IMG/VR virus record: IMGVR_UViG_3300047445_000186
Location: 129,829 to 193,828 of that record
Strand: one strand, 5' to 3'
Source: a virus
Length of the DNA: 64,000 bases
The position numbers were made by a program, and so were the translations under genes. The first letter of the stretch is position 1. Every line of letters starts with the position of its first letter. Under the pieces are notes generated by a model. That model was given only the letters and a program-made list of their open reading frames with translations. It had not been told where the DNA came from and did no database searches. Shown here piece after piece: positions 1 through 64,000 of this stretch.

Positions 1-216
1 ATCTTCCTGAAGCGGAACAAGCCGTTCAATCCAAAGGGCCGGAATCAGAACGAAGCAGAAGCGAAGGAGCTCGATCGCGACATCAGGAACATGCTCATCG
101 ATCGTGACGTGAACTTCCATGAGCTGGATTTCAGCCGAAAGAACGTGAAGGAAATCATTCGTCAAATGATCAACGTTGGTTGGGCGAATGACATCCCTGC
201 GCTTCTAAATAAGTGA
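1..216 (+). CDS. 3' end of an upstream CDS (hypothetical), partial at window start
   Basis: Frame 1 is open from nt 1 to TGA at 214-216. Its stop overlaps the next start (tgATG). Codon usage matches the neighbouring genes. Confidence 0.5.
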   Translation: MFLKRNKPFNPKGRNQNEAEAKELDRDIRNMLIDRDVNFHELDFSRKNVKEIIRQMINVGWANDIPALLNK

Positions 217-1013
217 TGCTCAAGTATCTCTTCGCTCTTCTTTTCTTCGTACACACGAGCACATTCGCTGCGCAACTTCCTCCGCTCCCAATGGAGGAGT
301 GCGTCGCTCAAGCTCCGTACGGTTTTCCTGAATCCCAAAAGCAGAACACCACCAAGGTCTGCCGAGTAGGGTACGCACTCGAACACGACAACGTCGCGAA
401 GATTCCTGCATGGGTCTCGTACACGTTGACGCCAAAGAAGGCGACTGGTTGCTTCGCACGCACTGACGATTTTGATCGTGATCGCTCGCTGCCAGTTCTG
501 TTCGCAAGTACGCCAAAGGATTACGCTAAGAGCGGGTACGACATGGGCCATCAAGCGAATGATGGCGACATGCGCTGGGACCTGCAAGCAGAGGAAGACT
601 CGTTCATCCTCTCGAACATGGCACCACAACTGCCTGGTTTCAATCGTGGTATTTGGAAGAAGCTTGAGGATTACACGCGTGGTTGGACGATCAGCCGCGA
701 CAACGAGCTCCTGATTTATGTCGGCCCCGTGTACGATCGTGCACAAGACCCGACGATTGGTAAAGGTTTCGTGACTGTGCCGCACGCGTTCTACAAGATC
801 ATCGTGGACACTGAGACGAGGGAAGTTCAGCCGTTCCTGTTCAAGCATGAACCGTCACGTGCTGATCTGGGGATGTTCATCTCGTCGATCGCTGAGATTC
901 AGCGTCAGACCGGGTTGGTGTTCCCGCTGCCAAAGCGCCCAAAGATGTCGAAGACTCTTTGGCCAGTGAAACTTAAGAGCGCAATCTCTTCAAAGACCTG
1001 CAGCATCCAATGA
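216..1013 (+). CDS. Secreted DNA/RNA non-specific endonuclease (Serratia NucA / EndoG family)
   Basis: N-terminal signal peptide (MLKYLFALLFFVHTSTFAAQ). The GYDMGHQAN motif corresponds to the DRGH active-site motif of beta-beta-alpha-Me nucleases, with Arg replaced by Met. Size is about 266 aa. Confidence 0.7.
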   Translation: MLKYLFALLFFVHTSTFAAQLPPLPMEECVAQAPYGFPESQKQNTTKVCRVGYALEHDNVAKIPAWVSYTLTPKKATGCFARTDDFDRDRSLPVLFASTPKDYAKSGYDMGHQANDGDMRWDLQAEEDSFILSNMAPQLPGFNRGIWKKLEDYTRGWTISRDNELLIYVGPVYDRAQDPTIGKGFVTVPHAFYKIIVDTETREVQPFLFKHEPSRADLGMFISSIAEIQRQTGLVFPLPKRPKMSKTLWPVKLKSAISSKTCSIQ

Positions 1014-1282
1014 GCGAAATCAATCCAAAGAAACCTGTTGTTCGAGGTCGCGCCTCGATCGTGCACTCATCACTCGAGGTCACTGTGCTCTGGAAGAGCC
1101 AGCTCGAGAAGGCGATCGCATGGTTGATTGAGCGTGAATTCGAATTCAGTTGGGAGGTGAAGGTTGGCGACAGCATCACCCCAAACACGTACACCTTGAC
1201 GGTGCACGACATTCCTTGGGCGGACAATCTGAAACAGTTCGCCAAGGTTCTTGAGAAGTGTGATTTTCAATCTGACATATAG
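1010..1282 (+). CDS. hypothetical protein (90 aa)
   Basis: ORF with ATGA overlap to the upstream gene, + strand. Confidence 0.45.
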   Translation: MSEINPKKPVVRGRASIVHSSLEVTVLWKSQLEKAIAWLIEREFEFSWEVKVGDSITPNTYTLTVHDIPWADNLKQFAKVLEKCDFQSDI

Positions 1283-1368
1283 GAGGAAGCTATGTCACAG
1301 CTAAACGCGGAGAACACAACGGTGTTCCAAAACACTCTGTAAATGGAGTCTCAAAGAAGTTCAGACGG

Positions 1369-1683
1369 ATGTCTGAGCTTTACAAGCACTTCGCTATCAA
1401 TATGTCCAGCACTCTGGACTTCAGCGACGAGGCTTTACTTTCCCTGTACAATCACGAGTCATACGGCCGTCCGCTCAGTGCGAACAACGGTTTCGGTTAT
1501 GGCAAGCAGTACCTGAATTTGCAGGTCACGTCTTGGCGTGAAGACCTCAGACGAGGTTGGATCTTCAAGCATGAGCTGTACTCAGATCCGAACTACCCGC
1601 ATTGGTGGCTCGATTCGGTACTCGCTAATGTGTTCTCAGGTTCGACGTACCAGGAGATCCTGAAAGAGTGCACGTTGTTCTAA
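1369..1683 (+). CDS. hypothetical protein (104 aa)
   Basis: ORF in the + strand gene train. Confidence 0.45.
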   Translation: MSELYKHFAINMSSTLDFSDEALLSLYNHESYGRPLSANNGFGYGKQYLNLQVTSWREDLRRGWIFKHELYSDPNYPHWWLDSVLANVFSGSTYQEILKECTLF

Positions 1684-1706
1684 GCTTGCAGAGCTACAAT
1701 CCTTGA

Positions 1707-2282
1707 ATGGATCAAGAACTAAAAGCTGTATTTCTGGACATTGACGGTGTGCTGAACAACTCGCGTTCAGTCGCCGTCAAAATCGGCCCTTCATCTGAGG
1801 GTCTAGCAAAGCGTGTCCGAATCGAACCACTGCCGTTCGTTGTTCAGTACGCGCTGAAGACGATCGATCCGGTCTGCGTCGCATTGCTGAACAAGCTTTT
1901 CGATGCAGATCCTGAGCTCGCATTGGTGCTCAGCTCGTCGCATCGCGCATATCTGATGGAGACCGGGTACTTATTCAGGTCGTCTGAGCACTTGGCTGCT
2001 CTTCGCCATTATCTGACAGCAATGGGTGTGAACGTTCCGCGGACATTCTCCGCGACTGCACGTTTGCATAAAGAACGAGGATACGAAGTCGATGACTTCC
2101 TTTGCCATGCGTACGAGAACGGAATCGACATCGATCGGTACATCATCCTCGACGATTCGAAGGATTTCCTGCCAGGGCAGCCACTGATCTGGTGCGACCC
2201 TGAGTATGGATTCAGCTACGCGAATTACGTCGAAGCGTGCAAACAACTCGGCCTCCAAGAACCAAGCGTGATCCTTTTCTAA
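1707..2282 (+). CDS. HAD-superfamily phosphatase (DxDGxL motif I)
   Basis: N-terminal FLDIDGVLNN matches HAD motif I (DxDG[VT]L). It resembles polynucleotide 3'-phosphatase or phage HAD hydrolases. No kinase domain is present. Confidence 0.6.
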   Translation: MDQELKAVFLDIDGVLNNSRSVAVKIGPSSEGLAKRVRIEPLPFVVQYALKTIDPVCVALLNKLFDADPELALVLSSSHRAYLMETGYLFRSSEHLAALRHYLTAMGVNVPRTFSATARLHKERGYEVDDFLCHAYENGIDIDRYIILDDSKDFLPGQPLIWCDPEYGFSYANYVEACKQLGLQEPSVILF

Positions 2283-2283
2283 C

Positions 2284-2802
2284 ATGATCAGAACAAAGCA
2301 CAACCCAACGATGAACCTCGATAAGAACACTTTCGGAAAAGCCCCAGCGGCAATGTACCTGGTTGTGCTGCTGCAAGAGCGAGACAATCAAGCCCTGACT
2401 CGCAAAGTCGCTCGCGTGATCGAGAGCTTCCGTGAACTGCTGAACGACATCGTGGCGTGTCACTACCAGACCGAAGAGCTGAAGACCGCGTCGTTCAACA
2501 AGCTCCTCGAGATGATGCACGATCGGATCAAGATCGCGACCGCTCAGCTGCCTGATGAATTCATTGGCCACATCGTGCGGAACATCCTGACTGGCGAGCT
2601 GAAGACGCTGAAGCGGCGCGCAGCCCGTACCGGCCATCTGCAATCGAGCATTGCACGGAAGACGCCAAGCGGCTGGACCGTGCCGATGGTGAAGGCCACG
2701 CCACTGATGAACGAACCGTCTGAAGAAGAACGGATGAAGCAGCTCCAAGCGAAAAGCTCGGCCTATCTCGCTCGCAAGGGCAAAAAGAACACGTTGTATT
2801 GA
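2284..2802 (+). CDS. hypothetical protein (172 aa)
   Basis: ORF starts 2 nt after the upstream stop. Confidence 0.45.
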   Translation: MIRTKHNPTMNLDKNTFGKAPAAMYLVVLLQERDNQALTRKVARVIESFRELLNDIVACHYQTEELKTASFNKLLEMMHDRIKIATAQLPDEFIGHIVRNILTGELKTLKRRAARTGHLQSSIARKTPSGWTVPMVKATPLMNEPSEEERMKQLQAKSSAYLARKGKKNTLY

Positions 2803-2803
2803 A

Positions 2804-3178
2804 ATGTACGAATTCGAATTCATGAAGGACTACTCGTTCAACAGGCACATTGAGCCTGGCGAGAAGGCGACCATTCGGATCTTGGACGCTACCCCGTTCA
2901 AGAAGTTCTACTACGTGCACTCGCACAAGCCGGACTTTAACGAGATGATCTTGCGGCCTGAGCTCTGTGAGAAGGCCGAAGATCGGTACCACATGCCGAT
3001 CGTTCACGATGGTGAGCCCAAGATTCTGAGCATGCGTGGCGCAACGTACAAGCAGCTCATGCGCAAGGTCGAAGAGATCGAGCGTGAACGCAAATACTGG
3101 GAGGGCCTTGCACTGAGTCAGAAGGAGGCCGCCCGCCGATTCAAACTTTCAAGGATGCAATATGACCGCAAGAAATGA
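2804..3178 (+). CDS. hypothetical protein (124 aa)
   Basis: ORF starts 2 nt after the upstream stop. Confidence 0.45.
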   Translation: MYEFEFMKDYSFNRHIEPGEKATIRILDATPFKKFYYVHSHKPDFNEMILRPELCEKAEDRYHMPIVHDGEPKILSMRGATYKQLMRKVEEIERERKYWEGLALSQKEAARRFKLSRMQYDRKK

Positions 3179-3452
3179 CATCACTGGCGACTCGATCGCC
3201 ACCAAGAGTTCCACTGAAGCGTACCGCGACGGTTGGGACGCAATCTTCGGCAAGAAGGCCAAGACCGCAACCGTGATCAAGGTCGAAACGCCTGCACCGA
3301 CCGTGGAAGTCGAAGTGCAGAACGAGCGTGACGCACTGACCCGTCAATGGTGGGCGTTCTGTGAGAAAAGCCAACCGCGTTCCAAGCCGTTCCCAACGTT
3401 CGCGGAATGGGAACACGCAGTGTCAGCAGGGAAGTCGCTCGATGAGCTGTGA
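3162..3452 (+). CDS. hypothetical protein (96 aa)
   Basis: ORF overlapping the upstream gene end. Confidence 0.4.
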   Translation: MTARNDITGDSIATKSSTEAYRDGWDAIFGKKAKTATVIKVETPAPTVEVEVQNERDALTRQWWAFCEKSQPRSKPFPTFAEWEHAVSAGKSLDEL

Positions 3453-3663
3453 GTGCTACAAGATCGGCGGGCGCTTCATAGCTGAAGACCCTGACTGTCC
3501 TGCACACGGGACAGTCGCGCAGATGGAGCGCGATCAAGAGCAACTCGAGCATGCTGAGATGGAAGATCGTATCGCCTCGCTCGAGTCTGAAGTTCAAACG
3601 CAACAAGCGCTGATTGAGAAGCTTTCAGAGGTTCTCTCTATCTTGCTCGGTGCACTAACCTAA
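3442..3663 (+). CDS. small coiled-coil protein (about 73 aa)
   Basis: ATG at 3442 overlaps the upstream stop. The C-terminal half is a heptad-like coiled coil (LESEVQTQQALIEKLSEVL). The listed ORF 3361.. has an implausible upstream extension. Confidence 0.4.
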   Translation: MSCECYKIGGRFIAEDPDCPAHGTVAQMERDQEQLEHAEMEDRIASLESEVQTQQALIEKLSEVLSILLGALT

Positions 3664-3671
3664 GGAAACAT

Positions 3672-3956
3672 ATGTCTACTATTCTCCAAGAAGCACTTGA
3701 CGCAGCCGATGAGGTAGTTGCTGCACTGAAGGCAAAAGGCATCGATGCACAAGAGTATCGCGAAACCATTGCCATCGAACTCTTCGACGAAGGGTTGCTG
3801 GAAGGTAACTATGATTCGTCTTGCGATATTGGCACGCACGGTCTGCGAGCAATTCAGGAAGACGAATACGACCAGCACATGGAATTCTCGGACGACAAGC
3901 CCGATTGGAATGACATGCTGTGCCAAACGAACCTCAGCTATGTTTGGTTGACCTAA
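3672..3956 (+). CDS. acidic hypothetical protein (94 aa)
   Basis: ORF with RBS-like AGGAAAC upstream. Very acidic composition. Confidence 0.45.
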   Translation: MSTILQEALDAADEVVAALKAKGIDAQEYRETIAIELFDEGLLEGNYDSSCDIGTHGLRAIQEDEYDQHMEFSDDKPDWNDMLCQTNLSYVWLT

Positions 3957-3958
3957 GT

Positions 3959-4342
3959 ATGCTTAAATTTAAGAGTAGAAACGTGATCGAGGTCAGCGAC
4001 TGGGATGATCTCGTAGAGAAAACGTACGGCAAAATCTACAGCTTCCAACAACAGGAAGGGTGCCAATCACGAGGTGTTCACACCATTCGTGTTCCGGAAG
4101 AATGCGAAGATTATGATCAAACCTCAATTCCTGAAGTGATCAATGGCGAAGAAATGGGCGTGTCGTTCGCGGCATGGCTGGCCCGCAATCCGAAAGAATG
4201 GAACGGCGATCCTAAAGAGAAGCGATTCCTGGACTTGTTCTGGAGTCGAAACTTCTATCCAGAACTCCAGGTCGTCGCGAATGATCTGCACGCAAAGGGC
4301 CTGATTCCGGACGGCGAGTACGACATCAACATCGATTGGTGA
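3959..4342 (+). CDS. hypothetical protein (about 127 aa; alternative start 3920)
   Basis: ORF followed by a strong rho-independent terminator. Confidence 0.45.
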   Translation: MLKFKSRNVIEVSDWDDLVEKTYGKIYSFQQQEGCQSRGVHTIRVPEECEDYDQTSIPEVINGEEMGVSFAAWLARNPKEWNGDPKEKRFLDLFWSRNFYPELQVVANDLHAKGLIPDGEYDINIDW

Positions 4343-4374
4343 GACCTGATCCTTCGTTGAAGTGGCCAAAGGGT

Positions 4375-4415
4375 GGCTAACACTTAGAATTGCAAGTGTT
4401 AGCCATTTTAATTTC
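4375..4415 (+). terminator. rho-independent terminator (11-bp stem GGCTAACACTT / AAGTGTTAGCC, then ATTTTAATTTC)
   Basis: Seen directly after the gene ending at 4342. Confidence 0.7.
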
Positions 4416-4429
4416 AACAAAGGATCGAA

Positions 4430-5086
4430 ATGATTTTGTTTGGTTTGGGGCTCCTCGAGCTCGCGTTTCTGGGTGTGTTCTTTCTGCTCCTGATCATTGG
4501 TGCAGCACTGGACCGTCGCGGTGAATCTTCACCGAAGTGGTGGGTCACTGGTATCGGTGGTGTCGTGATCGCTGCATACTTCTGGAAGGACTTCACGCTC
4601 GCCACCCTCTGGGCTGACGTTCAAACGTTCGCATTCTGGAAGCCATTCGCGCTGTACCTGATCGCTGGTGTTCTGTACTCCGTGGTCGAATTCGCGCTGA
4701 ACGTGAAGCGTGCTCGTACATTCCTCGGTGATGCATGGAGTTCGGCTCTGAAGAGCGCCGAATCGAAGCTGAAGGTCGATGAGTTGACGGACGCAGAAGC
4801 AACTGGTCGGAAGCAGGCATTCGTTGCACGCTTCCTGGGCGACAATCGTCGTGCTCACGAGATCGTTGCAGTCACGTCGAACGATGGTCTGACGATCGAA
4901 CCAGTCGTGAACAAGAAGGTCCTCGCTGATCACATCTCTGCATGGACCCTGTTCTGGCCGTTCTACCTGATCGCACTGGTCGTTGGTGATCTGTTCGTCG
5001 AGATCTTCAACCTGATCGCTGAACTGTTCCACTCGCTGTCGGCACGGATCGTGAAGCTCTCGTTCGGAAATCTGTTCAAGTTCTGA
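4430..5086 (+). CDS. integral membrane protein (218 aa, multiple TM helices)
   Basis: Hydrophobic segments (ILFGLGLLELAFLGVFFLLLIIGAAL, LYLIAGVLYSVVEF, WTLFWPFYLIALVVGDLF). RBS AAAGGA upstream. Confidence 0.6.
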   Translation: MILFGLGLLELAFLGVFFLLLIIGAALDRRGESSPKWWVTGIGGVVIAAYFWKDFTLATLWADVQTFAFWKPFALYLIAGVLYSVVEFALNVKRARTFLGDAWSSALKSAESKLKVDELTDAEATGRKQAFVARFLGDNRRAHEIVAVTSNDGLTIEPVVNKKVLADHISAWTLFWPFYLIALVVGDLFVEIFNLIAELFHSLSARIVKLSFGNLFKF

Positions 5087-5427
5087 TGTCCGCTCAGTAC
5101 TACGTCTATCGAAATCTGCGAATTGAGAATACGTTCTCCGTAAGATTTCGTGGACGAGTAGTTGATCGCCTCACTGACTTCGTCGCGCGTAATGTGCGAT
5201 TCCAAGTCAGTGAGGTTGGTCGGCTTCGAGTCCTACGGGAAAGGCAGAAGAATGTTCACGCGTTCGTTCGGGCGCGAGAATACGAGCCTTTCGAATTCAA
5301 TGGATCTGGAATGAAGCAGATCTCATACAACCCATACAGAGCCAGCACGTTCATGTGCGATGGGGAACCAATCATGAAGGCAGACGTCGTTCTCTTTCGT
5401 GGAGGAAAGTGCTACCTAGTAGAATGA
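5086..5427 (+). CDS. hypothetical protein (113 aa)
   Basis: ORF with ATGA overlap to the upstream gene. Confidence 0.4.
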   Translation: MSAQYYVYRNLRIENTFSVRFRGRVVDRLTDFVARNVRFQVSEVGRLRVLRERQKNVHAFVRAREYEPFEFNGSGMKQISYNPYRASTFMCDGEPIMKADVVLFRGGKCYLVE

Positions 5428-6383
5428 AAAACATAATCAAGACATTTGAGCCGAACACGAAGGGGAGAGACTTCGTGATCGGTGATTTGCATGGTGCAAT
5501 CTCTTGCCTGCGCAATCTAATGAAGAATCTGAACTTCGACCCTGCGGTCGATCGGATGTTTTCAGTTGGGGACCTTGTTGATCGTGGTGAAGACAGCTTG
5601 GCCTGCCTTCGTCTCCTTCGCGAGCCGTGGTTCTGTGCTGTTCTGGCGAACCACGAGCAGATGATGTACGAGGCGTTCAACGGTGGTTGGATGGGATCGT
5701 ACTGGTACCAGAACGGCGGTGGGTGGGGGTACAACTCTGCCTTGTTCGCCGATGCACTCAAGAAGCGCGATAGGGACCCCGAGTACCCCCTGCCTGCAAT
5801 GACTGATGAGGACTATGAACTCATTGATCTATTGCCCCTGGTGGAGGAGATGCCATTCCTGATCACGATCAATATGACCGATGGTCGGAAGTTCCACGTG
5901 CTTCATGCTGAGCTGCCGCCAGGTCACATTGGTCTGACGGACTCGGATCTGAGCTCGCCAGGTCGAGTGAAGGAGCTCGCAACGATTCAAGCCGGTGACG
6001 GTGACGCGTTCATGTGGAGTCGGTTCATCTTCGGCCCGTTCAACGGTGCGAATCTGATTGATCAGCGTAACAAGGTCATTCGAACTGTGCAGTTCCGATT
6101 CAAGGGTTCGACAGGTCCGTTCAATGATAAGCTCTCGCACATTATCAGCGGGCACACGATCATGCGCGCTCCGTTCACCCTGTTCGGACAGACGAACATC
6201 GACACGTGCGCGTACGCGACTGGTGACAAGGAACCGCCGAAGTACGCGGCCCTGACATGCGTGGAACTTGGAAGCTGGTCGTTCTATCAGGCAACCCCGA
6301 CCACGTTCAGAACTGTGGAGCCGTTCGTCGTAAATACCGACGTAATCAATTCTCTGAAAGAACCAAATGAAGCTCCTCTCTGA
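5424..6383 (+). CDS. Ser/Thr protein phosphatase (calcineurin-like metallophosphoesterase, lambda PPase type)
   Basis: GDLHG, GDLVDRG and GNHE-like motifs in the order typical of PPP-family phosphoesterases. Start chosen at MKNIIK (ATG 5424) after GGAGGA. Confidence 0.8.
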   Translation: MKNIIKTFEPNTKGRDFVIGDLHGAISCLRNLMKNLNFDPAVDRMFSVGDLVDRGEDSLACLRLLREPWFCAVLANHEQMMYEAFNGGWMGSYWYQNGGGWGYNSALFADALKKRDRDPEYPLPAMTDEDYELIDLLPLVEEMPFLITINMTDGRKFHVLHAELPPGHIGLTDSDLSSPGRVKELATIQAGDGDAFMWSRFIFGPFNGANLIDQRNKVIRTVQFRFKGSTGPFNDKLSHIISGHTIMRAPFTLFGQTNIDTCAYATGDKEPPKYAALTCVELGSWSFYQATPTTFRTVEPFVVNTDVINSLKEPNEAPL

Positions 6384-6561
6384 AGCTACTGTTGACACGC
6401 AATTCACTGCTCTGATGGACAAAATCCAGCAAGCGATCATCAAGCTCGAGGGCTTCGTTGGCGAAGATTTCGTTCCGCTGAACTCGCAAGTTCTGATGGT
6501 CGAAGTTGCTGGTGAAGATCTGTCGAAGCTCGCAAAGAAGCTGAAGGCGCAGCGCGGATAA
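6367..6561 (+). CDS. hypothetical small protein (64 aa)
   Basis: ORF overlapping the end of the upstream gene. Confidence 0.4.
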   Translation: MKLLSEATVDTQFTALMDKIQQAIIKLEGFVGEDFVPLNSQVLMVEVAGEDLSKLAKKLKAQRG

Positions 6562-6767
6562 TGACCAAGGAACTTCGGTTCCCCTGCTCACCTGAACAAG
6601 AGGACGTGATTGCTGATCACGTCCTTTTAGGGACTGAGCTTGGGATGCAACCAGATGAACGCGCCTGGATTCTGAGTCACGCCAGAAAAGTGTATCCAGA
6701 AGGCAAGGTTACAGCGGCCGATCTCGATATCGAGAATGGTCAGTGGGTCGTGCAGATTCAATCGTAA
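6561..6767 (+). CDS. hypothetical small protein (68 aa)
   Basis: ATGA overlap with the upstream ORF. Confidence 0.4.
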   Translation: MTKELRFPCSPEQEDVIADHVLLGTELGMQPDERAWILSHARKVYPEGKVTAADLDIENGQWVVQIQS

Positions 6768-6982
6768 CCAAGATCCCTGGACGGCCACTTCCACTCAAAT
6801 CTTACAATAGCTTTATCATGTCGAAACAACCGCGTACTACCAAGATCAAGCTCCCTAAAGAGCGAAATCAAAAGCTGCACCAAGATCTTCTTGGCTGCAA
6901 GGGTGGTCGTATGCGTGACAAGAAACGTGAAGCTCAGCAAACCCCAGATCGCCGCATTGACGGCGACACTTTAACTTTTTGA
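6743..6982 (+). CDS. small Lys/Arg-rich protein (probable true start ATG 6818, 54 aa)
   Basis: Basic, nucleic-acid-binding-like composition (KIKLPKERNQK, RMRDKKRE). Confidence 0.35.
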   Translation: MGRADSIVTKIPGRPLPLKSYNSFIMSKQPRTTKIKLPKERNQKLHQDLLGCKGGRMRDKKREAQQTPDRRIDGDTLTF

Positions 6983-6990
6983 TTCTTTAC

Positions 6991-7389
6991 ATGCTTCCCA
7001 TTCTCGCTCTCGAAGACCTGACCTCTGACGCCACGATCCTGTTCACGCGTGCATTGCTGAACAAGGAAGTGTCCTGCTTTGGAGAAGACGGAAATGGTCT
7101 TCATGGCACGAACGACCGTGCAAAGTTCTTCACGGTCGATAGCCTCCGCGTTATCATCAACGAAGACATCGATGAAAACCTGACCGGCATTCTGCAGTTC
7201 CATCTGGATGGTTATCACGAAGCACAGTGCGGTGCTGCCGTGACGGACAACAATCTCCGCATTTCCCTGAACAAACTGTTCGCAGCCGAGATCATCGACT
7301 CCAAAGACTGGTCTTGGGCTCCTCTGAAAGATCAAGGTGACGAATTCGTCGCGATCAATTTCGACGTCTATAAAGTCCTGGGCTGGTAA
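6991..7389 (+). CDS. hypothetical protein (about 132 aa)
   Basis: + strand ORF consistent with local gene orientation. A longer antisense ORF, 6934..7446 (-), overlaps it and cannot be excluded. Confidence 0.3.
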   Translation: MLPILALEDLTSDATILFTRALLNKEVSCFGEDGNGLHGTNDRAKFFTVDSLRVIINEDIDENLTGILQFHLDGYHEAQCGAAVTDNNLRISLNKLFAAEIIDSKDWSWAPLKDQGDEFVAINFDVYKVLGW

Positions 7390-7569
7390 GCTCTTTTGCA
7401 AGCACGATTGGTGCTTCATTGGTCTGACGTACGAACCTTTGGACAAGCCTGAACTTCACGTTCACGTTTGTTCAAGGTGCCGGAAAGTGAGTACGGTCGA
7501 GATCCCGAATTCGGAGTCCCGTCCTCGCTCCTAAGTCAGTACAATCACAGAACTTTTGGAGAATAAGAA

Positions 7570-8133
7570 ATGTTGATTCACGGTAAGAACCTGTTCCCTC
7601 TGGAACGCGCCATTCACGGCATCAAGATCGGCTACTTCATGGACGCCGCTGGAAATGTGTACAGCACCAGGACCGGGAACACGCTGAAGCAGCTCAGCGG
7701 TTCGTACACGAACAGCGGCCGATACTTCTCGCTGACGCGGGTGAACGGTTCGCGGTACAGCCCGTCGATCTCTCGCCATGCCACGCTTCTGGTCGCCGAT
7801 GCAAAGGCGCACAAGGACTTCGTGAAAGAAACCTCGGTTCCCGCCTGGCCGACCGAGCCGACCGCTTCCGTTCAACCGCACAAGAAAGTCATGATCATTC
7901 CGACCGCTCGCAATCACGCCGCCAATGTGCATGCTGGTATCGCCTCCAAGGGCTGGCTGATCGGCCAAGTCGTTGGCGAAGCGATCATCTTCGGCTCGAA
8001 GCCGACGGTGCACACGACCGATGACAGCGTACTGAACGAACTCCGCCGTCTCGCTTCGAAGAAGCCTGGTACGAAGTTCGTGAAGCTCAAGATCGAGTCG
8101 GCCCTGACCCTCGGCGCCGAAGTCTGGGAATGA
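7570..8133 (+). CDS. hypothetical protein (187 aa)
   Basis: ORF with RBS GGAGAA 5 nt upstream of ATG. Confidence 0.5.
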   Translation: MLIHGKNLFPLERAIHGIKIGYFMDAAGNVYSTRTGNTLKQLSGSYTNSGRYFSLTRVNGSRYSPSISRHATLLVADAKAHKDFVKETSVPAWPTEPTASVQPHKKVMIIPTARNHAANVHAGIASKGWLIGQVVGEAIIFGSKPTVHTTDDSVLNELRRLASKKPGTKFVKLKIESALTLGAEVWE

Positions 8134-8315
8134 CCACGTTCGAAATCGTTATCGCAGTGGCCGTGATCTGCGTGGTCTGGTCATGCGCAAGCGTGTACTG
8201 GGTGGTCACGAAGATGGTTCGACGAGGCGGCAAGAAGGACGCAACGACCGACGCGATCATGATGATCCCGATTCTGATCTTTCTCTGGATCGCGCAACTG
8301 GCGCGGCGGCGCTGA
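8130..8315 (+). CDS. small membrane protein (61 aa)
   Basis: ATGA overlap. Two hydrophobic helices (IVIAVAVICVVWSCASVYWVV, IMMIPILIFLWIAQL). Confidence 0.5.
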   Translation: MTTFEIVIAVAVICVVWSCASVYWVVTKMVRRGGKKDATTDAIMMIPILIFLWIAQLARRR

Positions 8316-8407
8316 ACCTGGAATTATTACAGGTTTATTTCGGTCCTGGCCCTGTAGTCCTAAGACTACAGGTTAGAATACCCTATCTTCACCGCAGTTG
8401 AGGCCTC

Positions 8408-9502
8408 ATGAAAGTTTACTTAGTTGGTGGCGCAGTTCGTGATAAGTTGATGGGACTTCAGCCGAAGGACCGAGATTGGGTTGTGGTTGGCGCCACTGAA
8501 GCCGATGTTCAGAAAATGTTGGCGGATGGTTACACGCAAGTGGGGGCAGACTTTCCGGTCTTCCTCCACCCAGAGACGAATGAAGAGTACGCGCTTGCTC
8601 GCGTTGAACGCAAGAACGGCGTTGGGTACCACGGTTTCACCGTGCAAGCCGATGCATCCGTGACGATCGAAGAAGACCTGGCCAGACGCGATCTGACCGT
8701 GAACTCGATGGCCATGGACGACGATGGCAAGATCATCGATCCTTTCGGGGGTCTCCGGGATTTGCGAAATGGCGTTCTGCGGCACACGACCGAGGCATTC
8801 GCTGAAGATCCTCTTCGCGTTCTTCGCCTTGCTCGCTTCGCTGCTCGACTCCCTGCATGGCGCGTCGACGAAAGCACGAAAGCGCTCTGTTGGAAGCTCG
8901 CGTCTGAAGGTGAGCTGAATCACCTCTCGATCGAACGGATCTGGGCCGAGTTGGAGAAGGGATTCGCCGCGAAGAACCCAGGCCGCATGCTCGAAGTTCT
9001 CGAGCGGACTGGTGCTCTCCTGTTCTGCGACACTCTGTCGGCCGTGTTCGGCCCTGGTCTCGAAGACTCGGCGTTCAAGGTCTTGAACACCTTGGCTGCG
9101 GTGCCCCAGGAGAAACGATTCGCGGCCTGTGTAGGAGCTATCGCTCTTCCAGACAGTGATCTCCCGGGCGCATCGGCACGTGTCCGTGAGTGCCTGAAGA
9201 ACGTGACTGCCCTGAGGAACGCGAAGTTCACGTGCCACGATCTGGCCGAGGTCTTGAAGCGCTCTCGTGCTCTTGGCGAAGGTCCAGCGTTCAGCGACTT
9301 CTTGTCGGCAGTCGTTGCGATCGAGAGTGCTGGAACTCGACTGCCGTTCTCGATGAAGCAGCTCGCCTTGGCCGCGCACATCATGAAGGGCGTGAAAGCG
9401 ATCCAGTTCCCTGGTATCGTCGGGAAAGCTCTCGGTCAGGCGATCGAGAACCAGCGAGTCCAGAACCTCCAACAAGGCTTGAACATCCCGATCAACGTGT
9501 AA
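8408..9502 (+). CDS. cca: CCA-adding tRNA nucleotidyltransferase (class II, head/neck/body; HD region degenerate)
   Basis: MKVYLVGGAVRDKLMGLQPKDRDWVVVG, DFPVFLHPETNEEYALARVERK and RDLTVNSMA are near-identical to the bacterial CCA enzyme catalytic head. The 364-aa length and absence of the His-Asp HD signature suggest no phosphohydrolase activity. Confidence 0.9.
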   Translation: MKVYLVGGAVRDKLMGLQPKDRDWVVVGATEADVQKMLADGYTQVGADFPVFLHPETNEEYALARVERKNGVGYHGFTVQADASVTIEEDLARRDLTVNSMAMDDDGKIIDPFGGLRDLRNGVLRHTTEAFAEDPLRVLRLARFAARLPAWRVDESTKALCWKLASEGELNHLSIERIWAELEKGFAAKNPGRMLEVLERTGALLFCDTLSAVFGPGLEDSAFKVLNTLAAVPQEKRFAACVGAIALPDSDLPGASARVRECLKNVTALRNAKFTCHDLAEVLKRSRALGEGPAFSDFLSAVVAIESAGTRLPFSMKQLALAAHIMKGVKAIQFPGIVGKALGQAIENQRVQNLQQGLNIPINV

Positions 9503-9558
9503 TTCTCGATTGGCGTGACGTTACAATAACCTTTTGCTTCAAACACATTAGGAAATAA

Positions 9559-9792
9559 ATGTCACGTCAATCGAAGAACGCGAAGAACATTGCCCGCCGG
9601 AAGATGTACACGGCAATGCACCTCAAGGGTGAAAAGGGCCCGTCGCGTACCACGCCGCTGCATGGCAAGCGTTGGACCTATCGCTCGAACCCAGAGGTTG
9701 CGAAGCGAAATGCTGAAGCCGCAAAGGCTGCAGCGCCGCAAGCTCGAGGCGGCAAGAAGATTCTCGAAGGCGCCGGCTCCGCAGCCGCGTAA
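9559..9792 (+). CDS. small basic protein (77 aa)
   Basis: ORF with RBS AGGAAA. Lys/Arg-rich. Confidence 0.45.
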   Translation: MSRQSKNAKNIARRKMYTAMHLKGEKGPSRTTPLHGKRWTYRSNPEVAKRNAEAAKAAAPQARGGKKILEGAGSAAA

Positions 9793-10295
9793 TGGGAACG
9801 CCGAGCTCAGCTCGGTTCTTCAACGTCTTTCTTGACAGCGACGGTCCAGTCGCTGAGTTCGACAAGTCGTTGGCGGAATCGGGCCTCCACGCTGAAGAAT
9901 TCAAGATGCTTCCAGGGATTTATCTCTGGCTTGACATCACTCCTGGCGCTGAGACCGCGATCGAGACTTTGAAAGCTCTCGATGATGCTGGTCTGATTCG
10001 CGTCTGGATTCTGACGAAGACCCCAAGCAACTCGCCGTACGCGTACACCGAAAAGGTTCTGTGGTACCGCAAGAAATTCCCATGGCTTGAAGATCGCGTG
10101 ATCATCACGCACGACAAGCACTTGATGGGCGGGCCTGGCGATTACCTGCTTGATGATCGGCCGCACAAGGCGAATGCCGATAAGTTCAAGGGGAACTTCG
10201 TGTACTTCGATCCAATGCTGCCGCGCACCTGCTGGGAAGACTTCATTGTCTTGATCTGCAAAGATCTAGAGGCACGTGGAGTTGAACATGGTTGA
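9792..10295 (+). CDS. 5'(3')-deoxyribonucleotidase-like HAD hydrolase
   Basis: FLDSDGPVAEFD near the N-terminus (DxDG motif I). A small capped HAD of the NT5C type, common in T4-like and jumbo phages. Confidence 0.55.
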   Translation: MGTPSSARFFNVFLDSDGPVAEFDKSLAESGLHAEEFKMLPGIYLWLDITPGAETAIETLKALDDAGLIRVWILTKTPSNSPYAYTEKVLWYRKKFPWLEDRVIITHDKHLMGGPGDYLLDDRPHKANADKFKGNFVYFDPMLPRTCWEDFIVLICKDLEARGVEHG

Positions 10296-10482
10296 CCTGT
10301 TTGGTGGCCGCCCGATGAGGTTCGTGCGACATGCTTTCGTGGATGTCGTTTCCGGCGCGACTGTGAACTACTACATCGATCGGAACGGCAAGCACTGGTT
10401 GGCATGCGGGCCTTGGTCCCTGTTCAGGATCGAAACGGCGCATTCTTCGCGGGAATTTTTCCAGCAAGAAAATCGGCGCTGA
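10288..10482 (+). CDS. hypothetical small protein (64 aa)
   Basis: ATG at 10288 preceded by GGAG. Overlaps the upstream stop. Confidence 0.3.
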   Translation: MVDLFGGRPMRFVRHAFVDVVSGATVNYYIDRNGKHWLACGPWSLFRIETAHSSREFFQQENRR

Positions 10483-10726
10483 AAATTCCGCATGTCAGAA
10501 TTTTGGCTAGGCTTTGTCGTTGGTGCGGTGGCTGTCATAACACCACCGTTCCTCGTGTACGAGTGCCTTCGCAGGATCAAGCGAGCGAATCCAAACATGT
10601 GAATTAGTTAACACTTTCGCACCTTGCTCATCCCGCGTTACACAATCCACGTGTATCTTGTTGTACAATCACCTATCAGCACAATGATGTGGTGAAATTA
10701 GTTCAACAACGAAAAAGGTTTTGTAA

Positions 10727-11584
10727 GTGAAAAAGATTCTTTTGGCAGTCGCTCTGACCCTGAGCATGGGCCTCGCATTCGCAGGCAACGGCCATGGCAA
10801 TGATAAGACCCCGACGATCGGGAACAACGGCGGCGGGAACGGTGGTTGCGGTGTCGGCCAGCAGACGAATGGTTGTGGTAACACCGTCCCGCCAGTTGTG
10901 GTGCCTCCAGTTGTGGTGCCTCCAGTTGTGGTGCCTCCAGTTGTGGTGCCTCCAGTTGGCAACGGTGGTCACAACGGCCATGGCGGCGGCGGTCACGCGC
11001 ACTCCCATGTTCCGCAGCCGCCGATTCTGATCCCTGGTCAGACCGGGCCGCAAGGCATCCCTGGTGTCGGTACTCCGGGTGACACAGGAGCGACTGGAGC
11101 GACGGGCGCCACTGGTGCGCAAGGCGCCCCTGGTGTCGGCCTCGCTGGTGACACTGGTGCGACCGGAGCCACTGGTGCAACGGGTGCTGCTGGTGTCGGC
11201 ACTCCGGGTGCGGCCGGCGCCGAAGGCAAGGCTGGTGCGAATGCTCCGGATGCAGTCACTGCACAGCAACTCGACAGCTCGATCGTTGCATCGCAGAAGG
11301 TGAACCAAGCGCAGATCAACAGCTTGCGTGAACAGGTCGAGTCGAACGCGAAGGCCGCTTACGCTGGTACCGCCGCTGCTCTCGCGCTCCAAATGCCTGC
11401 TCTGAATCCGAACAAGCCCGATGCCACGACCGTTCGCCTTGGTGTTGGCTCGTACAAGGGTCAGTCCGCCGTTGGTATCAGCTTCCGTCGCGGCAACAAG
11501 GACGGTGACTGGTCGGTCTCGGGCGGTGTGTCTACCACGTCGCAAGGTACTGGCGTTGCAGTCGGAGTCGAGCACTCGTTCTGA
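10727..11584 (+). CDS. secreted collagen-like triple-helix repeat protein
   Basis: GTG start after AAAAGG. Signal peptide (MKKILLAVALTLSMGLAFA). Five exact tandem PPVVV units (15-bp repeat cctccagttgtggtg). Long G-X-Y run (GQTGPQGIPGVGTPGDTGATGATGATGAQGAPG...). Non-collagenous C-terminal domain. Terminator follows. Confidence 0.85.
   Translation: MKKILLAVALTLSMGLAFAGNGHGNDKTPTIGNNGGGNGGCGVGQQTNGCGNTVPPVVVPPVVVPPVVVPPVVVPPVGNGGHNGHGGGGHAHSHVPQPPILIPGQTGPQGIPGVGTPGDTGATGATGATGAQGAPGVGLAGDTGATGATGATGAAGVGTPGAAGAEGKAGANAPDAVTAQQLDSSIVASQKVNQAQINSLREQVESNAKAAYAGTAAALALQMPALNPNKPDATTVRLGVGSYKGQSAVGISFRRGNKDGDWSVSGGVSTTSQGTGVAVGVEHSF
10869..10943 (+). repeat. 5 x 15-bp perfect tandem repeat (cctccagttgtggtg) encoding (PPVVV)5 inside the collagen-like gene
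   Basis: Seen directly. In-frame coding repeat. Confidence 0.85.
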
Positions 11585-11604
11585 TCTGACCTGATCGCTC
11601 CCTG

Positions 11605-11631
11605 AAGGCCTGCCTCGTGCAGGCCTTTTTA
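11605..11631 (+). terminator. rho-independent terminator (AAGGCCTGC-CTCGT-GCAGGCCTT, then TTTTAG)
   Basis: Seen directly after the collagen-like gene. Confidence 0.75.
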
Positions 11632-11633
11632 GT

Positions 11634-12116
11634 TTGTCCCATTCGTGGGACGAGGGGGCGTTCAGTTCCGAGTACAATACGGATATGGGCATGATTAAGA
11701 TTTACGCGGGCAAATCAAAGCCCGCAAAGAAGAAACCAGGCTGGAAAGAAGCGGAAGCTGAACACCAGGCCTGGTTGAAGAGCGTGAACTCGATGTCGAG
11801 CGGTTTCCTGAGTGGTATCCAGTCGAAGGGCCGCGGACTTCGTGGAAAGAAGATCGATCCGGTCGTTGTACCGGTCGCGAATGCACGTGGGGCTGCTCCA
11901 GTCGGACGGTCCCTGGCGACACCAGGAGGGTCTACAGGCACACGGTACGTCGCGCCTGAGGTGCTATACAAGGAAAGTCCGGAGATGCTCCAGCGTGAAC
12001 TGGCAGCACGAGAACGAAAGTTCAATGCAGCTCCAGCTTACAACAAGGGCGGTGACGTCCTGATGACAGACGACATGATGGCCGACATGATGGCAGGAAA
12101 GTTACGACGCAGATGA
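11634..12116 (+). CDS. hypothetical protein (160 aa; alternative start 11686)
   Basis: ORF immediately after the terminator. Basic N-terminus. Confidence 0.4.
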   Translation: MSHSWDEGAFSSEYNTDMGMIKIYAGKSKPAKKKPGWKEAEAEHQAWLKSVNSMSSGFLSGIQSKGRGLRGKKIDPVVVPVANARGAAPVGRSLATPGGSTGTRYVAPEVLYKESPEMLQRELAARERKFNAAPAYNKGGDVLMTDDMMADMMAGKLRRR

Positions 12117-12448
12117 CAAATCAAGAATTCGCAAAGCGCCTGATCGAGATCGCTCGTGTTTACGGGTGGTCGGGCGACTACATCGAGATCAGCGAGTTCG
12201 TGCTGTACGTCGCGAACCGATGCGGTGTTCCGACGACGCACGACGATGTTCAGCCATACGAGTTCGAGACTGACGCCGAGCTCGATGCATTCGAAGACAA
12301 GACTTTCAACGAGGTAAATCATGAAGCTGAACGAACTGGTGAATGTCCAAACGCTGGAAGCTGTGCAGAAAGCTGTGCAAAACTCCCAGAAGCTGCTGGC
12401 CGCGGCGGACTTCTTGGCGGACAACTCACCCGAGGTTCTGGCTGCTGA
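12113..12448 (+). CDS. hypothetical protein (111 aa; 3' part overlaps the next gene in another frame, true end uncertain)
   Basis: ATGA overlap with the upstream gene. The N-terminal 70 aa look protein-like. Confidence 0.35.
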   Translation: MTNQEFAKRLIEIARVYGWSGDYIEISEFVLYVANRCGVPTTHDDVQPYEFETDAELDAFEDKTFNEVNHEAERTGECPNAGSCAESCAKLPEAAGRGGLLGGQLTRGSGC

Positions 12449-12587
12449 ACAAGCGGTGTACGAGCTATGGAAAATCGATCCGAAAAAAGCGCAAGCCCTG
12501 TGGGAGGAAGCGTTCCCACCTGCCCCGAAGGGTGTGACTCCGTCGTTCATCCACCGGAAGGCGATGTCGGAGGGCCTTCCGTCCTGA
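12321..12587 (+). CDS. hypothetical protein, MKLxEL family (88 aa)
   Basis: ATG preceded by GAGGT RBS. N-terminus MKLNELVN shared with paralogs at 34142, 34657, 36269, 45576 and 48007. Confidence 0.5.
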   Translation: MKLNELVNVQTLEAVQKAVQNSQKLLAAADFLADNSPEVLAAEQAVYELWKIDPKKAQALWEEAFPPAPKGVTPSFIHRKAMSEGLPS

Positions 12588-12790
12588 AGACCTTGCGATC
12601 GCTGGCAGATGGAGTCTTGAATGGTGATCTGCCAGCGTCAGCAGCGAAGGACATTGCGAAAGAGCGAGTAAAGGTTTGCGAGTCGTGCGTGCACTTCACG
12701 TCGATCAGTCGCCAATGCAGACTCTGCTGGTGCTTCATGGATCTGAAATCGAAGATGCTCTCTGCAACCTGTCCTGCGAAGAAGTGGTAA
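12467..12790 (+). CDS. Cys-rich small protein (true start probably downstream of 12590)
   Basis: C-terminal CESCVHF...CRLCWC...C motif. Stop TAA overlaps the next ATG (taATG). Confidence 0.3.
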   Translation: MENRSEKSASPVGGSVPTCPEGCDSVVHPPEGDVGGPSVLKTLRSLADGVLNGDLPASAAKDIAKERVKVCESCVHFTSISRQCRLCWCFMDLKSKMLSATCPAKKW

Positions 12791-13311
12791 TGTTTTTCCT
12801 CGAGCAGTCAATCACGAAACCTTACTGGGAGCCAACGCAAGAGTACATCTGGCGCAGGATCAGGAATGGAAAGTACGCTGACGTTGGAAAAACCGGCGTC
12901 GTGAAAATTATCGGTGGGAAACAGACTGTGACGTTCGCGATTCACGATCATGGTTTCCCAGTCGCTTGGTTGTACCTTCGTGCTCGACCCGGTTGGAGGG
13001 CTCATGAGGTCCATCAAGCGTTCACGCTGAAGAAGTACCGAGGTCAAGGGCTCGCTCAGAGGTTGTACAAAGCCGCGATAAACACTGACGGAATTCTTCT
13101 TGCAAGCGGTGAAACGCACACGAAGTATTCCGCAGCGCTCTGGAAGAAGTTCATCGCCAAGAAGCAGTTCAACATCTGGGCGCATGACTTCAAGAACACG
13201 AGATCGACGAGTACAGTCGAGGTAGAGGACGGCGAGATTCAGTGTGCTCTGCCGATCTATTTGTTGTCCGCAAAATACGACGTTAGATTCGTCGCAGAAA
13301 GAAAAAGATGA
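12790..13311 (+). CDS. GNAT-family N-acetyltransferase
   Basis: QAFTLKKYRGQGLAQRLYKAAIN matches the acetyl-CoA-binding motif A (Q/RxxGxG/A) of GNAT. About 173 aa. Confidence 0.55.
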   Translation: MFFLEQSITKPYWEPTQEYIWRRIRNGKYADVGKTGVVKIIGGKQTVTFAIHDHGFPVAWLYLRARPGWRAHEVHQAFTLKKYRGQGLAQRLYKAAINTDGILLASGETHTKYSAALWKKFIAKKQFNIWAHDFKNTRSTSTVEVEDGEIQCALPIYLLSAKYDVRFVAERKR

Positions 13312-14003
13312 ACTTTGCTCCGCTCCATGTCGGTACCCCGACGTACAACGCAATCGAGACCGTCTCTGGCCGGTACTTCGACCCGGTGAAACCAGATCCG
13401 GCTCAGATCGACATCAATGACATTGCATGGGCTCTGTCCCGTCAAGCTCGATTCGCTGGGCACACGATCGGTGAACCGTACTACGTTGCTCAGCATTGCC
13501 TGCTCGTCGATACGATCGTTGATTACGTGGGCTCGGACGACTCGACTGGAGCTGCGCGGAAATCGCACCGTTGGTGGTTGGAAGATCGTGGACATAATGT
13601 CAGCGATGTTCGGATCAATCACGTGGCAATGGGCGCACTGATGCATGACGCAAGCGAAGCGTACCTGATCGATCTGCCATCGCCAATCAAGCGTCATCCT
13701 GATCTTCGTGCACCGTACAAGGAGCTCGAGAATCGAGTGCAAGCCGTGATCGCGGAAGCGCTGGAGCTGCCTGAGCTGAACGAGGCTGAGCTGTGCTCGA
13801 TTGAATGGGCGGACCTGGTTGCCCTGCAAGTCGAAGCAGTTCACCTGATGCCGTCCCGTGGCCGAGGCTGGGGCAATGATCTGCCACAGATCACGTTCGA
13901 CGATCATGCTCTGTTCGAGCAACCCAAGAAGTGGAGAACTGTCCAGACGGAGTTCCTCGCTCGGTATGACAGAATCAAGACAGACTTGTTCTTGGCAAGG
14001 TGA
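13308..14003 (+). CDS. HD-domain phosphohydrolase (YfbR-like 5'-deoxynucleotidase family)
   Basis: H..(GHTIGEPYYVAQH)...HD (MHDASEAYLIDLP)...D pattern typical of the HD superfamily. Confidence 0.7.
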   Translation: MNFAPLHVGTPTYNAIETVSGRYFDPVKPDPAQIDINDIAWALSRQARFAGHTIGEPYYVAQHCLLVDTIVDYVGSDDSTGAARKSHRWWLEDRGHNVSDVRINHVAMGALMHDASEAYLIDLPSPIKRHPDLRAPYKELENRVQAVIAEALELPELNEAELCSIEWADLVALQVEAVHLMPSRGRGWGNDLPQITFDDHALFEQPKKWRTVQTEFLARYDRIKTDLFLAR

Positions 14004-14108
14004 GAGTTATACAGGCATTAGGTGACAGATAGCGTTCAGCCTCCTTCGGGAGGCTGTTTTGTTTCCGGAACACGCTAAATAACGAATCATCTGCCCAGGA
14101 GACTTTAG

Positions 14109-14444
14109 ATGTCTGATTTGACCCGCCTTCGTGAACTCGCTGCTCTGCTCCGTCCTAAGGAACAAGTCGTCGAAGACACGCGTACTCAATCCGCTACTGA
14201 TGCATTCGACGGTATCAAGTCGATCGTTGAGGACGCACTTGGTGATCTCGAAGACAAGCTCGGCGAAGGTGGTTCGCTTGAGACGCTTCTCGACAAGCAA
14301 GGTCTGACCGACCTGGATAAAAAGGCTGACGGTGATGGCGCTACGATGCTGCACCGCCTGGCTGTTCGCACGGAACAGTACAAGAAGGAAGTTTCCGACG
14401 TCCTGCTTGAAATTGAGCTGATGCTCGTTTCCGACGGTAAGTAA
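14109..14444 (+). CDS. acidic hypothetical protein (111 aa)
   Basis: ORF with RBS AGGAGA 7 nt upstream. Confidence 0.5.
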   Translation: MSDLTRLRELAALLRPKEQVVEDTRTQSATDAFDGIKSIVEDALGDLEDKLGEGGSLETLLDKQGLTDLDKKADGDGATMLHRLAVRTEQYKKEVSDVLLEIELMLVSDGK

Positions 14445-15334
14445 TGAACTTCCGCCAGCTGAATGAAACCGACGGTGGGTTCGATTATTCGGGCCGCACC
14501 GCTGCAGGGATCGACAAGATCGGTGCCCTTGCAAAGCACGTCGTGAATAAGTTCGCGGGTGCAGCAGCTGGCGCGAAGTACGGTCTTCAGCGCGATCAAG
14601 CGATTGCCGCGAAAGACCAGGCAAAAGACCAAGCGAAAGCTGGTGCTGATGCAGAGGCTGAACAAGCCATGAACACCCCAGGGTTTGCCTCGTTCACTGA
14701 CGTGAACACAGCGCAAATCACGATCGCCGGTTTGATCGTTGATGCTGAACCCCGTGAAGGTGTGCAGATCGCTCCGTTCGAAAGCTTGAATGCTGCGCAC
14801 TTCTTGAATGCTCAGAAAGCAGTTGAAGTGATGCAGAAGCGCTTTGACAAGTTCATGAAGGAACTCGTTGCAGACATTCGCTCTGCCTCGTACATCAAAG
14901 ACTACGAGAAGAACGAAGTTCAAGAGCGCTTTGAAGACACGAATCCAAAGCGTGAAGCGAACTCCGAAGAGCTGCTCCATAAGAACGGATACGGCGAGCG
15001 GAATGCATGGATGCTCGCTCTGACGAGAGATGACCCGAACATCGGTACACGCGCGATCGTGCAGATGATCGGCAAGATCTCGAAAGACCACGAAGACAAG
15101 AATGGCTCTGGCGCTGACAAGACGAAGTACTTTGCCACTGGTTTGAACCTGGTGAACGTCGCCGGTTTCCAGATGCGCGCAGTTCAATCTCGTCTGGAAG
15201 GCGTGATCGCAATGCTTGATGAGCTCGAGAGCGAGCCACGTCAAGAGACCGCTCCTGCAGAGAAGCCTGGCGCTGATCAAGTTGATCACGCGCAGAACAA
15301 AGAAGTCCTGACGGGTCTTCGCAAGTACAAGTAA
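14444..15334 (+). CDS. hypothetical protein (296 aa)
   Basis: ATGA overlap with the upstream gene. Confidence 0.5.
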   Translation: MNFRQLNETDGGFDYSGRTAAGIDKIGALAKHVVNKFAGAAAGAKYGLQRDQAIAAKDQAKDQAKAGADAEAEQAMNTPGFASFTDVNTAQITIAGLIVDAEPREGVQIAPFESLNAAHFLNAQKAVEVMQKRFDKFMKELVADIRSASYIKDYEKNEVQERFEDTNPKREANSEELLHKNGYGERNAWMLALTRDDPNIGTRAIVQMIGKISKDHEDKNGSGADKTKYFATGLNLVNVAGFQMRAVQSRLEGVIAMLDELESEPRQETAPAEKPGADQVDHAQNKEVLTGLRKYK

Positions 15335-15390
15335 TTCGTAACGGTTACACACCGTTACCCAGGATTACGACTTTGGTGGTATGATTTCAT

Positions 15391-15552
15391 CATGCACACC
15401 ACTCCTGAACTCTGGCTGGTAATCTTCGTAGTCGCAGTCTTTGCGCTTACGATAATCGGCGGCCTGATCGGTTGCTGGTGGTTCTCCCATCATCCGTCGA
15501 ATGATCTGGACCTCTGGAACGAAACGGGGTTCGGTCGATTGACGGATCTGTG
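15391..15552 (+). CDS. small membrane protein (53 aa), not in ORF track
   Basis: ATG followed by a single TM helix (LWLVIFVVAVFALTIIGGLIGCWWF). Confidence 0.35.
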
Positions 15553-15585
15553 ATACAATAGAATCCACAAACCCGCAGCAAAATC

Positions 15586-15726
15586 ATGAATCCCGACACC
15601 GCAATCCTCCTACTCAAAATCTGCTTTGGCGCAGTAGGCGCGGTCGCGATGACGGTCTCGATCGTCGGTGCTTTGCGCTCCGTCGAGCGCCTGGACAAGA
15701 AGGATAAAGAAGAAGATGCGATCTGA
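15586..15726 (+). CDS. small membrane protein (46 aa), not in ORF track
   Basis: ATG and a TM helix (ILLLKICFGAVGAVAMTVSIVGAL). Its stop overlaps the downstream start. Confidence 0.35.
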   Translation: MNPDTAILLLKICFGAVGAVAMTVSIVGALRSVERLDKKDKEEDAI

Positions 15727-16669
15727 TTTCAACAAGCTCCTGACCGAGCGCGAGCGTTACGGCTCTGACCGTTCGTTCCACAGCGTTCGTCACTCGAAGC
15801 AGTCCGCTGCGGACGACTACTACGGTGGTCGCCAGAGCATGAAGAAGCGTCACCGCCTGGCCCAAGGTCGCGGTCACGGTCTGAAGCAGTTCAACGAGAA
15901 CTTGAACCCGCTGAAGAACTTCCTGCGCGTGAACGTGGGCCGTCCTTGGGACAAGATCTACAGCGAGATCCGCACGAACTTCGATGCTCGGAAGGTGATC
16001 AACAACCACATCCTCGAGCACCTGTTCCAGTACGTCGAGAAGGACGTGAAGATCATCGACGGGAAGCCACACGTCCTGTTCCAGTACCGCGGTGGCGGGA
16101 AGTGGGAGCACGTCTCCGAGTCGTACAGCGACTACTACATCGATCCTCGCGATGGGATCATGAAGGAAACCAAGCGGAACGAGACCAAGCGTCGTCGCGA
16201 AGCTCGCCAGGCCGAGAAGACCGAGCAGCTCCTGCACAAGGTGAAGCGCGTGATCGATGGCGGCACCGAGCTCCATCGCCTGAACGGGATCTGGTACGTC
16301 ATCGAAATCAAGGACGTTCCTCCCCCTCGCATCGAGTACCAAATGCCGTACGGCTGGAACATCGCCGATCGCATTCGTTGGCGGAATATGACCGACGCTG
16401 AACGTGTCGAGCACGGCACTCGCCGCGAAGTCCACGATCACCACCCGATGTCGCTCGAGTCCGACGATGGCGAAGCGTACAAGTACATCGATCACCAGCG
16501 CTTCAAGTACAGCCACGGCTGGAACGCCACGCTCTTCAAGAAGTACTACGCTTCGAAGGTGACCGCCTCGGCGAAGATCCTGAAGGAGCACGGTCTTGTC
16601 GGAACCGCGCTGCACGACGATGACGTCGGTGTTCTCTCCCATCGCGAACGCTCGAAGTACCGCGAATGA
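15716..16669 (+). CDS. hypothetical protein (about 317 aa)
   Basis: ATG 15716 overlaps the end of the small upstream ORF. Arg/Lys-rich N-terminus. Confidence 0.5.
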   Translation: MRSDFNKLLTERERYGSDRSFHSVRHSKQSAADDYYGGRQSMKKRHRLAQGRGHGLKQFNENLNPLKNFLRVNVGRPWDKIYSEIRTNFDARKVINNHILEHLFQYVEKDVKIIDGKPHVLFQYRGGGKWEHVSESYSDYYIDPRDGIMKETKRNETKRRREARQAEKTEQLLHKVKRVIDGGTELHRLNGIWYVIEIKDVPPPRIEYQMPYGWNIADRIRWRNMTDAERVEHGTRREVHDHHPMSLESDDGEAYKYIDHQRFKYSHGWNATLFKKYYASKVTASAKILKEHGLVGTALHDDDVGVLSHRERSKYRE

Positions 16670-16793
16670 GCTGGTTCCTGCTGCTGATCTGGTTGCTGTT
16701 CCTCGAAGTGAGGAGCCGCAGGCCAGGTAAGCGCAGGAAATACCGAGACTCGTACCGCTGGCCAGCAAAACGCAAACCTCCTCGGAGACGCAG

Positions 16794-16988
16794 ATGATGA
16801 TCGGCAAGAGCAAACTCGCGTTCCTGAAGCTTGGATACGACAAGCCGTTCAAGCCGCACTCAAGACCTGCGATTGCCGATTGCCAGAAGCTCGTTCAAAA
16901 GGGCCTGCTTCTCGACTACGGTGATGACCACTTCAAGGCCTCTGAGAAGGGTCGAGCGCACTGGACAGTGCACAAAAACCGACCATAG
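16794..16988 (+). CDS. hypothetical small protein (64 aa)
   Basis: ORF. Confidence 0.35.
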   Translation: MMIGKSKLAFLKLGYDKPFKPHSRPAIADCQKLVQKGLLLDYGDDHFKASEKGRAHWTVHKNRP

Positions 16989-17078
16989 CCGGTCTGCGTA
17001 AATACTTTCGCGAACACAACAGACTTTAATTTTGCGGCCTTAGTCTGTGGCCGGTTGAAGATGTTCGGAAAGTAGAAA

Positions 17079-17966
17079 ATGATGTACTCATCAAAGTTTG
17101 CCGTCGCCATCAAGAACGCCGGCAAGATTCTCCGCGAAACGTCGAACTCAGATGCTTTCTCGGTCGCTCTCCCATTCGGTGCAGAGTATCAAATCCACCT
17201 GAAGAACATGAACTCGGTTCGAGCCTTGGTGAAGGTCGAAATCGATGGCGTTGACGCAACTGGCGGAACGCGACTGATCGTGCCTGCAAATGGCGTGATT
17301 GACCTCGAGCGTTTCATCAAAGAGAACGATACGAACATCGGCAATCGGTTCAAGTTCATCGAGCGCTCTGCGAAGATCGAGAACGGTCCTCGCGGAATTC
17401 GCGTCGAAGACGGCCTGGTCCGAGTCGAGTTCGAATTTGAACGTGAACCTACGCCAATCAACGACCATCAGATCCGTCACCAGCTCCTAACAGACACGTA
17501 CTTCACGAAACATCTGGGCGGTTCGCTGAGCGGCCATGGGTACACGACCACGAATGCGATCGGCGACACCTGGCTGAACGGAGGGCCTCGCGGTCAGATC
17601 ACCTATAGTGCTAACAGCGCTTCGGCATCCGGTGTCTCCGGCGTCGCCTCTGGGGCTCTGGGCAGTACTACGCATACCTTCACGCCATCTTCTGTGAAAC
17701 AGGCGGCTTTCTCGGCACAAGTAAATGACGTCGGGATCACGGTTCCTGGCTCGATCTCTGAACAGAAGTTCGTCCAAGGCGCGTGGTTCCCAACTGACGG
17801 CGTGAAACACGTAATGGTGCTTAAGATCGTTGGCGAACTTCAGGGTAAGCTCGTCGAGGTCCCCGTTACCGTGAAGGCCAAACCAACATGCGTAACATGC
17901 GGCACGGTTAACAAAGGCAATGCTAAGTTCTGTCGCGAATGCGGCACAGCACTGACTGTCGTATAA
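17079..17966 (+). CDS. hypothetical protein with C-terminal zinc-ribbon (CxxC...CxxC)
   Basis: Terminal CVTCGTVNKGNAKFCRECGTAL zinc ribbon. Confidence 0.5.
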   Translation: MMYSSKFAVAIKNAGKILRETSNSDAFSVALPFGAEYQIHLKNMNSVRALVKVEIDGVDATGGTRLIVPANGVIDLERFIKENDTNIGNRFKFIERSAKIENGPRGIRVEDGLVRVEFEFEREPTPINDHQIRHQLLTDTYFTKHLGGSLSGHGYTTTNAIGDTWLNGGPRGQITYSANSASASGVSGVASGALGSTTHTFTPSSVKQAAFSAQVNDVGITVPGSISEQKFVQGAWFPTDGVKHVMVLKIVGELQGKLVEVPVTVKAKPTCVTCGTVNKGNAKFCRECGTALTVV

Positions 17967-18050
17967 AAAGGCGGCGCCGTACAAAACACCGATAAACCGC
18001 CCGAAATCGGCGTGGAGCTGGAACCACGTACGGCGCCGCATAAAACCACC

Positions 18051-18515
18051 TTAGCGAGCATCACCTTCAGTCGAGTAGTCCGCTGAGTACTCCGGAAAGT
18101 CGGTCGGCTTTAGAACTCGCTTGTGCAGAGCTAGGGTGAAAGCCCATAGCTCTGATTTGATTCCTCGTATCGAACTGCAGTCCTCTGAGTAGATTCCAAT
18201 TGGTGTCTCAGAAAATCTGCATGGCACACCATTGTCGTCATAGTAAACGGCGCGAATGTCTCTCCACGATTCTCCATCTTCAGTGAACTCCATTATCCGG
18301 TAGTTCCAATGTCTCAAGGCAACTTTATCGTCCTCGATAGGAAGCTCATTACGGTTTGCCGGCCGTGCAGATCGACGGCGCGGTGAAGCAGGCGATCCGC
18401 CCTTTGGTACCCGTGGTTCGTTAGCTGGTCGAAGTCGACGCACAGGTCGATCTTTTCCTGATTCGTCATCTTTGTCCATTGTGCCTGTCCATAAGTCTTG
18501 CGTATCTTGAGCCAC
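18051..18515 (-). CDS. hypothetical protein (154 aa)
   Basis: Part of a three-gene minus-strand block. Confidence 0.4.
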   Translation of the reverse strand: MAQDTQDLWTGTMDKDDESGKDRPVRRLRPANEPRVPKGGSPASPRRRSARPANRNELPIEDDKVALRHWNYRIMEFTEDGESWRDIRAVYYDDNGVPCRFSETPIGIYSEDCSSIRGIKSELWAFTLALHKRVLKPTDFPEYSADYSTEGDAR

Positions 18516-18570
18516 ACATGCGCGATTGGCATGTGCAACTCAAGTGCAAAACTCTCGTCTAGTTCATCAT

Positions 18571-18987
18571 TCACGCTGCTTTGACGCGGAATTCTTCCTT
18601 GTCATGGCCAGCTTGAACAGCTTCCCGCAGCCAGCGTGGCGTACTCCCTCCACCCGACCACTTGTTCCCATTCTCGTCCGAGTACTTCACCGCCTTCGGA
18701 ACTCCAGCGAGAGGTCCACGGTGAACCTTCTCCTTCCTCGACTTGCTGTGCACTGCTTGAGCGCGCTTTGACACGACCTTCTTCGCGGGTTTCTGCTTCG
18801 CGACTGCCTTGACCTTCTTGAGCGACACACCATCTGCAGCGTACAGATCGGCCGCGGTGATGCTGTACACGGCGATTGCTTCGCGAATGCGCTTGATCAC
18901 GCCATCAGCTTCGCGCTGACGCATTGCGTTCGCTTTGTCTTGGAGCGCAGCTATTTGCGCCATCAATGCTTCGTACGATCTTGCCAT
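18571..18987 (-). CDS. H-NS family nucleoid-associated protein
   Basis: C-terminal KYSDENGNKWSGGGSTPRWLREAV matches the H-NS DNA-binding motif (Y..ENGE.KTWTGQGRTP..I). N-terminal coiled-coil. Confidence 0.85.
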   Translation of the reverse strand: MARSYEALMAQIAALQDKANAMRQREADGVIKRIREAIAVYSITAADLYAADGVSLKKVKAVAKQKPAKKVVSKRAQAVHSKSRKEKVHRGPLAGVPKAVKYSDENGNKWSGGGSTPRWLREAVQAGHDKEEFRVKAA

Positions 18988-18997
18988 TCTTTGCTCC

Positions 18998-19360
18998 TCA
19001 GATTTGCTTCAACCATTCACGGATTTTCTGGCCGTCAGATTCGACGTTCGCCAGAATGCGGCCGATCAAGGCCTTGTCGCGCTCATTGAACGTGACACAG
19101 TTAACCTTCAGAGCATGCAGCAAATTCGCGCAGTACCCCTCAGTGATGTACAGAGCCCACGCAAGTTCGCGTTGTCTGAGTTGTTCAAATGATTTGGCTG
19201 GGTGATTCTGCTTGGCTCCAAGTCCGTTCAGATAGTTCGTCAAGACTCTGGCAGGCGGCTTTGGCGTCTTATTCCGCTCTCGTACTATTGACTCGAAGTC
19301 GATGATTTTGGCGGTACGTGGCTTCATTGCGGGCCGTCTTTTCGGTGCAGCTGCTGGCAT
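18998..19360 (-). CDS. hypothetical protein (120 aa), first gene of minus-strand H-NS operon
   Basis: ORF. An AT-rich divergent promoter region with a palindrome lies upstream. Confidence 0.45.
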   Translation of the reverse strand: MPAAAPKRRPAMKPRTAKIIDFESIVRERNKTPKPPARVLTNYLNGLGAKQNHPAKSFEQLRQRELAWALYITEGYCANLLHALKVNCVTFNERDKALIGRILANVESDGQKIREWLKQI

Positions 19361-19394
19361 GTATCCTCCTAGAGGTTGGGCGATTTAATAAAAA

Positions 19395-19413
19395 GTGTCC
19401 TGAATTAGGACAC
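19395..19413. promoter_or_regulatory. perfect 7-5-7 palindrome GTGTCCTgaattAGGACAC in AT-rich divergent intergenic region
   Basis: Seen directly. Located between the minus-strand operon (18998-19360) and the + strand gene at 19501. Flanked by AATAAAAA and TTTTAATT. Confidence 0.45.
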
Positions 19414-19500
19414 GTGTTCATTTTAATTCGTGAACCTGAGTCCGACTCCTTGTTACCTTCGTTACGAAGTGGAACAATTAAATAGACCGGAGGTCATGAT

Positions 19501-20046
19501 ATGAAATACTGGTCGCGCGTGCATTTGCCGAATTACGAAGAAGGTGCAGCGAAAATTATGGAGTGGGTCGAGCAGCGGAGATACACCAAGAACGGACACT
19601 TCTGGAACCACGTTGGAGCGACAGTGCTAAGGGCGCTCGCTCCTGGACTGTTCGAAGATTTGAAGCCATATGGTGTCGTCACGTACGCAGCAATTCTCGT
19701 CTCCCCTCCAGGCCTGATGAACATTCACATCGATGACGAAGCAACGAATCTCGGTGTTCAAGCTCGTATTCAGATTCCACTGAAGAACACTGCTGGTACC
19801 GAGACCCGTTTTTACTCAATTGAGCACGCAGTTCCTATCAAGACTCCAACCACGAATGGTCTGCACTTCTGGCGGTACGATGAGGAGCAGTGCGAGCAAG
19901 TTGACATGGTCAGCGTGACTGAGCCGACCATTCTCCGAATCAGCGCGCCGCACGCAGTTTACGTGCCGCCAAATGCGCCGAAGCGATACGCCTTGACTCT
20001 CCGCCTTACCAATGATCCAGTGAGATACCTAGATGAGCACTCCTAA
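19501..20046 (+). CDS. cupin-fold (2OG-Fe oxygenase-like) protein, paralog of 22125 and 62223(-)
   Basis: Shares the core ...PPG...HIDDE...QARIQIPL... with the paralogs (HVDGEK / HLDSGE). Confidence 0.5.
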   Translation: MKYWSRVHLPNYEEGAAKIMEWVEQRRYTKNGHFWNHVGATVLRALAPGLFEDLKPYGVVTYAAILVSPPGLMNIHIDDEATNLGVQARIQIPLKNTAGTETRFYSIEHAVPIKTPTTNGLHFWRYDEEQCEQVDMVSVTEPTILRISAPHAVYVPPNAPKRYALTLRLTNDPVRYLDEHS

Positions 20047-20656
20047 AAACATTTCAAGCCTGTTCAAAATCGAATGGGACAAAGTTATCAGTCAAGTTCA
20101 AGAAATCTCGAAGCTCGAGAAGGTTAGTTTCACTGGTGGTGGATGGGGAGGCTGGAGCCTGACGTCAAACACCGGGAAGTTCGCCGATGGTTGGGAAGCC
20201 GGTCAGCTCGCGTTCAAGCGCGACGAGGACGGGAACATCTACAAGGATGAAGAGCTTGCCAAGAAGCTTGGCGTTCAAAAGCACGGTGCCCATAACAAAT
20301 ACACCGAGATCGCCACGCCAGAGTTGATGTCGTGCGTTCAGCAGGTTGCGAAGTACGGTCTCAGACCTGATCGTGCCAGAATTACGCAGCTCTCTCCGAC
20401 TCAACACGCGCAATGGCACACAGATGGAACGCCGGAGATCGACACATTCCGCGTGCACTTCGTATTTGAGACGAACCCCGAGGCGTTCTTCTATACTCAG
20501 GCCGGAACATTCCATCTTGAAGCACGGCAAGTGTACATGGTGAAGGTGAATGATCTGCACAAGGTCGAGAACCTTGGTGAGACAAAGCGAACCCATCTGA
20601 TCATGGACATCTTCGCTCCACGGGCAAAGTACTTCTACTATGTTGCCGCCCTATAA
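20033..20656 (+). CDS. Asp/Asn beta-hydroxylase-like 2OG-Fe(II) oxygenase
   Basis: QWHTDGTPE...FRVHFVFET...HLIMDIF pattern resembles PF05118-type hydroxylases (LpxO/OlsC relatives). Confidence 0.45.
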   Translation: MSTPKNISSLFKIEWDKVISQVQEISKLEKVSFTGGGWGGWSLTSNTGKFADGWEAGQLAFKRDEDGNIYKDEELAKKLGVQKHGAHNKYTEIATPELMSCVQQVAKYGLRPDRARITQLSPTQHAQWHTDGTPEIDTFRVHFVFETNPEAFFYTQAGTFHLEARQVYMVKVNDLHKVENLGETKRTHLIMDIFAPRAKYFYYVAAL

Positions 20657-21227
20657 GTCACTCGACTTCAAGTTGTTGTCTGATGAGGCGATCAAGAAGA
20701 TCGCTGATTTTGTTCTGGCAAAGCCTGAAGTAATCCAATCACACGTGTCTACCGTGACTGGTAAGTACGATGGGATCAGCTATCCGAAGCCACAAGCATT
20801 GACGGCGATCTTGGGGCTGATCAGAGCCGAGTACAAGATCATCCGTGAATCTTGCACGCTGCCATTCGAACCGTCTCTGATTTACTGCAAGCCAGGCACT
20901 GTCGTTCAGCGCCATGCCGACGGAAAGAAGTCAACTCGGATGTGCACGATCATTACGCCGATCCATCCATTGACTGAGTACGCGCCAACAATGTTCTGGC
21001 AGAGCTGGAACGCGAGATCACCACGCGCGGTGCTTACGATTGATAAGCTCCCTGCACTCGTGAACATCCAAGAGCTGCACAGTCTGACGAACGGCTCTGA
21101 GCCTCGATTCAACTTCCAACTCGGCTTTGGCGAACCGTACGAGGTCGTTCTTGACTTACTTCAGCGGGGTGAGTTGTTCAAGAAGCTCGGTGAACGTGCA
21201 AGTCCACTTGTCTCTGAACTGAATTGA
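20640..21227 (+). CDS. hypothetical protein (195 aa)
   Basis: ORF overlapping the upstream gene by 17 nt. Confidence 0.45.
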   Translation: MLPPYKSLDFKLLSDEAIKKIADFVLAKPEVIQSHVSTVTGKYDGISYPKPQALTAILGLIRAEYKIIRESCTLPFEPSLIYCKPGTVVQRHADGKKSTRMCTIITPIHPLTEYAPTMFWQSWNARSPRAVLTIDKLPALVNIQELHSLTNGSEPRFNFQLGFGEPYEVVLDLLQRGELFKKLGERASPLVSELN

Positions 21228-22088
21228 TCGAGCCTCAAGCAGGGGCGTGTGATTCCGATGGTACAGAACTGGAACCATCTCAGCACCAGTGAACTTCATT
21301 CGATTGGCAAGCTCAGGCCAATACTTCTTGTACACTTTGTACTTCACGTACCTTGAGTTCTCGAAGATTTTCGTGGCGATCTTGTCTTCACCCATAGCGA
21401 GTCGTTCAATTAATGGCTCGCGCATCATCGACAGAACAATCTCAGGCGTGTGCTCAAAGAATCCGAGTCCACCGAGAATACCTTCGGAGATTGCATATCG
21501 ATACCAAGCGAGAATGTGCTCGAGCTGAACGTACTTCCATTCAGTGCCGAACTTCTCGAGGTACATGTCACCGTTCCCCATCACTGGCAGACCGTTCCAC
21601 TCGTTCCAAATCACATTCATGAGCTTCATGTGTGGAACCATGCCGAACGTATCAGCCTGAGATTGAGTGAACATCGTCCGAGCTTCATTCGTCACGATCC
21701 AATTCTCGATCGTGATCATGTAGTACTCGGGATTCAGATTCATGCTCTTGCAGAACTGTTCAACATACGCGATCTCATGAACGTTCTTGTCTTGCGTGAA
21801 TCTGAACGTGGCGATCTTGAACGGCACGTCGGCCTCAATGAACGCCTTCACGACTACTTCGCTGTCCATGCCGCCACTGAGCATCACAACTGGAATCCGA
21901 CCGAGGCTCTTTGCCTGTTCGCTCAGGAGCTTTGCAACGTTCACGCACTCTTCACGGAATGTACCAGGTTCGCGAGTGCAACGAGAGAACGAACATTGCA
22001 AGGTGTTCTCAGCGATCTTATCGTTCGGGTTGAACAGCCCGCCCTCGTATCCGAACTGAACGTGATCATCAAGTGTAAAGGGTAGCAT
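21156..22088 (-). CDS. PP-loop ATP pyrophosphatase (asparagine synthetase-like / adenine-nucleotide alpha-hydrolase)
   Basis: SGGMDS PP-loop motif (VVMLSGGMDSEVV) about 70 aa from the N-terminus. Confidence 0.6.
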   Translation of the reverse strand: MLPFTLDDHVQFGYEGGLFNPNDKIAENTLQCSFSRCTREPGTFREECVNVAKLLSEQAKSLGRIPVVMLSGGMDSEVVVKAFIEADVPFKIATFRFTQDKNVHEIAYVEQFCKSMNLNPEYYMITIENWIVTNEARTMFTQSQADTFGMVPHMKLMNVIWNEWNGLPVMGNGDMYLEKFGTEWKYVQLEHILAWYRYAISEGILGGLGFFEHTPEIVLSMMREPLIERLAMGEDKIATKIFENSRYVKYKVYKKYWPELANRMKFTGAEMVPVLYHRNHTPLLEARSIQFRDKWTCTFTELLEQLTPLK

Positions 22089-22124
22089 TTTGGAATCGGT
22101 AAATACTCGAGCAAATATTTAGAA

Positions 22125-22691
22125 GTGCCCTCGATGTCAAAGTACTCCAAGAATCTCGTGATCCCTTTCGAACTCGATCTGTTCCCTTCAGTGAAGGCTT
22201 CAGGTGAAGGAGCGCCACTGGACAAGCTTGGTCACTTCAAGTACGACAAGAGCTCGCTGCCGCAAGAGCTGATTGAGTTCATGCGCGAGCGTGATCTACA
22301 ACCAGGACATTGTGAGGTGTTCTACACTCCGCCTGGCGCGTCACTGCCGATTCACGTTGATGGCGAGAAGCTCTCTAATTTGGCGAAGATCAATTGGTGC
22401 TACGGCGGACCAGGGAGCATGATGACTTGGTACAAGCTTCTCGTGCCTGAATCAGAGGTTGAACAGAAGCAAACTGGTCTTGAGACCAGCTATCTGATTC
22501 CGTCGTTCAAGCAGTGCCGAATGATTCACTCTGCGAAGATCGGGTTGCCTACTCTCGTGAACGTTGGAGTGCCGCATGCCGTGATCAATCCTTCACGTGT
22601 CGGACGATGGGTGCTTAGCGTAGTGCCGTACGACCTGCAATTAGGCAGCAATCTGTCATTCGACGTTGCTCTGGAGCGGCTCAGCCGATAA
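22125..22691 (+). CDS. cupin-fold oxygenase-like protein (paralog family)
   Basis: CEVFYTPPGASLPIHVDGEK...NLAKINWCYGGPGSMMTWYKL is closely similar to the 62223..62798(-) product. Confidence 0.5.
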   Translation: MPSMSKYSKNLVIPFELDLFPSVKASGEGAPLDKLGHFKYDKSSLPQELIEFMRERDLQPGHCEVFYTPPGASLPIHVDGEKLSNLAKINWCYGGPGSMMTWYKLLVPESEVEQKQTGLETSYLIPSFKQCRMIHSAKIGLPTLVNVGVPHAVINPSRVGRWVLSVVPYDLQLGSNLSFDVALERLSR

Positions 22692-23436
22692 ACTCTGGGA
22701 GCGCTTTCTTACTGAGGTGTGCGAGATTACCGTACTTCTGAACAGAGCGCTCGAGCAGATCTTCGCACTTCTCCAAATTCATCGTGGCTCGAGTGAAGAT
22801 CATCAAGATCTTGATGTGATCGTCGTGATAGGAACTGCCATGCTTTGCTCGCACGTTGTTCCAACCGAATACGTTCGTGTCTGTCCGCGCCAGTGGCAGA
22901 ATTGGATTTGAATTGCTCGCACCAGGAACGCATTGGCGAATGAACAACGTCTCTCTTGGGTTGTTGTCGTACAGCATGATTCGGAAGCTGGACGGCATGT
23001 CTTCCCATGGAGACTGATCACGATGAAGACCAACTGGTCGTTCACTTGACCATAGCGAGAACTCAGGCTCTCCATCAAATGGAAGCGCCTTGATGCCTTC
23101 TGCAATCTCAGGGAATTCAGTCAGAACATCGTGCTTGTTCTGCTCCCAGATATCGTCAAGCTGATTCGGAGAGTTCACACTCAAGAACGTTCGGTCTGCT
23201 TTGTACGCATCACCCGCAACGTCAGCTCGGACCTTGTTCACGGTTTTTGCGCGCTCAAGGAACCACGACAAGAACAGCTCAGGATCGTTCGGCTTGATTG
23301 ATGGAATATCAAGCGGAAGGTACATGTACTTCCCGTACTTGTGCTCAAGAAGACCGAGCTTGATCCGCTGGCCCTTGTACCTCTTGTCGAGATACGCGTT
23401 CCGCCATTCAATGATGTTCTGTCGTTCAGTGCTCAT
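22681..23436 (-). CDS. hypothetical protein (251 aa), possibly cupin/dioxygenase-like
   Basis: ORF on the minus strand. Contains GLHRDQSP and HGSSYHDDH His-rich motifs. Confidence 0.4.
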   Translation of the reverse strand: MSTERQNIIEWRNAYLDKRYKGQRIKLGLLEHKYGKYMYLPLDIPSIKPNDPELFLSWFLERAKTVNKVRADVAGDAYKADRTFLSVNSPNQLDDIWEQNKHDVLTEFPEIAEGIKALPFDGEPEFSLWSSERPVGLHRDQSPWEDMPSSFRIMLYDNNPRETLFIRQCVPGASNSNPILPLARTDTNVFGWNNVRAKHGSSYHDDHIKILMIFTRATMNLEKCEDLLERSVQKYGNLAHLSKKALPEFIG

Positions 23437-23472
23437 GGGTTATTTAGCCTAGCCGCGCCCCGTAAATATCAG

Positions 23473-24060
23473 ATGAAAGCACGCCAAACTACCATTGCAG
23501 ATCGTCCCCAGATTGAAGCGATCGTGAAGTCTAACCCGAAGATGTACGGAGCTGACATCACTCGGTATCACAGCATCACGATCCATCGATTCGTTGGGCA
23601 CGTGGTTGGCGATCTGGCGAAGACTGCATGGTGTGTCGAAGACGACGAGGGTCAGATCGTCGGACTGGCGATTCAGTTCTGGTGGACCTCAATGCCGGCC
23701 TGGTCGATTGCCTCTCTGTTCTTCAAGAATGAACCTGGCAAGAATCAGTTCAACGCGCACAAGATTGGCGCCGTCCTGGTGAATGCGATGTGCAAAGAAG
23801 CCGAATCCCGAAAGATGTACGACTTCTACTACGTAGTAAGAGATAATGAATCTCTTCGTAAGAACATGAGCTTGAGCGTGAACGACGAATTCACGGAGAG
23901 GTACGAGATCAACGATCTGTTCCTGCTGCATCCGTACACTTCGCCGATCTACCCGATGTTCAAGAACATGCTCGGACACGTAATTGGGCGGAACCGCAAA
24001 CCAGTGGTTTTCCGCCTTGCATCGCTTAAGAGCAAATATAGGCCGTCTGTATGGGTGTGA
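23473..24060 (+). CDS. hypothetical protein (about 195 aa)
   Basis: ATG 23473. The listed ORF start 23341 would overlap the convergent gene. Confidence 0.45.
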   Translation: MKARQTTIADRPQIEAIVKSNPKMYGADITRYHSITIHRFVGHVVGDLAKTAWCVEDDEGQIVGLAIQFWWTSMPAWSIASLFFKNEPGKNQFNAHKIGAVLVNAMCKEAESRKMYDFYYVVRDNESLRKNMSLSVNDEFTERYEINDLFLLHPYTSPIYPMFKNMLGHVIGRNRKPVVFRLASLKSKYRPSVWV

Positions 24061-25505
24061 ACGTTCTGATCTTCACTTGCGTCTCTGGACGATTGTTCCA
24101 GCGCGCGATTGGAGCGTACCAGGTTGCTGGGTTTCTGCGGCAGCATGGGTACTCAGTGCAGGTCGTTGACTTCACAGACAACTTCACTGAACAGGAATTG
24201 AAGAAGGCCGTCGATCTTTACGTCGACGAGACAACCCTCGCTGTCGGCGTTTCAACCACGTTCTACAGTCATCTCGAAAACAAGTTCATCGCCGCGAAGA
24301 AGACCTTCGACGCGATCATTCCACAGGAACTTGAGAACGCGATCGTGTACTCGAAGGAGAAATTCCCGAAAGTAAAGATCGTTTTCGGTGGTTCGCGATC
24401 ACTGGCAGGCGAGGCAATGCCTTGGGTTGACATGGTCATTCACGGGTACGGTGAAGACAAGTTCCTGACGTACTTGGATGGTCTGTCTGGGCGCGCACCA
24501 AAGATCTTCTCGATCGGCAAGCCCTTGCGCGTGATCATGGACGATCCGCCGAAGAAGCGATTCGACATCCAAGAGCTGAGCCATCAGTTCGCGCCACAGG
24601 ACTTCGTTCTACCTGGTGAAACGCTCCCGATTGAAATCAGCCGTGGCTGTATCTTCAAGTGCAAGTTCTGCGCGTACCCGCTGAATGGCAAGAAGAAGAT
24701 GGACTTCCTTCGTTCCGCTCAGTGCGTTCAGGAAGAGCTGTTGCACAACTACGAGAAGTACGGAACCACGTCGTACTTTATCGGCGACGACACGTTCAAC
24801 GACAGCACATTCAAGCTAGAGGCATTGCACAAGGTAATCACCGAGCTGCCGTTCAAGCCGAAGTTCACGTGCTATCTGCGACTCGATCTGCTGTACGCTC
24901 ATCGCGAACAGATCCAGCTCCTCGATGAGATGGGTCTTGCTTCACCGTTCTTTGGGATCGAATCGCTGAATCAAAAGTCAGCCACCTCGATCGGCAAGGG
25001 CATGAAGACTGGCAAGGTCAAGGATTTCCTACTCGAGCTCTATCACGATCACTGGCGCGGAGAGAAGCCATTCACGTGCTCGTTCATTGTCGGTCTGCCG
25101 CATGAGACCCGTGAAACCGTTCAAGAGACATTTGAGTGGGTGAAGAAGACTGAACTGAGCTCGACGTTCTTTCCGCTGAGCATCTCAATCAAGTCGTTCT
25201 ACCAGTCCGAGTTCAATCGGAACTACAAGGATTACGGGTACGATCTGAAGGATCCAGAGACCGGGTACTGGGAGAGTGAGAATTTCACGCTCGATTCGGC
25301 CACTGAGATTGCCGAGCAGTTCAACAAAGAGCTGATGTACACGAACGATCGGCCGAGCTCTTGGTTCCTGATGACGATGCTGAATCACGGGATGACCCTT
25401 GAAGAGGCACGAAAGGTCTTGGTGAAGGACCTGCCTTGGCCGAAGATTCTGCGGACAAAGCGGGACAAGGTCGCCGAGTACAAAAAGCTTGTTCTGCAGA
25501 GCTAA
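24051..25505 (+). CDS. B12-binding radical SAM enzyme (class B)
   Basis: N-terminal Rossmann-like cobalamin-binding region, then EISRGCIFKCKFCAY (CxxxCxxC 4Fe-4S/SAM motif). Confidence 0.85.
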   Translation: MGVNVLIFTCVSGRLFQRAIGAYQVAGFLRQHGYSVQVVDFTDNFTEQELKKAVDLYVDETTLAVGVSTTFYSHLENKFIAAKKTFDAIIPQELENAIVYSKEKFPKVKIVFGGSRSLAGEAMPWVDMVIHGYGEDKFLTYLDGLSGRAPKIFSIGKPLRVIMDDPPKKRFDIQELSHQFAPQDFVLPGETLPIEISRGCIFKCKFCAYPLNGKKKMDFLRSAQCVQEELLHNYEKYGTTSYFIGDDTFNDSTFKLEALHKVITELPFKPKFTCYLRLDLLYAHREQIQLLDEMGLASPFFGIESLNQKSATSIGKGMKTGKVKDFLLELYHDHWRGEKPFTCSFIVGLPHETRETVQETFEWVKKTELSSTFFPLSISIKSFYQSEFNRNYKDYGYDLKDPETGYWESENFTLDSATEIAEQFNKELMYTNDRPSSWFLMTMLNHGMTLEEARKVLVKDLPWPKILRTKRDKVAEYKKLVLQS

Positions 25506-25530
25506 ATATCCGGTTAAACTTGGAAGACTC

Positions 25531-25839
25531 ATGCACAAAGTTACCTACAAATACACGCATCCGACAGATGCCACTGGCCTGATCTCGATGACGACAGAGG
25601 AACTCGCGTACCGCGACACGTTCCTGACATGGGCGTATCAGAACGGCCTCGTTGCAACAGAGACCAGCATTGTCGACACAAAGACGATCATGCACGAAGT
25701 TCTGTGGAGCAACAAGATCGCGTTCGACGCTTTCCGTGGTCACTTCGGTCAAGAGTACCACACGTTCGTTGATAACATCCTCGCTCAAGTTGAAGCGAAG
25801 GGTGGCTCGCACGAACTGATCGAAGCTGACATCGCCTAA
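25531..25839 (+). CDS. hypothetical protein (about 102 aa)
   Basis: ATG 25531 after GGAAGA. ORF continues to TAA 25839. Confidence 0.4.
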   Translation: MHKVTYKYTHPTDATGLISMTTEELAYRDTFLTWAYQNGLVATETSIVDTKTIMHEVLWSNKIAFDAFRGHFGQEYHTFVDNILAQVEAKGGSHELIEADIA

Positions 25840-26546
25840 TGCTGTCACTGGATGAAGCTCAACGGGCGCTGATTCTCAAGAAGCTTGCGCCCCTAGGACG
25901 TGTACCTCGGTACGATGCGGAGGCGCAGACCGTCACGCTCTCCGAGACATCAGCACGTCGCTTCATCATTGATGGGACCGCGTGCACCCAGCGGCCGCGT
26001 TCAATCGCGCTCCAGGACCCAAAGGCGTACGATCCGTCTTATCTCGGATTTGGTATTCACGAAGCCCTCAGTGTTCTGATCCAAGACGACTACGCACTGT
26101 ACGCGACTCTGTTCGACACCGTCAGACAGATCGATTCGACAGCAAGCACAATGTTCGGTTCATGCGAGCAGGCGGCGTTGATTCTGTCGCATAATTCATT
26201 CGGTGAAGAGCTGTTCCCGCATGTTCATGCCAGATCGATGATGGACACGCAGACTCTGTCGCTGTTCGTGAATTTGACTGGGACTGACTCAGCAACCCTG
26301 ACGCTATTCGATCCGGTCACTGAAGACTCACGAGTGTTCAAGAACGGATACACCGATCATCGCGTTGTTGCGGTGCACGCTCGGAAAGCCGATCAGCGTG
26401 AAATCAAGATCGAACACGGGTCATTCATCCTGTTCGACGCTGCGAAGACACCACACAAGTTCTCGTACAGCGACGACATCTGGCTCACGTTCGTGTACGA
26501 TCACGTCAATGGAGTCAGAGAAGATGTTCGCGCCAACTCCCTTTAA
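25839..26546 (+). CDS. hypothetical protein (235 aa)
   Basis: TAATG overlap with the upstream gene. Confidence 0.45.
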   Translation: MLSLDEAQRALILKKLAPLGRVPRYDAEAQTVTLSETSARRFIIDGTACTQRPRSIALQDPKAYDPSYLGFGIHEALSVLIQDDYALYATLFDTVRQIDSTASTMFGSCEQAALILSHNSFGEELFPHVHARSMMDTQTLSLFVNLTGTDSATLTLFDPVTEDSRVFKNGYTDHRVVAVHARKADQREIKIEHGSFILFDAAKTPHKFSYSDDIWLTFVYDHVNGVREDVRANSL

Positions 26547-27279
26547 GATCCTTTTCGTTCAGCTCCTGGCATGGATCGGTATTCCGGTCCTGCTTTGGTA
26601 TGGTTCATGGGTGCACATCATCGGCGCCCTGCTGATGTACACACTGTACGGTGGTGCTGGAGTTTCACTGACGTTCCATCGGATCCTGTCGCACGCTGCG
26701 TTCAAGTTGAATCCAATTGTGCGGAAGATCATGATCACGCTTGCGAGCTTCGCGAACGTCGGATCACCAATCACCTGGGTTGCCGTACATCGAGCGCACC
26801 ATCGGTTCGTTGACACTGAACGCGATCCGCATTCACCACATCACATGCCGTTCTGGTACATGATGTTCGGCACGATGTACTCACAAGTCTCGGTGAAGTT
26901 CACTGTCGATCTGCTTCGTGATCCATTCTGTAGGTTCATCCATAAATACTACTTCGCAGTTCAGCTTCCATGGATCGTTCTGCTGTTCTTGCTTGGCGGG
27001 TGGAAAGCCGTTCTTGCGTTCCATCTCGTTCCAGGCGGAATGACATGGCTTGGCGGATCGCTCGTGAACTACTTGAATCATCTACATGGGTACAAACCAT
27101 TCGACGGTCAGGGAACTAGCACGAACAATCTGATCACTGGATTCTTGGTGTTCGGAGAAGGTTGGCACAACATGCATCACGCGAAGCCGACCACACCGAC
27201 TACGAAGCTGAATTGGTGGGAGTTCGATTTGGTTTACCAGATCGGCAGACTGATTGGAACACCAAGGGGCAAGAGATGA
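26524..27279 (+). CDS. membrane fatty-acid (acyl-lipid) desaturase
   Basis: Three His boxes (HRILSH, HRAHHRF, HNMHHA) and TM helices. RBS GGAG 9 nt upstream of ATG 26524. Confidence 0.85.
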   Translation: MFAPTPFKILFVQLLAWIGIPVLLWYGSWVHIIGALLMYTLYGGAGVSLTFHRILSHAAFKLNPIVRKIMITLASFANVGSPITWVAVHRAHHRFVDTERDPHSPHHMPFWYMMFGTMYSQVSVKFTVDLLRDPFCRFIHKYYFAVQLPWIVLLFLLGGWKAVLAFHLVPGGMTWLGGSLVNYLNHLHGYKPFDGQGTSTNNLITGFLVFGEGWHNMHHAKPTTPTTKLNWWEFDLVYQIGRLIGTPRGKR

Positions 27280-27890
27280 TTTACTCAGTCGAGAACTGGG
27301 AGCTTGTTCAGCGTTTACGGGCTGACAAGCAGGCGTTGATGGATGAGTACACTGGCGCAGCGAACAGAACGCTGAACAAAGTGAACGCACTCACGAAGTC
27401 GAACAAGATGCTGTTCGATAAGCCGATGAGCGTGCTTCCATACATCTGGGATACTAGGCTCTGGACGGCCGATGAAAAGATTGGTGCAAAGATCGACACA
27501 GTTGGTCTGCTTCAACCGCCGAACCCATTGCCAGTGGGGAACACGATCGTACAAGACTTCCCGTGCATTCGGCAATTCTTCTGGGCTTCACTGCTTCCAG
27601 GTGGAAAGATCAATCCGCACGTTGGCGTGAACGGCATTCTGTACAAGCGAATCCCTGATCATTACCGCATTCAAATCTGCTGGTTCCCAGGAACGGGCGC
27701 TGCATTTCACGTTCAAGATCGATTCATCGAGTACAAGGAAGATGCGTGCTTCGGCTTCGAAGACGGTAATGAGCTTCACTGGGTCGAGCATCATGGCGAT
27801 CAAATCAGAACCACTCTCATTCTTGATGTGTGGCGTGATCAAGTACCTGCGCTGCGCGCACCTCATCCAGATGCTGTTCTCAAAAGTTGA
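27276..27890 (+). CDS. Asp/Asn beta-hydroxylase-family (LpxO/OlsC-like) 2OG-Fe(II) oxygenase
   Basis: ATGA coupling to the desaturase. KINPHVGVNGILYKRIPDHY...FHVQDR...HWVEHHGD conserved-His pattern of PF05118. Confidence 0.55.
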   Translation: MIYSVENWELVQRLRADKQALMDEYTGAANRTLNKVNALTKSNKMLFDKPMSVLPYIWDTRLWTADEKIGAKIDTVGLLQPPNPLPVGNTIVQDFPCIRQFFWASLLPGGKINPHVGVNGILYKRIPDHYRIQICWFPGTGAAFHVQDRFIEYKEDACFGFEDGNELHWVEHHGDQIRTTLILDVWRDQVPALRAPHPDAVLKS

Positions 27891-28377
27891 TCTGGACATC
27901 TCGTTCACGAAGCAGGCACGTCGTGGAAAGTACGTGCTTAGCTACGGGCCGATCCATTACTACACCGTTCTCGGTAATCCATTCCCGTTCAAACTGATCA
28001 AGGCCTGGAAGCCGGACCTTGTGCGTTGGGTTGAGATCACTGGCACGCAACCAGCTGGTCCGCATCGTGATCATGGGATTACGACCACGTTGAATTGCTA
28101 CATGGATGCTCCGTCTGGCGAGACGAAATTCTGGCGTGAAGGCGCGAACAGTGCTCCATTCCGTGTAAAGGGCGCCGTGACATCGAACGGGTACGTGCAA
28201 AGCACACTGGATTTTGTTGATTCATTCAAGGCGTTCACGGGTGACGCGTACCTGCTGAACGTGTCTGAAATCCACTCGGTTGAGAAGGAAATCGACGTCA
28301 ATCGGCGGTTCATCCAGCTCTCTTGGAACACCGTACCGTTCGACCAGGTTCTGAAGCTCGTTCAAACGCCGTTGTAG
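27871..28377 (+). CDS. hypothetical protein, possibly cupin-like (about 168 aa)
   Basis: ORF overlapping the upstream end. PHRDHG motif. Confidence 0.4.
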   Translation: MLFSKVDLDISFTKQARRGKYVLSYGPIHYYTVLGNPFPFKLIKAWKPDLVRWVEITGTQPAGPHRDHGITTTLNCYMDAPSGETKFWREGANSAPFRVKGAVTSNGYVQSTLDFVDSFKAFTGDAYLLNVSEIHSVEKEIDVNRRFIQLSWNTVPFDQVLKLVQTPL

Positions 28378-28393
28378 TAAAATTGGTTCCATC

Positions 28394-29422
28394 ATGGAAC
28401 CGAAACTTCTGACACGCGATGCCTTCCGAGAAGGTGTGTTCGCACGGGACAAGCACAAGTGCGTGTTCTGCAGCGAGCCTGCTCAGGACGCGCATCACAT
28501 TCTCGAGCGCCGTCTTTGGCCTGATGGCGGGTACTACCTCGAGAACGGCGCGTCTGTTTGCGGTGAGCACCACATTCTGTGCGAGCAGACTGTCATTTCG
28601 GTCGAGCAAGTTCGCGATGCATGTGGCATTCGCCAACCGCACGTTCCTCCGCATTTCTACCCAGATCACCAGTACGACAAGTGGGGCAACCCTCTGCTCG
28701 ATGGTGGCAAGCGCGGTCGTGGTGAACTGTTCTTCGACGAGTCAGTCCAGAAGGTCCTTGGCCAAGGTGGCGTGCTCGATCTGTTCACGTTGTACGCGAA
28801 GTACGGACGGACGTTCCATCTGCCATGGTCTCCTGGCATTCACGACGATGACAAGGCGCTGAAGGACTGCACACAGTTCGAAGGTAAGCGCGTGATCATG
28901 TCGCTGAAAGCCGATGGTGAGAACACCACTGGGTACTCGGACGGGCACATTCATGCTCGCTCGATTGACAGCCGAGGCGGTGAAGATCGCGCTTGGGTGA
29001 AGCAATTCCTGTCTGAGAACGTGTGCTACAACTTGCCTGAAGGCTGGCGAATCTGCGGTGAAAATCTGTGGGCCGAGCACTCGATCAAGTACAGCGACTT
29101 GAAATCGTACTTCTACGGCTTCAGCCTGTGGAATGAACGGAACGTCTGCCTCTCGTGGGACGAGACGATCGAGTATTTCGCTCTGTTAAACGTCACTCCA
29201 GTCGACGTGCTCTATGACGGTATCTGGGACGAGGCTGCGATCAGGAAAATCGAGAAGACGCTTGATCTTGAGAAGGTTGAAGGGTACGTGATCCGACTCG
29301 CTGAAGCGTACCCGTACAGCCAATTCAAGAGCTCGATCGCGAAGTTCGTCCGACCCGGGCACGTACAGACATCTAAGCATTGGCGGGCAGGTAGCCGCTT
29401 CACACCGAACAAACTAGCATGA
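28394..29422 (+). CDS. HNH zinc-finger nuclease domain fused to Rnl2-like ATP-dependent RNA ligase
   Basis: N-terminus CVFCSEPAQDAHHILERRLWPDGGYYLENGASVCGEHH is an HNH motif. Then nucleotidyltransferase motif I SLKADGEN, motif IV VEGYVIR and motif V KFVR, as in T4 Rnl2-type ligases. Confidence 0.7.
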   Translation: MEPKLLTRDAFREGVFARDKHKCVFCSEPAQDAHHILERRLWPDGGYYLENGASVCGEHHILCEQTVISVEQVRDACGIRQPHVPPHFYPDHQYDKWGNPLLDGGKRGRGELFFDESVQKVLGQGGVLDLFTLYAKYGRTFHLPWSPGIHDDDKALKDCTQFEGKRVIMSLKADGENTTGYSDGHIHARSIDSRGGEDRAWVKQFLSENVCYNLPEGWRICGENLWAEHSIKYSDLKSYFYGFSLWNERNVCLSWDETIEYFALLNVTPVDVLYDGIWDEAAIRKIEKTLDLEKVEGYVIRLAEAYPYSQFKSSIAKFVRPGHVQTSKHWRAGSRFTPNKLA

Positions 29423-30018
29423 GTGATCAACTTCCGTTCCTGTTCTCTGACACGTACACGCTCGAAGGGTACGTTCCACCGTTCGGGTACTCAGACACGC
29501 TCCTGAATCTGGAGTCACGTCGAGTCCAAACCGGTGGCCGAGGCCGAATTCACTTCGGTGTCGGGTACGATGATGACGAAGGCGAGCCAACGTACGAGCT
29601 GCGGTACTCGGTCACGGTTCTTGGTGTTCCAATGCCAGGTGATCACGACTCGGCGTACGGCGTGAATCGGATCAGTCAACATGATGACAAGTTCACGATT
29701 GCCGCTAAGTGCGTGAACGCGTTCTTGGATAACAAATGGATGTGCGATAAGCATCCAGAAGCTGCGAAGTTCTTGAAGGAGAATGCGAAAGCGCTGAATC
29801 AGTCGAAGCGGTACTGGTCGGCACAAGAGCACCTGAAAGAGATAGCGAAAGAGAAGATCAAGCTCGCGCAGATGCAGCGAAAGATTCAGCGTGCAGAGCT
29901 TGTTGCTCAGCTGAAGGCGTTCGAGGTTCTAGAGGGTCGGCAACTGAGCGACGAAGAGCGTCAGCAGAAGTGGGCCGAGATCAGTGGTGGCTTGCCGTAC
30001 GGGGAGTATCAACCGTGA
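29419..30018 (+). CDS. hypothetical protein (199 aa)
   Basis: ATGA overlap with the ligase gene. Confidence 0.5.
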   Translation: MSDQLPFLFSDTYTLEGYVPPFGYSDTLLNLESRRVQTGGRGRIHFGVGYDDDEGEPTYELRYSVTVLGVPMPGDHDSAYGVNRISQHDDKFTIAAKCVNAFLDNKWMCDKHPEAAKFLKENAKALNQSKRYWSAQEHLKEIAKEKIKLAQMQRKIQRAELVAQLKAFEVLEGRQLSDEERQQKWAEISGGLPYGEYQP

Positions 30019-30098
30019 ATGAAGACGTTCGATACTACCTTGGCTTGGTGGTCCTGCTCACCCTTCTAGGCGTGCTCGTTCTGATCAGATAAAAAGAA

Positions 30099-30124
30099 GG
30101 GTCTCCATTTCGGGAGACCCTTTC
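30099..30124 (+). terminator. rho-independent terminator (GGGTCTCC-ATTTCG-GGAGACCC, then TTTC)
   Basis: Seen directly, 80 nt after the stop at 30018. Confidence 0.6.
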
Positions 30125-30408
30125 AAAGCCCCGAACCAGCAGCGGGGCGGAGACATCCTAAAAAGGGGGCTCTCACTTCACACGAAATGAGAGCCCCAGA
30201 GTGAGCCAGCTGAGGAGGAGAAGAGGCTGCCTTGGAACAGCTGCTGGCTCACGGTTTATTCTATCCAGACTTCCTGGGATTATCCACGTCCAGGTGAAAC
30301 AGTCTGTAAGCGCTTCGCGCTTGAACCCGCTCTCAGGATCTCGTGCAATTGCATTGAAACATACAATGATGTTCTCGCATCAATTTTGTAATTTTGGAGT
30401 TTCAAATG

Positions 30409-30654
30409 TACCTGCACACCGCCGAACCGAAGACCGCCGATCAACTGCTCGCTCGCCTCCGTGAGATCGAGCGTGGTGCCATTCGTCGCGCTACTCCCGA
30501 CGGTCTGGAACAACTCCGCGTCGATGCATTCCGCGTTGATGGTCCTGTGTCGGTCGAGACGATGGCCGAAGTGAAGCGCCGTCTCGATGAAGACTTCGCG
30601 AACGCCGGCGATTACAACCAGGGTCAGTACATCGTTCACAAGTGGGCGAGCTGA
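30409..30654 (+). CDS. hypothetical small protein (81 aa)
   Basis: ATG 30409 after TTTGGAG. Confidence 0.4.
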   Translation, partial: YLHTAEPKTADQLLARLREIERGAIRRATPDGLEQLRVDAFRVDGPVSVETMAEVKRRLDEDFANAGDYNQGQYIVHKWAS

Positions 30655-30941
30655 TGAGCCGTGAGAAGCAACAGGCGCTGATCGACATCTGCTTCGAACT
30701 CGTCAGTGTTTCACTGAACAGCGTGTTCCTTCAGAAGCTGGATCGCGAGAGCCGGATGGAGTGGGTCGCACAGCAGCTTCGCGACAGCGGTTTCGACACA
30801 GTTCCTTGTGGAGCGAGCTGGGGAGTCTTGAAGCCACCACCCCAGATCGAGTGCCCTGATTGCCGTGGCACTGGAGAACAATTCGGTTCGTTCGCATGCG
30901 ATGAGTGCGATGGAGTCGGCACAGTGGAAGCACCAGAATGA
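30642..30941 (+). CDS. DnaJ-type zinc-finger protein (CxxCxGxG x2)
   Basis: CPDCRGTGEQFGSFACDECDGVGTV. Confidence 0.5.
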   Translation: MGELMSREKQQALIDICFELVSVSLNSVFLQKLDRESRMEWVAQQLRDSGFDTVPCGASWGVLKPPPQIECPDCRGTGEQFGSFACDECDGVGTVEAPE

Positions 30942-31555
30942 TCGTTTACGTCACTCGCCCTGATAACCACGAGCTCGTCATGGGTGGGTGGCGTGATGTG
31001 CGAGTCTGGACAAAGAAGCCAGACTTCCATCACACCCCGGTTGGTGGCTTCAACCCGCTGCCGCATGAAGATCCTCGCGCCACGTACCGTGATCAGGGCT
31101 GGGGATCCAATCGAGTCAATCATGGGCAGCCATTCAAGCCGCTCACGAAGCAGGACAAGGATCTTGAGCAGAACGCTTGGAACCTGGTTGCCTGGTCCGC
31201 CTGCGCGAAGGGTGTCAGTCTCGAAGACTGGCAGACCTGGGCACACACGATGCCATTGAATGACGACGGCACAGAGCAAGATCCGACGTGGGGGTACGAC
31301 AACTGGTCGAATCTGATGTTCCATCGGACCAGAGATTCTGACCTCACTTCGAACGTGCACTACAAGCGATTCCTGATGGAGGTGAATCTGAAGACGGCCC
31401 AGTGCAAGATCATCGTGCCACGCGTTCACTGGTACGATCCGGACAATAAATCGCTCGGTGGCACGTATCACTCCGCCGAGACGCAAGAAATCTCGCATGA
31501 TTTCGCAACTCGCATGAACTACGCGATCGCTGAAGACGACGACATCCCGTTCTGA
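30938..31555 (+). CDS. hypothetical protein (about 205 aa)
   Basis: ATGA overlap at 30938. Confidence 0.45.
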   Translation: MIVYVTRPDNHELVMGGWRDVRVWTKKPDFHHTPVGGFNPLPHEDPRATYRDQGWGSNRVNHGQPFKPLTKQDKDLEQNAWNLVAWSACAKGVSLEDWQTWAHTMPLNDDGTEQDPTWGYDNWSNLMFHRTRDSDLTSNVHYKRFLMEVNLKTAQCKIIVPRVHWYDPDNKSLGGTYHSAETQEISHDFATRMNYAIAEDDDIPF

Positions 31556-31592
31556 TCTGTATTTCATTTCATAGAAGACCTACAATACACGC

Positions 31593-32429
31593 ATGACTAT
31601 CAAATCAAAACACATTGCAGTCGGTGCAGCCGTTCTCGCAGTCATTACCTTCGTCGCCTTCGTTTGTACGTGGCTGATGTTCATGCACACCGAGACGGTC
31701 GATCCTGGCTACCATGGCGTGATCATCGACAAGCCATACTTCGGCGGCCATCAAGGTGTTCGAGACGAACCACTGAAAGAGGGCCGGATTCTGCTCTTCC
31801 GCACCTCCTCGGTCGAGGACGTTCGAATGACGCCACAGTCGCACGTCGTGAAGGTCGATGACTACTCGTCGAAGGACAACATTCTGCTTGACTTTGAAAC
31901 CACGATCCAGTTCCGAATCACGGATGCTGTGAAGCTGGTTGACAAGTTCGGTGCAGGTTGGTTCGACAACAACATCAAGAATCAGTACCTGGCGATCGTG
32001 CGAGAAGCCGTGAAACGGAAGACGATGACGGAGATGATGTCTGATGTGAATGCTGCGCAGCAGATCGATGACGAAGTCACGAAGGGTCTGCAAGCACTGG
32101 TCACGAACTCCAATCTGCCGATCGAGATCTTGAATGTGTCTATGGGCCGTGCAAAGCCGAACGAGAACGTGCTCGCTCAGATGAACGAAACCGCTGCGCA
32201 ACAGCAACGGAAGAAGACACTGATCGAAGCTGAAGCGGCTGAAGTGCAACGTAAAGCCGAGCAGACAGCGAAGGCTGCAGCTGATAACGCGTACCGCAAT
32301 GCGATGGGTCTCTCGCCAGAGATGTTCATCCAGCTTGAGAGCATCAAGCGGTACTCCGATGCTTGTGCAAAGTCTGCGCACTGTATCGTGACCTCCGGCC
32401 AGACGAACATTCAAGTACCGGTGAAGTAA
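31593..32429 (+). CDS. SPFH/band-7 (stomatin/prohibitin/HflKC-like) membrane protein
   Basis: N-terminal TM helix, an SPFH core (IQFRITDAVKLVDKFG...YLAIVREAVKRK) and a C-terminal Ala/Gln/Glu-rich coiled coil. Confidence 0.65.
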   Translation: MTIKSKHIAVGAAVLAVITFVAFVCTWLMFMHTETVDPGYHGVIIDKPYFGGHQGVRDEPLKEGRILLFRTSSVEDVRMTPQSHVVKVDDYSSKDNILLDFETTIQFRITDAVKLVDKFGAGWFDNNIKNQYLAIVREAVKRKTMTEMMSDVNAAQQIDDEVTKGLQALVTNSNLPIEILNVSMGRAKPNENVLAQMNETAAQQQRKKTLIEAEAAEVQRKAEQTAKAAADNAYRNAMGLSPEMFIQLESIKRYSDACAKSAHCIVTSGQTNIQVPVK

Positions 32430-33124
32430 TGTACGACCTGAACGCAACAATTGACAAGATCTTCTCGCTCGCGAACCGAGACAAGAAGGCCTCGTACGGT
32501 CTGCTGGACCTGACGACTCGCCTCGGCAATCTTGCCCTGACGATCGAAGCTCAAGACAATAACGAGCCTCACCGGGGCCTCGCAGGTGAGTCGGCCGAAA
32601 TGGTGATGAGCGCTATTGCTGTGATGGGCCGGGTGCTACAGGGCCACCCTGATGCAACGCAGGTCATGTGCGGCCTACTGCGAACTCGGATCGAGCGCTG
32701 GAACGATGGTCTGCCGCCTCCCGGACCGAGCGTCTCGACGAACGGTATCCTGCAAGCAATCGCCATGCGTCGGAACAACATCGAGTCGATCGATCTGCCT
32801 GAGCCTCCGGCTCCTCCAGTGATCACAATAAAGGTCGCGCCCAAGGTTCCTGATCCAGCTCTGCTCGGTACTGGCCGTGTGTACGTCACGATTCGGAAGC
32901 ATCCACTCGGAATGCCTCAGCCGACTGGTACTCGTCGCGTATACCGCATGGATCAGAACGGTGAAATCCTTCGGATCGGGATCGGCAAGGAAGGTAATCA
33001 GGGCTGGACGGTGAACGTGAACAATTTCCAACCAACGTTCCTGACGTTCCGATTGGAGCACGACCGTGGTCGAGCAGTGCCGATGCTCGAGGCGCTGGAA
33101 TATTTCAAACGACACAACCAGTAA
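32429..33124 (+). CDS. hypothetical protein (about 231 aa)
   Basis: TAATG overlap at 32429. Confidence 0.45.
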   Translation: MYDLNATIDKIFSLANRDKKASYGLLDLTTRLGNLALTIEAQDNNEPHRGLAGESAEMVMSAIAVMGRVLQGHPDATQVMCGLLRTRIERWNDGLPPPGPSVSTNGILQAIAMRRNNIESIDLPEPPAPPVITIKVAPKVPDPALLGTGRVYVTIRKHPLGMPQPTGTRRVYRMDQNGEILRIGIGKEGNQGWTVNVNNFQPTFLTFRLEHDRGRAVPMLEALEYFKRHNQ

Positions 33125-33158
33125 CGTAAATAAGGCTGACTTAATTTAAGATTCAGCC

Positions 33159-34130
33159 ATGGCATTTTCCCTCCTGCAAGAAATGGCGAAGCGTACCTCC
33201 GCTTCGCAGTTCTACGAACTCGGCAAGAAAAAGTACGGAGCCGAGAAGGTGAAGTCTCTGACTTGGCCTGAAATCGTAGTGATCGCAAAAGAGAACGACG
33301 TTCTCATTCCTAGCGGCCTTCCTAAAATGAAGGTCGCTCGGGGGCGTTTTACTCTCGTTCCAGCAGATCATGTTGAGAAGGAAGAGCCAAAGGCTGCCGC
33401 CCCCGCACCAGCTCCAAAGGCTGAACCAAAGGCTGCTCCTGCACCTGCACCAGTTGCAGCTCCTACGCCAGTCGAAGCCCCAGCCGAATACAAGCGTCCA
33501 AATCTGCACGGTGCAGCGTACTTCTCCGAGTGGAGCCGTTTCTACGACGCCATGAAGAAAGAATGGGGCGAATTCAAGCTGAAGCGAGTCGAATCCGGTA
33601 AGCAGACACGCGATCGTCTCGGCACAATGTGTGGTGACAAGCTCATGGTCGACGAGAACACGCACAACGTGATGGGTATCTGGACCGTGTCCGGTTCCGA
33701 CAAGATGATGGGCCGCGGCTTTGTCGTGTACGGCAGCGGTTACGTTGCTAAGAAATCTGCTGCGAAGGCAGAAACTCCGAAGGCTGAACCTGCACGTGAA
33801 AAGCGCAAGGGTGGTACAGCTACTGACGCAGAAAAGAAGGCCGCGCTTCTTGACGTGAAGCTTGCAATGCGTGATCGCGATGCACAAGGCGCCGATTGGG
33901 GCGAGTTCAGCACGAACGGGAACGCCATGACTCTTGACGTTCGCTATTGGGGCCGCTGGGAAAACCCAGAAGGTGAAGAAGACGAAGAAGACTACGACTG
34001 GCAGAAGCTGTCGGCCGAGTCACGTAAGAAACTGGAGCGAATCCTCGGTGACATCGAAAAGCGTCATCCAAAGGTCGCATTGTCGTACAGCACAGAAGAG
34101 AAGAACTGGCTGGTCATTCTCGCAAATTAA
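33159..34130 (+). CDS. hypothetical protein with Pro/Ala/Lys linker (323 aa)
   Basis: PKAAAPAPAPKAEPKAAPAPAPVAAPTPVEAP low-complexity linker between two domains. Confidence 0.5.
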   Translation: MAFSLLQEMAKRTSASQFYELGKKKYGAEKVKSLTWPEIVVIAKENDVLIPSGLPKMKVARGRFTLVPADHVEKEEPKAAAPAPAPKAEPKAAPAPAPVAAPTPVEAPAEYKRPNLHGAAYFSEWSRFYDAMKKEWGEFKLKRVESGKQTRDRLGTMCGDKLMVDENTHNVMGIWTVSGSDKMMGRGFVVYGSGYVAKKSAAKAETPKAEPAREKRKGGTATDAEKKAALLDVKLAMRDRDAQGADWGEFSTNGNAMTLDVRYWGRWENPEGEEDEEDYDWQKLSAESRKKLERILGDIEKRHPKVALSYSTEEKNWLVILAN

Positions 34131-34141
34131 GGTATACAATC

Positions 34142-34657
34142 ATGAAGATCCAAGAACTCCTCTCTGAAGGCATGTACGTAGTCAAATCCAAAGACGGCGT
34201 TGAAAAGCGCTTCAAAAAGTCCGACTCCCCTGAAGCCAAGGACTGGGCTGCTAGCACCCAGAAGAAGGCAACGCTCGCGAAATACTCGCAAGCATGGTGG
34301 AAAGACAAGGAAGACAAGGCAAAGTGGAAGTGGAATGACGCTGATGCTGTCTATCCATGGACCGAGATCGATGACGATGAGCTGAACTCGAGCATGGTCT
34401 CGAAGGCCACGTTCAGTGGTGATCAGAAGATCAATGATTACCACATCCAAAAGGAATACTCGACCACGGTCGACGGCGTGAAGTGCGCTACCGTTGATGT
34501 GTTCGCGCAAGTTGTTCACAACGTGCATGACCTCGGATACGACGACGAAACGATCAAGGGCATGGATCTTGATAATGAAGACGGCGATGTTATGGACGGC
34601 GAAACCGTCACGTTCCACCGTGATCCAAAGAATCCAAAGAAGCTCGTGAGTGCATAA
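34142..34657 (+). CDS. hypothetical protein, MK[IL]xEL family (171 aa)
   Basis: N-terminus MKIQELLSEG. Confidence 0.5.
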   Translation: MKIQELLSEGMYVVKSKDGVEKRFKKSDSPEAKDWAASTQKKATLAKYSQAWWKDKEDKAKWKWNDADAVYPWTEIDDDELNSSMVSKATFSGDQKINDYHIQKEYSTTVDGVKCATVDVFAQVVHNVHDLGYDDETIKGMDLDNEDGDVMDGETVTFHRDPKNPKKLVSA

Positions 34658-35394
34658 TGAAGCTCTTTGAACTGACTGCCGATCTCGAAGCAGCGCTGAA
34701 CGACAAAGCGAATGGCGCTGATGAGGTCGAGTACAAGGGTAAGCGGTACCGCCGCTCCGGCCCAAAGAACGCGACGAGCAAGCCAGGTCGCTGGAAGCTC
34801 GTTGAGGCAGTCGTTCAGGCCAGCTTCGGCAAGCGCCGAGGCGTCGAGCAGGACACCGGAATCGAAGTGCCTAAGGGCTATGACCGCTTTGAAGTCGAAC
34901 ACACCGAGGGTGAGAAATCTGCTTGGGTGATCGGCATCAAGGGGAACACGAAGACGAAGATCTCCCGTGCAGATCTGGTTCTCGCTCGTGAGCTCGTGAA
35001 GGCGTACAACAAGGGTGGTAAGACGGACAGCGGCTTGAAGCCAATCTCGCTGATGCAGGCGTTCGGCTCGAAGGAAATGAACGTCTTGCACGACAACGGT
35101 ATCACGTTCGCTGAGAAGCCATACTGGCACGACTTTGAAGAAGATGGTCGGCGCGCCGACAAGAACATCCATCAAATCGCGCTCAAGAAGGTCGAGAAGC
35201 TGATTGGCAAGATTCCTGAGTACTCGGCCAAGGAAGTGTACGGCACGGACGTGAAGCAGAACGGTATGCTTGGTGATGTGAAGAACATGCCAAAGGAAGC
35301 CGTCGTGATCATTAAATTCAGCGACGGAACGCGCTATCTTGCTGACACCACGCAAGCTCGCTCGTACATTCGCATGTGGCAAAAGATCGTGTAA
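34657..35394 (+). CDS. hypothetical protein, MKLFEL family (245 aa)
   Basis: TAATG overlap. N-terminus MKLFELTAD. Confidence 0.5.
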   Translation: MKLFELTADLEAALNDKANGADEVEYKGKRYRRSGPKNATSKPGRWKLVEAVVQASFGKRRGVEQDTGIEVPKGYDRFEVEHTEGEKSAWVIGIKGNTKTKISRADLVLARELVKAYNKGGKTDSGLKPISLMQAFGSKEMNVLHDNGITFAEKPYWHDFEEDGRRADKNIHQIALKKVEKLIGKIPEYSAKEVYGTDVKQNGMLGDVKNMPKEAVVIIKFSDGTRYLADTTQARSYIRMWQKIV

Positions 35395-36272
35395 TGTTGA
35401 CCTTCAAAGACTTCATCGCAGCTCAGGCCCTTTACGAGGACATCTTCGTAAAGGGTGATGAGCTTCTGGCTGCCGTGAATACGAGCAGCACCGTTCGTAA
35501 GCCATCAACTCCTACGTCGATCAGCACGAATCTCCGTCCACTTGGCCGTCAGACAGGTCTCACTCGTGGTCTTGATGTGTGGTACGCTTTCTCGTACAAG
35601 CCATCGGACGAATCTGGTGGCTCCACTGATCTGCTGAAGTCTTTCAAGGGTAAGGGCCCGTTCAAGTTCACCGATGCTCGTCGTGAGAAGTTCATCGATG
35701 ACACGACAACGCACATGGCATCCGAGTTCAAGAAGATGAACCGCGTTCCAGACGTGATCGTCACGCCTCAGTCTTCGAGCGTTGTGGTTGCTGAGTTCGC
35801 TACCGCTCTCGCAAAGAAGCTTGGCGTTCAATCAGCTAAGATCGGCGCGTTCAAGAAGGCCGACGCTATTCAGCTCCCTGAAGACAAAGAGAAGGCGCTC
35901 ACTCTGATCCAGTCGAAGTACATCGACTTGGACTACATCCTCGAGAAATTCAAGGGTGACGACAAGCAGATCGACGTCGTGATGCGCGAAATCTCGCTTG
36001 CTGTCTATCGCTCGATCAAGAAGCACGGTCACATCGTCGCGAAAGAGCTGCCGAAGATGTTCAGCAAGTTCGTGAAGAACATTGTTGACAATGCGCTCGA
36101 AGGCGATGATCAGTACATCCTGTGGGACAAAGACGTGATGGTCGTCGATGACGTGCTCTCGTCTGGTGCCACAATGAGCGATCTGTTCCGCGCTTGCAAG
36201 GACCTGCTTGCAGCAAAGGTCTGGGGCTGTACCCTGTTCGCACGCACATCAGCCGCTAAAGAAGCAGAATGA
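35394..36272 (+). CDS. phosphoribosyltransferase-like protein (type I PRTase PRPP-binding motif)
   Basis: VMVVDDVLSSGATM matches the PRPP-binding loop of type I PRTases. Confidence 0.55.
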   Translation: MLTFKDFIAAQALYEDIFVKGDELLAAVNTSSTVRKPSTPTSISTNLRPLGRQTGLTRGLDVWYAFSYKPSDESGGSTDLLKSFKGKGPFKFTDARREKFIDDTTTHMASEFKKMNRVPDVIVTPQSSSVVVAEFATALAKKLGVQSAKIGAFKKADAIQLPEDKEKALTLIQSKYIDLDYILEKFKGDDKQIDVVMREISLAVYRSIKKHGHIVAKELPKMFSKFVKNIVDNALEGDDQYILWDKDVMVVDDVLSSGATMSDLFRACKDLLAAKVWGCTLFARTSAAKEAE

Positions 36273-36892
36273 AAATCAAAGAACTCCTGACCCTTCGTGA
36301 GGCTCCGCAAGAGGAGTCTTTTGAAGCGTACATTGATCGCCTTCAAGCAATGGGCTTGAATCCGCTTGGTAACGGTACGAATTCGTACGTGTTCAAGCAC
36401 CCAACACTGCCAAACGTCGCTGTCAAAATCTTCCTTGACGACGATCGCGGGTACCGTGATTACCTCGAGTTCTGCATCAAGCATCCGTCGAACAAGTACT
36501 GCCCGAAGGTCTTTGAGACCGACGAGTTCTCTGAACAGCGTCGTACAAAGTACTTCACGAAGGAACTGCACGCGAACTGGAACGTCGCGCGCAGCGATAA
36601 CGAGCCGTACTCGATCACCTTCCTTGAAAAATTAGATCCAATCACCAATGAGGCGATGGACTCAATGTTCGAGCGTCTTGGCAAGATCGCTGGTAAGAAG
36701 CTTGGAGCTCTCGCCAATCTCGGTGCTGATGGCTGGACAGCTATTGCAGCTGACGGCAATGATCATGATCTGCAGCAGCTTGCTCAGTACTTCGTCAGCG
36801 AGCTCAAGAACGGTCACAAGCTCGACATGGGCAATCGGAAGAACTTCTGTCTGCGCGGCGATCAATTCGTTTTCATTGATCCCTTCTTTTGA
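36269..36892 (+). CDS. hypothetical protein, MKIKEL family (207 aa)
   Basis: ATGA overlap. N-terminus MKIKELLTLREAP. Confidence 0.5.
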   Translation: MKIKELLTLREAPQEESFEAYIDRLQAMGLNPLGNGTNSYVFKHPTLPNVAVKIFLDDDRGYRDYLEFCIKHPSNKYCPKVFETDEFSEQRRTKYFTKELHANWNVARSDNEPYSITFLEKLDPITNEAMDSMFERLGKIAGKKLGALANLGADGWTAIAADGNDHDLQQLAQYFVSELKNGHKLDMGNRKNFCLRGDQFVFIDPFF

Positions 36893-36927
36893 TCGTGCCT
36901 GAGGATGTTCTGCTCTATAATGAGGGC

Positions 36928-37353
36928 ATGAAATTCTCACATGTTAAACAAGCCGATACGCCCTGGAAGTCTGATGGACTCCGGGGCTTTTTCGAATATC
37001 GCGATCTCGGCATCAAGGACGCGACCGATGGTCAGGTCATTTGCCATCTGGTCCGCGCCGCGAAGCCAGCAGACGAAGGCACGGGCTGGCACATCCACGT
37101 TCTGAACTTCCAGATCGTGATCATGAACAAGGGCTGGGCGAAGTTCATGTACGGCGATCAATCAGTTCTCGTCGAAGCTGGCGACGTCGTTCATCAGCAG
37201 CCAGGCCTGATCCACTACCTGTACGACTACTCACGCGACATGGAGTACACCGAGATCTGTTCTCCTGCCGATTTCGGATCGCTTGAGGTACATGGTCACA
37301 ACGTCCCAGTCCCGAAAGCATACGGCGTCTTGATCGTACCTGAGGTAGAATAA
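36928..37353 (+). CDS. cupin-domain protein (about 141 aa)
   Basis: GWHIHVLNFQIVIMNKGWAKFMYGDQSVLVEAGDVVHQQPGLIHY resembles cupin motifs G(X)5HXH...G and PxGxxH. Confidence 0.5.
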   Translation: MKFSHVKQADTPWKSDGLRGFFEYRDLGIKDATDGQVICHLVRAAKPADEGTGWHIHVLNFQIVIMNKGWAKFMYGDQSVLVEAGDVVHQQPGLIHYLYDYSRDMEYTEICSPADFGSLEVHGHNVPVPKAYGVLIVPEVE

Positions 37354-37700
37354 GACCTTCACGCGAACAAACCTTGAAGTTTCGAGCAAGTTCGCTAAAT
37401 ACAAATGTCCTGAAGTGATGTCGCAGAACATCGATCGTGATCCCGAAAGTGATTACACAAAGATCGAGAACATGTTACATTACTTCTATCGACTCTAACG
37501 AGTCACCAAACTAATTCATTCAGAAACACTTCGGTAGCACAACATGAACACCGCACGCATGATCAATACGAATCGATTCTGGCAGCAACGCCAGACGTTC
37601 GATCGTGCATGCGAGATGAAGCATGAGATTGATACCAAAGGAACGCCCCAGGTAGGAGGCTCGACGGAAACGCTCTAAGCGAACCGAAAAGCAAACCAAA

Positions 37701-37730
37701 CCTGGGGAACTACGAAAGTGGTTCCCCAGG
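37701..37730. promoter_or_regulatory. 10-bp perfect stem-loop (CCTGGGGAAC / GTTCCCCAGG) in the leader upstream of the tRNA array
   Basis: Seen directly in the sequence. Confidence 0.4.
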
Positions 37731-37871
37731 GTCGTTTCTGGAACACCTTAACGATCGTGACGATCGAGACCCTCGGTTTAAGAGACACCGAGCTACCAAA
37801 ACTCCGGACCGCGATAACTCTGGCGAGTAGTCTTCAGCCAGACGAGTGCGAAAAAGGCAAATTGGTTTTAT

Positions 37872-37971
37872 GCCTCTCGATTCGAGAGGCGTTATTTCAA
37901 AACGTGCAGATAGGATTCCGAGGAAAGCTGAAGGCCAGGATTCGGAGGAAGCAGTACGTTTTGAAATAACG
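37872..37971. promoter_or_regulatory. 19-nt perfect palindrome (GCCTCTCGATTCGAGAGGC), then a 14-nt inverted repeat (GTTATTTCAAAACG ... CGTTTTGAAATAAC) ending at the 5' end of the first tRNA
   Basis: Seen directly. Likely a transcription or processing signal for the tRNA array. Confidence 0.4.
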
Positions 37972-38046
37972 GGTCGTTGACAGAGCGGCAGATGTACCTC
38001 CCTCTTAAGGAGATCTAGCAGGGTTCGACTCCCTGGCGACCCACCA
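37971..38046 (+). tRNA. tRNA-Lys(CTT)
   Basis: Manual fold: acceptor GGGTCGT / GCGACCC, T-loop GGTTCGACTCC, anticodon loop CTCTTAA, CCA encoded. Confidence 0.6.
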
Positions 38047-38051
38047 AACAT

Positions 38052-38162
38052 GCCGAGATAGCACGATGGTCGTGCACTTTATGTAAGAGCGAGTGTCTAC
38101 GGGAAACACGGCACTTGACAGAAAAGAAACGGATGGTGGTTCAAATCCATCTCTTGGCGCCA
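38052..38162 (+). tRNA. atypical long tRNA-like gene (about 111 nt; type II or intron-containing, identity unresolved)
   Basis: Acceptor GCCGAGA / TCTTGGC, D-arm GCAC-GATGGTC-GTGC, T-arm GGTGG-TTCAAAT-CCATC, encoded CCA. About 39 extra nt lie between the D- and T-arms. Confidence 0.35.
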
Positions 38163-38168
38163 AACAAT

Positions 38169-38244
38169 GGGACTTTCGTATAGCTGGTGCGTACGGGAGC
38201 TTGAAAACCTTCAGGAAGCGGTTCGATTCCGCTAGGTCCCACCA
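38169..38244 (+). tRNA. tRNA-Phe(GAA)
   Basis: Acceptor GGGACTT / AGGTCCC, anticodon loop TTGAAAA, T-loop GGTTCGATTCC, CCA. Confidence 0.55.
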
Positions 38245-38248
38245 ATTT

Positions 38249-38323
38249 GCTTCGTTCGACTACCGGTTAGGTCGCTAGCCTTTCAAGCTGGAGAAACGGG
38301 TTCGACTCCCGTACGAAGCACCA
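38249..38323 (+). tRNA. tRNA-Glu(TTC)
   Basis: Acceptor GCTTCGT / ACGAAGC, anticodon stem CTAGC / GCTGG with loop CTTTCAA, T-arm ACGGG-TTCGACT-CCCGT. Confidence 0.55.
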
Positions 38324-38330
38324 GAACAAT

Positions 38331-38409
38331 AGGGTTGAAATCGAAGTGGCACGAGATACATGGCTTTGACCCATGGTAATATCAGGTTCGAGTCCTGACA
38401 GCCCTGCCA
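38331..38409 (+). tRNA. tRNA-Gln(TTG)
   Basis: Anticodon stem CATGG / CCATG with loop CTTTGAC, T-arm TCAGG-TTCGAGT-CCTGA, CCA. Confidence 0.55.
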
Positions 38410-38414
38410 AACAT

Positions 38415-38492
38415 ATCAGCGTCGTCTAAATGGTCTAGGACATCAGACTTTCAATCTGAGCAATGCGGGTTCAACTCCCGTCGCTGATGCCA
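38415..38492 (+). tRNA. tRNA-Glu(TTC) (second copy, different backbone)
   Basis: Acceptor ATCAGCG / CGCTGAT, anticodon stem TCAGA / TCTGA with loop CTTTCAA. Confidence 0.5.
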
Positions 38493-38498
38493 AACAAT

Positions 38499-38573
38499 AC
38501 CTTAGTAGCTCAGTGGTAGAGCACCGTCTTGATAAGGCGTAGGTCGTTGGTTCGATTCCAACTTAAGGTACCA
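38499..38573 (+). tRNA. tRNA-Ile(GAT)
   Basis: GCTCAGTGGTAGAGC D-arm, anticodon loop TTGATAA, T-loop GGTTCGATTCC. Confidence 0.6.
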
Positions 38574-38580
38574 GAATAAT

Positions 38581-38654
38581 GGGACGTTCGTATATGGGTA
38601 TTATGTGGCGCTGTCTACGCTACGAAACGGGTTCGAGTCCCGTACGTCCCGCCA
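38581..38654 (+). tRNA. tRNA-Asp(GTC)
   Basis: Acceptor GGGACGT / ACGTCCC, anticodon stem TGGCG / CGCTA with loop CTGTCTA. Confidence 0.6.
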
Positions 38655-38658
38655 AATT

Positions 38659-38733
38659 CGTGCGGTAGCATTATGGTAATGCGCCACCCTCATAAGGTGT
38701 CCCAAGTGGGTTCGATTCCCACCTGCACGACCA
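38659..38733 (+). tRNA. tRNA-Met(CAT) (or Ile2/initiator; CAT anticodon)
   Basis: D-stem GCAT / ATGC, anticodon loop CTCATAA, T-arm GTGGG-TTCGATT-CCCAC. Confidence 0.55.
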
Positions 38734-38744
38734 AGTGTCCTTTG

Positions 38745-38818
38745 CTCCGGTGTAGCTCAGCGGTAGAGCAGCTCGCTGTTAACGAGTTGGTCGTTGGTTC
38801 GATCCCAGCCTCCGGAGC
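38745..38818 (+). tRNA. tRNA-Asn(GTT)
   Basis: GCTCAGCGGTAGAGC D-arm, anticodon stem GCTCG / CGAGT with loop CTGTTAA. No CCA encoded. Exact 5' end uncertain. Confidence 0.5.
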
Positions 38819-38833
38819 AAAGAACATTTCTAT

Positions 38834-38928
38834 TCCCCTGTACTCTAATTGGTAAGAGACCTGGCTGTTAACCAGACGTAAAGGCCGTAAGGCGTAATAT
38901 GCAAGTTCGAAGCTTGCTGGGGGAGCCA
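38834..38928 (+). tRNA. type II (long variable arm) tRNA, anticodon loop CTGTTAA; isotype unresolved
   Basis: 95 nt. Acceptor TCCCCTG / TGGGGGA, T-arm GCAAG-TTCGAAG-CTTGC, variable arm of about 24 nt, CCA. Confidence 0.4.
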
Positions 38929-38978
38929 AGATTAAGAAACCTTACTCACGCGGTCACTCGCGGTCCCGTAGGGTTTAT

Positions 38979-39054
38979 GCGCGGTTAGCTCAGTTGGTAG
39001 AGCAAACGACCGATAATCGTTAGGTCGCTGGTTCGAATCCAGCACTGCGCACCA
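38979..39054 (+). tRNA. tRNA with GAT-like anticodon (loop CCGATAA, C33; Ile-like, identity uncertain)
   Basis: Acceptor GCGCGGT / ACTGCGC, GCTCAGTTGGTAGAGC D-arm, T-loop GGTTCGAATCC, CCA. Confidence 0.5.
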
Positions 39055-39062
39055 CAAATTAT

Positions 39063-39139
39063 GCCTCTTTAGCTCAACTGGATAGAGCACTGGCCTACGA
39101 AGCCGGGGGTTGCAGGTTCGAATCCTGTGAGAGGCACCA
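39063..39139 (+). tRNA. tRNA-Arg(ACG)
   Basis: Anticodon stem CTGGC / GCCGG with loop CTACGAA, T-loop GGTTCGAATCC, CCA. Confidence 0.6.
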
Positions 39140-39214
39140 GAATATTCCGACCGTCAGTGCAAGGTTATCCTTCTACGATTCCCCCTTGCGCGATCTCTTT
39201 GTCGGACGAAACAT

Positions 39215-39288
39215 AGGTCCTTGGTGTAATGGCAGCATGACGGTCTCCAAAACCGTTCGTGGGGGTTCGAGTCCCTCAGGACCTGCCA
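39215..39288 (+). tRNA. tRNA-Trp(CCA)
   Basis: Acceptor AGGTCCT / AGGACCT, anticodon stem ACGGT / ACCGT with loop CTCCAAA, T-arm GGGGG-TTCGAGT-CCCTC. Confidence 0.6.
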
Positions 39289-39357
39289 AGATAACGGTGC
39301 GTTTAGGAACGGACGCTTAATTGCCAACCCCACATAATCTGGCGGCCGAATAACAAT

Positions 39358-39432
39358 GTGCACTTGACAGAATGGTAATGTCGCTGGCTGCAACCCAGTT
39401 GTTCGGGGGTTCGATTCCCTCAGTGCACTCCA
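39358..39432 (+). tRNA. tRNA-Cys(GCA)
   Basis: Acceptor GTGCACT / AGTGCAC, anticodon stem GCTGG / CCAGT with loop CTGCAAC, CCA. Confidence 0.6.
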
Positions 39433-39588
39433 ATTACGACAGGAGCAAGGCGCCCTCGGGCTTGTGGCTAGCTGTGGAAAGTGACCCTCCACCTCCAACG
39501 TCGTTCCAATCAAAGCTTCGTCGTTCCATTCACACGGGTACGCGACTCCGTTTCTCGCAAGAGGTGCAGGGCGAAGCAACGCAATTAT

Positions 39589-39661
39589 AGGTGAGCCAGC
39601 GGCGCTGGACAAGAGCATCCAAAGCTCGAAGTTGGTAGTTCGACTCTGCCATCGCCTGCCA
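39589..39661 (+). tRNA. atypical tRNA-like gene A of a tandem pair (compact D-arm; anticodon loop ATCCAAA)
   Basis: Leader AATTATAGGTGA shared with the next copy. T-arm GGTAG-TTCGACT-CTGCC, encoded CCA. D-region is only CCAGCGGCGCTGG. Confidence 0.4.
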
Positions 39662-39666
39662 ATTAT

Positions 39667-39738
39667 AGGTGATCCATGGGCCGTGGACATGAGCCTCCAA
39701 AACTCGTTGGGACAGTTCGACTCTGTCATTGCCTGCCA
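39667..39738 (+). tRNA. atypical tRNA-like gene B of the tandem pair (anticodon loop CTCCAAA)
   Basis: Same architecture as copy A: AGGTGAT..., D-region CCATGGGCCGTGG, T-arm GACAG-TTCGACT-CTGTC, CCA. Confidence 0.4.
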
Positions 39739-39747
39739 AAATTTATG

Positions 39748-39822
39748 GTGTACGTAGTGTAGTGGTCTGCACCCTAGGCTGTGAACCTGGTAGTGGGAGT
39801 TCGATCCTCCTCGTACACCCCA
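39748..39822 (+). tRNA. tRNA-His(GTG)
   Basis: Acceptor GTGTACG / CGTACAC with an extra encoded G-1 and C73 discriminator. Anticodon stem CTAGG / CCTGG with loop CTGTGAA. Confidence 0.65.
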
Positions 39823-39827
39823 GAATA

Positions 39828-39903
39828 TGTTGCCTCGTGATATGGAAATCGCCCCTGGCTCTGACCCAGGTGGATGACGGTTCGATTCCGTCCGGGGTTG
39901 CCA
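39828..39903 (+). tRNA. tRNA-Gln(CTG)-like (acceptor stem poorly paired)
   Basis: Anticodon stem CCTGG / CCAGG with loop CTCTGAC, T-arm GACGG-TTCGATT-CCGTC, CCA. The 5' acceptor strand does not pair well. Confidence 0.4.
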
Positions 39904-39908
39904 AATAC

Positions 39909-39983
39909 GCCTTGTGAGTGAATGTGGAGAGCACAGCGGTTTCGTATTCCGCAGGACGCAGTTCGACTCTGCGACAAGGCACC
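39909..39983 (+). tRNA. tRNA-Thr(CGT)-like
   Basis: Acceptor GCCTTGT / ACAAGGC perfect, T-arm CGCAG-TTCGACT-CTGCG, anticodon region GCGG-TTTCGTATT-CCGC. Confidence 0.45.
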
Positions 39984-39991
39984 AGAATTAT

Positions 39992-40064
39992 TGGGGTATG
40001 ACATGGACGTTGGCCTGGGCTTTGACCCCGGTGCCGGTCGGTTCGATTCCGACTACCCTTGCCA
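39992..40064 (+). tRNA. tRNA-Gln(TTG)-like (imperfect acceptor)
   Basis: Anticodon stem CTGGG / CCCGG with loop CTTTGAC, T-arm GTCGG-TTCGATT-CCGAC, CCA. Confidence 0.4.
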
Positions 40065-40067
40065 AAC

Positions 40068-40145
40068 ACCGCATTAGCTCAACTGGATCAGAGCGTCGCA
40101 CTCCGAAGGCGACAGATGTGGGTTCGAATCCCATGTGTGGTACCA
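40068..40145 (+). tRNA. tRNA-Arg(CCG)
   Basis: GCTCAACTGGATCAGAGC D-arm, anticodon loop CTCCGAA, T-arm GTGGG-TTCGAAT-CCCAT, CCA. Confidence 0.55.
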
Positions 40146-40152
40146 AAATTAC

Positions 40153-40228
40153 GCCGTCATAGCTCAGTTGGTAGAGCAGTTCCTTGGTATGGAGAAGGTC
40201 AGGGGTTCGATTCCTCTTGACGGCACCA
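40153..40228 (+). tRNA. tRNA-Thr(GGT)
   Basis: Acceptor GCCGTCA / TGACGGC, GCTCAGTTGGTAGAGC D-arm, anticodon loop TTGGTAT, CCA. Confidence 0.6.
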
Positions 40229-40420
40229 GTTTAGCACATGCTCGGCATGATAACACAGGGTCATTGATCCGGACATGTTCGATCTGCGGTCTGACGTAGG
40301 AGTACGGCAAAGACAAGCTCGGAACGGGAACTCCCATGTGCTGATTCATTACTTGAAAGGAGCGCGTAATGCGTACGTCAGTTTCGACGCCTAGCGCGTC
40401 TGGTAAACGCCATACACTTT

Positions 40421-40496
40421 GGGTGTATGGCGTAAAGGTTAGCGCATCGGGCTTTTAACCCGTAAGGTCAGAGTTCGACTCTCTGTGCACCCACCA
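40421..40496 (+). tRNA. tRNA-Lys(TTT)
   Basis: Acceptor GGGTGTA / TGCACCC, anticodon loop CTTTTAA, T-arm CAGAG-TTCGACT-CTCTG, CCA. Confidence 0.55.
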
Positions 40497-40582
40497 ATCT
40501 GAAGGCCTGCTCGAGAAATCGCGCGGGCTTTTTTCGTTACATCAACGCGGTGATGTTACAACTCGGGTTGTACAATGCAATC

Positions 40583-41428
40583 ATGAAACACGTACTCACC
40601 GCCCTTCTGATCGCTGCCTCGCAGTCCGCGTTCGCTGGATTCTTCAGCGACAGCTTCGACATCGAGCTACAGAACATCCTCACGGTCCGAAAGGATTCCG
40701 TGACGGTCGAGCTGCACGCGCCAAAGAAGCAGCTGCAGTCGAAACCTGCCGTGATCTTCATGGGCGGATGCGACGGCTCGGTCTCGGACGGTGCGAAGGT
40801 CGTGATCAAGAGCCTCGTCGATCGAGGTGTTCTCGTGGCCGAGCTGAAGTCGCTCAGAATCTGGGGCCGCAGCGCGAACGCCTGCACCGGTGAAAAGGGC
40901 GCCCTTGAAGGTTGGCAGCGAGCGGAGGAAGCGTACCGAGCCCGTGATGAACTCGTGAAGCGAGGATTGGCGAACGAGGAGAACGTCGGCCTGGTCGGTT
41001 TTTCACATGGTGGATGGGCGATCTCGTACGCAGTGTTCCTGAACTCGACGGTCACGTACGAGACGAAGAACTTCAAGCCCTTCAAGGCGGCCGTGGCGTT
41101 CTACCCATGGTGCCAAGAGGACTCGCTCTCGCACGATCTGCGAACTCCGACCCTGATGCTGATCGGCGCGAAGGACACGTGGACTCCGCTCGATCGCTGC
41201 ACGAGACTCGAAGAACGTGCAAAGAAGGCTGGCACGCATGATCAACCGCTCGAGCTGGTCGTGTACGAGAATGCATCGCACTCGTACGACAACGACAAGC
41301 CGCGGCGATCCGCTCCGACTGGCAAGGGTTTCGCTGACCTCTGGTACGACAAGGAAGCGACTGACGACTCGCTCGCCAGGACGATGGCCTGGTTCGAGAA
41401 GTACATGGAGCTCGGGTCGGACCTCTAA
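40583..41428 (+). CDS. secreted alpha/beta hydrolase (dienelactone hydrolase / esterase-like)
   Basis: Signal peptide MKHVLTALLIAASQSAFA and GXSXG nucleophile elbow VGFSHGGWA. The listed ORF starts at 40550, but the signal peptide begins at 40583. Confidence 0.55.
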   Translation: MKHVLTALLIAASQSAFAGFFSDSFDIELQNILTVRKDSVTVELHAPKKQLQSKPAVIFMGGCDGSVSDGAKVVIKSLVDRGVLVAELKSLRIWGRSANACTGEKGALEGWQRAEEAYRARDELVKRGLANEENVGLVGFSHGGWAISYAVFLNSTVTYETKNFKPFKAAVAFYPWCQEDSLSHDLRTPTLMLIGAKDTWTPLDRCTRLEERAKKAGTHDQPLELVVYENASHSYDNDKPRRSAPTGKGFADLWYDKEATDDSLARTMAWFEKYMELGSDL

Positions 41429-41590
41429 TCCGTAACCTGAATTCGCAGTCTACCCCGGCTTTGTCCGGGGTAGAATCGTTTCCATGAACACCATCAAACG
41501 CGTGATCTTCAACCCGTGGTTCATTGCGCTGTCCGAAGCAGCCGCATGGGCCATCATCGTAGTTTGTCTCTTCCTGGGAACCGCTGCCAA

Positions 41591-42352
41591 ATGACCACGC
41601 AAACCATCACCCCACCGTCGCCGCTCTTCCTTCTGTCTGAAGGTCGATCACTTTTCGAGGGTGCGCTCGCCGTTCTCCTCACTCCTGCGCTCTTGGCTGC
41701 GGCTCCGAAGGGTGATGGACATTCCGTGTTCTTCATGCCTGGTCTCGGTGCGAACGACCCGACCACGAAGCCAGCCCGTCTGTTCTTCGATCGACTCGGG
41801 TACAACACGAATGGTTGGGGCCAAGGACTGAACTGCGGACCACGACGTGGTGTTCTGGAGACCATGGCCGAGGACATTGATAGGCTGTACGACGAGACCG
41901 GTCCGGTGTCCCTGGTGGGCCACAGCCTCGGTGGTGCGTACGCTCGATATCTGTCCGGTGTTCGACCAACGAAGATCCGTGGTTGCTACTCGCTCGGCTC
42001 GCCTTTCGCTGGTGATCTTGCGCATGCCACGAACGCGTCGCAGGTGTACGAGCTCTTGAGCGGCACGACTGTCCATGACAGCGAGCTCTTGAATGCGATC
42101 GCTGCGACTCCATCCGTTCCAACAACCTCGTTCTTCAGCCGCACCGACGGAGTCGTGGCTTGGCGCTCGAGTCTGCAAGTCGAAGGTCCGCAGTCCGAGT
42201 CGATCGAAGTCCGTGGCTCGCATATCGGCTTGGTCACGAATGCGTCTGTTTGGTACGCGTTGGCCGATCGTCTTGCTCAACCGCAAGGTCAGTGGGAACC
42301 GTTCGATCGTCCGACAGGTTCGGGTTTCCTTTATCCGAATCCGGCACGATGA
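41591..42352 (+). CDS. alpha/beta hydrolase (lipase/esterase-like, GHSLGG motif)
   Basis: LVGHSLGGAYARY GXSXG motif. ATG 41591 (the listed ORF 41516.. has an upstream extension). Confidence 0.55.
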   Translation: MTTQTITPPSPLFLLSEGRSLFEGALAVLLTPALLAAAPKGDGHSVFFMPGLGANDPTTKPARLFFDRLGYNTNGWGQGLNCGPRRGVLETMAEDIDRLYDETGPVSLVGHSLGGAYARYLSGVRPTKIRGCYSLGSPFAGDLAHATNASQVYELLSGTTVHDSELLNAIAATPSVPTTSFFSRTDGVVAWRSSLQVEGPQSESIEVRGSHIGLVTNASVWYALADRLAQPQGQWEPFDRPTGSGFLYPNPAR

Positions 42353-42616
42353 AATTTCGCGCGATTTTTCTCACAAAAATTTCCCACGACGAAAAAAACC
42401 GCATGGCGGGAATTCGTTGGGGAATTCACGACGGCAAGAAGTTCCTTCGGTTCGACTTCTGGACCACGAGCTTTCGAATTACGGGGATGCGATGAAGACA
42501 GTGAAAGACATTTTGTTCGTGGCGGCCATGATCCTCTGCATCAGCGGAGTTCTTTACCTGCGGCAGATCTGGTAGGATGAACTCTCTGTAAATAGTGCAT
42601 CATTTACGGAGCCGTC

Positions 42617-43774
42617 ATGGAACTTACCAAACTCAAGCAGCTGGCCGAATCTCGCCAGTCCGATTTCAAGTACACCGAAAAGCACGTCAAGGGCGCGCTC
42701 TCGAAGGTTATCCTCGAGCTGGAAGGTTCGAGCTCCGGTGCGATGTCGCGCTTGATGACTCGTTATCAGCGCCTCGATCGCTCCGCTAAGCTCCTCGCTG
42801 AAAAGCGGAACGAAGTGAACGCGCAAGTCAAGGACGTTGCTGACCGTCTGTTCGATGCCGAAGACGCAGTTGCTACTCGAATCATCGAGACAATCTCGTA
42901 CACCGTGATGCTCACGAAGTCCGAGAAGGCTGCTGACAAGGAAGACAAGAAGAAGATCGATTACGAGTCCGCGTTCGGCGAACTCTCGCGTCTGGTCCCT
43001 GATCTCGAAGCTGCCGTGAAGAAGATTATCGAGAAGCACACGGAAATCATTCCAGCGAAGGATACTCCTACCGCTCTGCGCGTCACATCGAAGATCGCTG
43101 AATCCGTTGCTGGAACGATCCTCACGAAGATCAAGAGCTTCGTGACCTCGATCAAGGAATGGGCAACTGGATACGACTCGAAGCTTTCAGCTCTGAAGAA
43201 GAAGTTCCCAGTTGGTAAGGTTGTTGCTGAAGCGACCTCGAAGGCATTCGTAAAGAAGACCGACACAGGCGTGCCATCGACTGCAAAGCAACAGCGCATT
43301 GCACGTGACTACTTCGACAAGAAGTTCCCAGACTACGAGCTCCCACTCACGGTCAAGAACGGTCCAGACGGCTCGAAGTACTTCGCAACGACTGCTTCGA
43401 CTGACGACTGGGTGACCTCGAAATCCGGCTGCTGCCGCGTAGCCGCTGATGGTACAATCACTGGTGTGACACTGAACGCGTTCATGAATCTTCCAACTGC
43501 TACCGAAGGAAAGCTGACTGAAGCGGTCGGTTCGAAGAACGTGAAGGAAATTCTGCGTGGTGTGAAGTGGCATCAGACAGATAACGACTGGCACTCGGCG
43601 AAGAGTGTTGCGCGCGAGATCTTCAAGCAACTCGACGATTCGGATATCGACGTGATGCTCGCTCTGCGAAATGCTGCTGAAGTCCAGCGCAAGAAGAATT
43701 CGTTCCTCGGCGCTGCTCTGGCTGAACTCGCCAAGGACCAAGCTGAAAAGCTTGGCACCACGAACCGCGACTAA
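42617..43774 (+). CDS. hypothetical protein (385 aa)
   Basis: ORF. Alpha-helical, Lys/Glu-rich. Confidence 0.5.
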   Translation: MELTKLKQLAESRQSDFKYTEKHVKGALSKVILELEGSSSGAMSRLMTRYQRLDRSAKLLAEKRNEVNAQVKDVADRLFDAEDAVATRIIETISYTVMLTKSEKAADKEDKKKIDYESAFGELSRLVPDLEAAVKKIIEKHTEIIPAKDTPTALRVTSKIAESVAGTILTKIKSFVTSIKEWATGYDSKLSALKKKFPVGKVVAEATSKAFVKKTDTGVPSTAKQQRIARDYFDKKFPDYELPLTVKNGPDGSKYFATTASTDDWVTSKSGCCRVAADGTITGVTLNAFMNLPTATEGKLTEAVGSKNVKEILRGVKWHQTDNDWHSAKSVAREIFKQLDDSDIDVMLALRNAAEVQRKKNSFLGAALAELAKDQAEKLGTTNRD

Positions 43775-43782
43775 AGATACAT

Positions 43783-43859
43783 GCCTCTGTAGCACAACTG
43801 GATAGTGCAGCCCTCTTCTAAAGGGTCCGTTGTAGGTTCAAATCCTATCAGAGGTACCA
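43783..43859 (+). tRNA. tRNA-Arg(TCT)
   Basis: Acceptor GCCTCTG / CAGAGGT, D-arm GCAC-AACTGGATA-GTGC, anticodon stem GCCCT / AGGGT with loop CTTCTAA, T-loop GGTTCAAATCC, CCA. Confidence 0.65.
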
Positions 43860-43864
43860 AACTC

Positions 43865-43900
43865 CTGGCCCTGTGCAAGAACACAGGGCCAGTTTTGTTT
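43865..43900 (+). terminator. rho-independent terminator (11-bp stem CTGGCCCTGTG / CACAGGGCCAG, then TTTTGTTT)
   Basis: Seen directly downstream of tRNA-Arg. Confidence 0.7.
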
Positions 43901-44032
43901 CCGGGGTCCGTTACAACTGCAGTCCGCTGCTTGTCAAGCGTTACATTTGAAATGTGTACAACCATCGCGGTGGGGATACTATTCAACTGTCAACTTCGAC
44001 AAACAACCTGTGAACTTAGTTAGGAGATTCTC

Positions 44033-44404
44033 ATGACCGCAGCACAAACCGCCGTTTCCACCCCCGCCCGTCATCTGACCGTCGTGTCCAGCGGCAAGGC
44101 CCCGAAGGCCAAGGTCGCGAAGACCACGAAGGCCAAGAAGCCCGCCGTCGCCAAGGTCCGCGCCCCGGCCAAGGAGCTGATGGCCGCTCGCCGCCGGATG
44201 TTCTTCGGTGCCTCGTACATGAACGGTGTCCTGGGTGGTTTCCACCGCGACGTCGCCAAGATGGTCCAGCACGCCGCCCACCTGAAGCTCGGCTCGCCGT
44301 CGCAGCTGAAGGCGCTCAAGGTCGAGACCCTGCGCGAGAAGCTGGCCGACGCCATCCTGTCCACCCCGAACGGCTCGGAACCGTTCTCGATCAAGCTGCA
44401 GTAA
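44033..44404 (+). CDS. histone H1-like Lys/Ala-rich DNA-binding protein
   Basis: N-terminal AKAKVAKTTKAKKPAVAKVRAPAK repeats. RBS AGGAGA. Local GC is markedly higher than surrounding genes. Confidence 0.55.
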   Translation: MTAAQTAVSTPARHLTVVSSGKAPKAKVAKTTKAKKPAVAKVRAPAKELMAARRRMFFGASYMNGVLGGFHRDVAKMVQHAAHLKLGSPSQLKALKVETLREKLADAILSTPNGSEPFSIKLQ

Positions 44405-44590
44405 TCTCTGCACGCCGATCCACCCTCTCGCCCGCGGCTCATCATCGCGGGCGAGACTGTTTCTGCACGCTATCTGTCACCTAATGCCTGTAATCTCGCG
44501 CCTCTCAGGTGTCTTTTGACATGTCTGGTCGTGCGCAGGGGGATGTCGCCGCTAAATAGACTATCATAAGAATCATCCAGATCCAACACA

Positions 44591-44809
44591 ATGAGCGCCC
44601 CCGCCATGAACCACGACCACGAGCTTTTGAAGGCAGTTCTCGACTGGATTGCAGCCAGTCTGACTGTAGCAGCCTTCGTTTCATGGCTTCCACCTATCGT
44701 GACTTTGCTCACAGGAATTTGGACAGTGACACGCCTGTACGAGGCAATCACTGGGAAGCTGTTCAGCAACACGCGTATCGCAAAGTGGCTGACTGGACGT
44801 AAGCACTGA
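44591..44809 (+). CDS. small membrane protein (72 aa)
   Basis: Two hydrophobic helices (VLDWIAASLTVAAFVSWL, IVTLLTGIWTV). Confidence 0.4.
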   Translation: MSAPAMNHDHELLKAVLDWIAASLTVAAFVSWLPPIVTLLTGIWTVTRLYEAITGKLFSNTRIAKWLTGRKH

Positions 44810-44870
44810 GGATCGTTACAGGATCATCCTGAATTTGGTGTATAATTCACCAACACTTCTGGAGATCCTC

Positions 44871-45278
44871 ATGATTCAACTCGGTCAAATCCAACAGAAC
44901 TTCGACGTCCTGCTCTCGAACGAAATCCGCGCAGTGATCAGCGTCTCCCCGTACGGCACGGGGAACATCGCCCGTCTGTCGAGCACCTTCCCCGAAGGTC
45001 CGCGCGCAGTGATCGACAAGGACACCGAGATGCTCGACATCTTCAGCTTCCTCGAGACGTACCGCCGTGAAAAGGTCGTGATCATCGATGGTGTCGACAA
45101 GGCTTCTCCCGAGGTGATCGCCCTGCTGAAAGGCGCGATCGACGGGGCAATCATGTACAACACGCTCCAGGTGCACCGGAAGTTCGACTTCAAGGCCGCG
45201 GTCGTGATGGCCGCGACCGACATCGAGAACGTGGACAAGGCGCTGATCCGCCGCTCGCTGGTCTGCATGCCGCGCTGA
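44871..45278 (+). CDS. hypothetical protein (about 135 aa)
   Basis: ORF. Tandem copies of the repeated terminator element follow. Confidence 0.45.
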   Translation: MIQLGQIQQNFDVLLSNEIRAVISVSPYGTGNIARLSSTFPEGPRAVIDKDTEMLDIFSFLETYRREKVVIIDGVDKASPEVIALLKGAIDGAIMYNTLQVHRKFDFKAAVVMAATDIENVDKALIRRSLVCMPR

Positions 45279-45299
45279 TCCAGCGAGCTCCATGAACAC

Positions 45300-45324
45300 G
45301 GGACCTTAGGGTCCCTTTCTTTTG
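45300..45324. terminator. palindromic terminator element copy 1 (GGGACC-TTAG-GGTCCC, then TTTCTTTTG)
   Basis: Seen directly. Confidence 0.65.
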
Positions 45325-45347
45325 CTCGGCTCACCGAGAACGCACGA

Positions 45348-45373
45348 GGGACCTTAGGGTCCCTTTCTTGTTT
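45348..45373. terminator. palindromic terminator element copy 2 (ACGAGGGACCTTAGGGTCCCTTTCTTGTTTAG)
   Basis: Seen directly. Matches the copy at 62141 over about 32 nt, with a single T/C difference in the loop. Confidence 0.65.
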
Positions 45374-45575
45374 AGACATACAGCCACTGTCTCCGTGGTG
45401 CTCTCGTGCGGCCTGTGTAAATACAGGGCAGCACGTGCTGCGTTATCTGGAGTTCCCTATGTTTGATTTGGTTGCTGGTATCGCAATTGGTACCGCGTTC
45501 GCCCCGTTCTGGATTATGGTCTGGAACTTCGCTAAGGCGAAGTACGTCGCTCGCGTGGCCGCTAAGAAGTAAACA

Positions 45576-46082
45576 ATGAAACTGTTCGAGCTTCAAGACC
45601 AAACGTTCGGCGTTCCTCGACTGTCGTGGAACAGCTCGCCAGACATCGGTTGGTGGCGTGACGGAAAGGTTCTCCGCGGCTACCACGGCTCGAACATGAA
45701 GTACCTGGAGTCGTTCGCCAAGGACGGTCTGAATCGAAAAGATTCAAGCACTGGCATGATTTCACTTGCTTACGAACCATTCACTGCCCGCGCATTCGCT
45801 GCGATGGGTGGTGAAGCAGAATTCAGAAAGGCCGGCGCGAAAGCGAAGACCATTCCTGAAAACGAACGCATCACTCTTGTTTTTGATATTCCACAATCGT
45901 TTGTTCAAAAGTACGAAGACCCAAACCTCCGAGGCAATGACCCAACCCACCTTGCACGTTTGAGAAACAAGGAAGAGTACGAAGCATGGACAGGTACGGA
46001 CCAACAGTACTACCAACTCTGCGAGCTTCGTGTCTCGTCAGAAGTCCCCGCAAAGTACCTCGTAGGATACATGATTAAGTAA
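45576..46082 (+). CDS. hypothetical protein, MKLFEL family (168 aa)
   Basis: N-terminus MKLFELQDQ. Confidence 0.5.
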   Translation: MKLFELQDQTFGVPRLSWNSSPDIGWWRDGKVLRGYHGSNMKYLESFAKDGLNRKDSSTGMISLAYEPFTARAFAAMGGEAEFRKAGAKAKTIPENERITLVFDIPQSFVQKYEDPNLRGNDPTHLARLRNKEEYEAWTGTDQQYYQLCELRVSSEVPAKYLVGYMIK

Positions 46083-46215
46083 GCAGAAGGACCTGGTCGA
46101 TGATCATGGAGAAGGCTTGCTGCAAGACCTAAATACTTTTTAGATCTTTCTCAACCTGAGTACGGGAGCGGTTCTTACGGATCGCTCCCGTTTTCGCACA
46201 TATAATCAGATACAA

Positions 46216-46665
46216 ATGGACACACAAGAAGAACAGTACGAAAAGGCCGCGCGAGCTGGGCTGATTCCGTACATCCGAGACGACGCAGGCACACCGCACT
46301 ATCTGATGATGGTTGCATCGAATCCGGTGTATGGTGGCCCGCGACCGATGATCAGCAAGGGCAAAATCGAAGACGGCGAGAACACTTTCGAGTGCGCAGT
46401 TCGTGAAGCCGAAGAAGAGCTTGGGCTTGTTCAGCAGAATATGCAGAGCACCCCGTTCCTCTTGGCCGATGAGCACGTCACGCTTCGATCGGGTGCGTAT
46501 CAGTTGACCGTTTACGCCGTTCAGATCTATGATCGGTGGAACTTCGACAAATGGTGCGATGAGACCGAGTACACGGCATGGTTCTCGCTGGAGGAATTCC
46601 GTGAAAAGGGACGTAGAGACCACATCCAGTATGTGGAGAGACTTGAAGCGATTTTGAGATCGTAG
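46216..46665 (+). CDS. NUDIX hydrolase
   Basis: Nudix box GKIEDGENTFECAVREAEEELGL (Gx5Ex7REUxEExGU). Confidence 0.85.
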   Translation: MDTQEEQYEKAARAGLIPYIRDDAGTPHYLMMVASNPVYGGPRPMISKGKIEDGENTFECAVREAEEELGLVQQNMQSTPFLLADEHVTLRSGAYQLTVYAVQIYDRWNFDKWCDETEYTAWFSLEEFREKGRRDHIQYVERLEAILRS

Positions 46666-46693
46666 AAAGAGAAAGTAGTTCAGGAGAATAAAA

Positions 46694-47290
46694 ATGGCTG
46701 GCCATAGAATTTTGAAGTTGGATGTTCAGGGTACCCCTGACAAGTGGATTGATTACGAACAAGCGATTACGTACCATGCCAAGGGCCTGGTGGCGTGGCA
46801 GCTCGGCGATGAAAATCACACACGCTTCCGTGGCGGTGAAAACCGAATCACAGGCCAGATTTCGCAAATCTCCTCAGCTCCAATCATTGCTGTGCGCGGC
46901 GAAGGCGCTGGAAAGCGCGCGAATCGCGTCCCAACTCTGACGAACCCAGAGCTGTTCGCCCGTGATCGTCACACTTGCGCGTACTGCGGACGCACGTTCT
47001 CTGAACATCGTCTGACTCGTGACCACATCATCCCGGTCTCCCGCGGTGGTAAGGACATCTGGACGAACGTCGTGACTGCTTGCGATTACGACAATCACAA
47101 GAAGGACGATCACTTGCTGCAGGAAATCGGCATGGAATTGCTGTACGTTCCGTACACGCCGAATCGCGCTGAGTCGCTGATCTTGAAGGGTCGTAAGATC
47201 CTCCCTGTTCAGGCCGAGTACTTGGCACAGTTCATTCCAGAATCGAGCCGAGCGCATTCGATCCTGAACGAGTTGATGAACGTTCACTAA
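46694..47290 (+). CDS. HNH endonuclease
   Basis: HTCAYCGRTFSEHRLTRDHIIPVSRGG...N...CDYDNHKK has the full HNH signature with a CxxC...C zinc site. Confidence 0.85.
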   Translation: MAGHRILKLDVQGTPDKWIDYEQAITYHAKGLVAWQLGDENHTRFRGGENRITGQISQISSAPIIAVRGEGAGKRANRVPTLTNPELFARDRHTCAYCGRTFSEHRLTRDHIIPVSRGGKDIWTNVVTACDYDNHKKDDHLLQEIGMELLYVPYTPNRAESLILKGRKILPVQAEYLAQFIPESSRAHSILNELMNVH

Positions 47291-47332
47291 GGACAAAGGG
47301 CTGAGATAAATACGTCTCAGCCCTTTTTACTT

Positions 47333-47989
47333 ATGCACATCAATCCTGACACCGCTGTCGTCGAGCTTGGCGACGTTCCTCTCGATGAGATCGAGCGAGT
47401 TCTTGGCGTGATTGAAACCGACTTCGCCGAGAAGTGGGTCTTCCGCGGTTCGAAGCTCATGAATCAGTCTCGCGTCTTGAAGGCACGGACGATTTCCGAG
47501 TTTGATCTTCTTGCGAAGGAAGATGCTGACGCTCTGTTCGAATTGCTCGAGCCGATGACGCGCCCGTACATGGGGAAGGACGACAAGCTCGTCTATCTCG
47601 ATGTCTCGTCGCTTCCGAATTCAGCCGCCTCTGCGCTGCACGTCGATTACCTGTGGATGCAGGCCGTCGCTCGTCGAATCCGCATTCCAATCAAGACAAA
47701 TCCGAGAGCACTGTTCGCTACAGTCGACTCGAAGAATGAAGTAACCGTGCACAACTTGAAGGTCGGAAAAGCGTACAGCACGAACAACATGATCCCGCAT
47801 TCGGCTGCGAACTACGGTCCAGATCGCTGGCACGTGGTGTTCGATATCCTGACGAATGAAGAGTACGAATTCCTGACGAAGACAAATCGCATTACAGAAG
47901 CAGTGTTCAGCCCGTACGTGAACGCAGCTCTGAATCCAGTCCTGGCGCATCGCTGCCGGACTTTAATGGCTAAATATCCTGCAAATTAA
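47333..47989 (+). CDS. hypothetical protein (218 aa)
   Basis: ORF. Confidence 0.45.
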   Translation: MHINPDTAVVELGDVPLDEIERVLGVIETDFAEKWVFRGSKLMNQSRVLKARTISEFDLLAKEDADALFELLEPMTRPYMGKDDKLVYLDVSSLPNSAASALHVDYLWMQAVARRIRIPIKTNPRALFATVDSKNEVTVHNLKVGKAYSTNNMIPHSAANYGPDRWHVVFDILTNEEYEFLTKTNRITEAVFSPYVNAALNPVLAHRCRTLMAKYPAN

Positions 47990-48006
47990 CTAACTCTGGT
48001 AACGAC

Positions 48007-48501
48007 ATGAAAGTCACTGAACTCCTCACAGAAAAGAAGCATTCCGGCGCTTATTACAACGCTGGCTACGATGCAGAAAAGAAGGCCGTTGTCGGCGCTG
48101 TTAAGGATTGGGTCGAGCGAATCGGCGCTTCCCCTGAAGACCTGGCTGCTGCTTACCTGGAAGCCAAGAAGCTTCCTTCGTACAAGGCGCTGACCAAGAT
48201 CGCTCCAGACATCTCGAACGCGCGCGAAGCAAAGAACGGCACATTCTCGTTCAAGCACCCATCCAAAGCCGCACACTCTGAGGCTCCAAAGTACAACGTT
48301 CGCGCATCAGGCCAAATTCGTGGATCTGACGCAGGTTCGTACTACTCCCCAGGTACACGCCCAACGCACCGCCTGGCATCACCAAAGCCACGCCTCGTTG
48401 CTGGTAATCCAGTGAAGTCGCTCGTGCTCGTGTACGATGGCGCTTTCAAGGAACTCGTTCTGAAGGCCCAGAAGGTTATTGCCCGCGACACCGTCAAGTA
48501 A
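48007..48501 (+). CDS. hypothetical protein, MKVTELL family (164 aa)
   Basis: N-terminus MKVTELLTEKK. Confidence 0.45.
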   Translation: MKVTELLTEKKHSGAYYNAGYDAEKKAVVGAVKDWVERIGASPEDLAAAYLEAKKLPSYKALTKIAPDISNAREAKNGTFSFKHPSKAAHSEAPKYNVRASGQIRGSDAGSYYSPGTRPTHRLASPKPRLVAGNPVKSLVLVYDGAFKELVLKAQKVIARDTVK

Positions 48502-48514
48502 TTGAAACACTGCC

Positions 48515-49030
48515 GTGGCTTCGGTCACGGCAGAACATGAGTACCACATGGAATACAACGTTCGAATTGCATCCTTCTTCTGCATTTTCGCGACCCTTGC
48601 TACGATGGCAGGCCTGACGTACTGGTACTGGTTCGATCCTCTGTACCACGTGTACACGCTAATTGCTGGTATTCCACTCCTGTACACATTTGGCGCGATC
48701 TTCGGAGCCGTTGCCGAGCTGTTCGGCTTTGAAGCTGTTCAGCCTGAAGAAGGTGAACAGCAGGAAGAACTCTCGTACACGCCGATCGACCCAACCGAGT
48801 ACGACGTGACCACATCTGAGAATATCGTCGGCACGTACAAGGGCGAGAACATCTACGAGTACCTGATGAACGGTGGCGAAAAGTTCTGGTACTACAATGT
48901 TCTGCAGGAATCTGAGTTCGAGAACTTCCACGCACCTGAAGGTTCCTCATTCCTTCTGGTCCAGCCTGGAATCCTGTACGTCACGGCCCCGCCTGACCAC
49001 GAACCTGAACCCGAAAATACTGCAGTCTGA
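48515..49030 (+). CDS. membrane protein (171 aa; alternative start 48548)
   Basis: Two N-terminal TM helices and an acidic C-terminus. Confidence 0.45.
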   Translation: MASVTAEHEYHMEYNVRIASFFCIFATLATMAGLTYWYWFDPLYHVYTLIAGIPLLYTFGAIFGAVAELFGFEAVQPEEGEQQEELSYTPIDPTEYDVTTSENIVGTYKGENIYEYLMNGGEKFWYYNVLQESEFENFHAPEGSSFLLVQPGILYVTAPPDHEPEPENTAV

Positions 49031-49076
49031 ACTGCACCCGGCGTCATAGAATTCATTTCTCGACGCTAAATACAAA

Positions 49077-49103
49077 CGCTGCAGAAATGCAGCGCTGCTT
49101 TCG
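49077..49103 (+). terminator. stem-loop CGCTGCA-GAAA-TGCAGCG followed by a CTGCTTTCG terminator-like element
   Basis: Seen directly, 46 nt after the stop at 49030. Confidence 0.5.
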
Positions 49104-49530
49104 AACCGAAGATAATGGGTTATCGGCTAAGTTTCCCACTATCATCTCTTTGTTCGAGCATTTTAGCAGCCTCTTCAACACTTACTTCAATCTCATTCAG
49201 CCGCAGCAAGTTGGTTATCAACTACTACGACCTGGACCGTCCGCCCTGTAGAAACACTAAACTCTCTACTGGGTAACCCGTTGACTCCTCTGGTTATTGG
49301 AGCGCCTCGCCGAGAGGGCAGACTTTTGTCTGAAGATCGGCTGATGTTGCAAGTACAAGGAACTTGATCGGATACCGCAACTTAAATCGCGGTGTAGGCG
49401 GAGCCCATGCTCGAAAGAGATACTCTGCTGAAGTCTCCAACAGCAATTTTTGCTGGATGGGATTGTAGTAAGTGCTGTCACGCGCCTTTGTTCACTGCGC
49501 TAAAGTGAACCGATAATCAGGAGAGAACTC

Positions 49531-51150
49531 ATGAACATGTACACCGACCACGCCGCTTCTCTGAACGCCGTTCAGACTTCCACCCCACAGACGGAAGCAA
49601 TTCCTGGCCGCGAAGCCGAGATGAAGCTGAACAACGCTGGTGGATTCACGTTCACTCTTGATCAGTGGGGCGTCCTCGATCGCTTCATCATGATCGGTTC
49701 CGAGAACGGGAACTACTACGTCGGTCAAAAGGACGTGATGAAGCAATCGTTCGCGAACACCCTGAAGTGTATCGCTGAAGACGGTCTGCGTGCTGTCGCT
49801 CGTGCTCTCGAGTACTCAACCTCTGGTCGCGCTCCGAAGAACGACCCTGCTCTGGTTGTGCTCGCGCTCGCCGCATCGAAGGGAACGCCTGAAGTTCAAT
49901 CCGCTGCTTACGACGCCCTGCCAAAGGTCGCTCGTACCGGTACCCATCTGTTCACGTTCGTCTCGATTCTGAACTCCCTCGGGAAGTGGAACGCCGCTGC
50001 AAAGCGCGGCCTGGCGAAGTGGTACACGAACCGTTCGATCGACAAGCTCGCGATCCAAGTGCTGAAGTACCAGCAGCGCAATGGCTGGTCGCACCGCGAC
50101 GTCCTGCGTCTGGCACACGTGAAGCCGCAGAACGACATCCAGACGAATCTGTTCAAGTACATCACGAAGGGTGGCGACGCTCTCGTGCAAGGCTCGCCGA
50201 TTCCGCAGCTCGTGATCGACTTCGAATTCCTGAAGCGCGCCGAGTCGGCCAAGGATGTCGTTCGTCTGATCGAGTCGAATCCATCGATCGCATGGGAACT
50301 CGTTCCTACGCAATTCCTGAAGGATCCGGACGTGCTGATGGCGCTCCTCCCTTCGATGGGCATGACCGCTGTGATCCGTCAACTGGGTAAGCTCACTGCC
50401 GCTGGCGTGATCAAGCCGATGTCGGAAGGCGAGAAGTTGGTCGTCGCGAAGCTCTCGGATGCCGAAGCAATCAAGCGTGGCCGTGTCCATCCGATCACTA
50501 TCCTCCAAGCCCTGAAGCAGTACCAAGCTGGTCATGGTGAAAAGGGTTCGTTGGTCTGGTCTCCAGTTCAACGCGTCGTGTCGGCCCTGGATGACTCGTT
50601 CTACTCTGCGTTCACGCTTGGCGAGGACAAGAAGGAGAATCACTTCATCGCTTGCGACATCTCCGGCTCCATGACCATGGACAGCGCGAAGGTGATCGGT
50701 TCGCCGAACCTCTTGGCTGGTGAAGTGGCTGCGGTGTTCGCGATGGCGATCGCTCGTACCCAATCGAACTATTTCCTCGCTGGTTTCAAGCAGAACTTGG
50801 AACCACTGAAGATCTCGCCGACGATGCGTCTCGCTGACGCGTTGAACGCAATGCGTGCTATGCACTGGCAAGGCGGCTCGACCGACTGTGCTAAGGCATT
50901 CGAGTACGCGCTCCAGAACGGTATCGCGGTGGACAAGTTCACCGTGATTACCGACAATGAAACGTACGCGGGTGGCCAAGCCCCAGTGCAGGCGCTCAAG
51001 AAGTATCGTGACCGTACTGGTCGCGCTGCGAAGTCGATCGTGATTGCTACCTCGGTATCTGAATTCACGATCGCCGATCCGAAGGACGGTGGTATGTTGG
51101 ACATCGCAGGGTTTGACTCGGCTGCTCCACAGATCATCGCTGATTTCTAA
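49531..51150 (+). CDS. rsr: Ro60/Rsr-like protein (TROVE-type N-terminal region + C-terminal vWA domain with MIDAS)
   Basis: 539 aa. MIDAS DxSGSM (IACDISGSMTMDS) about 385 aa in, then T and D positions as in Ro60. RBS AGGAGAG. The large helical N-terminal domain was not verified. Confidence 0.55.
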   Translation: MNMYTDHAASLNAVQTSTPQTEAIPGREAEMKLNNAGGFTFTLDQWGVLDRFIMIGSENGNYYVGQKDVMKQSFANTLKCIAEDGLRAVARALEYSTSGRAPKNDPALVVLALAASKGTPEVQSAAYDALPKVARTGTHLFTFVSILNSLGKWNAAAKRGLAKWYTNRSIDKLAIQVLKYQQRNGWSHRDVLRLAHVKPQNDIQTNLFKYITKGGDALVQGSPIPQLVIDFEFLKRAESAKDVVRLIESNPSIAWELVPTQFLKDPDVLMALLPSMGMTAVIRQLGKLTAAGVIKPMSEGEKLVVAKLSDAEAIKRGRVHPITILQALKQYQAGHGEKGSLVWSPVQRVVSALDDSFYSAFTLGEDKKENHFIACDISGSMTMDSAKVIGSPNLLAGEVAAVFAMAIARTQSNYFLAGFKQNLEPLKISPTMRLADALNAMRAMHWQGGSTDCAKAFEYALQNGIAVDKFTVITDNETYAGGQAPVQALKKYRDRTGRAAKSIVIATSVSEFTIADPKDGGMLDIAGFDSAAPQIIADF

Positions 51151-51173
51151 TGTAAGTACGTTTTAGATAGTCC

Positions 51174-51965
51174 ATGAAAGCTGCAGTTGTAGGGTATGGT
51201 TTCGTGGGTAAAGCACTAGGAGAGGCACTTGAGGTGCCTTTTCTCGTTCTTGATCCCAAGTTTGAGAAGAGTGTTCAAGGACTCGATGACATTCTAGAGT
51301 TTCAACCACATGTGATCTTCCTCTGTCTTCCAACTCCCACGGTCGATGGGAAGTGCGATGACACGTTGATCATGAAGTACGTGCAAGACTTGAAGGATTA
51401 CCAAGGTGTTCTCTGTATCAAGAGCACAATCCCAGTAGGGACGGTCGAAAAGATCGAAGCAATTCTCCCGAACGCGGTCCTTTGGCCGGAACTGCTCGTT
51501 GAAAAGACGGCAGTGTTCGATATGGTCCATCCATCAATCACCGTGATTGGTACTCGCGATCGCGCGCAGTACGACTGGATGTACTGGTTCCTGATCGAGA
51601 ACACGAAGATCAACACAGATCTCGGGAAGTCGATCCATCGCTGCACAATGAAGGAAGCATCCGTGTTCAAGTACACGGTGAACTCGTTCCTCGCGATGAA
51701 GGTCGTGTTCATGCACGAAATGTACAACTGGCTGCGAGCGCGTGGCGAAGAGCCTTCGTACAAGATCCTGACTGACATGCTCTCCGTCGAAGGTCGAGTC
51801 GGCGCTTCGCACATGAAAGCTCCTGGCGATCATGGCCTTGGTTTCGCCGGTTCTTGCTTTCCGAAAGATACGCAAGCGCTTCGTCACCAAGCATCGCTCG
51901 ATGGCGTGCACCTTGAGCTGCTGAACGCTGGCATTCAGGCGAACGAGAACCTTCGCGCTCTCTAA
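51174..51965 (+). CDS. UDP-glucose/GDP-mannose dehydrogenase-family protein (N-terminal + catalytic region only, 263 aa)
   Basis: Rossmann VVGYGFVGKA and catalytic GFAGSCFPKD (GGSCFPKD motif). The C-terminal UDP-sugar-binding domain is absent. Confidence 0.55.
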   Translation: MKAAVVGYGFVGKALGEALEVPFLVLDPKFEKSVQGLDDILEFQPHVIFLCLPTPTVDGKCDDTLIMKYVQDLKDYQGVLCIKSTIPVGTVEKIEAILPNAVLWPELLVEKTAVFDMVHPSITVIGTRDRAQYDWMYWFLIENTKINTDLGKSIHRCTMKEASVFKYTVNSFLAMKVVFMHEMYNWLRARGEEPSYKILTDMLSVEGRVGASHMKAPGDHGLGFAGSCFPKDTQALRHQASLDGVHLELLNAGIQANENLRAL

Positions 51966-52034
51966 AGTTCGTTACAGAAAACACGAGCTCCTAACCCGAG
52001 CTCGTGTTATAGTTTCCGGTAACTGGAGAATTTT

Positions 52035-52268
52035 ATGCGAAACAAAGTGGTGCTCGTGCTTGACGTGGACATGATCGCTTGCGCTGAGCGATCCCCCGAG
52101 GATTTCGTCGAGAAGCTGAAGCTCGCCGTGCGAGAACGTCGGTATCACAACGTGTCTGTCGAAGGTCGAACAGTCGGTGACGTCGTCTGGTATGGCCGGA
52201 TGAGCGACTCGCCCACTCTGCAAATCAATGGCCTGCGCGCCGAAGTGATCTCACATGGAGGAACGTGA
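52035..52268 (+). CDS. hypothetical small protein (77 aa)
   Basis: ORF after GGAGAA. Confidence 0.4.
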   Translation: MRNKVVLVLDVDMIACAERSPEDFVEKLKLAVRERRYHNVSVEGRTVGDVVWYGRMSDSPTLQINGLRAEVISHGGT

Positions 52269-52504
52269 TGCCACAGAATCAACTGAAGGTCGATCACCCA
52301 GTTCTTTTTGACGTGTGGTGCACAGCCACGAAGGAGAACGCCCGATTCTTCGAGTGCAGCTCGCCAGCGTGCCCACCTGAGTACCGTGAAATGTGGCTCG
52401 CGTACGGCCCTTCATCGCAGCGCCCTTCACTTTCGCAAGTGAAAGTTGGCGATCACGGCGTCCTTGAGGCGACCGTTCGAGGTTGGATCTTCGTCAAAGA
52501 CTGA
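52265..52504 (+). CDS. hypothetical small protein (79 aa)
   Basis: ATGA overlap. Confidence 0.4.
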   Translation: MMPQNQLKVDHPVLFDVWCTATKENARFFECSSPACPPEYREMWLAYGPSSQRPSLSQVKVGDHGVLEATVRGWIFVKD

Positions 52505-52580
52505 CCCGAACCCTGGTTCACCCGAGCGTTCCTAGGCTGTATAGTCTAGGAACGCTTTCTTCATTCAGGTGTAGATCTTT

Positions 52581-52904
52581 ATGGACTGTTCGGTTCAGTG
52601 CAACCGGCGACACCTGAGCCACCTTCAGAGATGCACGATGGTTCCAAATACTCTTGACGAATTCCGCTCCACGCTCCTTGACATGTACAAGGGAGACGGA
52701 CACACGTGCCTCGTTATGCGCGTTCCGAACTCGCTGATTCGCGAGGCGATCGACGAGATCCATGCTCGCGCCGCGTACCACGAGCTCTTTGGCGACAAGC
52801 TAGGCATTCCTGATCCGTGCCAAAAGATCATCGGCCAGTACTTCGTGCAGAACCTTGAAGATCGCATTGATCTCGACTTCGTAGAAGTGCAAGAAGGAAC
52901 CTGA
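52581..52904 (+). CDS. hypothetical protein (107 aa)
   Basis: ORF. Confidence 0.4.
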   Translation: MDCSVQCNRRHLSHLQRCTMVPNTLDEFRSTLLDMYKGDGHTCLVMRVPNSLIREAIDEIHARAAYHELFGDKLGIPDPCQKIIGQYFVQNLEDRIDLDFVEVQEGT

Positions 52905-52947
52905 ATTCGGGAGGGCGCTTTTGGCGCATTGCACTTACAATAGTGCA

Positions 52948-53613
52948 ATGAACCAATTCCAAAAGCTCCTGATTTCAGCTCGGTACTGGTTGCTCGGAAT
53001 GGCCGAGCACGACCCGAAGTACTTCAAAGTCATTGAGGCCATGGAGCTTGGCCTTGAGCATCACGACGGCCATCGCAATGGTGGCGACCCAGAGTTCGTG
53101 CATCAGCTCGGCATCTTCCACTATCTGCGGACGATGCACAAACACATCCGCAACCCCGTGACCGTGTACATGCTGGTCTTCCTGCATGACGCGCTCGAGG
53201 ATCCGAATCAGCAGTCGAAGAAGGAAGGCAAGCCGCGGTACATCGCGCCTTCCGAGATCAGCGAGCAGTTCGGTGATGCCTTCCTCGTGAAGCTCAAGAA
53301 GATGTCCAAGGAAATCCTCGGCCAGACGAATCCTGACTTCTCCCTTGACGTGGTCTTCTCCGATGAGGACACCAGCGTTGCGAAGGGCGGCGATCGAGTG
53401 AACAACGTTTCCTCGATGATTGGCGTGTTCAAGCGCCCGCGACTGATCAAGTACGTGAAGGAAACCGTCGAGGAATTCTTCCCACGTCTGAAGCGCTCAC
53501 GTCGTCTGTTCGCTGATCAAGAGTCGATCTACGAGAACATGAAGCTTGAGCTGTCGACGCAGATCGGTTTGATTCAACACATCCTCGATGGGTACGTTCC
53601 CCATGAACAATAA
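52948..53613 (+). CDS. small alarmone (p)ppGpp hydrolase, HD domain (Mesh1/SpoT-hydrolase-like)
   Basis: EHHDGHRNGGDPEFVHQL matches the RelA/SpoT hydrolase motif H..GQ.RKSGEPYI.H. Downstream ED...D. About 221 aa. Confidence 0.6.
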   Translation: MNQFQKLLISARYWLLGMAEHDPKYFKVIEAMELGLEHHDGHRNGGDPEFVHQLGIFHYLRTMHKHIRNPVTVYMLVFLHDALEDPNQQSKKEGKPRYIAPSEISEQFGDAFLVKLKKMSKEILGQTNPDFSLDVVFSDEDTSVAKGGDRVNNVSSMIGVFKRPRLIKYVKETVEEFFPRLKRSRRLFADQESIYENMKLELSTQIGLIQHILDGYVPHEQ

Positions 53614-53941
53614 CTTCGTTCCTGAAATTGGCGGCGTGTACAAGTTCGCGTCGTGTGGTGTTCAAGTCGTGCTCTCAGAGCCGATGAAGACAAGTGGTGG
53701 AGTGATGTGCGTGAAGACTGCACAGATCTTCATGGACTTCGACGGTGAGAAGCGAATCCTGCTGAACAGTGATGGGACCGTGTTCCACTACCCAGCGACT
53801 GCGCATCCAGACATCGGCTCGATCACGAAGCACTTGGAACTCGCAGCTGAATCGCACGAATCCAAGGGCTGGACGTGGAAGCACTTCAATGAAGTCGTGC
53901 TCCGTGTTCCGGCCAAGAAGAAGAAACGGAAAAAGAAGTGA
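53588..53941 (+). CDS. hypothetical protein (117 aa)
   Basis: ORF. Lys-rich C-terminus. Confidence 0.45.
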   Translation: MGTFPMNNNFVPEIGGVYKFASCGVQVVLSEPMKTSGGVMCVKTAQIFMDFDGEKRILLNSDGTVFHYPATAHPDIGSITKHLELAAESHESKGWTWKHFNEVVLRVPAKKKKRKKK

Positions 53942-54504
53942 CAGTGAAAATGATCCTTGCTGTTGATCAAGGGAACGCGATCGGCTGGCAAGATGGGCGC
54001 CTGCCCTGGAAGATTTCGCGTGACATGCTCCGCTTCAAGGCGCTCACAACGGGTAGTACTGTTGTGATGGGTCGGAAGACGTTCGAGAGCCTTGGCCGCC
54101 CGCAAGGTCTGCCGAATCGGCAGAACGTCGTGATCACCACGCAGAAGCACGACATGACCGGGAATCCGCTGTTCTTCCGCGATGGCAAGGATCCGTTCCG
54201 CTCGTTCGTGCAAGTGCATCAAGCGTGCCTTGGCTGCGAACCCGCGGATCTGTGGGTGATTGGTGGTGGAACGCTGTACGATGCAGCTATCGAACAGAGC
54301 TTGGTCGATGAGATTTATCTGACGCTGGTGCACACCAATTCGGGTGCTGATGTTCAGTTGAAGCATGATCTCGCGGCATGGAAGCTGTTCGTTCTGCGCG
54401 AGCAAAGCCGAGGAAATATCTGGAACGTCGCCGAGTACGAGCAACACCAGGTAGAGGGCGATGTTCCCGCGGTAACTTTCATCACTTTAAAGAAACAAAA
54501 ATGA
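53938..54504 (+). CDS. folA: dihydrofolate reductase
   Basis: ILAVDQGNAIGWQDGRLPW...VVMGRKTFESLGRP...NVVIT...LWVIGGGTLY match the FolA core. GTG 53938 or ATG 53950. Confidence 0.9.
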   Translation: MTVKMILAVDQGNAIGWQDGRLPWKISRDMLRFKALTTGSTVVMGRKTFESLGRPQGLPNRQNVVITTQKHDMTGNPLFFRDGKDPFRSFVQVHQACLGCEPADLWVIGGGTLYDAAIEQSLVDEIYLTLVHTNSGADVQLKHDLAAWKLFVLREQSRGNIWNVAEYEQHQVEGDVPAVTFITLKKQK

Positions 54505-54926
54505 ATCCGTTCAAGCGCACTGGTTTCGATTCGATCATTGGCAAGGGCATGGTCGTTCTTGGCGATCTTCTCCTGCAAGAAGGCACAACCACTGTGATTG
54601 ACGGCACGCTAGCCGGTCAAGACATCCGCGTTCATAACACGACCCCTGACAAGGTTGATGTGAAGACCACTCTCGTCGTTGGCGGATCGGTTTCAATCGC
54701 GCGTGGTGATCTGAATTCCGGTGGCACGATCCGAGTGCCGAACGTGACGGTCGCTGGTGTCCTCGAATGCGAAACGCTGATCTGCGAAGGCCGCCTCGCT
54801 CTGAAGGCTGGTGCGAAGATCGTTGCGAAACAGATCCAGTACCGTGACATCGTGATCGAGAACGGCGCAATCGTTCTGAGTCAAATGATGCACCTTGATC
54901 ACATCTCTGCCGGGGAGCAGACCTAA
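54501..54926 (+). CDS. bactofilin-like protein
   Basis: ATGA overlap with folA. Repetitive beta-helix pattern (IIGKGMVVLGDL..., IDGTLAGQDIRV, VVGGSVSIARGDL, IRVPNVTVAGVLECETLICEGRLALKAGAKIVA). Confidence 0.55.
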   Translation: MNPFKRTGFDSIIGKGMVVLGDLLLQEGTTTVIDGTLAGQDIRVHNTTPDKVDVKTTLVVGGSVSIARGDLNSGGTIRVPNVTVAGVLECETLICEGRLALKAGAKIVAKQIQYRDIVIENGAIVLSQMMHLDHISAGEQT

Positions 54927-55156
54927 TGGCCCTCACCTACCTGTTGGTTCAATACGCGGAGGCCGATCACGGCGCGCATCTCCGCCAGTTCTTCGGCGAT
55001 CTCGACGAGGTCCAAGCGTTCCTGACCCTGCCAGAGAACGCATGGCAGAAGTGGGAGATCCTGAAGATCGAGAAGCAGATCAAATACTCGAACAAGGTCG
55101 TGGTCAACATCTGGCCCGACGAGTCCACCACCCCACCCAAGGAGGCCTTCCTATGA
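54926..55156 (+). CDS. hypothetical small protein (76 aa)
   Basis: TAATG overlap. Confidence 0.4.
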   Translation: MALTYLLVQYAEADHGAHLRQFFGDLDEVQAFLTLPENAWQKWEILKIEKQIKYSNKVVVNIWPDESTTPPKEAFL

Positions 55157-55410
55157 AATCAGGACTCGGCGTTTGCGTCGTGATCGGCGCGCTGTTCCTT
55201 GGGATTGTCTCAGGTCTGGTCTTGATCAAGACTCGGTACGTGCGTAATCAACCAAAAACTGCTGTGACGGTCACAGTGACCGAACCAGTTGCAACCCAAA
55301 TTATCAATGGCGCCATCAGCGCTCATTGCAAGTACGCCCACTACATCCATGGTGGGTTCGGCCTCGGGAATTGCGAGGAATCACATCCCAATCCTGAGAA
55401 GACCGAGTGA
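55153..55410 (+). CDS. small membrane protein (about 85 aa)
   Basis: ATGA overlap. TM helix GVCVVIGALFLGIVSGLVLI. Confidence 0.4.
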   Translation: MKSGLGVCVVIGALFLGIVSGLVLIKTRYVRNQPKTAVTVTVTEPVATQIINGAISAHCKYAHYIHGGFGLGNCEESHPNPEKTE

Positions 55411-55540
55411 ATTGCGACTAAACCGCATACAATCAAATCTTCAGTGATTCATTCTGTTGCGTACTTGAGAGAAGAAGTGCACAATTCATTGGATCGTCGA
55501 AACCCTCTCTTTAGCTTTACCACTGGAGCATAACTCGCAT

Positions 55541-57499
55541 ATGTCAGCTCTCAAGTCTCTCTCGGCGAAATACGCAGAGAAATTCGCAGCACCGGAAGTC
55601 ATGTCGCTCGAAGCGTACCTGGACCTGTGCAAAACCGAACCTCTGGCATATGCCACCGCCGCAGAGCGGATGGTCGCAGCCATTGGCCAACCTGTTGTGG
55701 TTGACACGTCGGAAGACCCACGTCTCTCGCGCATCCACAGCAACAAGAAGATCCGCACGTACGATGCATTCAAGGAATACTACGGCGGTGAAGATCAGAT
55801 CGAACGTCTCGTTGCGTACTTCCGCAATGCAGCCGCAGGTCTGGAAGAATCGAAGCAGATTCTGTACCTGAAGGGTCCAGTCGGCGGCGGGAAGTCCAGC
55901 CTGGTCGAGCTCCTGAAGGCTCTGATGGAAAAGCACCCGTTCTACGCTCTGTACGATGCGAGCGAAAAGGATGCGGAACTGCGGACCTCGCCAGTGTTCG
56001 AATCGCCGCTCGGTCTGTTCAACAAGCACGACCCCGATCACCAAGCGGTTCTCGCTGACTCGGGCATCCCAGTGGGCTACGCTGGTCAAGCAGTTCTGTC
56101 GGGCTGGGCACTGAAGAAGCTCGAAGAATTCGGCGGCGACATCACGCGTTTCAGCGTCGTGAAGCTCTGGCCGAACAAGGACACGCAAGTCGGCGTGATG
56201 AAGGTCGAGCCGGGCGACGAGAACAACCAAGACGTCTCTGTGCTGGTCGGCAAGACTGATCTGCGGAAGCTCGAGAAGTTCAGCCAGAATCACCCGTACG
56301 CTTACACATACGGTGGTGGTCTGAATCGCACGAACCAAGGCCTGATGGACTTCGCCGAAATGTTCAAGGCGAACATCAAGACGCTGAACCCGTTGCTGAT
56401 GGCTACGCAAGAGCACAACTACAACGGTACCGAAGCGATCCCAGCGATGCCTTACACCGGCATTATCTGCGCGCACAGCAACGAGTCCGAGTGGTTCGCG
56501 TTCAAGAACAACAAGACGAACGAAGCGTTCCTTGACCGTGTGTACATCGTGGACGTGCCGTACTGCCTCCGCGTCGACGAAGAAGTGAAGATCTATCAGA
56601 AGCTGATCGCGGGCTCCTCGCTCTCGAAGGCACCGATGGCTCCGTACACTCTCGAGCTGCTCGCTCAGTGGATGGTTCTGACTCGCCTGAAGGAGCCAGA
56701 GAACTCGACGCTGATGGCGAAGATGAAGGTCTATAACGGCGAGAACGTGAAGGACACGATGCCGAACGCAAAGCCGTACGAAGAGTACCGCGATGCTGCC
56801 GGGAACGACGAAGGTATGAGCGGCCAAAGCACTCGATTCGCGTTCAAGATCCTGTCGCAATCGTTCGATCTGCGCCCTGAAGAACAACAGGCAAACCCTG
56901 TGGATCTGATGTACGTGATCGACGCCGCGGTCAAGAAGGAATCGCTGCCGGAAGAAACCGAGAAGAAGCTCCTGACGCTGATCAAGGATCTGCAACGGAA
57001 GTACTTCGATTTCCTCGAAAAGGAACTGCGCGCTGCCTACCTCGACTCGTTCAACAGCTTCGGCCAGAACATGTTCGATCGGTACTTCCTGTTCGCTGAA
57101 GCCTGGATTGCTGATGAGCAATGCCGCGATCCGGAAACTCATCAGATGATGAACCGCGAGAAGCTGAACGCAGCTCTCGAAGAGACCGAAAAGCCGGCTG
57201 GGATCGTGAATGCCAAGGACTTCCGGAACGAGATCGTGAACTACGTGCTGCGGTACAAGAACAAGCACGACGTCGCTCCTCGCTGGAACGAGTACGAGAA
57301 GATCAAGGTCGTGCTCGAGAAGCGGATGTTCAGCGCAACCGAGAACATCATGCCAGTCGTGTCGTTCGGTCCGAAGGGTGACAAGGAAGCTGAAGAGAAG
57401 CACACGAAGTTCGTCGAGCGCATGATCGAGAACGGGTACAGCGAAAACCAAGTGAAGATCCTGGTGTCCTGGTGGTCGCAAAACAAGAAAGCTGCATAA
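55541..57499 (+). CDS. prkA: PrkA/YeaG-family serine protein kinase (AAA+ N-terminus)
   Basis: AYATAAERM, DPRLSRIHSN and Walker A QILYLKGPVGGGKSSLVELLK are near-identical to E. coli YeaG / B. subtilis PrkA. 652 aa. RBS present. Confidence 0.95.
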   Translation: MSALKSLSAKYAEKFAAPEVMSLEAYLDLCKTEPLAYATAAERMVAAIGQPVVVDTSEDPRLSRIHSNKKIRTYDAFKEYYGGEDQIERLVAYFRNAAAGLEESKQILYLKGPVGGGKSSLVELLKALMEKHPFYALYDASEKDAELRTSPVFESPLGLFNKHDPDHQAVLADSGIPVGYAGQAVLSGWALKKLEEFGGDITRFSVVKLWPNKDTQVGVMKVEPGDENNQDVSVLVGKTDLRKLEKFSQNHPYAYTYGGGLNRTNQGLMDFAEMFKANIKTLNPLLMATQEHNYNGTEAIPAMPYTGIICAHSNESEWFAFKNNKTNEAFLDRVYIVDVPYCLRVDEEVKIYQKLIAGSSLSKAPMAPYTLELLAQWMVLTRLKEPENSTLMAKMKVYNGENVKDTMPNAKPYEEYRDAAGNDEGMSGQSTRFAFKILSQSFDLRPEEQQANPVDLMYVIDAAVKKESLPEETEKKLLTLIKDLQRKYFDFLEKELRAAYLDSFNSFGQNMFDRYFLFAEAWIADEQCRDPETHQMMNREKLNAALEETEKPAGIVNAKDFRNEIVNYVLRYKNKHDVAPRWNEYEKIKVVLEKRMFSATENIMPVVSFGPKGDKEAEEKHTKFVERMIENGYSENQVKILVSWWSQNKKAA

Positions 57500-57576
57500 G
57501 CTAAAGCAGCTCTGAGAGGGTGAAGGCGGAGTGGAGGATATCCCTCCGCCTTCTTTAGTTTCGAACTAGGACAAGT

Positions 57577-58950
57577 ATGGAAAAGCTTCCAGTAGCAACA
57601 TATATTTTCGTGGATCGTCGGAAGACGGGCCGCGGCAAGTCGCTTCCGAATCGTCATCGTCTGCTGCGTCGGATTAAGGACGCGATCCGCGCATCGCAAC
57701 CGCAGGACATCGATGCTGGTGGTGTGAAGGGCGCTGCATCTCCGCAATCGGCATCATCTGGGAACGCCGTGAAGGTCACGCGGAACTCACTGCATGAGCC
57801 GACGTTTCATTACGCGAGCGGTACCGGGAATCACAACATCGTTCTGATCGGAAATGATCAGTGGGAACGTGGTGATGACTTCCCTCTGAGTGATGAAGAC
57901 TCGGGTGCAGGGAACGGCCAAGGCGGACCAGGCGACGATGGTGAAGACGACTTCATCGTGAACATCTCGCGTGATGAGTTCTACAATGTGTTCTTCGAAG
58001 ATTGCGAGCTGCCGAATCTGCAAGAGACGCATGAGAAGGAACTGCCTGAGATGGTTCCAAAGCACGCTGGCTTCCAGAAGGAAGGTAACCCAGCGCAGCT
58101 GAACGTGATTCGCTCGTACAAGAACGCGCTGCCACGCCGTCGTGCGCTGACCACCGAAGCACGTGAACAGCTCGAGGAACTTGAGGCCGAGTACGAGAAG
58201 CTCATGAATGAGCTGGGCTCGCAGTTCACGCTCGCATCGCGCGCTGAAGTGATCCAAGACCGGATGGCCGAGATTGAAGAGCAGATCACTGCACTCCGCA
58301 GTCGGATCAGTGCTGTGCCGTTCTTCGAGAAGCTCGATCTGCGGTACACGAAGAAAGAGAAGGTCATGGTGAAGTCGGCTGACGCCGTGTTCATCATGCT
58401 CATGGACATCTCTGGTTCGATGGACGAGACCAAGAAGCGTCTTGCACGAAAGTTCTTCTCGCTTCAGTACGCGTTCATCAAGCGTAAGCACCCAGGTACG
58501 GACCTCGTGTTCGTGGCGCACACTGAAACGCCTGTTGAAATGCAGGAAGAAGAGTTCTTCACGACCCGTAAGAACGGTGGCACGATCGTTTCGCCAGCGT
58601 ACAAGCTCGTGAATGATATCGTGAAGGCGCGGTACGACGCAACGCAGACGAATCTCTATCTGTCGCAAGCATCTGACGGTGACAACTGGGACGATGACAA
58701 TGCGGAGATCATTCCAGAACTCGAGGACAGTGGCCTGCTCTCAAAGCTCCGTCACATGAGCTACGTTCAGGTCGGTGTTCCGTACGACTACGGCGGCTAC
58801 TCGTTCGGTACCTCGATGTTGACGCTGTGGACGACTCTGACGTCGATCGCGAACACATCGAAGAAGCTCTCGATGGTCAAGATCGCTGATGACACGCAAG
58901 TGTTCGACGCGTTCCACAAGATCTACAAGAAGAGCAATCAGACGAAATGA
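57577..58950 (+). CDS. yeaH: YeaH/YhbH-family protein (DUF444, vWA-like)
   Basis: VFIMLMDISGSMDE, FFTTRKNGGTIVSPAYKL and YLSQASDGDNWDDD are conserved YeaH blocks. 457 aa. Confidence 0.9.
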   Translation: MEKLPVATYIFVDRRKTGRGKSLPNRHRLLRRIKDAIRASQPQDIDAGGVKGAASPQSASSGNAVKVTRNSLHEPTFHYASGTGNHNIVLIGNDQWERGDDFPLSDEDSGAGNGQGGPGDDGEDDFIVNISRDEFYNVFFEDCELPNLQETHEKELPEMVPKHAGFQKEGNPAQLNVIRSYKNALPRRRALTTEAREQLEELEAEYEKLMNELGSQFTLASRAEVIQDRMAEIEEQITALRSRISAVPFFEKLDLRYTKKEKVMVKSADAVFIMLMDISGSMDETKKRLARKFFSLQYAFIKRKHPGTDLVFVAHTETPVEMQEEEFFTTRKNGGTIVSPAYKLVNDIVKARYDATQTNLYLSQASDGDNWDDDNAEIIPELEDSGLLSKLRHMSYVQVGVPYDYGGYSFGTSMLTLWTTLTSIANTSKKLSMVKIADDTQVFDAFHKIYKKSNQTK

Positions 58951-59019
58951 AGTCACAACCCGGTCTTCGCAAGTACCGGGTTGTTTACTGAATATGATAG
59001 ACTGATCATAAGGACTTAA

Positions 59020-60564
59020 ATGGACAAACTCGTCATTGACTCTCGCACCGACTGGACGCCTGAAATCCTGCGCCGTGCTTGGGACGAAATTGCAAAGATC
59101 TCGGTCGAAGAGCTCGAGCTGGTTCCTGGCAAGGACCTGTACCCGAATCAGTTCGAGATCGTTTCGGCCGAGCAGATGCTCGATGCGTACGCCTCGATCG
59201 GTCTGCCAGTGCACTACAATCACTGGAGCTTCGGCAAGGAATTCCTGCAGAACCAGAAGTCGTACGAGAAGGGCCAATCCGGCCTGGCGTACGAAATGGT
59301 CATTAACAGCAATCCTTGCGTGAACCTGTTGATGGAAGAGAACCTTGCGTACATGCAAGTGATGGTCATGGCGCACGCTGGCGTCGGCCATAACGCAGTG
59401 TTCGCGAACAACGTGTACTTCAAGGAGTGGACGGCTGCAGGTTCGATCATCGACTACATGCTGTTCGCACGTGACTACATCCGCCATTGCGAAGAGCGGT
59501 ACGGCGAGCGTGAAGTTGAAGAGGTGCTCGATGCTGCGCACTCCCTCGCATCGCACGGGATTGATAAGTACAAGCGGAAGCATCGTCCGCATCTGAGCGA
59601 AGAGCAACGTCTGAAGAAGCTCATGAGCGCCGATGACCAGCGCCAGCGTGAACTCGACGTGATCATGCTGAAGACGTCGCTGAATCGCGCCGATGAAGAA
59701 GAACTGATGCTCGACGAAGGCGAATCGTTCGAAGACGGCGAAGAGAATCTGCTGTACTTCATCATGAAGAAGTCGCCGAATCTCGAGCGTTGGAAGCGCG
59801 AAGTTATCCGGATCGTGCACAAGATCAATCAGTACTTCTCGCCGCAAGGTCCGACGAAGACTCTGAATGAAGGTTGCGCCACGTTCTGCCACTGGTACAT
59901 CATGAAGCGTCTCGAAGAAAAGGGTATTATCACCCCCGACGCGTACATGGCTTATCTGCACTCGCACAGCGGCGTGGTCTTCCAACCGTCGTACAAGAGC
60001 AAGTACTACAGCGGCCCGAACCCGTACGCCCTTGGGTTCAACATCCTGAAGGACGTGAAGCGGATCTGCGAAGGCGGTGAATGGATCGAGAAGTCTAGTG
60101 GTCGTGAATGGGTCGCTATCACCGACGAAGACCGCGCATGGATGCCACATCTGGTCGGCAAGCGCTGGCAAGACATGATCAAGGAAGCTTCGTTCGAACA
60201 CCGTGATGACTCGTTCATCCAGCAGTACCTGTCGCCGAAGGTCATTCGTGACATGAAGCTCTTCACTGTCGGAATTCGGTACTCGGAAGACGAAGACTAC
60301 AAGCACCCGACTGCTACGGCTACGGTTGACGAGATTCACGATGACCTCGGTTACGCGAACATTCGGACTGCTCTGGCTCGCTCGAAGGAACGCGTGAACT
60401 ACGTCCCGCAGATCGTGGTCGTGGACGCTGATTTGGAAGGTGACCGCACTCTCCATCTGCGGTACGATTCGTACATGGGCCGTGAGCTCGATGAGTCTGA
60501 CGCCGAAGAAGTCGTGCAGTACCTGGACTTCCTCTGGGGTTACCCAGTCAGGCTCGAAGCATGA
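59020..60564 (+). CDS. spoVR: SpoVR/YcgB-family protein
   Basis: GLAYEMVINSNPCVNLLMEENLAYMQVMVMAHAGVGHNAVFANNVYF is a conserved SpoVR/YcgB block. 514 aa. Confidence 0.9.
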   Translation: MDKLVIDSRTDWTPEILRRAWDEIAKISVEELELVPGKDLYPNQFEIVSAEQMLDAYASIGLPVHYNHWSFGKEFLQNQKSYEKGQSGLAYEMVINSNPCVNLLMEENLAYMQVMVMAHAGVGHNAVFANNVYFKEWTAAGSIIDYMLFARDYIRHCEERYGEREVEEVLDAAHSLASHGIDKYKRKHRPHLSEEQRLKKLMSADDQRQRELDVIMLKTSLNRADEEELMLDEGESFEDGEENLLYFIMKKSPNLERWKREVIRIVHKINQYFSPQGPTKTLNEGCATFCHWYIMKRLEEKGIITPDAYMAYLHSHSGVVFQPSYKSKYYSGPNPYALGFNILKDVKRICEGGEWIEKSSGREWVAITDEDRAWMPHLVGKRWQDMIKEASFEHRDDSFIQQYLSPKVIRDMKLFTVGIRYSEDEDYKHPTATATVDEIHDDLGYANIRTALARSKERVNYVPQIVVVDADLEGDRTLHLRYDSYMGRELDESDAEEVVQYLDFLWGYPVRLEA

Positions 60565-60761
60565 TCTTCCTTGTTGCAGGGTCCGTTCGTAAAACGGACT
60601 ATGAAGGGGAAACCAGAAGCTTCAAGGTAATCCGTCTCGTCGAAGCAGAAGACGAGACGGAAGCTGACCAGAAGTTCAGCGAGTACTTCAGGGCGAAGAC
60701 TCGTGAGTACAGCACGTACTACTCGGCAACGGCGGACGAAATTAGTGAAATGATCGTATGA
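60561..60761 (+). CDS. hypothetical small protein (66 aa)
   Basis: ATGA overlap with spoVR. Confidence 0.4.
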   Translation: MIFLVAGSVRKTDYEGETRSFKVIRLVEAEDETEADQKFSEYFRAKTREYSTYYSATADEISEMIV

Positions 60762-61120
60762 ATACTGAATTCCAAACTGGTGACCGCGTGATCGTGAACG
60801 GGCACGGCGATCTGTACTTCGAGTACGAATCCCGTGCGTTCATCGGGAACGCGTGCACGGTCCTGAAGAAGACGAAAGGTGGTCTGTACCACGTCTCCTT
60901 GGACAGCGATCCGAAGAAGACGTACTCGCTGGCGAAGCGCAATCTTGACCCGATTCCCGATTACAGCTTGCCAGCTTTCGTGCAGGCAACGGAGCCCGGG
61001 GCAGTGCAGTACGAGATCATTTACAAGATCCCACCTCGGGGACCGAGACAGGTCTTCTACATCGAGCCTGATCCGACCAAGATCAAGCGAGCGAAAATAC
61101 AGGCATTAGGTGACAAATAG
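60758..61120 (+). CDS. hypothetical protein (120 aa)
   Basis: ATGA overlap. Confidence 0.45.
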   Translation: MNTEFQTGDRVIVNGHGDLYFEYESRAFIGNACTVLKKTKGGLYHVSLDSDPKKTYSLAKRNLDPIPDYSLPAFVQATEPGAVQYEIIYKIPPRGPRQVFYIEPDPTKIKRAKIQALGDK

Positions 61121-61214
61121 CGTTCAGCTGTTCCATTGAAAATTCCGTTGTAAATAGAGTTCCACCGTTGCTTTTGACGGTGGAACTTTTATTGCTTTTA
61201 CAAAGGAAAATTTC

Positions 61215-62117
61215 ATGACAGCAATTTCTCAACTCGATCTTTCTACAACCTCGGCAATTCCAGCAACGCCACCCACAGGTGAACTCACCGTCACGGCAAA
61301 GGTTAGCAACAACAGCGTGCTTTACGGAGCACCGTATACCCGGCTGACAACCACAGATGAGTTTGGCAAAACTCGCAGTTTGGTGATCACTGACACGCCA
61401 TCACTTGTTCTTGAAACTTCCGGTGGCAATGTGACAATCCCGACTGCCACAGCAGCAATTCCTACGTCTAGCTTCGCAACTGGACACGTACAGTTTGGAA
61501 ATGCCGGTACCCCCGCAGCATCCCCATATTTCTGGGGTAGTTCAGACAGCACCAGCGCATATCTTGCGCTTGGGTACGATATGGCTGCAACAGGTTATGG
61601 ACCCGCATCTGTGCCGACGACGATCATTATTGGTGGCCAACACAACATTATTTCTGATCCAAATTTGACATATTCGCCAAATCTGGCGCTTGGTCTGAAT
61701 GTGCTGTCAAATGGAACGATGCTCTTGCAAGCTAAGTCAAACCCTGGCACGAGCTCGTCGTATGTCACGCTTCAAGCAAGCACTGGTATCGTCTTCAAGG
61801 ACAATGCGAACGTGGTTCTGGCGACTGTGACCTCTGCAACAGGCAATCTCACGTTCCTTAAGAGCTCCGGCACGATTTCGTACAACGAATCTGGCGGTAA
61901 CAAGCGGACGGGTGTGGCAACTCTCGTTGGTGGTACTGTGACGATTTCAGTGACAGGTCTTGCGTCCGGCAATCGCTTCTTCCTGACGAATCAGAATGGT
62001 GGCACAGCCCCTGGTTCGTTGTACGTCTCTTCGTGGAATTCGTCTGGGTTCACGATCAGCTCGACATCGGCAACTGACGACTGCAAGGTTGCATGGCTAA
62101 TCACGAACAGCAACTAA
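61215..62117 (+). CDS. Thr/Ser/Gly-rich protein (possible virion fibre/adhesin-like)
   Basis: RBS AAAGGAAAA. Low-complexity T/S/G/A-rich beta-type composition, 300 aa. Confidence 0.45.
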   Translation: MTAISQLDLSTTSAIPATPPTGELTVTAKVSNNSVLYGAPYTRLTTTDEFGKTRSLVITDTPSLVLETSGGNVTIPTATAAIPTSSFATGHVQFGNAGTPAASPYFWGSSDSTSAYLALGYDMAATGYGPASVPTTIIIGGQHNIISDPNLTYSPNLALGLNVLSNGTMLLQAKSNPGTSSSYVTLQASTGIVFKDNANVVLATVTSATGNLTFLKSSGTISYNESGGNKRTGVATLVGGTVTISVTGLASGNRFFLTNQNGGTAPGSLYVSSWNSSGFTISSTSATDDCKVAWLITNSN

Positions 62118-62140
62118 TCAGGTCCGCCTGAAATGAACGA

Positions 62141-62166
62141 GGGACCCTAGGGTCCCTTTCTTGTTT
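62141..62166. terminator. palindromic terminator element copy 3 (GGGACC-CTAG-GGTCCC, then TTTCTTGTTT), between convergent genes
   Basis: Seen directly. The symmetric stem allows bidirectional termination. Confidence 0.65.
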
Positions 62167-62222
62167 AGCCTATCACCTTCGCCGTTCGAGTGCAACCGGC
62201 GTCGCCTGGTGAGACCGAGCCG

Positions 62223-62798
62223 CTATACGACCCAGGTACCGAGCCTGGCCTTCGCCTCGTCGAACGGAATTCCGAGACCGGACTTCGTATCCCGAAGAAC
62301 CAGGCTGATCACCCAACGTTCTTCGTTCGTGCTGTTGAACACTGCATGTGGCTGCCCAACGTTCACGAGGGTTGGTGTGCCAATTGATTGCGCATGTTTT
62401 GGCCGAACATCAGCTTCATTGATCTGGCCGTACGAAAATCCACAGATGTTCGTGGACGATTTGATCAACGAAGGATCATTCAATCGGTACCAGATCATCA
62501 AGCTTCCAGCCGCCCCGTAGCAGAAGTTCAGCTTTGCGAAGTTGTTCAGCTCGCCGCTGTCAAGGTGAACCCTGAGCTTCGCCTTTGGCGGGGTGTGAAA
62601 GATCTCGCAGACCGCGACACGCATGCCAATGCGATTCAGGAATTCCAGCAGCTTCATCGGGAGCTTTGCGGCTCCCATGGTCGTATGCAGGAACGATGTC
62701 CGTGGAACTTCACGGACTACGAGTGGTTCAAGATTACACTCGAACGGGAGTTTGATGTTTGCCGCGTACATTTCGTGTCCTAATGACCTTGATGACAT
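62223..62798 (-). CDS. cupin-fold oxygenase-like protein (paralog of 22125..22691)
   Basis: CEIFHTPPKAKLRVHLDSGELNNFAKLNFCYGAAGSLMIWYRL closely matches the 22125 product. Confidence 0.5.
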   Translation of the reverse strand: MSSRSLGHEMYAANIKLPFECNLEPLVVREVPRTSFLHTTMGAAKLPMKLLEFLNRIGMRVAVCEIFHTPPKAKLRVHLDSGELNNFAKLNFCYGAAGSLMIWYRLNDPSLIKSSTNICGFSYGQINEADVRPKHAQSIGTPTLVNVGQPHAVFNSTNEERWVISLVLRDTKSGLGIPFDEAKARLGTWVV

Positions 62799-63546
62799 AC
62801 TGGCCTAAATCAAACCTACCGAAACGCGTATCCTTTGGGCGAGCATGATGATGACCATGCTCCCACTCACCGCCAGTAAAGAGAAGAAATTCCAACCAGC
62901 CCTGGTCAAGAGGGCCTTCGGAGTCGTGTGCGAAGACTTGGTGCGCGGACCCCACAAAGTGCAGCCACCCCAGAGGAATGAGGTAGCAGAACAGGAGAGC
63001 GTTCACTCCAAAAGCCAGCAGACCGAGAACTGCTCCAGCGACGACGAGGCTGTAGTAGTTGTGCAGGAATCGATGCATCGGATTCCGGTACAGTCGGCTG
63101 ATTACGCGACGATTGAACGTCGTTGGTCGGTTCTTCTTCCAAAACAGATACTCCCAACCAGTGTAATGCGGATCTTTGTCAGTGTCAGAGTACTTGTGGT
63201 GCGAAGAGTGCATCCCCGCCCATTGAACCGTGGATCCATAAACGGCAAGTGTGCCTAGGATACCGAACGTCCAGTGCCAGAACTTGCTCGTCTTGAACGC
63301 AGCATGACAGAACAGACGATGCAGGCCGACCGTCACGCCCATCAAAATCCAGAGCGTAAAGAACAGCATTGGCAGCAGCCAAAGCAGACTAGCCGCGCCC
63401 GTGCAAAGCAAGTATCCACCGTACAGCATCGCCGCGAAGCCGACATACGACGCGATTGGCGTCATCAGCAGGCGGTGTCCGAAGATTTTGTCAGGCCTAG
63501 TCATGGAATTCGAGAAGAATGACGTCATGAAGCGCAAGCACTTCAC
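62734..63546 (-). CDS. membrane fatty-acid desaturase (second copy)
   Basis: His boxes HRLFCH, HSSHHKY and HGHHHARP, plus TM helices. Confidence 0.8.
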   Translation of the reverse strand: MKCLRFMTSFFSNSMTRPDKIFGHRLLMTPIASYVGFAAMLYGGYLLCTGAASLLWLLPMLFFTLWILMGVTVGLHRLFCHAAFKTSKFWHWTFGILGTLAVYGSTVQWAGMHSSHHKYSDTDKDPHYTGWEYLFWKKNRPTTFNRRVISRLYRNPMHRFLHNYYSLVVAGAVLGLLAFGVNALLFCYLIPLGWLHFVGSAHQVFAHDSEGPLDQGWLEFLLFTGGEWEHGHHHARPKDTRFGRFDLGQYVIKVIRTRNVRGKHQTPVRV

Positions 63547-64000
63547 GAGGTTCTGATGTTCTAAATGTTTTTTCTTCAGTGAACTCTTTGCCGTTCACTT
63601 CGACCGAACCGAGACAGACGAGAAAAGCGCCGTGCATTGTCTGCATCTCGCCTTCCTTCAGCTCGTGCTTCGTAACAGTAGGAAGCTTCCCGTCGTTGAT
63701 CTTTGCTGGGATGCAGATCCGGGTCGTTGGTTCGACGTACGTGATCTTGAACTCTCCACCTTGACCGACAACCTCGTGTTCTGAAGACAGAACACCAGGA
63801 ACCCGATCCTTGCGGAGAACACCATCCAACTCGAACTGAGCCCGACCCTTAGTGAACAGGGTCAGAGCTTCAGTCATCATTGAGTCGCCGTCAACCGTCT
63901 GCCAACACCCTTCAGGGAAGTCGCGGAACGTGATAATCCATTTGAACGCCCGCTTGATGCGGGTTTCATCTTTCTTATCTGCTCCGTGGAGGGTCTCGAG
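63497..64000 (-). CDS. hypothetical protein, 5' end beyond window (partial)
   Basis: The minus-strand frame stays open from 63880 to the window edge, so the listed ORF 63497..63880 is N-terminally truncated. Confidence 0.45.
   Translation of the reverse strand, partial: LETLHGADKKDETRIKRAFKWIITFRDFPEGCWQTVDGDSMMTEALTLFTKGRAQFELDGVLRKDRVPGVLSSEHEVVGQGGEFKITYVEPTTRICIPAKINDGKLPTVTKHELKEGEMQTMHGAFLVCLGSVEVNGKEFTEEKTFRTSEPREVLALHDVILLEFHD

Follow-up and report, generated by a model that had tools for sequence, protein, structure and literature searches.

The tRNA gene array and its surroundings

The window analysed here, a 64-kb stretch from an uncultivated phage with a genome of about 332 kb, contains 24 tRNA-like units arranged head-to-tail on the + strand at 37971-40496. 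The array lies among genes that provide an RNA-repair context, including a metallophosphoesterase in addition to the genes listed below.

8408-9502, +: tRNA nucleotidyltransferase/poly(A) polymerase family protein, candidate CCA-adding enzyme
28394-29422, +: RNA ligase (PF09414), RNA-repair context
37544-37678, +: conserved 44-aa ORF upstream of the array
37701-37730, +: covarying hairpin upstream of the array
37971-40496, +: tRNA gene array, 24 units (ARAGORN modes, Rfam)
37971-38046, +: tRNA-Lys(CUU), odd body with 3-bp D-stem and 10-nt D-loop (ARAGORN)
38052-38162, +: 111-nt tRNA-like gene (ARAGORN -i)
38169-38244, +: tRNA-Phe(GAA) (ARAGORN, Rfam)
38249-38323, +: tRNA-Glu(UUC) (ARAGORN, Rfam)
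38331-38409, +: tRNA-Gln(UUG), 79 nt, with A8A9, 3-bp D-stem and 12-nt D-loop (ARAGORN -mt)
38415-38733, +: second tRNA-Glu(UUC), tRNA-Ile(GAU), tRNA-Asp(GUC) with U37, and tRNA-Met/Ile(CAU) (ARAGORN, Rfam)
38746-38818, +: type I tRNA-Asn(GUU) with a U6.U67 mismatch (ARAGORN)
38834-38928, +: 95-nt type II tRNA-Asn(GUU) (ARAGORN, Rfam)
38979-39054, +: tRNA-Ile(GAU) with C33 (ARAGORN, Rfam)
39063-39139, +: tRNA-Arg(ACG) (ARAGORN, Rfam)
39140-39214: structured spacer between tRNA-Arg(ACG) and tRNA-Trp(CCA)
39215-39288, +: canonical tRNA-Trp(CCA) (ARAGORN, Rfam)
39358-39432, +: tRNA-Cys(GCA) (ARAGORN, Rfam)
39589-39661, +: mini-D-arm tRNA-Trp(CCA)-like gene 1, D region CCAGC-GGC-GCTGG then ACA (mitochondrial-mode ARAGORN)
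39667-39738, +: mini-D-arm tRNA-Trp(CCA)-like gene 2, D region CCATG-GGC-CGTGG then ACA (mitochondrial-mode ARAGORN)
39748-40228, +: tRNA-His(GUG, G-1), Gln(CUG), Thr(CGU), Gln(UUG), Arg(CCG) and Thr(GGU) (ARAGORN modes, Rfam)
40421-40496, +: tRNA-Lys(UUU), final array unit (ARAGORN, Rfam)
40505-40534, +: terminator-like element, made up of an interrupted, GC-rich hairpin capped by a GAAA loop and a run of six T after it (sequence reading)
43783-43859, +: solitary tRNA-Arg(UCU), 3.3 kb downstream of the array (ARAGORN, Rfam)
49095-49160, +: Y-RNA-like hairpin about 370 nt upstream of the Ro60 gene
49531-51150, +: Ro60 (Rsr) homologue with TROVE and vWA domains

With default settings ARAGORN reports 19 tRNAs within the array, plus the solitary tRNA-Arg(UCU), and Rfam model RF00005 recovers 18 array units at its gathering score. 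Five further units (38052-38162, 38331-38409, 39589-39661, 39667-39738 and 39992-40064) are reported by the relaxed, intron and mitochondrial modes of ARAGORN, bringing the total to 24. A first-pass annotation based on hand folding had described a 24-gene array with five kinds of oddity; its folds prove to be right, the ARAGORN modes together reach its count, and all five kinds are present where it placed them. Nor do the units resolve as standard isotypes with normal scores, as default ARAGORN misses five and Rfam at its gathering score misses six. The odd units do not stand out by fold z-score.

The T-arm is perfect in all 24 units, CCA is encoded by 23 (the type I tRNA-Asn at 38746-38818 being the sole exception), and the units are separated by uniform A/T-rich spacers of 4-15 nt. 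Scanning both strands of the window for a perfect 5-bp T-stem, a T-loop motif, at least 6/7 acceptor pairs and CCA gave no matches beyond the ARAGORN calls other than the five added units, all of which are in the array and on the + strand. These intact features, and the confinement of the extra matches to the array, indicate that the units are real and punctuated. The array appears to be one transcription and processing unit, probably transcribed as a single precursor; cleavage would occur at the short A/T-rich spacers, and the hairpin and T-run at 40505-40534 would terminate the transcript. We note that a consensus scan limited to loops of 3-8 nt missed this hairpin, probably through the loop limit.

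tRNAs for Ala, Gly, Leu, Pro, Ser, Tyr and probably Val are absent from the window, and the array is therefore only part of the tRNA set of the phage. Several anticodons are represented more than once (Asn, Ile, Glu and Gln(UUG) twice, Trp three times), and several of the odd units share theirs with a gene of different structure in the array, a pattern of isoacceptor duplication that the whole genome could alter. Trp accounts for 1.5% of codons yet has three genes, so that codon supply alone fails to explain the array. No diverged syntenic copy of the array was found, the other copies being 100% and 99.94% identical, and the case for conservation thus comes from structural classes and individual genes found in other phages instead of from orthologous arrays.

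An interrupted tRNA and a pair with miniature D-arms

The unit at 38052-38162 has 7/7 acceptor pairs, normal D- and T-arms and G73-CCA, with about 37 extra nt between the D- and T-arms, close to the 39 estimated previously. In place of the anticodon arm there is an interrupted hairpin, about 15 bp long and closed by a loop of 12 nt, and the unit reads as a tRNA with a hairpin inserted in its anticodon arm, which cannot decode unless the hairpin is removed. ARAGORN -i interprets it as Val(GAC) with a 33-nt insertion, and it is possible, if doubtful, that the unit is an intron-containing pre-tRNA-Val(GAC) in which the 33-nt hairpin is excised by an endonuclease and the ends are sealed by the phage RNA ligase. 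Removal of the 33 nt gives a loop with U33 and A37, ARAGORN finds no other tRNA-Val in the window, the window encodes an RNA ligase, and related contigs carry RtcB or RNA ligases. Two analogues are cleaner, one (contig L065, 4595-4700) being a tRNA-Asn in which a 29-nt hairpin interrupts a perfect CUGUUAA loop, and the other (L009, 4432-4534) yielding UUCAUAA after removal of a 28-nt hairpin. However, the spliced anticodon stem would consist of four A-U pairs and an A.A mismatch, the insertion lies at 31/32-32/33 and not at 33/34 as in the analogues, no bulge-helix-bulge motif is seen in the unit, and its G73, C3-G70 and G4.U69 depart from the A73, G3-C70 and U4-A69 of the Val identity set in bacteria (PMC9976931). 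Nor is a group I intron seen, the insertion being far too short and lacking an Rfam match. We know of no bacterial or phage pathway that removes such tRNA hairpins.

A different arrangement is seen in the tandem tRNA-Trp(CCA)-like pair at 39589-39738, for which the miniature D-arms and CCA anticodons of the first-pass annotation are borne out. These genes are 72-73 nt long and the D-arm is replaced by a 5-bp hairpin with a 3-nt loop. Three double compensatory changes separate the two copies, of which two lie in the D hairpin and the third in the T-stem, and the pair has A1-U72, G2-C71, G3-C70, G73 and CCA, all of which are Trp identity elements (PMC9976931). The minimum-free-energy fold of TrpL2 differs from the cloverleaf. 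The mini-D design is a recurrent one: 14 members come from 11 environmental contigs, their D regions measuring 14-16 nt and their hairpins covarying, and two isolated phages, DSS3_MAL1 and Phabba, have it as well, the former with its mini-D tRNA adjoining a canonical Arg(ACG). Mini-D tRNAs retain GG in the hairpin loop, which could perhaps make the D/T-loop contacts; eleven of the 14 environmental members are tRNA-Arg, and most keep GGA there. A20 is a determinant for ArgRS, and we take the A of this loop to be a possible counterpart, which would then serve as an ArgRS determinant. The mini-D tRNAs may be poor substrates for EF-Tu or the ribosome.

The odd units, and especially the 111-nt unit and the Trp-like pair, might instead be non-translating mimics that act as regulators or as decoys for nucleases, modification enzymes or synthetases, although we think this unlikely. 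The 111-nt unit as encoded has no usable anticodon loop, a further analogue (L024, 8698-8792) gives no canonical loop in any splice register, and the rarest codon class is the one with three Trp genes. The tRNA cluster of T4 encodes stable RNAs C and D, whose function is unknown. It has also been proposed that some viral tRNAs possibly do more than rescue translation (PMC12409363). Against this, the mini-D, type II, C33 and U37 units retain 7-nt anticodon loops of canonical form, identity elements for synthetases and CCA, not all of which a pure decoy needs, and the mini-D tRNA-Arg genes span all five Arg anticodons, as decoders would. The earlier proposal of decoys or processing substrates may at most apply to the 111-nt unit.

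Long variable arms and other departures from the canonical form

The combination of a GTT anticodon with a long variable arm in the 95-nt gene at 38834-38928 is recovered by both ARAGORN and Rfam (45.3 bits). Its anticodon loop is CUGUUAA, and its 24-nt variable region comprises CGUAAAG, a 3-bp stem with a GUAA loop, and GUAAUAU. A search with the D-arm and GUU-loop pattern finds 12 IMG/VR contigs versus one of 32 million genome contigs, placing the gene in a phage-restricted family of tRNA-Asn(GUU) with long variable arms. In the family alignment (n=13) 90.4% of cells are paired, compared with 64% when shuffled and 41-52% in slid controls, 22/24 pairs change on both sides, and 0/500 shuffles reach the observed values. 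The variable-arm stem of the 95-nt subfamily covaries (GCC/GGC, GCU/AGC, GGC/GCC) and carries GNRA loops. G73 and GUU are invariant and U1-A72 is present in 10/13 members, these being bacterial Asn and GatCAB identity elements (PMC9976931). Type I Asn shares an array with type II Asn in at least six other contigs.

The long variable arm could clash with the class II AsnRS and could attract SerRS, which relies on the long arm and not on the anticodon (PMC5389517, PMC9976931). We nonetheless consider it improbable that the type II tRNA is charged by SerRS so as to place Ser at AAY codons, with the other odd units likewise carrying amino acids at odds with their anticodons. In its D-arm, its anticodon stem and the beginning of its variable arm the 95-nt gene is nearly identical to a tRNA-Ser(UGA) annotated in Bacillus phage PBC2, its G73 suits SerRS, and allo-tRNAs and nematode V-arm tRNAs are precedents for such recoding. 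However, the family conserves the Asn and amidotransferase identity set, whereas G2-C71, a SerRS acceptor determinant, is found in only 3/13 members, and the variable region is a 3-bp stem between conserved 7-nt flanks, the stems of tRNA-Ser variable arms being longer. Moreover, type I Asn usually accompanies type II, a pairing that points to a backup and not to a changed codon meaning, and AAY represents 3.7% of phage codons, so that misreading would damage phage proteins. A suppressor role, also raised earlier, is not supported, as a stop anticodon is found in none of the units.

The remaining variants are less extreme. The tRNA-Ile at 38979-39054 does have C33, as first read (loop CCGATAA), and has the top Rfam score in the array (70.9 bits); it duplicates the U33 tRNA-Ile at 38499, and C33 is present in 16/576 phage tRNAs, repeatedly in Thr(UGU), Gln, Asn and Ile. 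Acceptor mismatches, previously reported in two genes, occur in four: U6.U67 in Asn 38746, U1.U72 in Gln 39831 and Gln 39992, and G7.A66 in 39589. Three oddities lie beyond the original list, namely the tRNA-Lys(CUU) body, U37 of tRNA-Asp and the D-arms of the three tRNA-Gln. tRNA-Lys(CUU) has no RF00005 match, and its homologue in another phage (L091) is identical save for three compensatory acceptor pairs. U37 is found in 8 tRNA-Asp of the phage tRNA set and, like C33, recurs in the arrays of other phages. The D-arms of all three tRNA-Gln are aberrant, with the 79-nt Gln(UUG) scoring 28.7 bits against a gathering score of 29 and having A1-U72, G2-C71, G3-C70 and G73, the D-arm of Gln(CUG) 39831 being reduced, and that of Gln(UUG) 39992-40064 being poor.

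Low or absent Rfam scores, acceptor mismatches and the presence of several of the anticodons elsewhere in the array would fit pseudogenes derived by tandem duplication in a fast-evolving array, but this is very improbable, as T-arms, CCA and spacing are intact, the changes between the Trp-like copies and between phages in Lys(CUU) are compensatory, and each design recurs in unrelated contigs with covariation; we therefore conclude that the odd members are not decay products. Recurrence of each oddity as a phage tRNA design likewise favours function over idiosyncrasy.

The Ro60 gene and a possible role for the array

The first-pass annotation had also raised the idea of Y-RNA mimicry, the Ro60 gene being 9 kb away. 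No array unit reaches the YrlA model; the matches score at most 24 bits against a gathering score of 69, and all span junctions between neighbouring tRNAs, these junctions mimicking the permuted order of T-arm, closed acceptor and D-arm in YrlA, whereas the acceptor ends of the odd units are open, with CCA. The hairpin at 49095-49160 is conserved with covariation in three related phages, where it likewise precedes Ro60, and is the probable Ro60 partner. That the odd units are bound by Ro60, or tether it, can hardly be sustained: arrays of at least seven tRNAs lie within 10 kb of Ro60 in 8/60 related loci, and the extended arm of the 111-nt unit has a CGA/UUG step, a bulge and three more pairs loosely resembling a Ro-binding helix, but the strand polarity of this motif is opposite to that in YrlA, Ro60 has its own hairpin directly upstream, and the mini-D and type II contigs were recovered independently of Ro60.

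A plausible scenario, to which we assign a probability of about 0.5, is that the odd tRNAs are functional isoacceptors of altered shape, which duplicate the canonical ones and escape host tRNA nucleases. Most units would be ordinary elongator tRNAs, and in the non-canonical ones (type II Asn, the two mini-D Trp, C33 Ile, U37 Asp, the odd Lys(CUU) and three reduced-D Gln) the bodies would have changed shape without loss of the parts required for charging and decoding. These tRNAs would be expressed, aminoacylated, used by the ribosome and resistant to nucleases, and structurally different isoacceptors would be maintained so that host nucleases or toxins reading tRNA shape or anticodon-loop sequence miss at least one of them, allowing translation to continue when host tRNAs are cleaved. 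None of the papers found links variable-arm, D-arm or C33 changes to nuclease resistance. Phage tRNAs are reported to evade anticodon nucleases through loop mutations (PMC10264068), and PARIS is neutralised by tRNA-Lys, Thr and Asn variants of T5 (PMC11464382, PMC12409363). The tRNA-Lys(UUU) at the end of the array carries C39 and C41 on the 3' side of its anticodon stem, and these are the two positions at which the resistant tRNA-Lys of T5 differs (PMC12409363).

Composition and setting of the tRNA array

ARAGORN in its default mode reports 19 tRNA genes on the plus strand between 37971 and 40496 of the window, and its relaxed, intron and mitochondrial modes add five units at 38052-38162, 38331-38409, 39589-39661, 39667-39738 and 39992-40064, which brings the array to the 24 genes counted by hand in the first-pass annotation. 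When both strands of the whole window were scanned for T-arms with acceptor stems (perfect T-stem, T-loop motif, CCA and no fewer than 6 of 7 acceptor pairs), the five units were the only additions to the default ARAGORN genes. Eighteen of the 24 units pass Rfam RF00005 at its gathering threshold of 29 bits, with scores of 29.3-70.9 bits; those below it are, named by start coordinate, 37971, 38052, 38331 (28.7 bits), 39589, 39667 and 39992. Default tRNA finders miss about one-fifth of the array, and phage tRNA complements are therefore undercounted.

An acceptor stem, a T-arm and a discriminator base are present in all 24 units, and CCA is encoded in 23 of them. The anticodon loop is a canonical 7-nt loop with U33 and a purine at position 37 in all units except 38979 (C33), 38581 (U37) and 38052, which as encoded is without an anticodon loop. 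About one-third of the units deviate from the standard cloverleaf, and these deviations are recurrent designs. Short A/T-rich spacers, with AACAAT, AATTAT and GAATAT among their motifs, separate the units, and two further features lie 3' of the last unit:

40505-40534, plus strand: GC-rich hairpin with a GAAA loop, then six T, at the array end
43783-43859, plus strand: solitary tRNA-Arg(UCU), reported by ARAGORN in default mode

No plus-strand sigma-70 site was found that could serve as a promoter for the array. Minus-strand ORFs of 191 and 108 aa across the array are read-through of tRNA genes and were rejected as protein-coding, ARAGORN -m gives no tmRNA, and CRISPR or other Rfam families within the array are represented by weak chance matches only. 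The spacer between tRNA-Arg(ACG) and tRNA-Trp (39140-39214, plus strand) is predicted to form a stable hairpin (-20.5 kcal/mol, z = -2.3); among the long spacers, which include 39289-39357, 39433-39588 and 40229-40420, it is the one in which such a structure was seen. A conserved 44-aa ORF (MNT...TNRFWQ...), followed by a hairpin with compensatory changes, is found directly 5' of tRNA arrays in two phages, that of the window (37544-37730, plus strand) and that of L065 (1-270), one of the loci, mostly from environmental phages, that were fetched for comparison; the hairpin in 37544-37730 may act in termination or in processing.

Comparison of the array with GenBank phages gave no resemblance beyond single tRNAs, and a search for a diverged syntenic copy by way of the neighbouring cupin and hydrolase genes returned only identical copies or unrelated contexts. 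The sole further copies found are near-identical (L002, 100%; L025, 99.94%), and for comparison the analysis therefore relied on structurally related tRNAs of other phages.

Besides Ro60, which has TROVE and vWA domains, the window carries a PrkA/DUF444/SpoVR operon, a radical SAM enzyme and further auxiliary genes, among them:

213-1013, plus strand: non-specific DNA/RNA endonuclease
5355-6383, plus strand: metallophosphoesterase
8408-9502, plus strand: tRNA nucleotidyltransferase/poly(A) polymerase family protein (CCA-adding-enzyme family)
28394-29422, plus strand: RNA ligase (PF09414)
10727-11584, plus strand: YadA-like membrane-anchor protein, unusual for a phage
20033-20656, plus strand: Asp/Asn beta-hydroxylase, unusual for a phage
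24051-25505, plus strand: B12-binding radical SAM enzyme, unusual for a phage
26365-27279, plus strand: fatty-acid desaturase, unusual for a phage
55541-60564, plus strand: complete operon of PrkA, DUF444 (YeaH) and SpoVR (YcgB)

The first four of these make up an RNA toolkit that, together with Ro60, looks like a set for RNA repair and quality control. In the phage collection, PrkA has its nearest relatives in, among others, uncultured phages of 634-642 kb and the 344-kb Ralstonia phage RsoM2USA, the protein encoded just 3' of the array has an identical copy on a 331,776-bp JGI contig, and a relative on a 524-kb viral contig (L001) has 48 ARAGORN tRNAs within 20 kb.

Long variable arms, miniature D-arms and altered anticodon arms

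A type II body with a GUU loop had been proposed for the 95-nt unit at 38834-38928, and ARAGORN and Rfam (45.3 bits) both return that fold, in which the acceptor, D- and T-stems have 7, 4 and 5 bp, the loop reads CUGUUAA and the variable region measures 24 nt. Type II tRNAs are taken here as those whose variable region exceeds 10 nt and forms a stem-loop, and the 24 nt of this unit hold a 3-bp stem with a GUAA loop. An exact pattern of its D-arm and GUU loop matched 12 IMG/VR contigs, ten with long-variable-arm tRNA-Asn, one with a 12-nt variable region and one of type I, and additional long-arm Asn genes are present in loci fetched for other reasons (L013, L024, L032, L052 and L065). In 185,579 species genomes the same pattern was matched by only one of 32 million contigs, the lone match being a 2.5-kb rumen MAG fragment with three tandem Asn genes. 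Long tRNAs with unexpected anticodons are seen more widely in the sampled phage loci, where 39 of 116 tRNAs of at least 82 nt carry non-Leu/Ser/Tyr anticodons (Asn, Ile, Thr, Cys, Lys and others), 12 of the 15 Asn members among these 39 having been chosen by the D-arm/GUU pattern itself.

Covariation in the family is strong. Standard pairs fill 90.4% of cells in a 13-sequence alignment, compared with 64% after shuffling and 41-52% when the partners are slid, and 22 of 24 pairs are altered on both sides against a shuffle mean of 12.8; the observed values were reached by none of 500 shuffles. Within the 95-nt subfamily (window, L012/L019, L014, L017 and L020) the variable arm is fixed as CGUAAAG, a 3-bp stem, a GNRA loop and GUAAUAU, and the stem covaries as GCC/GGC, GCU/AGC and GGC/GCC.

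Charging of this GUU tRNA by SerRS is possible, since its D-arm, anticodon stem and variable-arm start are nearly identical to those of a tRNA-Ser of Bacillus phage PBC2, and the type II Asn family may therefore have originated from a phage tRNA-Ser. Bacterial tRNA-Asn identity lies in G34, U35, U36 and G73, with U1-A72 for the amidotransferase route (PMC9976931). Across the type II Asn family GUU and G73 never vary and 10 of 13 members have U1-A72; 38834-38928 carries the full bacterial identity set, and we read it as a tRNA-Asn whose charging as such is predicted from its sequence. The window array also encodes a type I tRNA-Asn, and at least six other contigs combine the two types in one array.

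A different remodelling is seen with the tandem Trp-like units (39589-39661 and 39667-39738), for which miniature D-arms and CCA loops had been noted by eye; ARAGORN in mitochondrial mode and the sequence itself bear this out. Both have A1-U72, G2-C71, G3-C70, G73, a 7-nt CCA-anticodon loop, a normal T-arm and a CCA end, and between the acceptor and the anticodon stem there are only 16 nt, consisting of a 5-bp hairpin with a GGC loop and then ACA. The bacterial tRNA-Trp identity set (G73, A1-U72, G2-C71, G3-C70 and anticodon CCA; PMC9976931) is present in 39215, 39589 and 39667; A9 is without an assignable counterpart in the mini-D units, and 39667 has G.U for G5-C68. Three double compensatory changes separate the two copies, two in the D-hairpin (G-C to U.G and C-G to G-C) and one in the T-stem (G-C to A-U), and there are wobble-compatible single changes as well.

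In the mini-D design, as we define it, a 12-13-nt hairpin (CCNN-NGGN-NNGG) adjoins the acceptor stem, a 3-nt linker comes next, the anticodon and T arms are normal, and the whole is 70-73 nt long. Relatives were found by the T-arm/acceptor scan and by a covariance model whose seed was the pair together with one relative; the model matches ordinary tRNAs too, and the hit lists were therefore filtered manually. On 11 environmental contigs the design is represented by 14 genes whose D regions measure 14-16 nt. All five Arg anticodons occur among its eleven tRNA-Arg members, and there is one tRNA-Gln; the members besides the window pair are on L001, L009, L020 (three genes), L035, L037, L063, L065, L073, L088 and L101. 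Most of the tRNA-Arg members have GGA in the hairpin loop. A20 is a determinant for ArgRS, and if the A of the mini-D loop is its counterpart, the determinant is kept. The same design is found in two isolated phages:

Bacteriophage DSS3_MAL1, 16229-16301: mini-D tRNA-Arg, directly after a canonical tRNA-Arg(ACG), annotated as tRNA-Arg
Mycobacterium phage Phabba, 94328-94397: mini-D tRNA-Arg, annotated as tRNA-Arg

In DSS3_MAL1 (L121, MN602268.1 16146-16301) the canonical and mini-D tRNA-Arg(ACG) genes can thus be seen side by side, and the corresponding mini-D tRNA-Arg region is unannotated in Rhodobacter phage RcXuper, Phaeobacter phage MD18 and Ruegeria phage RpAliso. For the Trp-like pair itself no homologues were returned by blastn against the phage collection, by exact-pattern scans of IMG/VR and the metagenome collection, or by blastn-short against all sampled loci, and no description of the mini-D-arm architecture was found in the searchable literature.

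Smaller departures affect the anticodon arm. The C33 reported in 38979-39054 is confirmed, in a tRNA-Ile that has the top Rfam score of the array (70.9 bits) and duplicates a U33 tRNA-Ile(GAU). Among 576 ARAGORN tRNAs in the sampled phage loci, C33 is present in 16 (2.8%), recurring in Thr(UGU), Gln, Asn, Ile and Pro, and U37 in 12, of which eight are tRNA-Asp(GUC), the window's among them:

38581-38654 of the window: U37 tRNA-Asp(GUC)
3768-3842 and 3900-3974 of L001: U37 tRNA-Asp(GUC)
L012, L019, L039 and L049: U37 tRNA-Asp(GUC)

The tRNA-Lys(UUU) of the window has C39 and C41, at both of the positions linked to PARIS resistance of T5 tRNA-Lys (PMC12409363). The tRNA-Lys(CUU) at 37971 has a 3-bp D-stem and no RF00005 match, and that of L091 is identical to it save for three compensatory acceptor pairs; Ro60 identity between L091 and the window is only 55%, so the two phages are well diverged. 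Suppressor or recoding tRNAs, which the first-pass annotation had considered, find no support in the array: ARAGORN finds no CUA, UCA or UUA anticodons in it, and identity elements fit the anticodons where they can be assessed. Suppressor-type tRNAs with these anticodons are encoded in other phage arrays (L003 8820-8894, L024 4997-5072 and L044 584-661).

Inserted hairpins and the Ro60 locus

The 111-nt unit (38052-38162) had been described as having normal acceptor, D- and T-arms, an encoded CCA, and extra nucleotides that form an intron or a giant variable arm. The arms are as described (7 of 7 acceptor pairs, normal D- and T-arms, G73-CCA), and the extra nucleotides are part of an interrupted hairpin that replaces the anticodon arm, built from CUUU/AAAG, UGU/ACA, a 5-nt bulge, an 8-bp helix and a 12-nt loop. 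ARAGORN -i reads the unit as tRNA-Val(GAC) with a 33-nt insertion at 31/32; with the insertion removed the anticodon stem is weak, and G73, C3-G70 and G4.U69 are at odds with the bacterial Val identity set (PMC9976931).

Homologues of the unit were not found by blastn, and T-arm pattern scans gave one analogue, L024 8698-8792, the rest being mostly ordinary tRNA-Trp, Glu, Gln and Asn. The analogue has its T-arm and 3' acceptor end in common with the 111-nt unit and forms a canonical loop in no register. In 1.55 Mb of phage loci (684 default tRNAs) ARAGORN -i makes 12 insertion calls inside arrays, some of them clean. L065 4595-4700 has Asn features throughout and a perfect CUGUUAA loop split by a 29-nt hairpin, and in L009 4432-4534 a UUCAUAA loop is obtained after removal of a 28-nt hairpin. 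With introns recognized by a self-splicing ribozyme core no shorter than about 200 nt, or by two 3-nt bulges a 4-bp helix apart, both known kinds were rejected for the 111-nt unit, a group I intron on the size of the insertion (33-37 nt) and the lack of a match to any Rfam intron family, and a bulge-helix-bulge intron on predicted junctions that fall in a 1-nt internal loop and inside a helix. We know of no matching tRNA-splicing enzyme in bacteria or phages. The hairpin may be excised, or the RNA may act in its uncut form.

Insertions are also seen at other sites. Two tRNA-like units of 118-120 nt on different contigs (L001 10970-11087 and L019 12764-12883) have a look-alike insertion, AAAAG.U.UCCUG.CAAGGA.AC...CAGCAA, between the D-arm and a CCA/UCC-type anticodon arm, a likeness noted by eye only and unconfirmed by BLAST. 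A 128-nt unit with a Lys(CUU) anticodon arm, T-arm and CCA (L091 911-1038, minus strand, the same element as L023 358-485, minus strand) has about 55 nt inserted into its D region, a third insertion site in phage tRNAs.

The suggestion that array units mimic Y RNAs fares poorly. No YrlA or Y RNA (RF02553, RF00019 and relatives) reaches the Rfam gathering score in the window, and the best YrlA (RF02553) match in the array has 24 bits against a gathering score of 69 and spans two genes; such weak matches arise because junctions of adjacent tRNAs reproduce the permuted order of YrlA, and the units themselves are open-ended. A better candidate lies next to Ro60:

49095-49160, plus strand: 66-nt Y-RNA-like hairpin, about 370 nt upstream of Ro60

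This hairpin scores 30.4 bits (gathering score 38; E = 3e-4, 561 nt searched) against RF01656, which we take to be the family of nematode Y-RNA homologues, and unlike bacterial YrlA it is without a tRNA-like domain. Its outer motif, UUCGAACCG...GGUUAUC...UUUGUUCGAGCA, and a covarying inner stem are kept upstream of Ro60 in the three closest relatives (L060, L061 and L063); an Rfam scan of these three loci at E <= 0.05 gave no match. The hairpin, rather than any array member, is likely to be the partner of Ro60. Arrays and Ro60 are nonetheless associated in the genome: 8 of 60 related loci have an array of at least seven tRNAs no more than 10 kb from Ro60.

Proposed redesign of phage tRNAs, and likeness to known systems

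The odd units of the array are real and under selection, and they probably function as tRNAs. Several of them duplicate a same-anticodon gene of different structure within the array. Trp, the rarest codon class (1.5%), has three genes, and supply alone therefore fails to explain the tRNA set, codon usage being a weak supply argument here because the gene set is crude and comes from the phage alone. Phage tRNAs are now seen as weapons against tRNA-cutting host defences, and the array and its relatives suggest a second layer to this, a redesign of whole domains in which the elements for charging and decoding are kept and the shape is changed. By analogy we infer that the logic of nuclease escape may extend to such remodelling, which fits the pattern of duplication and the RNA-repair context.

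A tentative scenario, to which we give a probability of roughly 0.3, is that large phages systematically rebuild tRNA architecture, for use in bacterial translation, as virus-specific camouflage against tRNA-targeting enzymes, together with protein-only cut-and-ligate removal of hairpins. The camouflage would include the long variable arm on tRNA-Asn and, on other contigs, on Ile, Thr, Lys and Cys tRNAs, the miniature D-arm on tRNA-Arg, Trp and Gln, and hairpins inside anticodon arms; genes interrupted by a hairpin would then depend for maturation on proteins alone, namely the phage's RNA-repair enzymes. If the cut-and-ligate part is true it would be a new kind of tRNA splicing in bacteria. 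If the odd tRNAs work, bacterial synthetases, EF-Tu and ribosomes would accept a wider range of tRNA shapes, and the units would offer natural scaffolds for orthogonal translation and a pointer to defence nucleases that read the D-arm or variable region.

The array resembles the tRNA clusters of large phages (T4, T5 and the huge phages of Al-Shayeb et al. 2020) in being dense and on one strand with short spacers, and differs in that about one-third of its units are non-standard, in recurrent designs. Phage tRNAs with small anticodon-arm changes counter tRNA-cleaving defences (PMC10264068, PMC11464382, PMC11555353, PMC12409363), as for T5 tRNAs against PARIS (PMC11464382, PMC12409363) and in retron evasion (PMC11555353). 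Like these, the C33 Ile, U37 Asp and C39/C41 Lys(UUU) tRNAs of the window are altered near known cleavage sites, and the Lys, Asn and Thr tRNAs of the nuclease-escape cases all have counterparts in the array; however, the published and documented escapes are point changes in the anticodon arm, whereas the window shows remodelling of whole domains (long variable arm, mini D-arm) with putative resistance.

The 95-nt tRNA shares its long variable arm and non-Ser/Leu/Tyr anticodon with the allo-tRNAs and the 8/4 tRNA-Ser and tRNA-His of bacteria and phages, some of them in phage tRNA clusters (PMC5389517). Allo-tRNAs have 8/4 or 9/3 acceptor/T-stems, a long tRNA-Sec-like D-stem with a tetraloop and a likely Ser identity (PMC5389517). 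The 95-nt unit's 7/5 arrangement, 4-bp D-stem, 8-nt GG loop and Asn identity elements led us to reject it as an allo-tRNA. The V-arm tRNAs of nematodes (nev-tRNAs) are eukaryotic and charged with Leu, and they change decoding, whereas the tRNAs of the window are without sign of changed meaning. The nev-tRNAs, reportedly described by Hamashima et al., are said to join a type II body to an anticodon of a type I family.

Like a tRNA intron, the insertion in the 111-nt unit breaks the anticodon arm and has a hairpin that pairs with residues of the anticodon loop. Bacterial tRNA introns are group I and those of archaea and eukaryotes are bulge-helix-bulge; unlike them, the insertion is of 33 nt, lies at 31/32-32/33 and has no visible bulge-helix-bulge geometry. 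YrlA and other bacterial Y RNAs (RF02553) are reportedly bound by Ro60, in work said to be that of Chen et al. in 2014. The array likewise encodes tRNA-like folds near a Ro60 gene, but YrlA is permuted, with both of its termini in the Ro-binding stem, and has a closed acceptor, whereas the array units are ordinary open-ended tRNAs.

The Trp-like pair has a short D region and a normal T-arm, as do mitochondrial tRNAs with reduced or absent D-arms, and ARAGORN fully detects both units only in mitochondrial mode, as 'D-loop' tRNAs. Unlike the mitochondrial forms, the phage mini-D has a defined hairpin of 3-5 bp with a GG-containing loop, set directly after position 7 and followed by a 3-nt linker, and if functional these tRNAs would serve a bacterial translation system.

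What the first reader, a model, noticed from the sequence alone, without database searches (positions are those of the whole stretch)
39589..39738. Tandem twin tRNA-like genes with truncated D-arms
Two adjacent 72-73-nt genes share the 5' flank AATTATAGGTGA, a 5-bp/3-nt mini hairpin in place of the D-arm (CCAGC-GGC-GCTGG and CCATG-GGC-CGTGG), a T-arm AGTTCGACTCTG and an encoded CCA. They differ by compensatory changes in the stems, which implies selection on structure rather than sequence. They do not fit any standard isotype and may be tRNA-mimics, for example Ro/Y-RNA tRNA-like modules or primers.
Basis: seen in the sequence. Interest (0 to 1): 0.55.

Follow-up and report, generated by a model that had tools for sequence, protein, structure and literature searches.

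The report
Twin phage tRNA-Trp genes, compact D-arm
The two elements are tandem copies of a tryptophan tRNA (anticodon CCA) inside a jumbo-phage tRNA array, and their D-arm is shrunk to a short hairpin, a design that recurs in many other phage tRNA arrays and that standard tRNA finders often miss.

Summary
Window 39589-39661 and 39667-39738 are two 73/72-nt cloverleaf genes with an encoded CCA and a normal T-arm. A 5-bp/3-nt hairpin replaces the D-arm.

The genes do fit an isotype. Both carry anticodon CCA in a 7-nt loop, G73 and A1-U72/G2-C71/G3-C70, like the canonical tRNA-Trp 300 nt upstream. ARAGORN in mitochondrial mode calls both tRNA-Trp(cca) at exactly these coordinates. Default ARAGORN and Rfam tRNA miss them.

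They are regular units of a tRNA array of at least 20 genes in a 331,776-bp jumbo-phage contig.

A D-arm-blind pattern found at least 62 viral loci with the same compact D-arm: a 4-5-bp stem and a triloop with invariant GG. The helix covaries strongly. These loci are almost always the only Trp gene seen in large arrays. One close homologue lies in another 253-kb contig.

They are not Y-RNA modules. A Y-RNA-like hairpin sits next to the Ro60 gene, 10 kb away.

Most likely they are functional tRNA-Trp paralogues of an under-described phage variant. Both have 4-bp anticodon stems, so near-cognate UGA reading remains an open minority possibility.

The parts
37971..40496 (+). Phage tRNA array that contains the two elements. 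All genes are on the + strand, nearly all have an encoded CCA, and they are separated by 3-15-nt A/T-rich spacers (AATTAT, AACAAT, GAATAAT).
   Evidence: ARAGORN found 20 genes in the window, 19 of them in this stretch. Rfam tRNA gave 19 hits. Spacer and flank table.
39215..39288 (+). Canonical tRNA-Trp(CCA) of the same array. It has an 18-nt D region and a 5-bp anticodon stem, and the same AGG...CCUGCCA ends as the twins.
   Evidence: ARAGORN, Rfam tRNA 59.2 bits, parse.
39589..39661 (+). Copy 1, tRNA-Trp(CCA) with a compact D-arm, 73 nt.
- Acceptor stem 39589-39595 with 39651-39657 (G7.A66 mismatch)
- D hairpin 39596-39600 / loop GGC 39601-39603 / 39604-39608
- Linker ACA 39609-39611
- Anticodon stem 39612-39616 with 39624-39628 (A27.G43 unpaired at the top, so 4 bp)
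- Anticodon loop AUCCAAA 39617-39623, anticodon CCA 39619-39621
- Variable loop 39629-39633
- T stem 39634-39638 with 39646-39650, T loop UUCGACU 39639-39645
- G73 at 39658, CCA at 39659-39661
   Evidence: Sequence. ARAGORN -mt calls 'D-loop mtRNA-Trp(cca)' at exactly 39589-39661. The minimum-free-energy fold is this cloverleaf. Model R1, built only from other phages, scores it 45.0 bits, E=1.9e-9.
39662..39666 (+). Spacer ATTAT between the copies, the same punctuation as elsewhere in the array.
39667..39738 (+). Copy 2, tRNA-Trp(CCA) with a compact D-arm, 72 nt.
- Acceptor stem 39667-39673 with 39728-39734 (7 bp, two of them G.U)
- D hairpin 39674-39678 / loop GGC 39679-39681 / 39682-39686
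- Linker ACA 39687-39689
- Anticodon stem 39690-39694 with 39702-39706 (U27.G43 wobble; C31.A39 unpaired at the bottom)
- Anticodon loop CUCCAAA 39695-39701, anticodon CCA 39697-39699
- Variable loop 39707-39710
- T stem 39711-39715 with 39723-39727, T loop 39716-39722
- G73 at 39735, CCA at 39736-39738
   Evidence: Sequence. ARAGORN -ps85 and -mt both call tRNA-Trp(cca) at 39667-39738. R1 scores it 54.8 bits, E=5.8e-12. The cloverleaf is 4.2 kcal/mol above the minimum-free-energy fold.

Best explanation
The two elements are tandem paralogous genes for tRNA-Trp (anticodon CCA). They belong to a compact-D-arm variant that recurs in the large tRNA arrays of big phages.

Inferred steps:
- They are transcribed with the rest of the array as one + strand precursor.
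- RNase P and 3' processing cut them out at the A/T-rich spacers, and the encoded CCA means no CCA addition is needed.
- Tryptophanyl-tRNA synthetase charges them through the anticodon CCA, G73 and the A1-U72/G2-C71/G3-C70 end.
- They decode UGG during infection, alongside the canonical tRNA-Trp of the same array.

The D-arm is replaced by a 5-bp stem that starts directly after the acceptor stem and closes on a GGC triloop. The two G's are the likely counterparts of G18-G19, which dock on the T loop. tRNA-Sec, which keeps G18/G19 in a 6-bp/4-nt D-arm, is a precedent.

Why Trp tRNAs of phage arrays take this form is not shown. My preferred inference is that the core is remodelled yet still works in translation, and that it differs enough from the host tRNA-Trp to change decoding kinetics or to escape tRNA-directed nucleases or dependence on host modification.
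For: Shown for the two elements:
- Exact cloverleaf with Trp anticodon and identity nucleotides.
- Same strand, spacing and CCA punctuation as the array's other tRNAs.
- Compensatory substitutions between the copies and with L137; D hairpin 100% paired, 3 of 5 pairs changed on both sides.
- A covariance model built only from IMG/VR phage sequences scores them 54.8 and 45.0 bits, in the range of the class, 42-87 bits.

Shown for the class:
- The search pattern fixes nothing inside the D region, only an upper limit on its length. It found at least 62 viral loci whose D region is 16 nt or shorter.
- The loop GG is invariant in 41 of 41 aligned members.
- The D helix covaries. In 16 sequences it is 100% paired with 3 of 4 pairs changed on both sides. 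In 57 distinct sequences it is 95% paired with 4 of 4 pairs changed on both sides, and whole-structure pairing is 96% against 39-46% when the partners are slid.
- These genes sit in arrays: median 12.5 tRNAs per locus, and 43 of 62 have at least 3 other tRNAs within 1.5 kb. In 61 of 62 loci no other Trp gene was seen, so the compact form must serve as the array's tRNA-Trp.
- A close homologue, CCGCG-GGC-CGCGG-ACG with the same T loop, is the only Trp gene found in a 23-tRNA array of another 252,843-bp contig.
- In the same arrays D loops of 5 nt or fewer are almost confined to Trp: 29% of called Trp, against 0-3% for other isotypes and 8% for Cys.
Against: - There are no expression, processing or charging data.
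- Rfam tRNA and default ARAGORN reject both copies.
- Each copy has a flawed anticodon stem: A27.G43 in copy 1 and C31.A39 in copy 2. Copy 1 also has G7.A66.
- The cloverleaf of copy 2 is 4.2 kcal/mol less stable than an alternative fold.
- This genome, unlike nearly all others with the compact form, also has a canonical tRNA-Trp, so the twins could be redundant and drifting.
- All other assemblies of this phage are 100% identical over the array, so there is no population evidence of constraint.
- The class alignment A6 was fitted to the model, which favours pairing. The AGG/CCUGCCA ends and the loops were fixed by the search pattern and are not independent evidence.
Confidence: 0.68

Rival explanations
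1. Specialised near-cognate decoders. The twins are charged with Trp but, because of the remodelled D-arm/hinge and a 4-bp anticodon stem, they read UGA as well as UGG. This would work like the Hirsh G24A or A9C mutants and the Blastocrithidia-like 4-bp-stem tRNA-Trp(CCA). It would give the phage programmed or global UGA readthrough while the canonical copy handles UGG.
For: - Copy 1 has A27.G43, the same top-unpinned configuration as the C27A variant reported to mediate UGA readthrough. Copy 2 has a weak U27.G43 and an open C31.A39 (PMC13092985).
- D-arm/hinge mutations of tRNA-Trp are classic UGA suppressors (PMC13092985).
- The genome keeps a canonical Trp as well as the variants, which fits a division of labour.
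- Short D loops in these arrays are concentrated in Trp and, more weakly, Cys, the two sense neighbours of UGA (and the Cys examples).
Against: - TGA is the commonest stop codon of the window's genes (22 of 43), often in ATGA overlaps, so there is no general UGA-to-Trp reassignment here.
- Across the class most members have 5-bp anticodon stems. The 27:43 pair is open in 7 of 57 and the 31:39 pair in 11 of 57, so a 4-bp stem is not a class feature.
- The same compact architecture with a UCA anticodon is almost absent from viral contigs: 1 locus against at least 118 for CCA.
- In bacteria 4-bp-stem tRNA-Trp usually just decodes UGG (PMC13092985).
Confidence: 0.1
2. Decaying duplicates. The twins are redundant tandem copies of a once-functional compact-D tRNA-Trp and are now drifting towards pseudogenes.
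For: - Mismatches in the acceptor stem (copy 1) and in the anticodon stems of both copies.
- The lower of the two class-model scores (45 bits) is near the bottom of the class range.
- A canonical Trp gene is present nearby.
- The cloverleaf of copy 2 is not its minimum-free-energy fold.
Against: - By my own reading of the alignment, 10 of the 11 substitutions at stem positions keep or create pairing, including three double changes.
- The loops that make tertiary contacts (T loop, GG triloop), U33, the anticodon, G73 and CCA are all intact.
- The same kinds of mismatch occur in other class members that are the only Trp gene of their array.
Confidence: 0.12
3. tRNA mimics with a role outside translation: decoys or substrates for tRNA-directed nucleases, or partners of the phage's Ro60/RNA-repair proteins, including the first reader's Y-RNA-module or primer ideas.
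For: - The window encodes Ro60 (TROVE + vWA), an RNA ligase, a PolyA_pol/CCA-adding-type nucleotidyltransferase and a metallophosphoesterase.
- Bacterial Y RNAs do contain tRNA-like domains (PMC4201824).
Against: - YrlA-type RNAs have a Ro-binding helix formed by their ends and a closed 'acceptor' stem-loop, and they lie next to the Ro60 gene (PMC4201824). The twins have an open acceptor end with CCA and a full anticodon arm, and they lie 10 kb from Ro60.
- No Rfam Y-RNA/YrlA hit at E<=10.
- A Y-RNA-like hairpin lies at 49095-49160, directly upstream of Ro60.
- In other phages the compact form is the array's only Trp gene, which argues for a translational role.
Confidence: 0.05

Closest known systems
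Bacterial/phage elongator tRNA-Trp(CCA), e.g. the canonical copy at window 39215-39288 and the annotated tRNA-Trp of Vibrio phage Ceto (MG649966)
   Same: - 7-bp acceptor stem, G73, A1-U72/G2-C71/G3-C70, anticodon loop (C/A)UCCAAA, 5-bp T stem with a UUCGAnU loop, and encoded CCA.
- Placement in a phage tRNA array.
- The Ceto tRNA-Trp already shows an intermediate form, a 5-bp D stem with a 4-nt loop, and is annotated as plain tRNA-Trp.
   Different: - The D region is 16 nt, with no 8-9 linker, a 5-bp stem and a 3-nt loop. It has no U8, A14 or A21 equivalents.
- There is a 3-nt linker to the anticodon stem, and the anticodon stems have 4 bp.
- The genes fall below the Rfam tRNA threshold and the default ARAGORN threshold.
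tRNA-Sec D-arm (6-bp stem, 4-nt loop, G18/G19 conserved)
   Same: A long D stem closing on a minimal loop that still keeps the two G's (PMC5330540). This is a precedent that such a core can work on the ribosome.
   Different: tRNA-Sec has a 13-bp acceptor/T helix, a very long variable arm, a UCA anticodon and Ser/Sec identity. The twins are 7/5, have a 4-5-nt variable loop, and carry anticodon CCA with Trp identity.
Metazoan mitochondrial tRNAs with a D-replacement loop
   Same: They are shorter than 76 nt, and the ARAGORN mitochondrial mode files the twins under this heading.
   Different: Here the D region is not an unstructured replacement loop. It is a covarying helix with an invariant GG triloop. 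The T arm and elbow nucleotides are fully canonical, and the context is a phage.
Hirsh (G24A)/A9C and 4-bp-anticodon-stem tRNA-Trp(CCA) variants that read UGA
   Same: They have the same isotype and anticodon, with alterations in the D-arm/hinge and at the 27:43 pair. Copy 1 has A27.G43 (PMC13092985).
   Different: Those variants are point changes in an otherwise canonical D-arm. Here the whole D-arm is rebuilt, UGA reading is untested, and TGA is the main stop codon of the window.
YrlA / bacterial Y RNAs (tRNA-like Ro60 partners)
   Same: They show tRNA mimicry, and a Ro60 gene is present in the same genome.
   Different: The twins have no Ro-binding helix, their topology differs (open acceptor end with CCA), they are not adjacent to Ro60, and there is no Rfam hit (PMC4201824).

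Membership tests
tRNA (elongator tRNA-Trp, anticodon CCA) | 7-bp acceptor stem, discriminator base and 3' CCA | tested here: met
   Copy 2 has 7 of 7 pairs and copy 1 has 6 of 7 (G7.A66). Both have G73 and an encoded CCA.
tRNA (elongator tRNA-Trp, anticodon CCA) | T arm: 5-bp stem and a 7-nt loop of the form UUCRAnY | tested here: met
   GGUAG/CUGCC and GACAG/CUGUC with loop UUCGACU. The loop is identical in both copies and in L137.
tRNA (elongator tRNA-Trp, anticodon CCA) | Anticodon arm: 5-bp stem and a 7-nt loop with U33, anticodon CCA and a purine at position 37 | tested here: inconclusive
   The loops AUCCAAA and CUCCAAA have U33, CCA and A37. Each stem, however, has only 4 standard pairs: A27.G43 in copy 1 and C31.A39 in copy 2.
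tRNA (elongator tRNA-Trp, anticodon CCA) | Canonical D arm: 2-nt linker (U8, N9), 3-4-bp stem and a 7-12-nt loop with A14, G18G19 and A21 | tested here: not met
   There is no linker, the stem has 5 bp and the loop is the 3-nt GGC. Only the GG is retained.
tRNA (elongator tRNA-Trp, anticodon CCA) | Reaches the thresholds of general tRNA detectors | tested here: not met
   Rfam RF00005 gave no hit at E<=10, and default ARAGORN made no call. Copy 2 is called at -ps85 and both copies in -mt mode. tRNAscan-SE was not available.
tRNA (elongator tRNA-Trp, anticodon CCA) | TrpRS identity set (anticodon CCA, G73, A1-U72, G2-C71, G3-C70) and actual aminoacylation | not testable with these tools
   All of these nucleotides are present in both copies. 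The identity set comes from established knowledge of E. coli tRNA-Trp. Charging needs an experiment.
   Both copies have a 16-nt D region: 5 bp + GGC + 5 bp + ACA. They score 54.8 and 45.0 bits on model R1, which was built without them. Class covariation is shown.
   Array of at least 20 tRNAs in a 331,776-bp contig whose protein relatives are huge phages. The class has a median of 12.5 tRNAs per locus.
   The window also has a canonical tRNA-Trp at 39215-39288, plus two compact copies. In the class, 61 of 62 loci show no other Trp gene.
YrlA / Y RNA (Ro60-bound ncRNA) | [quoted passage not shown] | tested here: not met
   The ends form an ordinary open acceptor stem with a single-stranded GCCA. 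A complete anticodon arm is present. Definition from PMC4201824.
YrlA / Y RNA (Ro60-bound ncRNA) | Encoded next to the Ro60 (rsr) gene, and matched by Rfam Y-RNA-type models | tested here: not met
   The twins lie 9.8 kb upstream of Ro60 (49531-51150) and have no such Rfam hit at E<=10. The Y-RNA-like hit is at 49095-49160 instead.
tRNA-Sec | 13-bp acceptor/T helix, long variable arm and UCA anticodon, with a 6-bp/4-nt D-arm | tested here: not met
   The twins have 7/5 helices, a 4-5-nt variable loop and anticodon CCA. Only the long-stem/short-loop style of D-arm is similar (PMC5330540).
Blastocrithidia-like 4-bp-anticodon-stem tRNA-Trp(CCA) | 27:43 unpaired, 7-nt loop, otherwise canonical tRNA, and decodes UGA | tested here: inconclusive
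   Copy 1 has A27.G43 with a 7-nt loop. Copy 2 is open at 31:39 instead. The D-arm is not canonical. UGA decoding is untestable here, and TGA is the most frequent stop codon (22 of 43).

The most novel reading that the evidence does not exclude
The compact D-arm is an adaptive redesign specific to phage tRNA-Trp (and occasionally tRNA-Cys). It changes how the tRNA bends on the ribosome, so that CCA reads UGA as well as UGG, a natural and extreme counterpart of the Hirsh suppressor. Alternatively, it makes the phage's tRNA-Trp invisible to a host or phage nuclease, or to a modification enzyme, that recognises the D-arm/elbow of the cellular tRNA-Trp. In this genome the canonical copy and the two 4-bp-stem compact copies would then have divided these roles.
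Probability: 0.12. Interest if true: 0.75.

Novelty: new variant of a known kind. Interest (0 to 1): 0.45.

Why it matters
The twins add two tRNA-Trp genes to a jumbo-phage tRNA set, which is ordinary biology. Following them exposed something less ordinary: a recurrent, covariation-supported and largely isotype-specific redesign of the tRNA core in phage tRNA arrays.

Three consequences follow:
- Default ARAGORN misses about half of these genes (31 of 62). In this window Rfam misses both, and a gene caller placed a spurious 191-aa ORF over them. Phage tRNA repertoires are therefore under-counted.
- The class shows that a bacterial-type translation system apparently tolerates a 3-nt D loop on a 4-5-bp stem abutting the acceptor stem. 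That is useful for tRNA engineering and for understanding which core contacts are dispensable.
- D-arm/hinge changes in tRNA-Trp are the classic route to UGA misreading, so the class gives a natural set of test cases for that question.

Tried and rejected
- **Near and distant BLAST against cultured phage genomes.** Only generic tRNA-Ile/T-arm matches came back, and nothing homologous to the twins. BLAST of class members found only the Ceto and MD18 tRNA-Trp genes; MD18 is canonical.
- **Exact DNA patterns from the twins in IMG/VR.** Two patterns gave no match. One gave two chance matches inside coding regions with no tRNAs nearby.
- **Population variation.** Every other assembly carrying this phage is 100% identical over the array, so there is nothing to learn from it.
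- **Synteny walks from flanking proteins.**
  - The upstream 207-aa protein has relatives at 54-69% identity with tRNA arrays downstream, but their contigs end before any Trp gene.
  - The downstream dienelactone hydrolase leads to bacterial or non-syntenic phage contigs.
- **Y-RNA reading.** Rejected for the reasons given in the membership test.
- **Protein-coding reading.** The − strand ORF 39154-39729 (191 aa), called as a gene in public assemblies, is antisense to four tRNA genes. I judged it spurious by inspection; it was not scanned against any library.
- **General UGA-to-Trp recoding.** Rejected for this window because TGA is the main stop codon.
- **UCA-anticodon versions of the compact form.** Almost none exist in viral contigs.
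- **Promoter and terminator scan of the array.** Uninformative; counts were at shuffle level.
- **Compact D-arm as a general property of array tRNAs.** Rejected, because other isotypes in the same arrays have normal D loops with medians of 8-11 nt.
- **Compact D-arm as a copy of host tRNA-Trp.** In the bacterial genome scan 97 of 105 evaluable hits were canonical. The 5 compact hits all lie in 12-24-tRNA arrays.
Full report
**1. The observation**

There are two adjacent units of 73 and 72 nt, at 39589-39661 and 39667-39738, separated by ATTAT.

Each unit begins AGGTGA, has a 5-bp/3-nt hairpin (CCAGC-GGC-GCTGG or CCATG-GGC-CGTGG), has a T-arm around AGTTCGACTCTG, and ends CCTGCCA. A pairwise alignment gives 87% column identity.

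One correction applies. Only AATTAT of the 'shared flank' is flank. It is the A/T-rich spacer that precedes most genes of the surrounding array. AGGTGA is the 5' strand of the acceptor stem.

**2. What the elements are**

The elements lie in the one long gap of a tRNA array. ARAGORN finds 20 tRNA genes in the window, 19 of them between 37971 and 40496. All are on the + strand and nearly all have an encoded CCA. Default ARAGORN and Rfam do not call the twins, and Rfam gives no tRNA hit there even at E<=10.

Read as a cloverleaf, each has these parts:
- a 7-bp acceptor stem with A1-U72, G2-C71 and G3-C70
- discriminator G73 and CCA
- a 5-bp T stem with loop UUCGACU
- a 4-5-nt variable loop
- a 7-nt anticodon loop (AUCCAAA or CUCCAAA) with U33, anticodon CCA and A37

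These are the features of tRNA-Trp. They match the canonical tRNA-Trp 300 nt upstream (39215-39288), which has the same AGG...CCUGCCA ends.

With the threshold lowered to 85%, the standard mode calls copy 2.

The statement that they fit no isotype is therefore wrong. The statement that the D-arm is abnormal is right. The D region is 16 nt, against 18 nt in the neighbouring canonical Trp. It has no 8-9 linker, a 5-bp stem, a GGC triloop and a 3-nt ACA linker.

**3. Selection on structure**

By my own reading of the alignment, 11 substitutions fall at stem positions. Three pairs changed on both sides and still pair: C-G to G-C and G-C to U-G in the D hairpin, and G-C to A-U in the T stem. Three single changes keep or create a pair. 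One change breaks a pair. The T loop, the GGC loop, the ACA linker and the ends do not vary, while the variable loop is scrambled.

A metagenome scan for this exact architecture returned one further sequence, L137 5625-5696, from a 252,843-bp contig. It reads AGGAUGC-CCGCG-GGC-CGCGG-ACG-..., has the same T loop, and is the only Trp gene in a 23-tRNA array.

On the three sequences, 95.5% of cells pair, against 35-41% when the partners are slid. Thirteen of 22 pairs change on both sides. The D hairpin is 100% paired with 3 of 5 pairs covarying.

**4. A wider class**

I searched IMG/VR with a pattern that fixes only Trp features: the CCUGCCA end, the T loop, UCCAAA and AGG. It fixes nothing inside the D region but caps its length. 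It hit the window only at the twins, with 0 matches expected.

Parsing these gave 62 loci whose D region is 16 nt or shorter. The typical layouts are:
- 4 bp + NGG + 4 bp + 3 nt (14 nt)
- 1 + 4 + 3 + 4 + 3 (15 nt)
- 1 + 5 + 3 + 5 + 2 (16 nt)

Examples are GAUC-UGG-GAUC, GCAC-AGG-GUGC, GGCUA-AGG-UAGCC and CGCCG-UGG-CGGCG.

The evidence that this is a real structural class:
- The two G's of the triloop are invariant in 41 of 41 aligned members, although the pattern did not require them.
- In 16 sequences aligned without reference to a model, the D helix is 100% paired, and 3 of its 4 pairs show double changes with up to five pair types.
- In 57 distinct sequences aligned to a covariance model, the D helix is 95% paired with double changes at all four pairs. 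Whole-structure pairing is 96%, against 39-46% for slid partners. That alignment is fitted to the model, so it leans towards pairing.
- The model (R1) was built only from IMG/VR sequences. It scores the window's copies at 54.8 and 45.0 bits, within the class range.

**5. Context of the class**

- Compact-D Trp genes sit in large arrays. The median is 12.5 tRNAs per fetched locus, and 43 of 62 have at least three other tRNAs within 1.5 kb. Many contigs are 80-450 kb long.
- In 61 of 62 loci no other Trp gene was seen, which argues that the compact form is the working tRNA-Trp of those phages. The loci are at most about 14 kb long, so a distant second gene cannot be excluded.
- Half of them (31 of 62) are missed by default ARAGORN.
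- Within the same arrays, D loops of 5 nt or fewer are nearly confined to Trp. They make up 29% of called Trp genes, 0-3% of other isotypes and 8% of Cys. Two compact tRNA-Cys examples appear.
- In a scan of one genome per bacterial species with the same pattern, 97 of 105 evaluable hits were canonical. The five compact hits all lay in loci with 12-24 tRNAs, that is, in arrays.
- A D-arm-independent scan of viral contigs suggests that the compact form makes up only a few percent of phage Trp(CCA) genes with an encoded CCA. There was 1 clear case among 92 evaluable new loci, plus L019 and L022 re-listed from the earlier set.
- Cultured phages show intermediates. The annotated tRNA-Trp of Vibrio phage Ceto has a 5-bp D stem and a 4-nt loop.
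- Four literature searches found no description of this class.

**6. Genomic setting and the Y-RNA idea**

The window is part of a 331,776-bp contig. Its proteins have distant relatives in huge phages: Atu_ph07, Phosso, RsoM2USA and uncultured phages of 480-640 kb.

The window encodes:
- a Ro60 homologue with TROVE and vWA domains (49531-51150)
- PrkA, DUF444 and SpoVR
- an RNA ligase
- a PolyA_pol/CCA-adding-type enzyme
- a metallophosphoesterase

YrlA-type RNAs have a Ro-binding helix made by their ends and a closed 'acceptor' stem-loop, and they lie next to the Ro60 gene (PMC4201824). The twins have an open acceptor end with CCA and a full anticodon arm. They lie 9.8 kb from Ro60 and have no Rfam Y-RNA hit.

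Instead, the 500-nt gap just upstream of Ro60 holds a hairpin at 49095-49160. It matches the nematode stem-bulge (Y-RNA-homologue) family at 30.4 bits, E=0.007, which is below the gathering score of 38. It folds with z=-3.8.

**7. Mechanism**

Shown:
- the gene anatomy
- membership of a covarying class
- array context

Inferred:
- co-transcription with the array, and processing at the A/T-rich spacers
- charging by TrpRS through the anticodon, G73 and the first three acceptor pairs (the established E. coli identity set)
- use in decoding UGG
- docking of the triloop GG on the T loop, as in tRNA-Sec, whose 6-bp/4-nt D-arm keeps G18/G19 (PMC5330540)

Reservations specific to this window:
- A canonical Trp gene is also present.
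- Copy 1 has G7.A66 and A27.G43.
- Copy 2 has C31.A39, and its cloverleaf is 4.2 kcal/mol above the minimum-free-energy fold.
- Such mismatches also occur in class members that are sole Trp genes. The 27:43 pair is open in 7 of 57 and the 31:39 pair in 11 of 57.

**8. The UGA question**

Changes in the D-arm/hinge (Hirsh G24A, A9C) and a 4-bp anticodon stem opened at 27:43 make tRNA-Trp(CCA) read UGA. The C27A (A27.G43) variant is reported to mediate UGA readthrough (PMC13092985). Copy 1 has exactly A27.G43 on top of a rebuilt D-arm.

Against a recoding role:
- TGA is the commonest stop codon in the window (22 of 43), often in ATGA overlaps.
- Most class members have 5-bp anticodon stems.
- UCA-anticodon versions of the compact form are almost absent.

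I keep this as a minority reading at about 0.1.

**9. Verdict**

The elements are two tandem tRNA-Trp(CCA) genes of a compact-D-arm variant that recurs in phage tRNA arrays. They are most likely functional (confidence about 0.68). They may be partly degenerate duplicates (0.12) or specialised decoders (0.10). They are very unlikely to be Y-RNA modules or primers.

As a kind of thing, they are a new variant of a known kind. The interest is moderate. It lies less in the twins themselves than in the under-annotated, Trp-focused redesign of the tRNA core that they point to.

Noticed in passing
window 49095-49160 (+), within the 500-nt gap 49031-49530 upstream of the Ro60 gene 49531-51150: Y-RNA-like hairpin. 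It matches Rfam ceN72-3_ceN74-2 (a nematode stem-bulge RNA, a Y-RNA homologue) at 30.4 bits, E=0.0068, below the gathering score of 38. The 5' arm CCGAAGAUAAUGGGUUAUC resembles the 5' part of vertebrate Y RNAs; that resemblance is from memory. The region 49078-49178 folds at -34.2 kcal/mol with z=-3.8. It is a likely partner RNA of the phage Ro60.
   Followed up: partly
window 38331-38409, 39992-40064, 39831-39903 (+): Three tRNA-Gln-like genes have poor or odd D-arms. Gln(UUG) at 38331-38409 is called only in ARAGORN mt mode. Gln(UUG) at 39992-40064 is called only at -ps85, and Rfam places it nearest tRNA-Sec at 20.8 bits. Gln(CUG) at 39831-39903 barely reaches the Rfam tRNA threshold, 29.3 against 29 bits, with the D-arm skipped in the alignment.
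   Followed up: partly
window 38834-38928 (+): A 95-nt tRNA-Asn(GUU) with an insertion of about 23 nt in the variable region that can form a hairpin. It is shaped like a class II tRNA, which is unusual for Asn.
   Followed up: no
window 38047-38168 (+): The 122-nt gap between tRNA-Lys and tRNA-Phe contains a tRNA-like 5' end (GCCGAGA UA GCAC...) and a T-arm/CCA end (GGUGGUUCAAAUCCAUC UCUUGGC G CCA). This may be a long or interrupted tRNA. ARAGORN -ps85 calls only a tRNA-Leu(cag) at 38083-38158.
   Followed up: no
window 38659-38733 (+): The array's tRNA-Met(CAU) also has a short D loop: CAUUA-UGG-UAAUG can form 5 bp around a UGG triloop. It still scores 54.2 bits on Rfam tRNA.
   Followed up: no
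window 39154-39729 (-): An ORF of 191 aa, antisense to four tRNA genes including both twins. Public assemblies call it as a gene (e.g. L004 12886-13461). It is almost certainly a false gene call that hides the tRNAs.
   Followed up: partly
window 39433-39588 (+): The 156-nt non-tRNA spacer just upstream of copy 1 contains a direct repeat, CGTCGTTCCAATCA / CGTCGTTCCATTCA, spaced 20 nt apart (39499-39512 and 39519-39532). Its function is unknown. Two other long gaps in the array, 39140-39214 and 40229-40420, were not examined.
   Followed up: no
window 5355-6383, 8408-9502, 28394-29422, 49531-51150, 55541-60564 (+): A set of RNA-handling and stress genes in the jumbo phage: a metallophosphoesterase, a PolyA_pol/CCA-adding-type nucleotidyltransferase, an RNA ligase, Ro60, and a PrkA-DUF444-SpoVR trio. 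A B12-binding radical SAM protein lies at 24051-25505.
   Followed up: partly
L094 7126-7196 and 7204-7274 (+), IMG/VR contig of 395,473 bp: Another tandem pair. A compact-D tRNA-Trp(CCA) is followed after 7 nt by a second gene with the same Trp-type ends (AGG...CCUGCCA) and a short D region. Its anticodon region is different (…CAGACCAUCGAAAGUCCG…) and does not give a clean 5-bp stem with a 7-nt loop.
   Followed up: no
L028 2815-2885 (+); L193 4478-4551 (-): tRNA-Cys(GCA) genes in the same arrays also have compact D-arms: UUCU-GGG-AAGG and CCACC-UGG-GGUGG. Short D loops in these arrays are concentrated in Trp and, to a lesser degree, Cys, the two sense neighbours of the UGA codon.
   Followed up: partly
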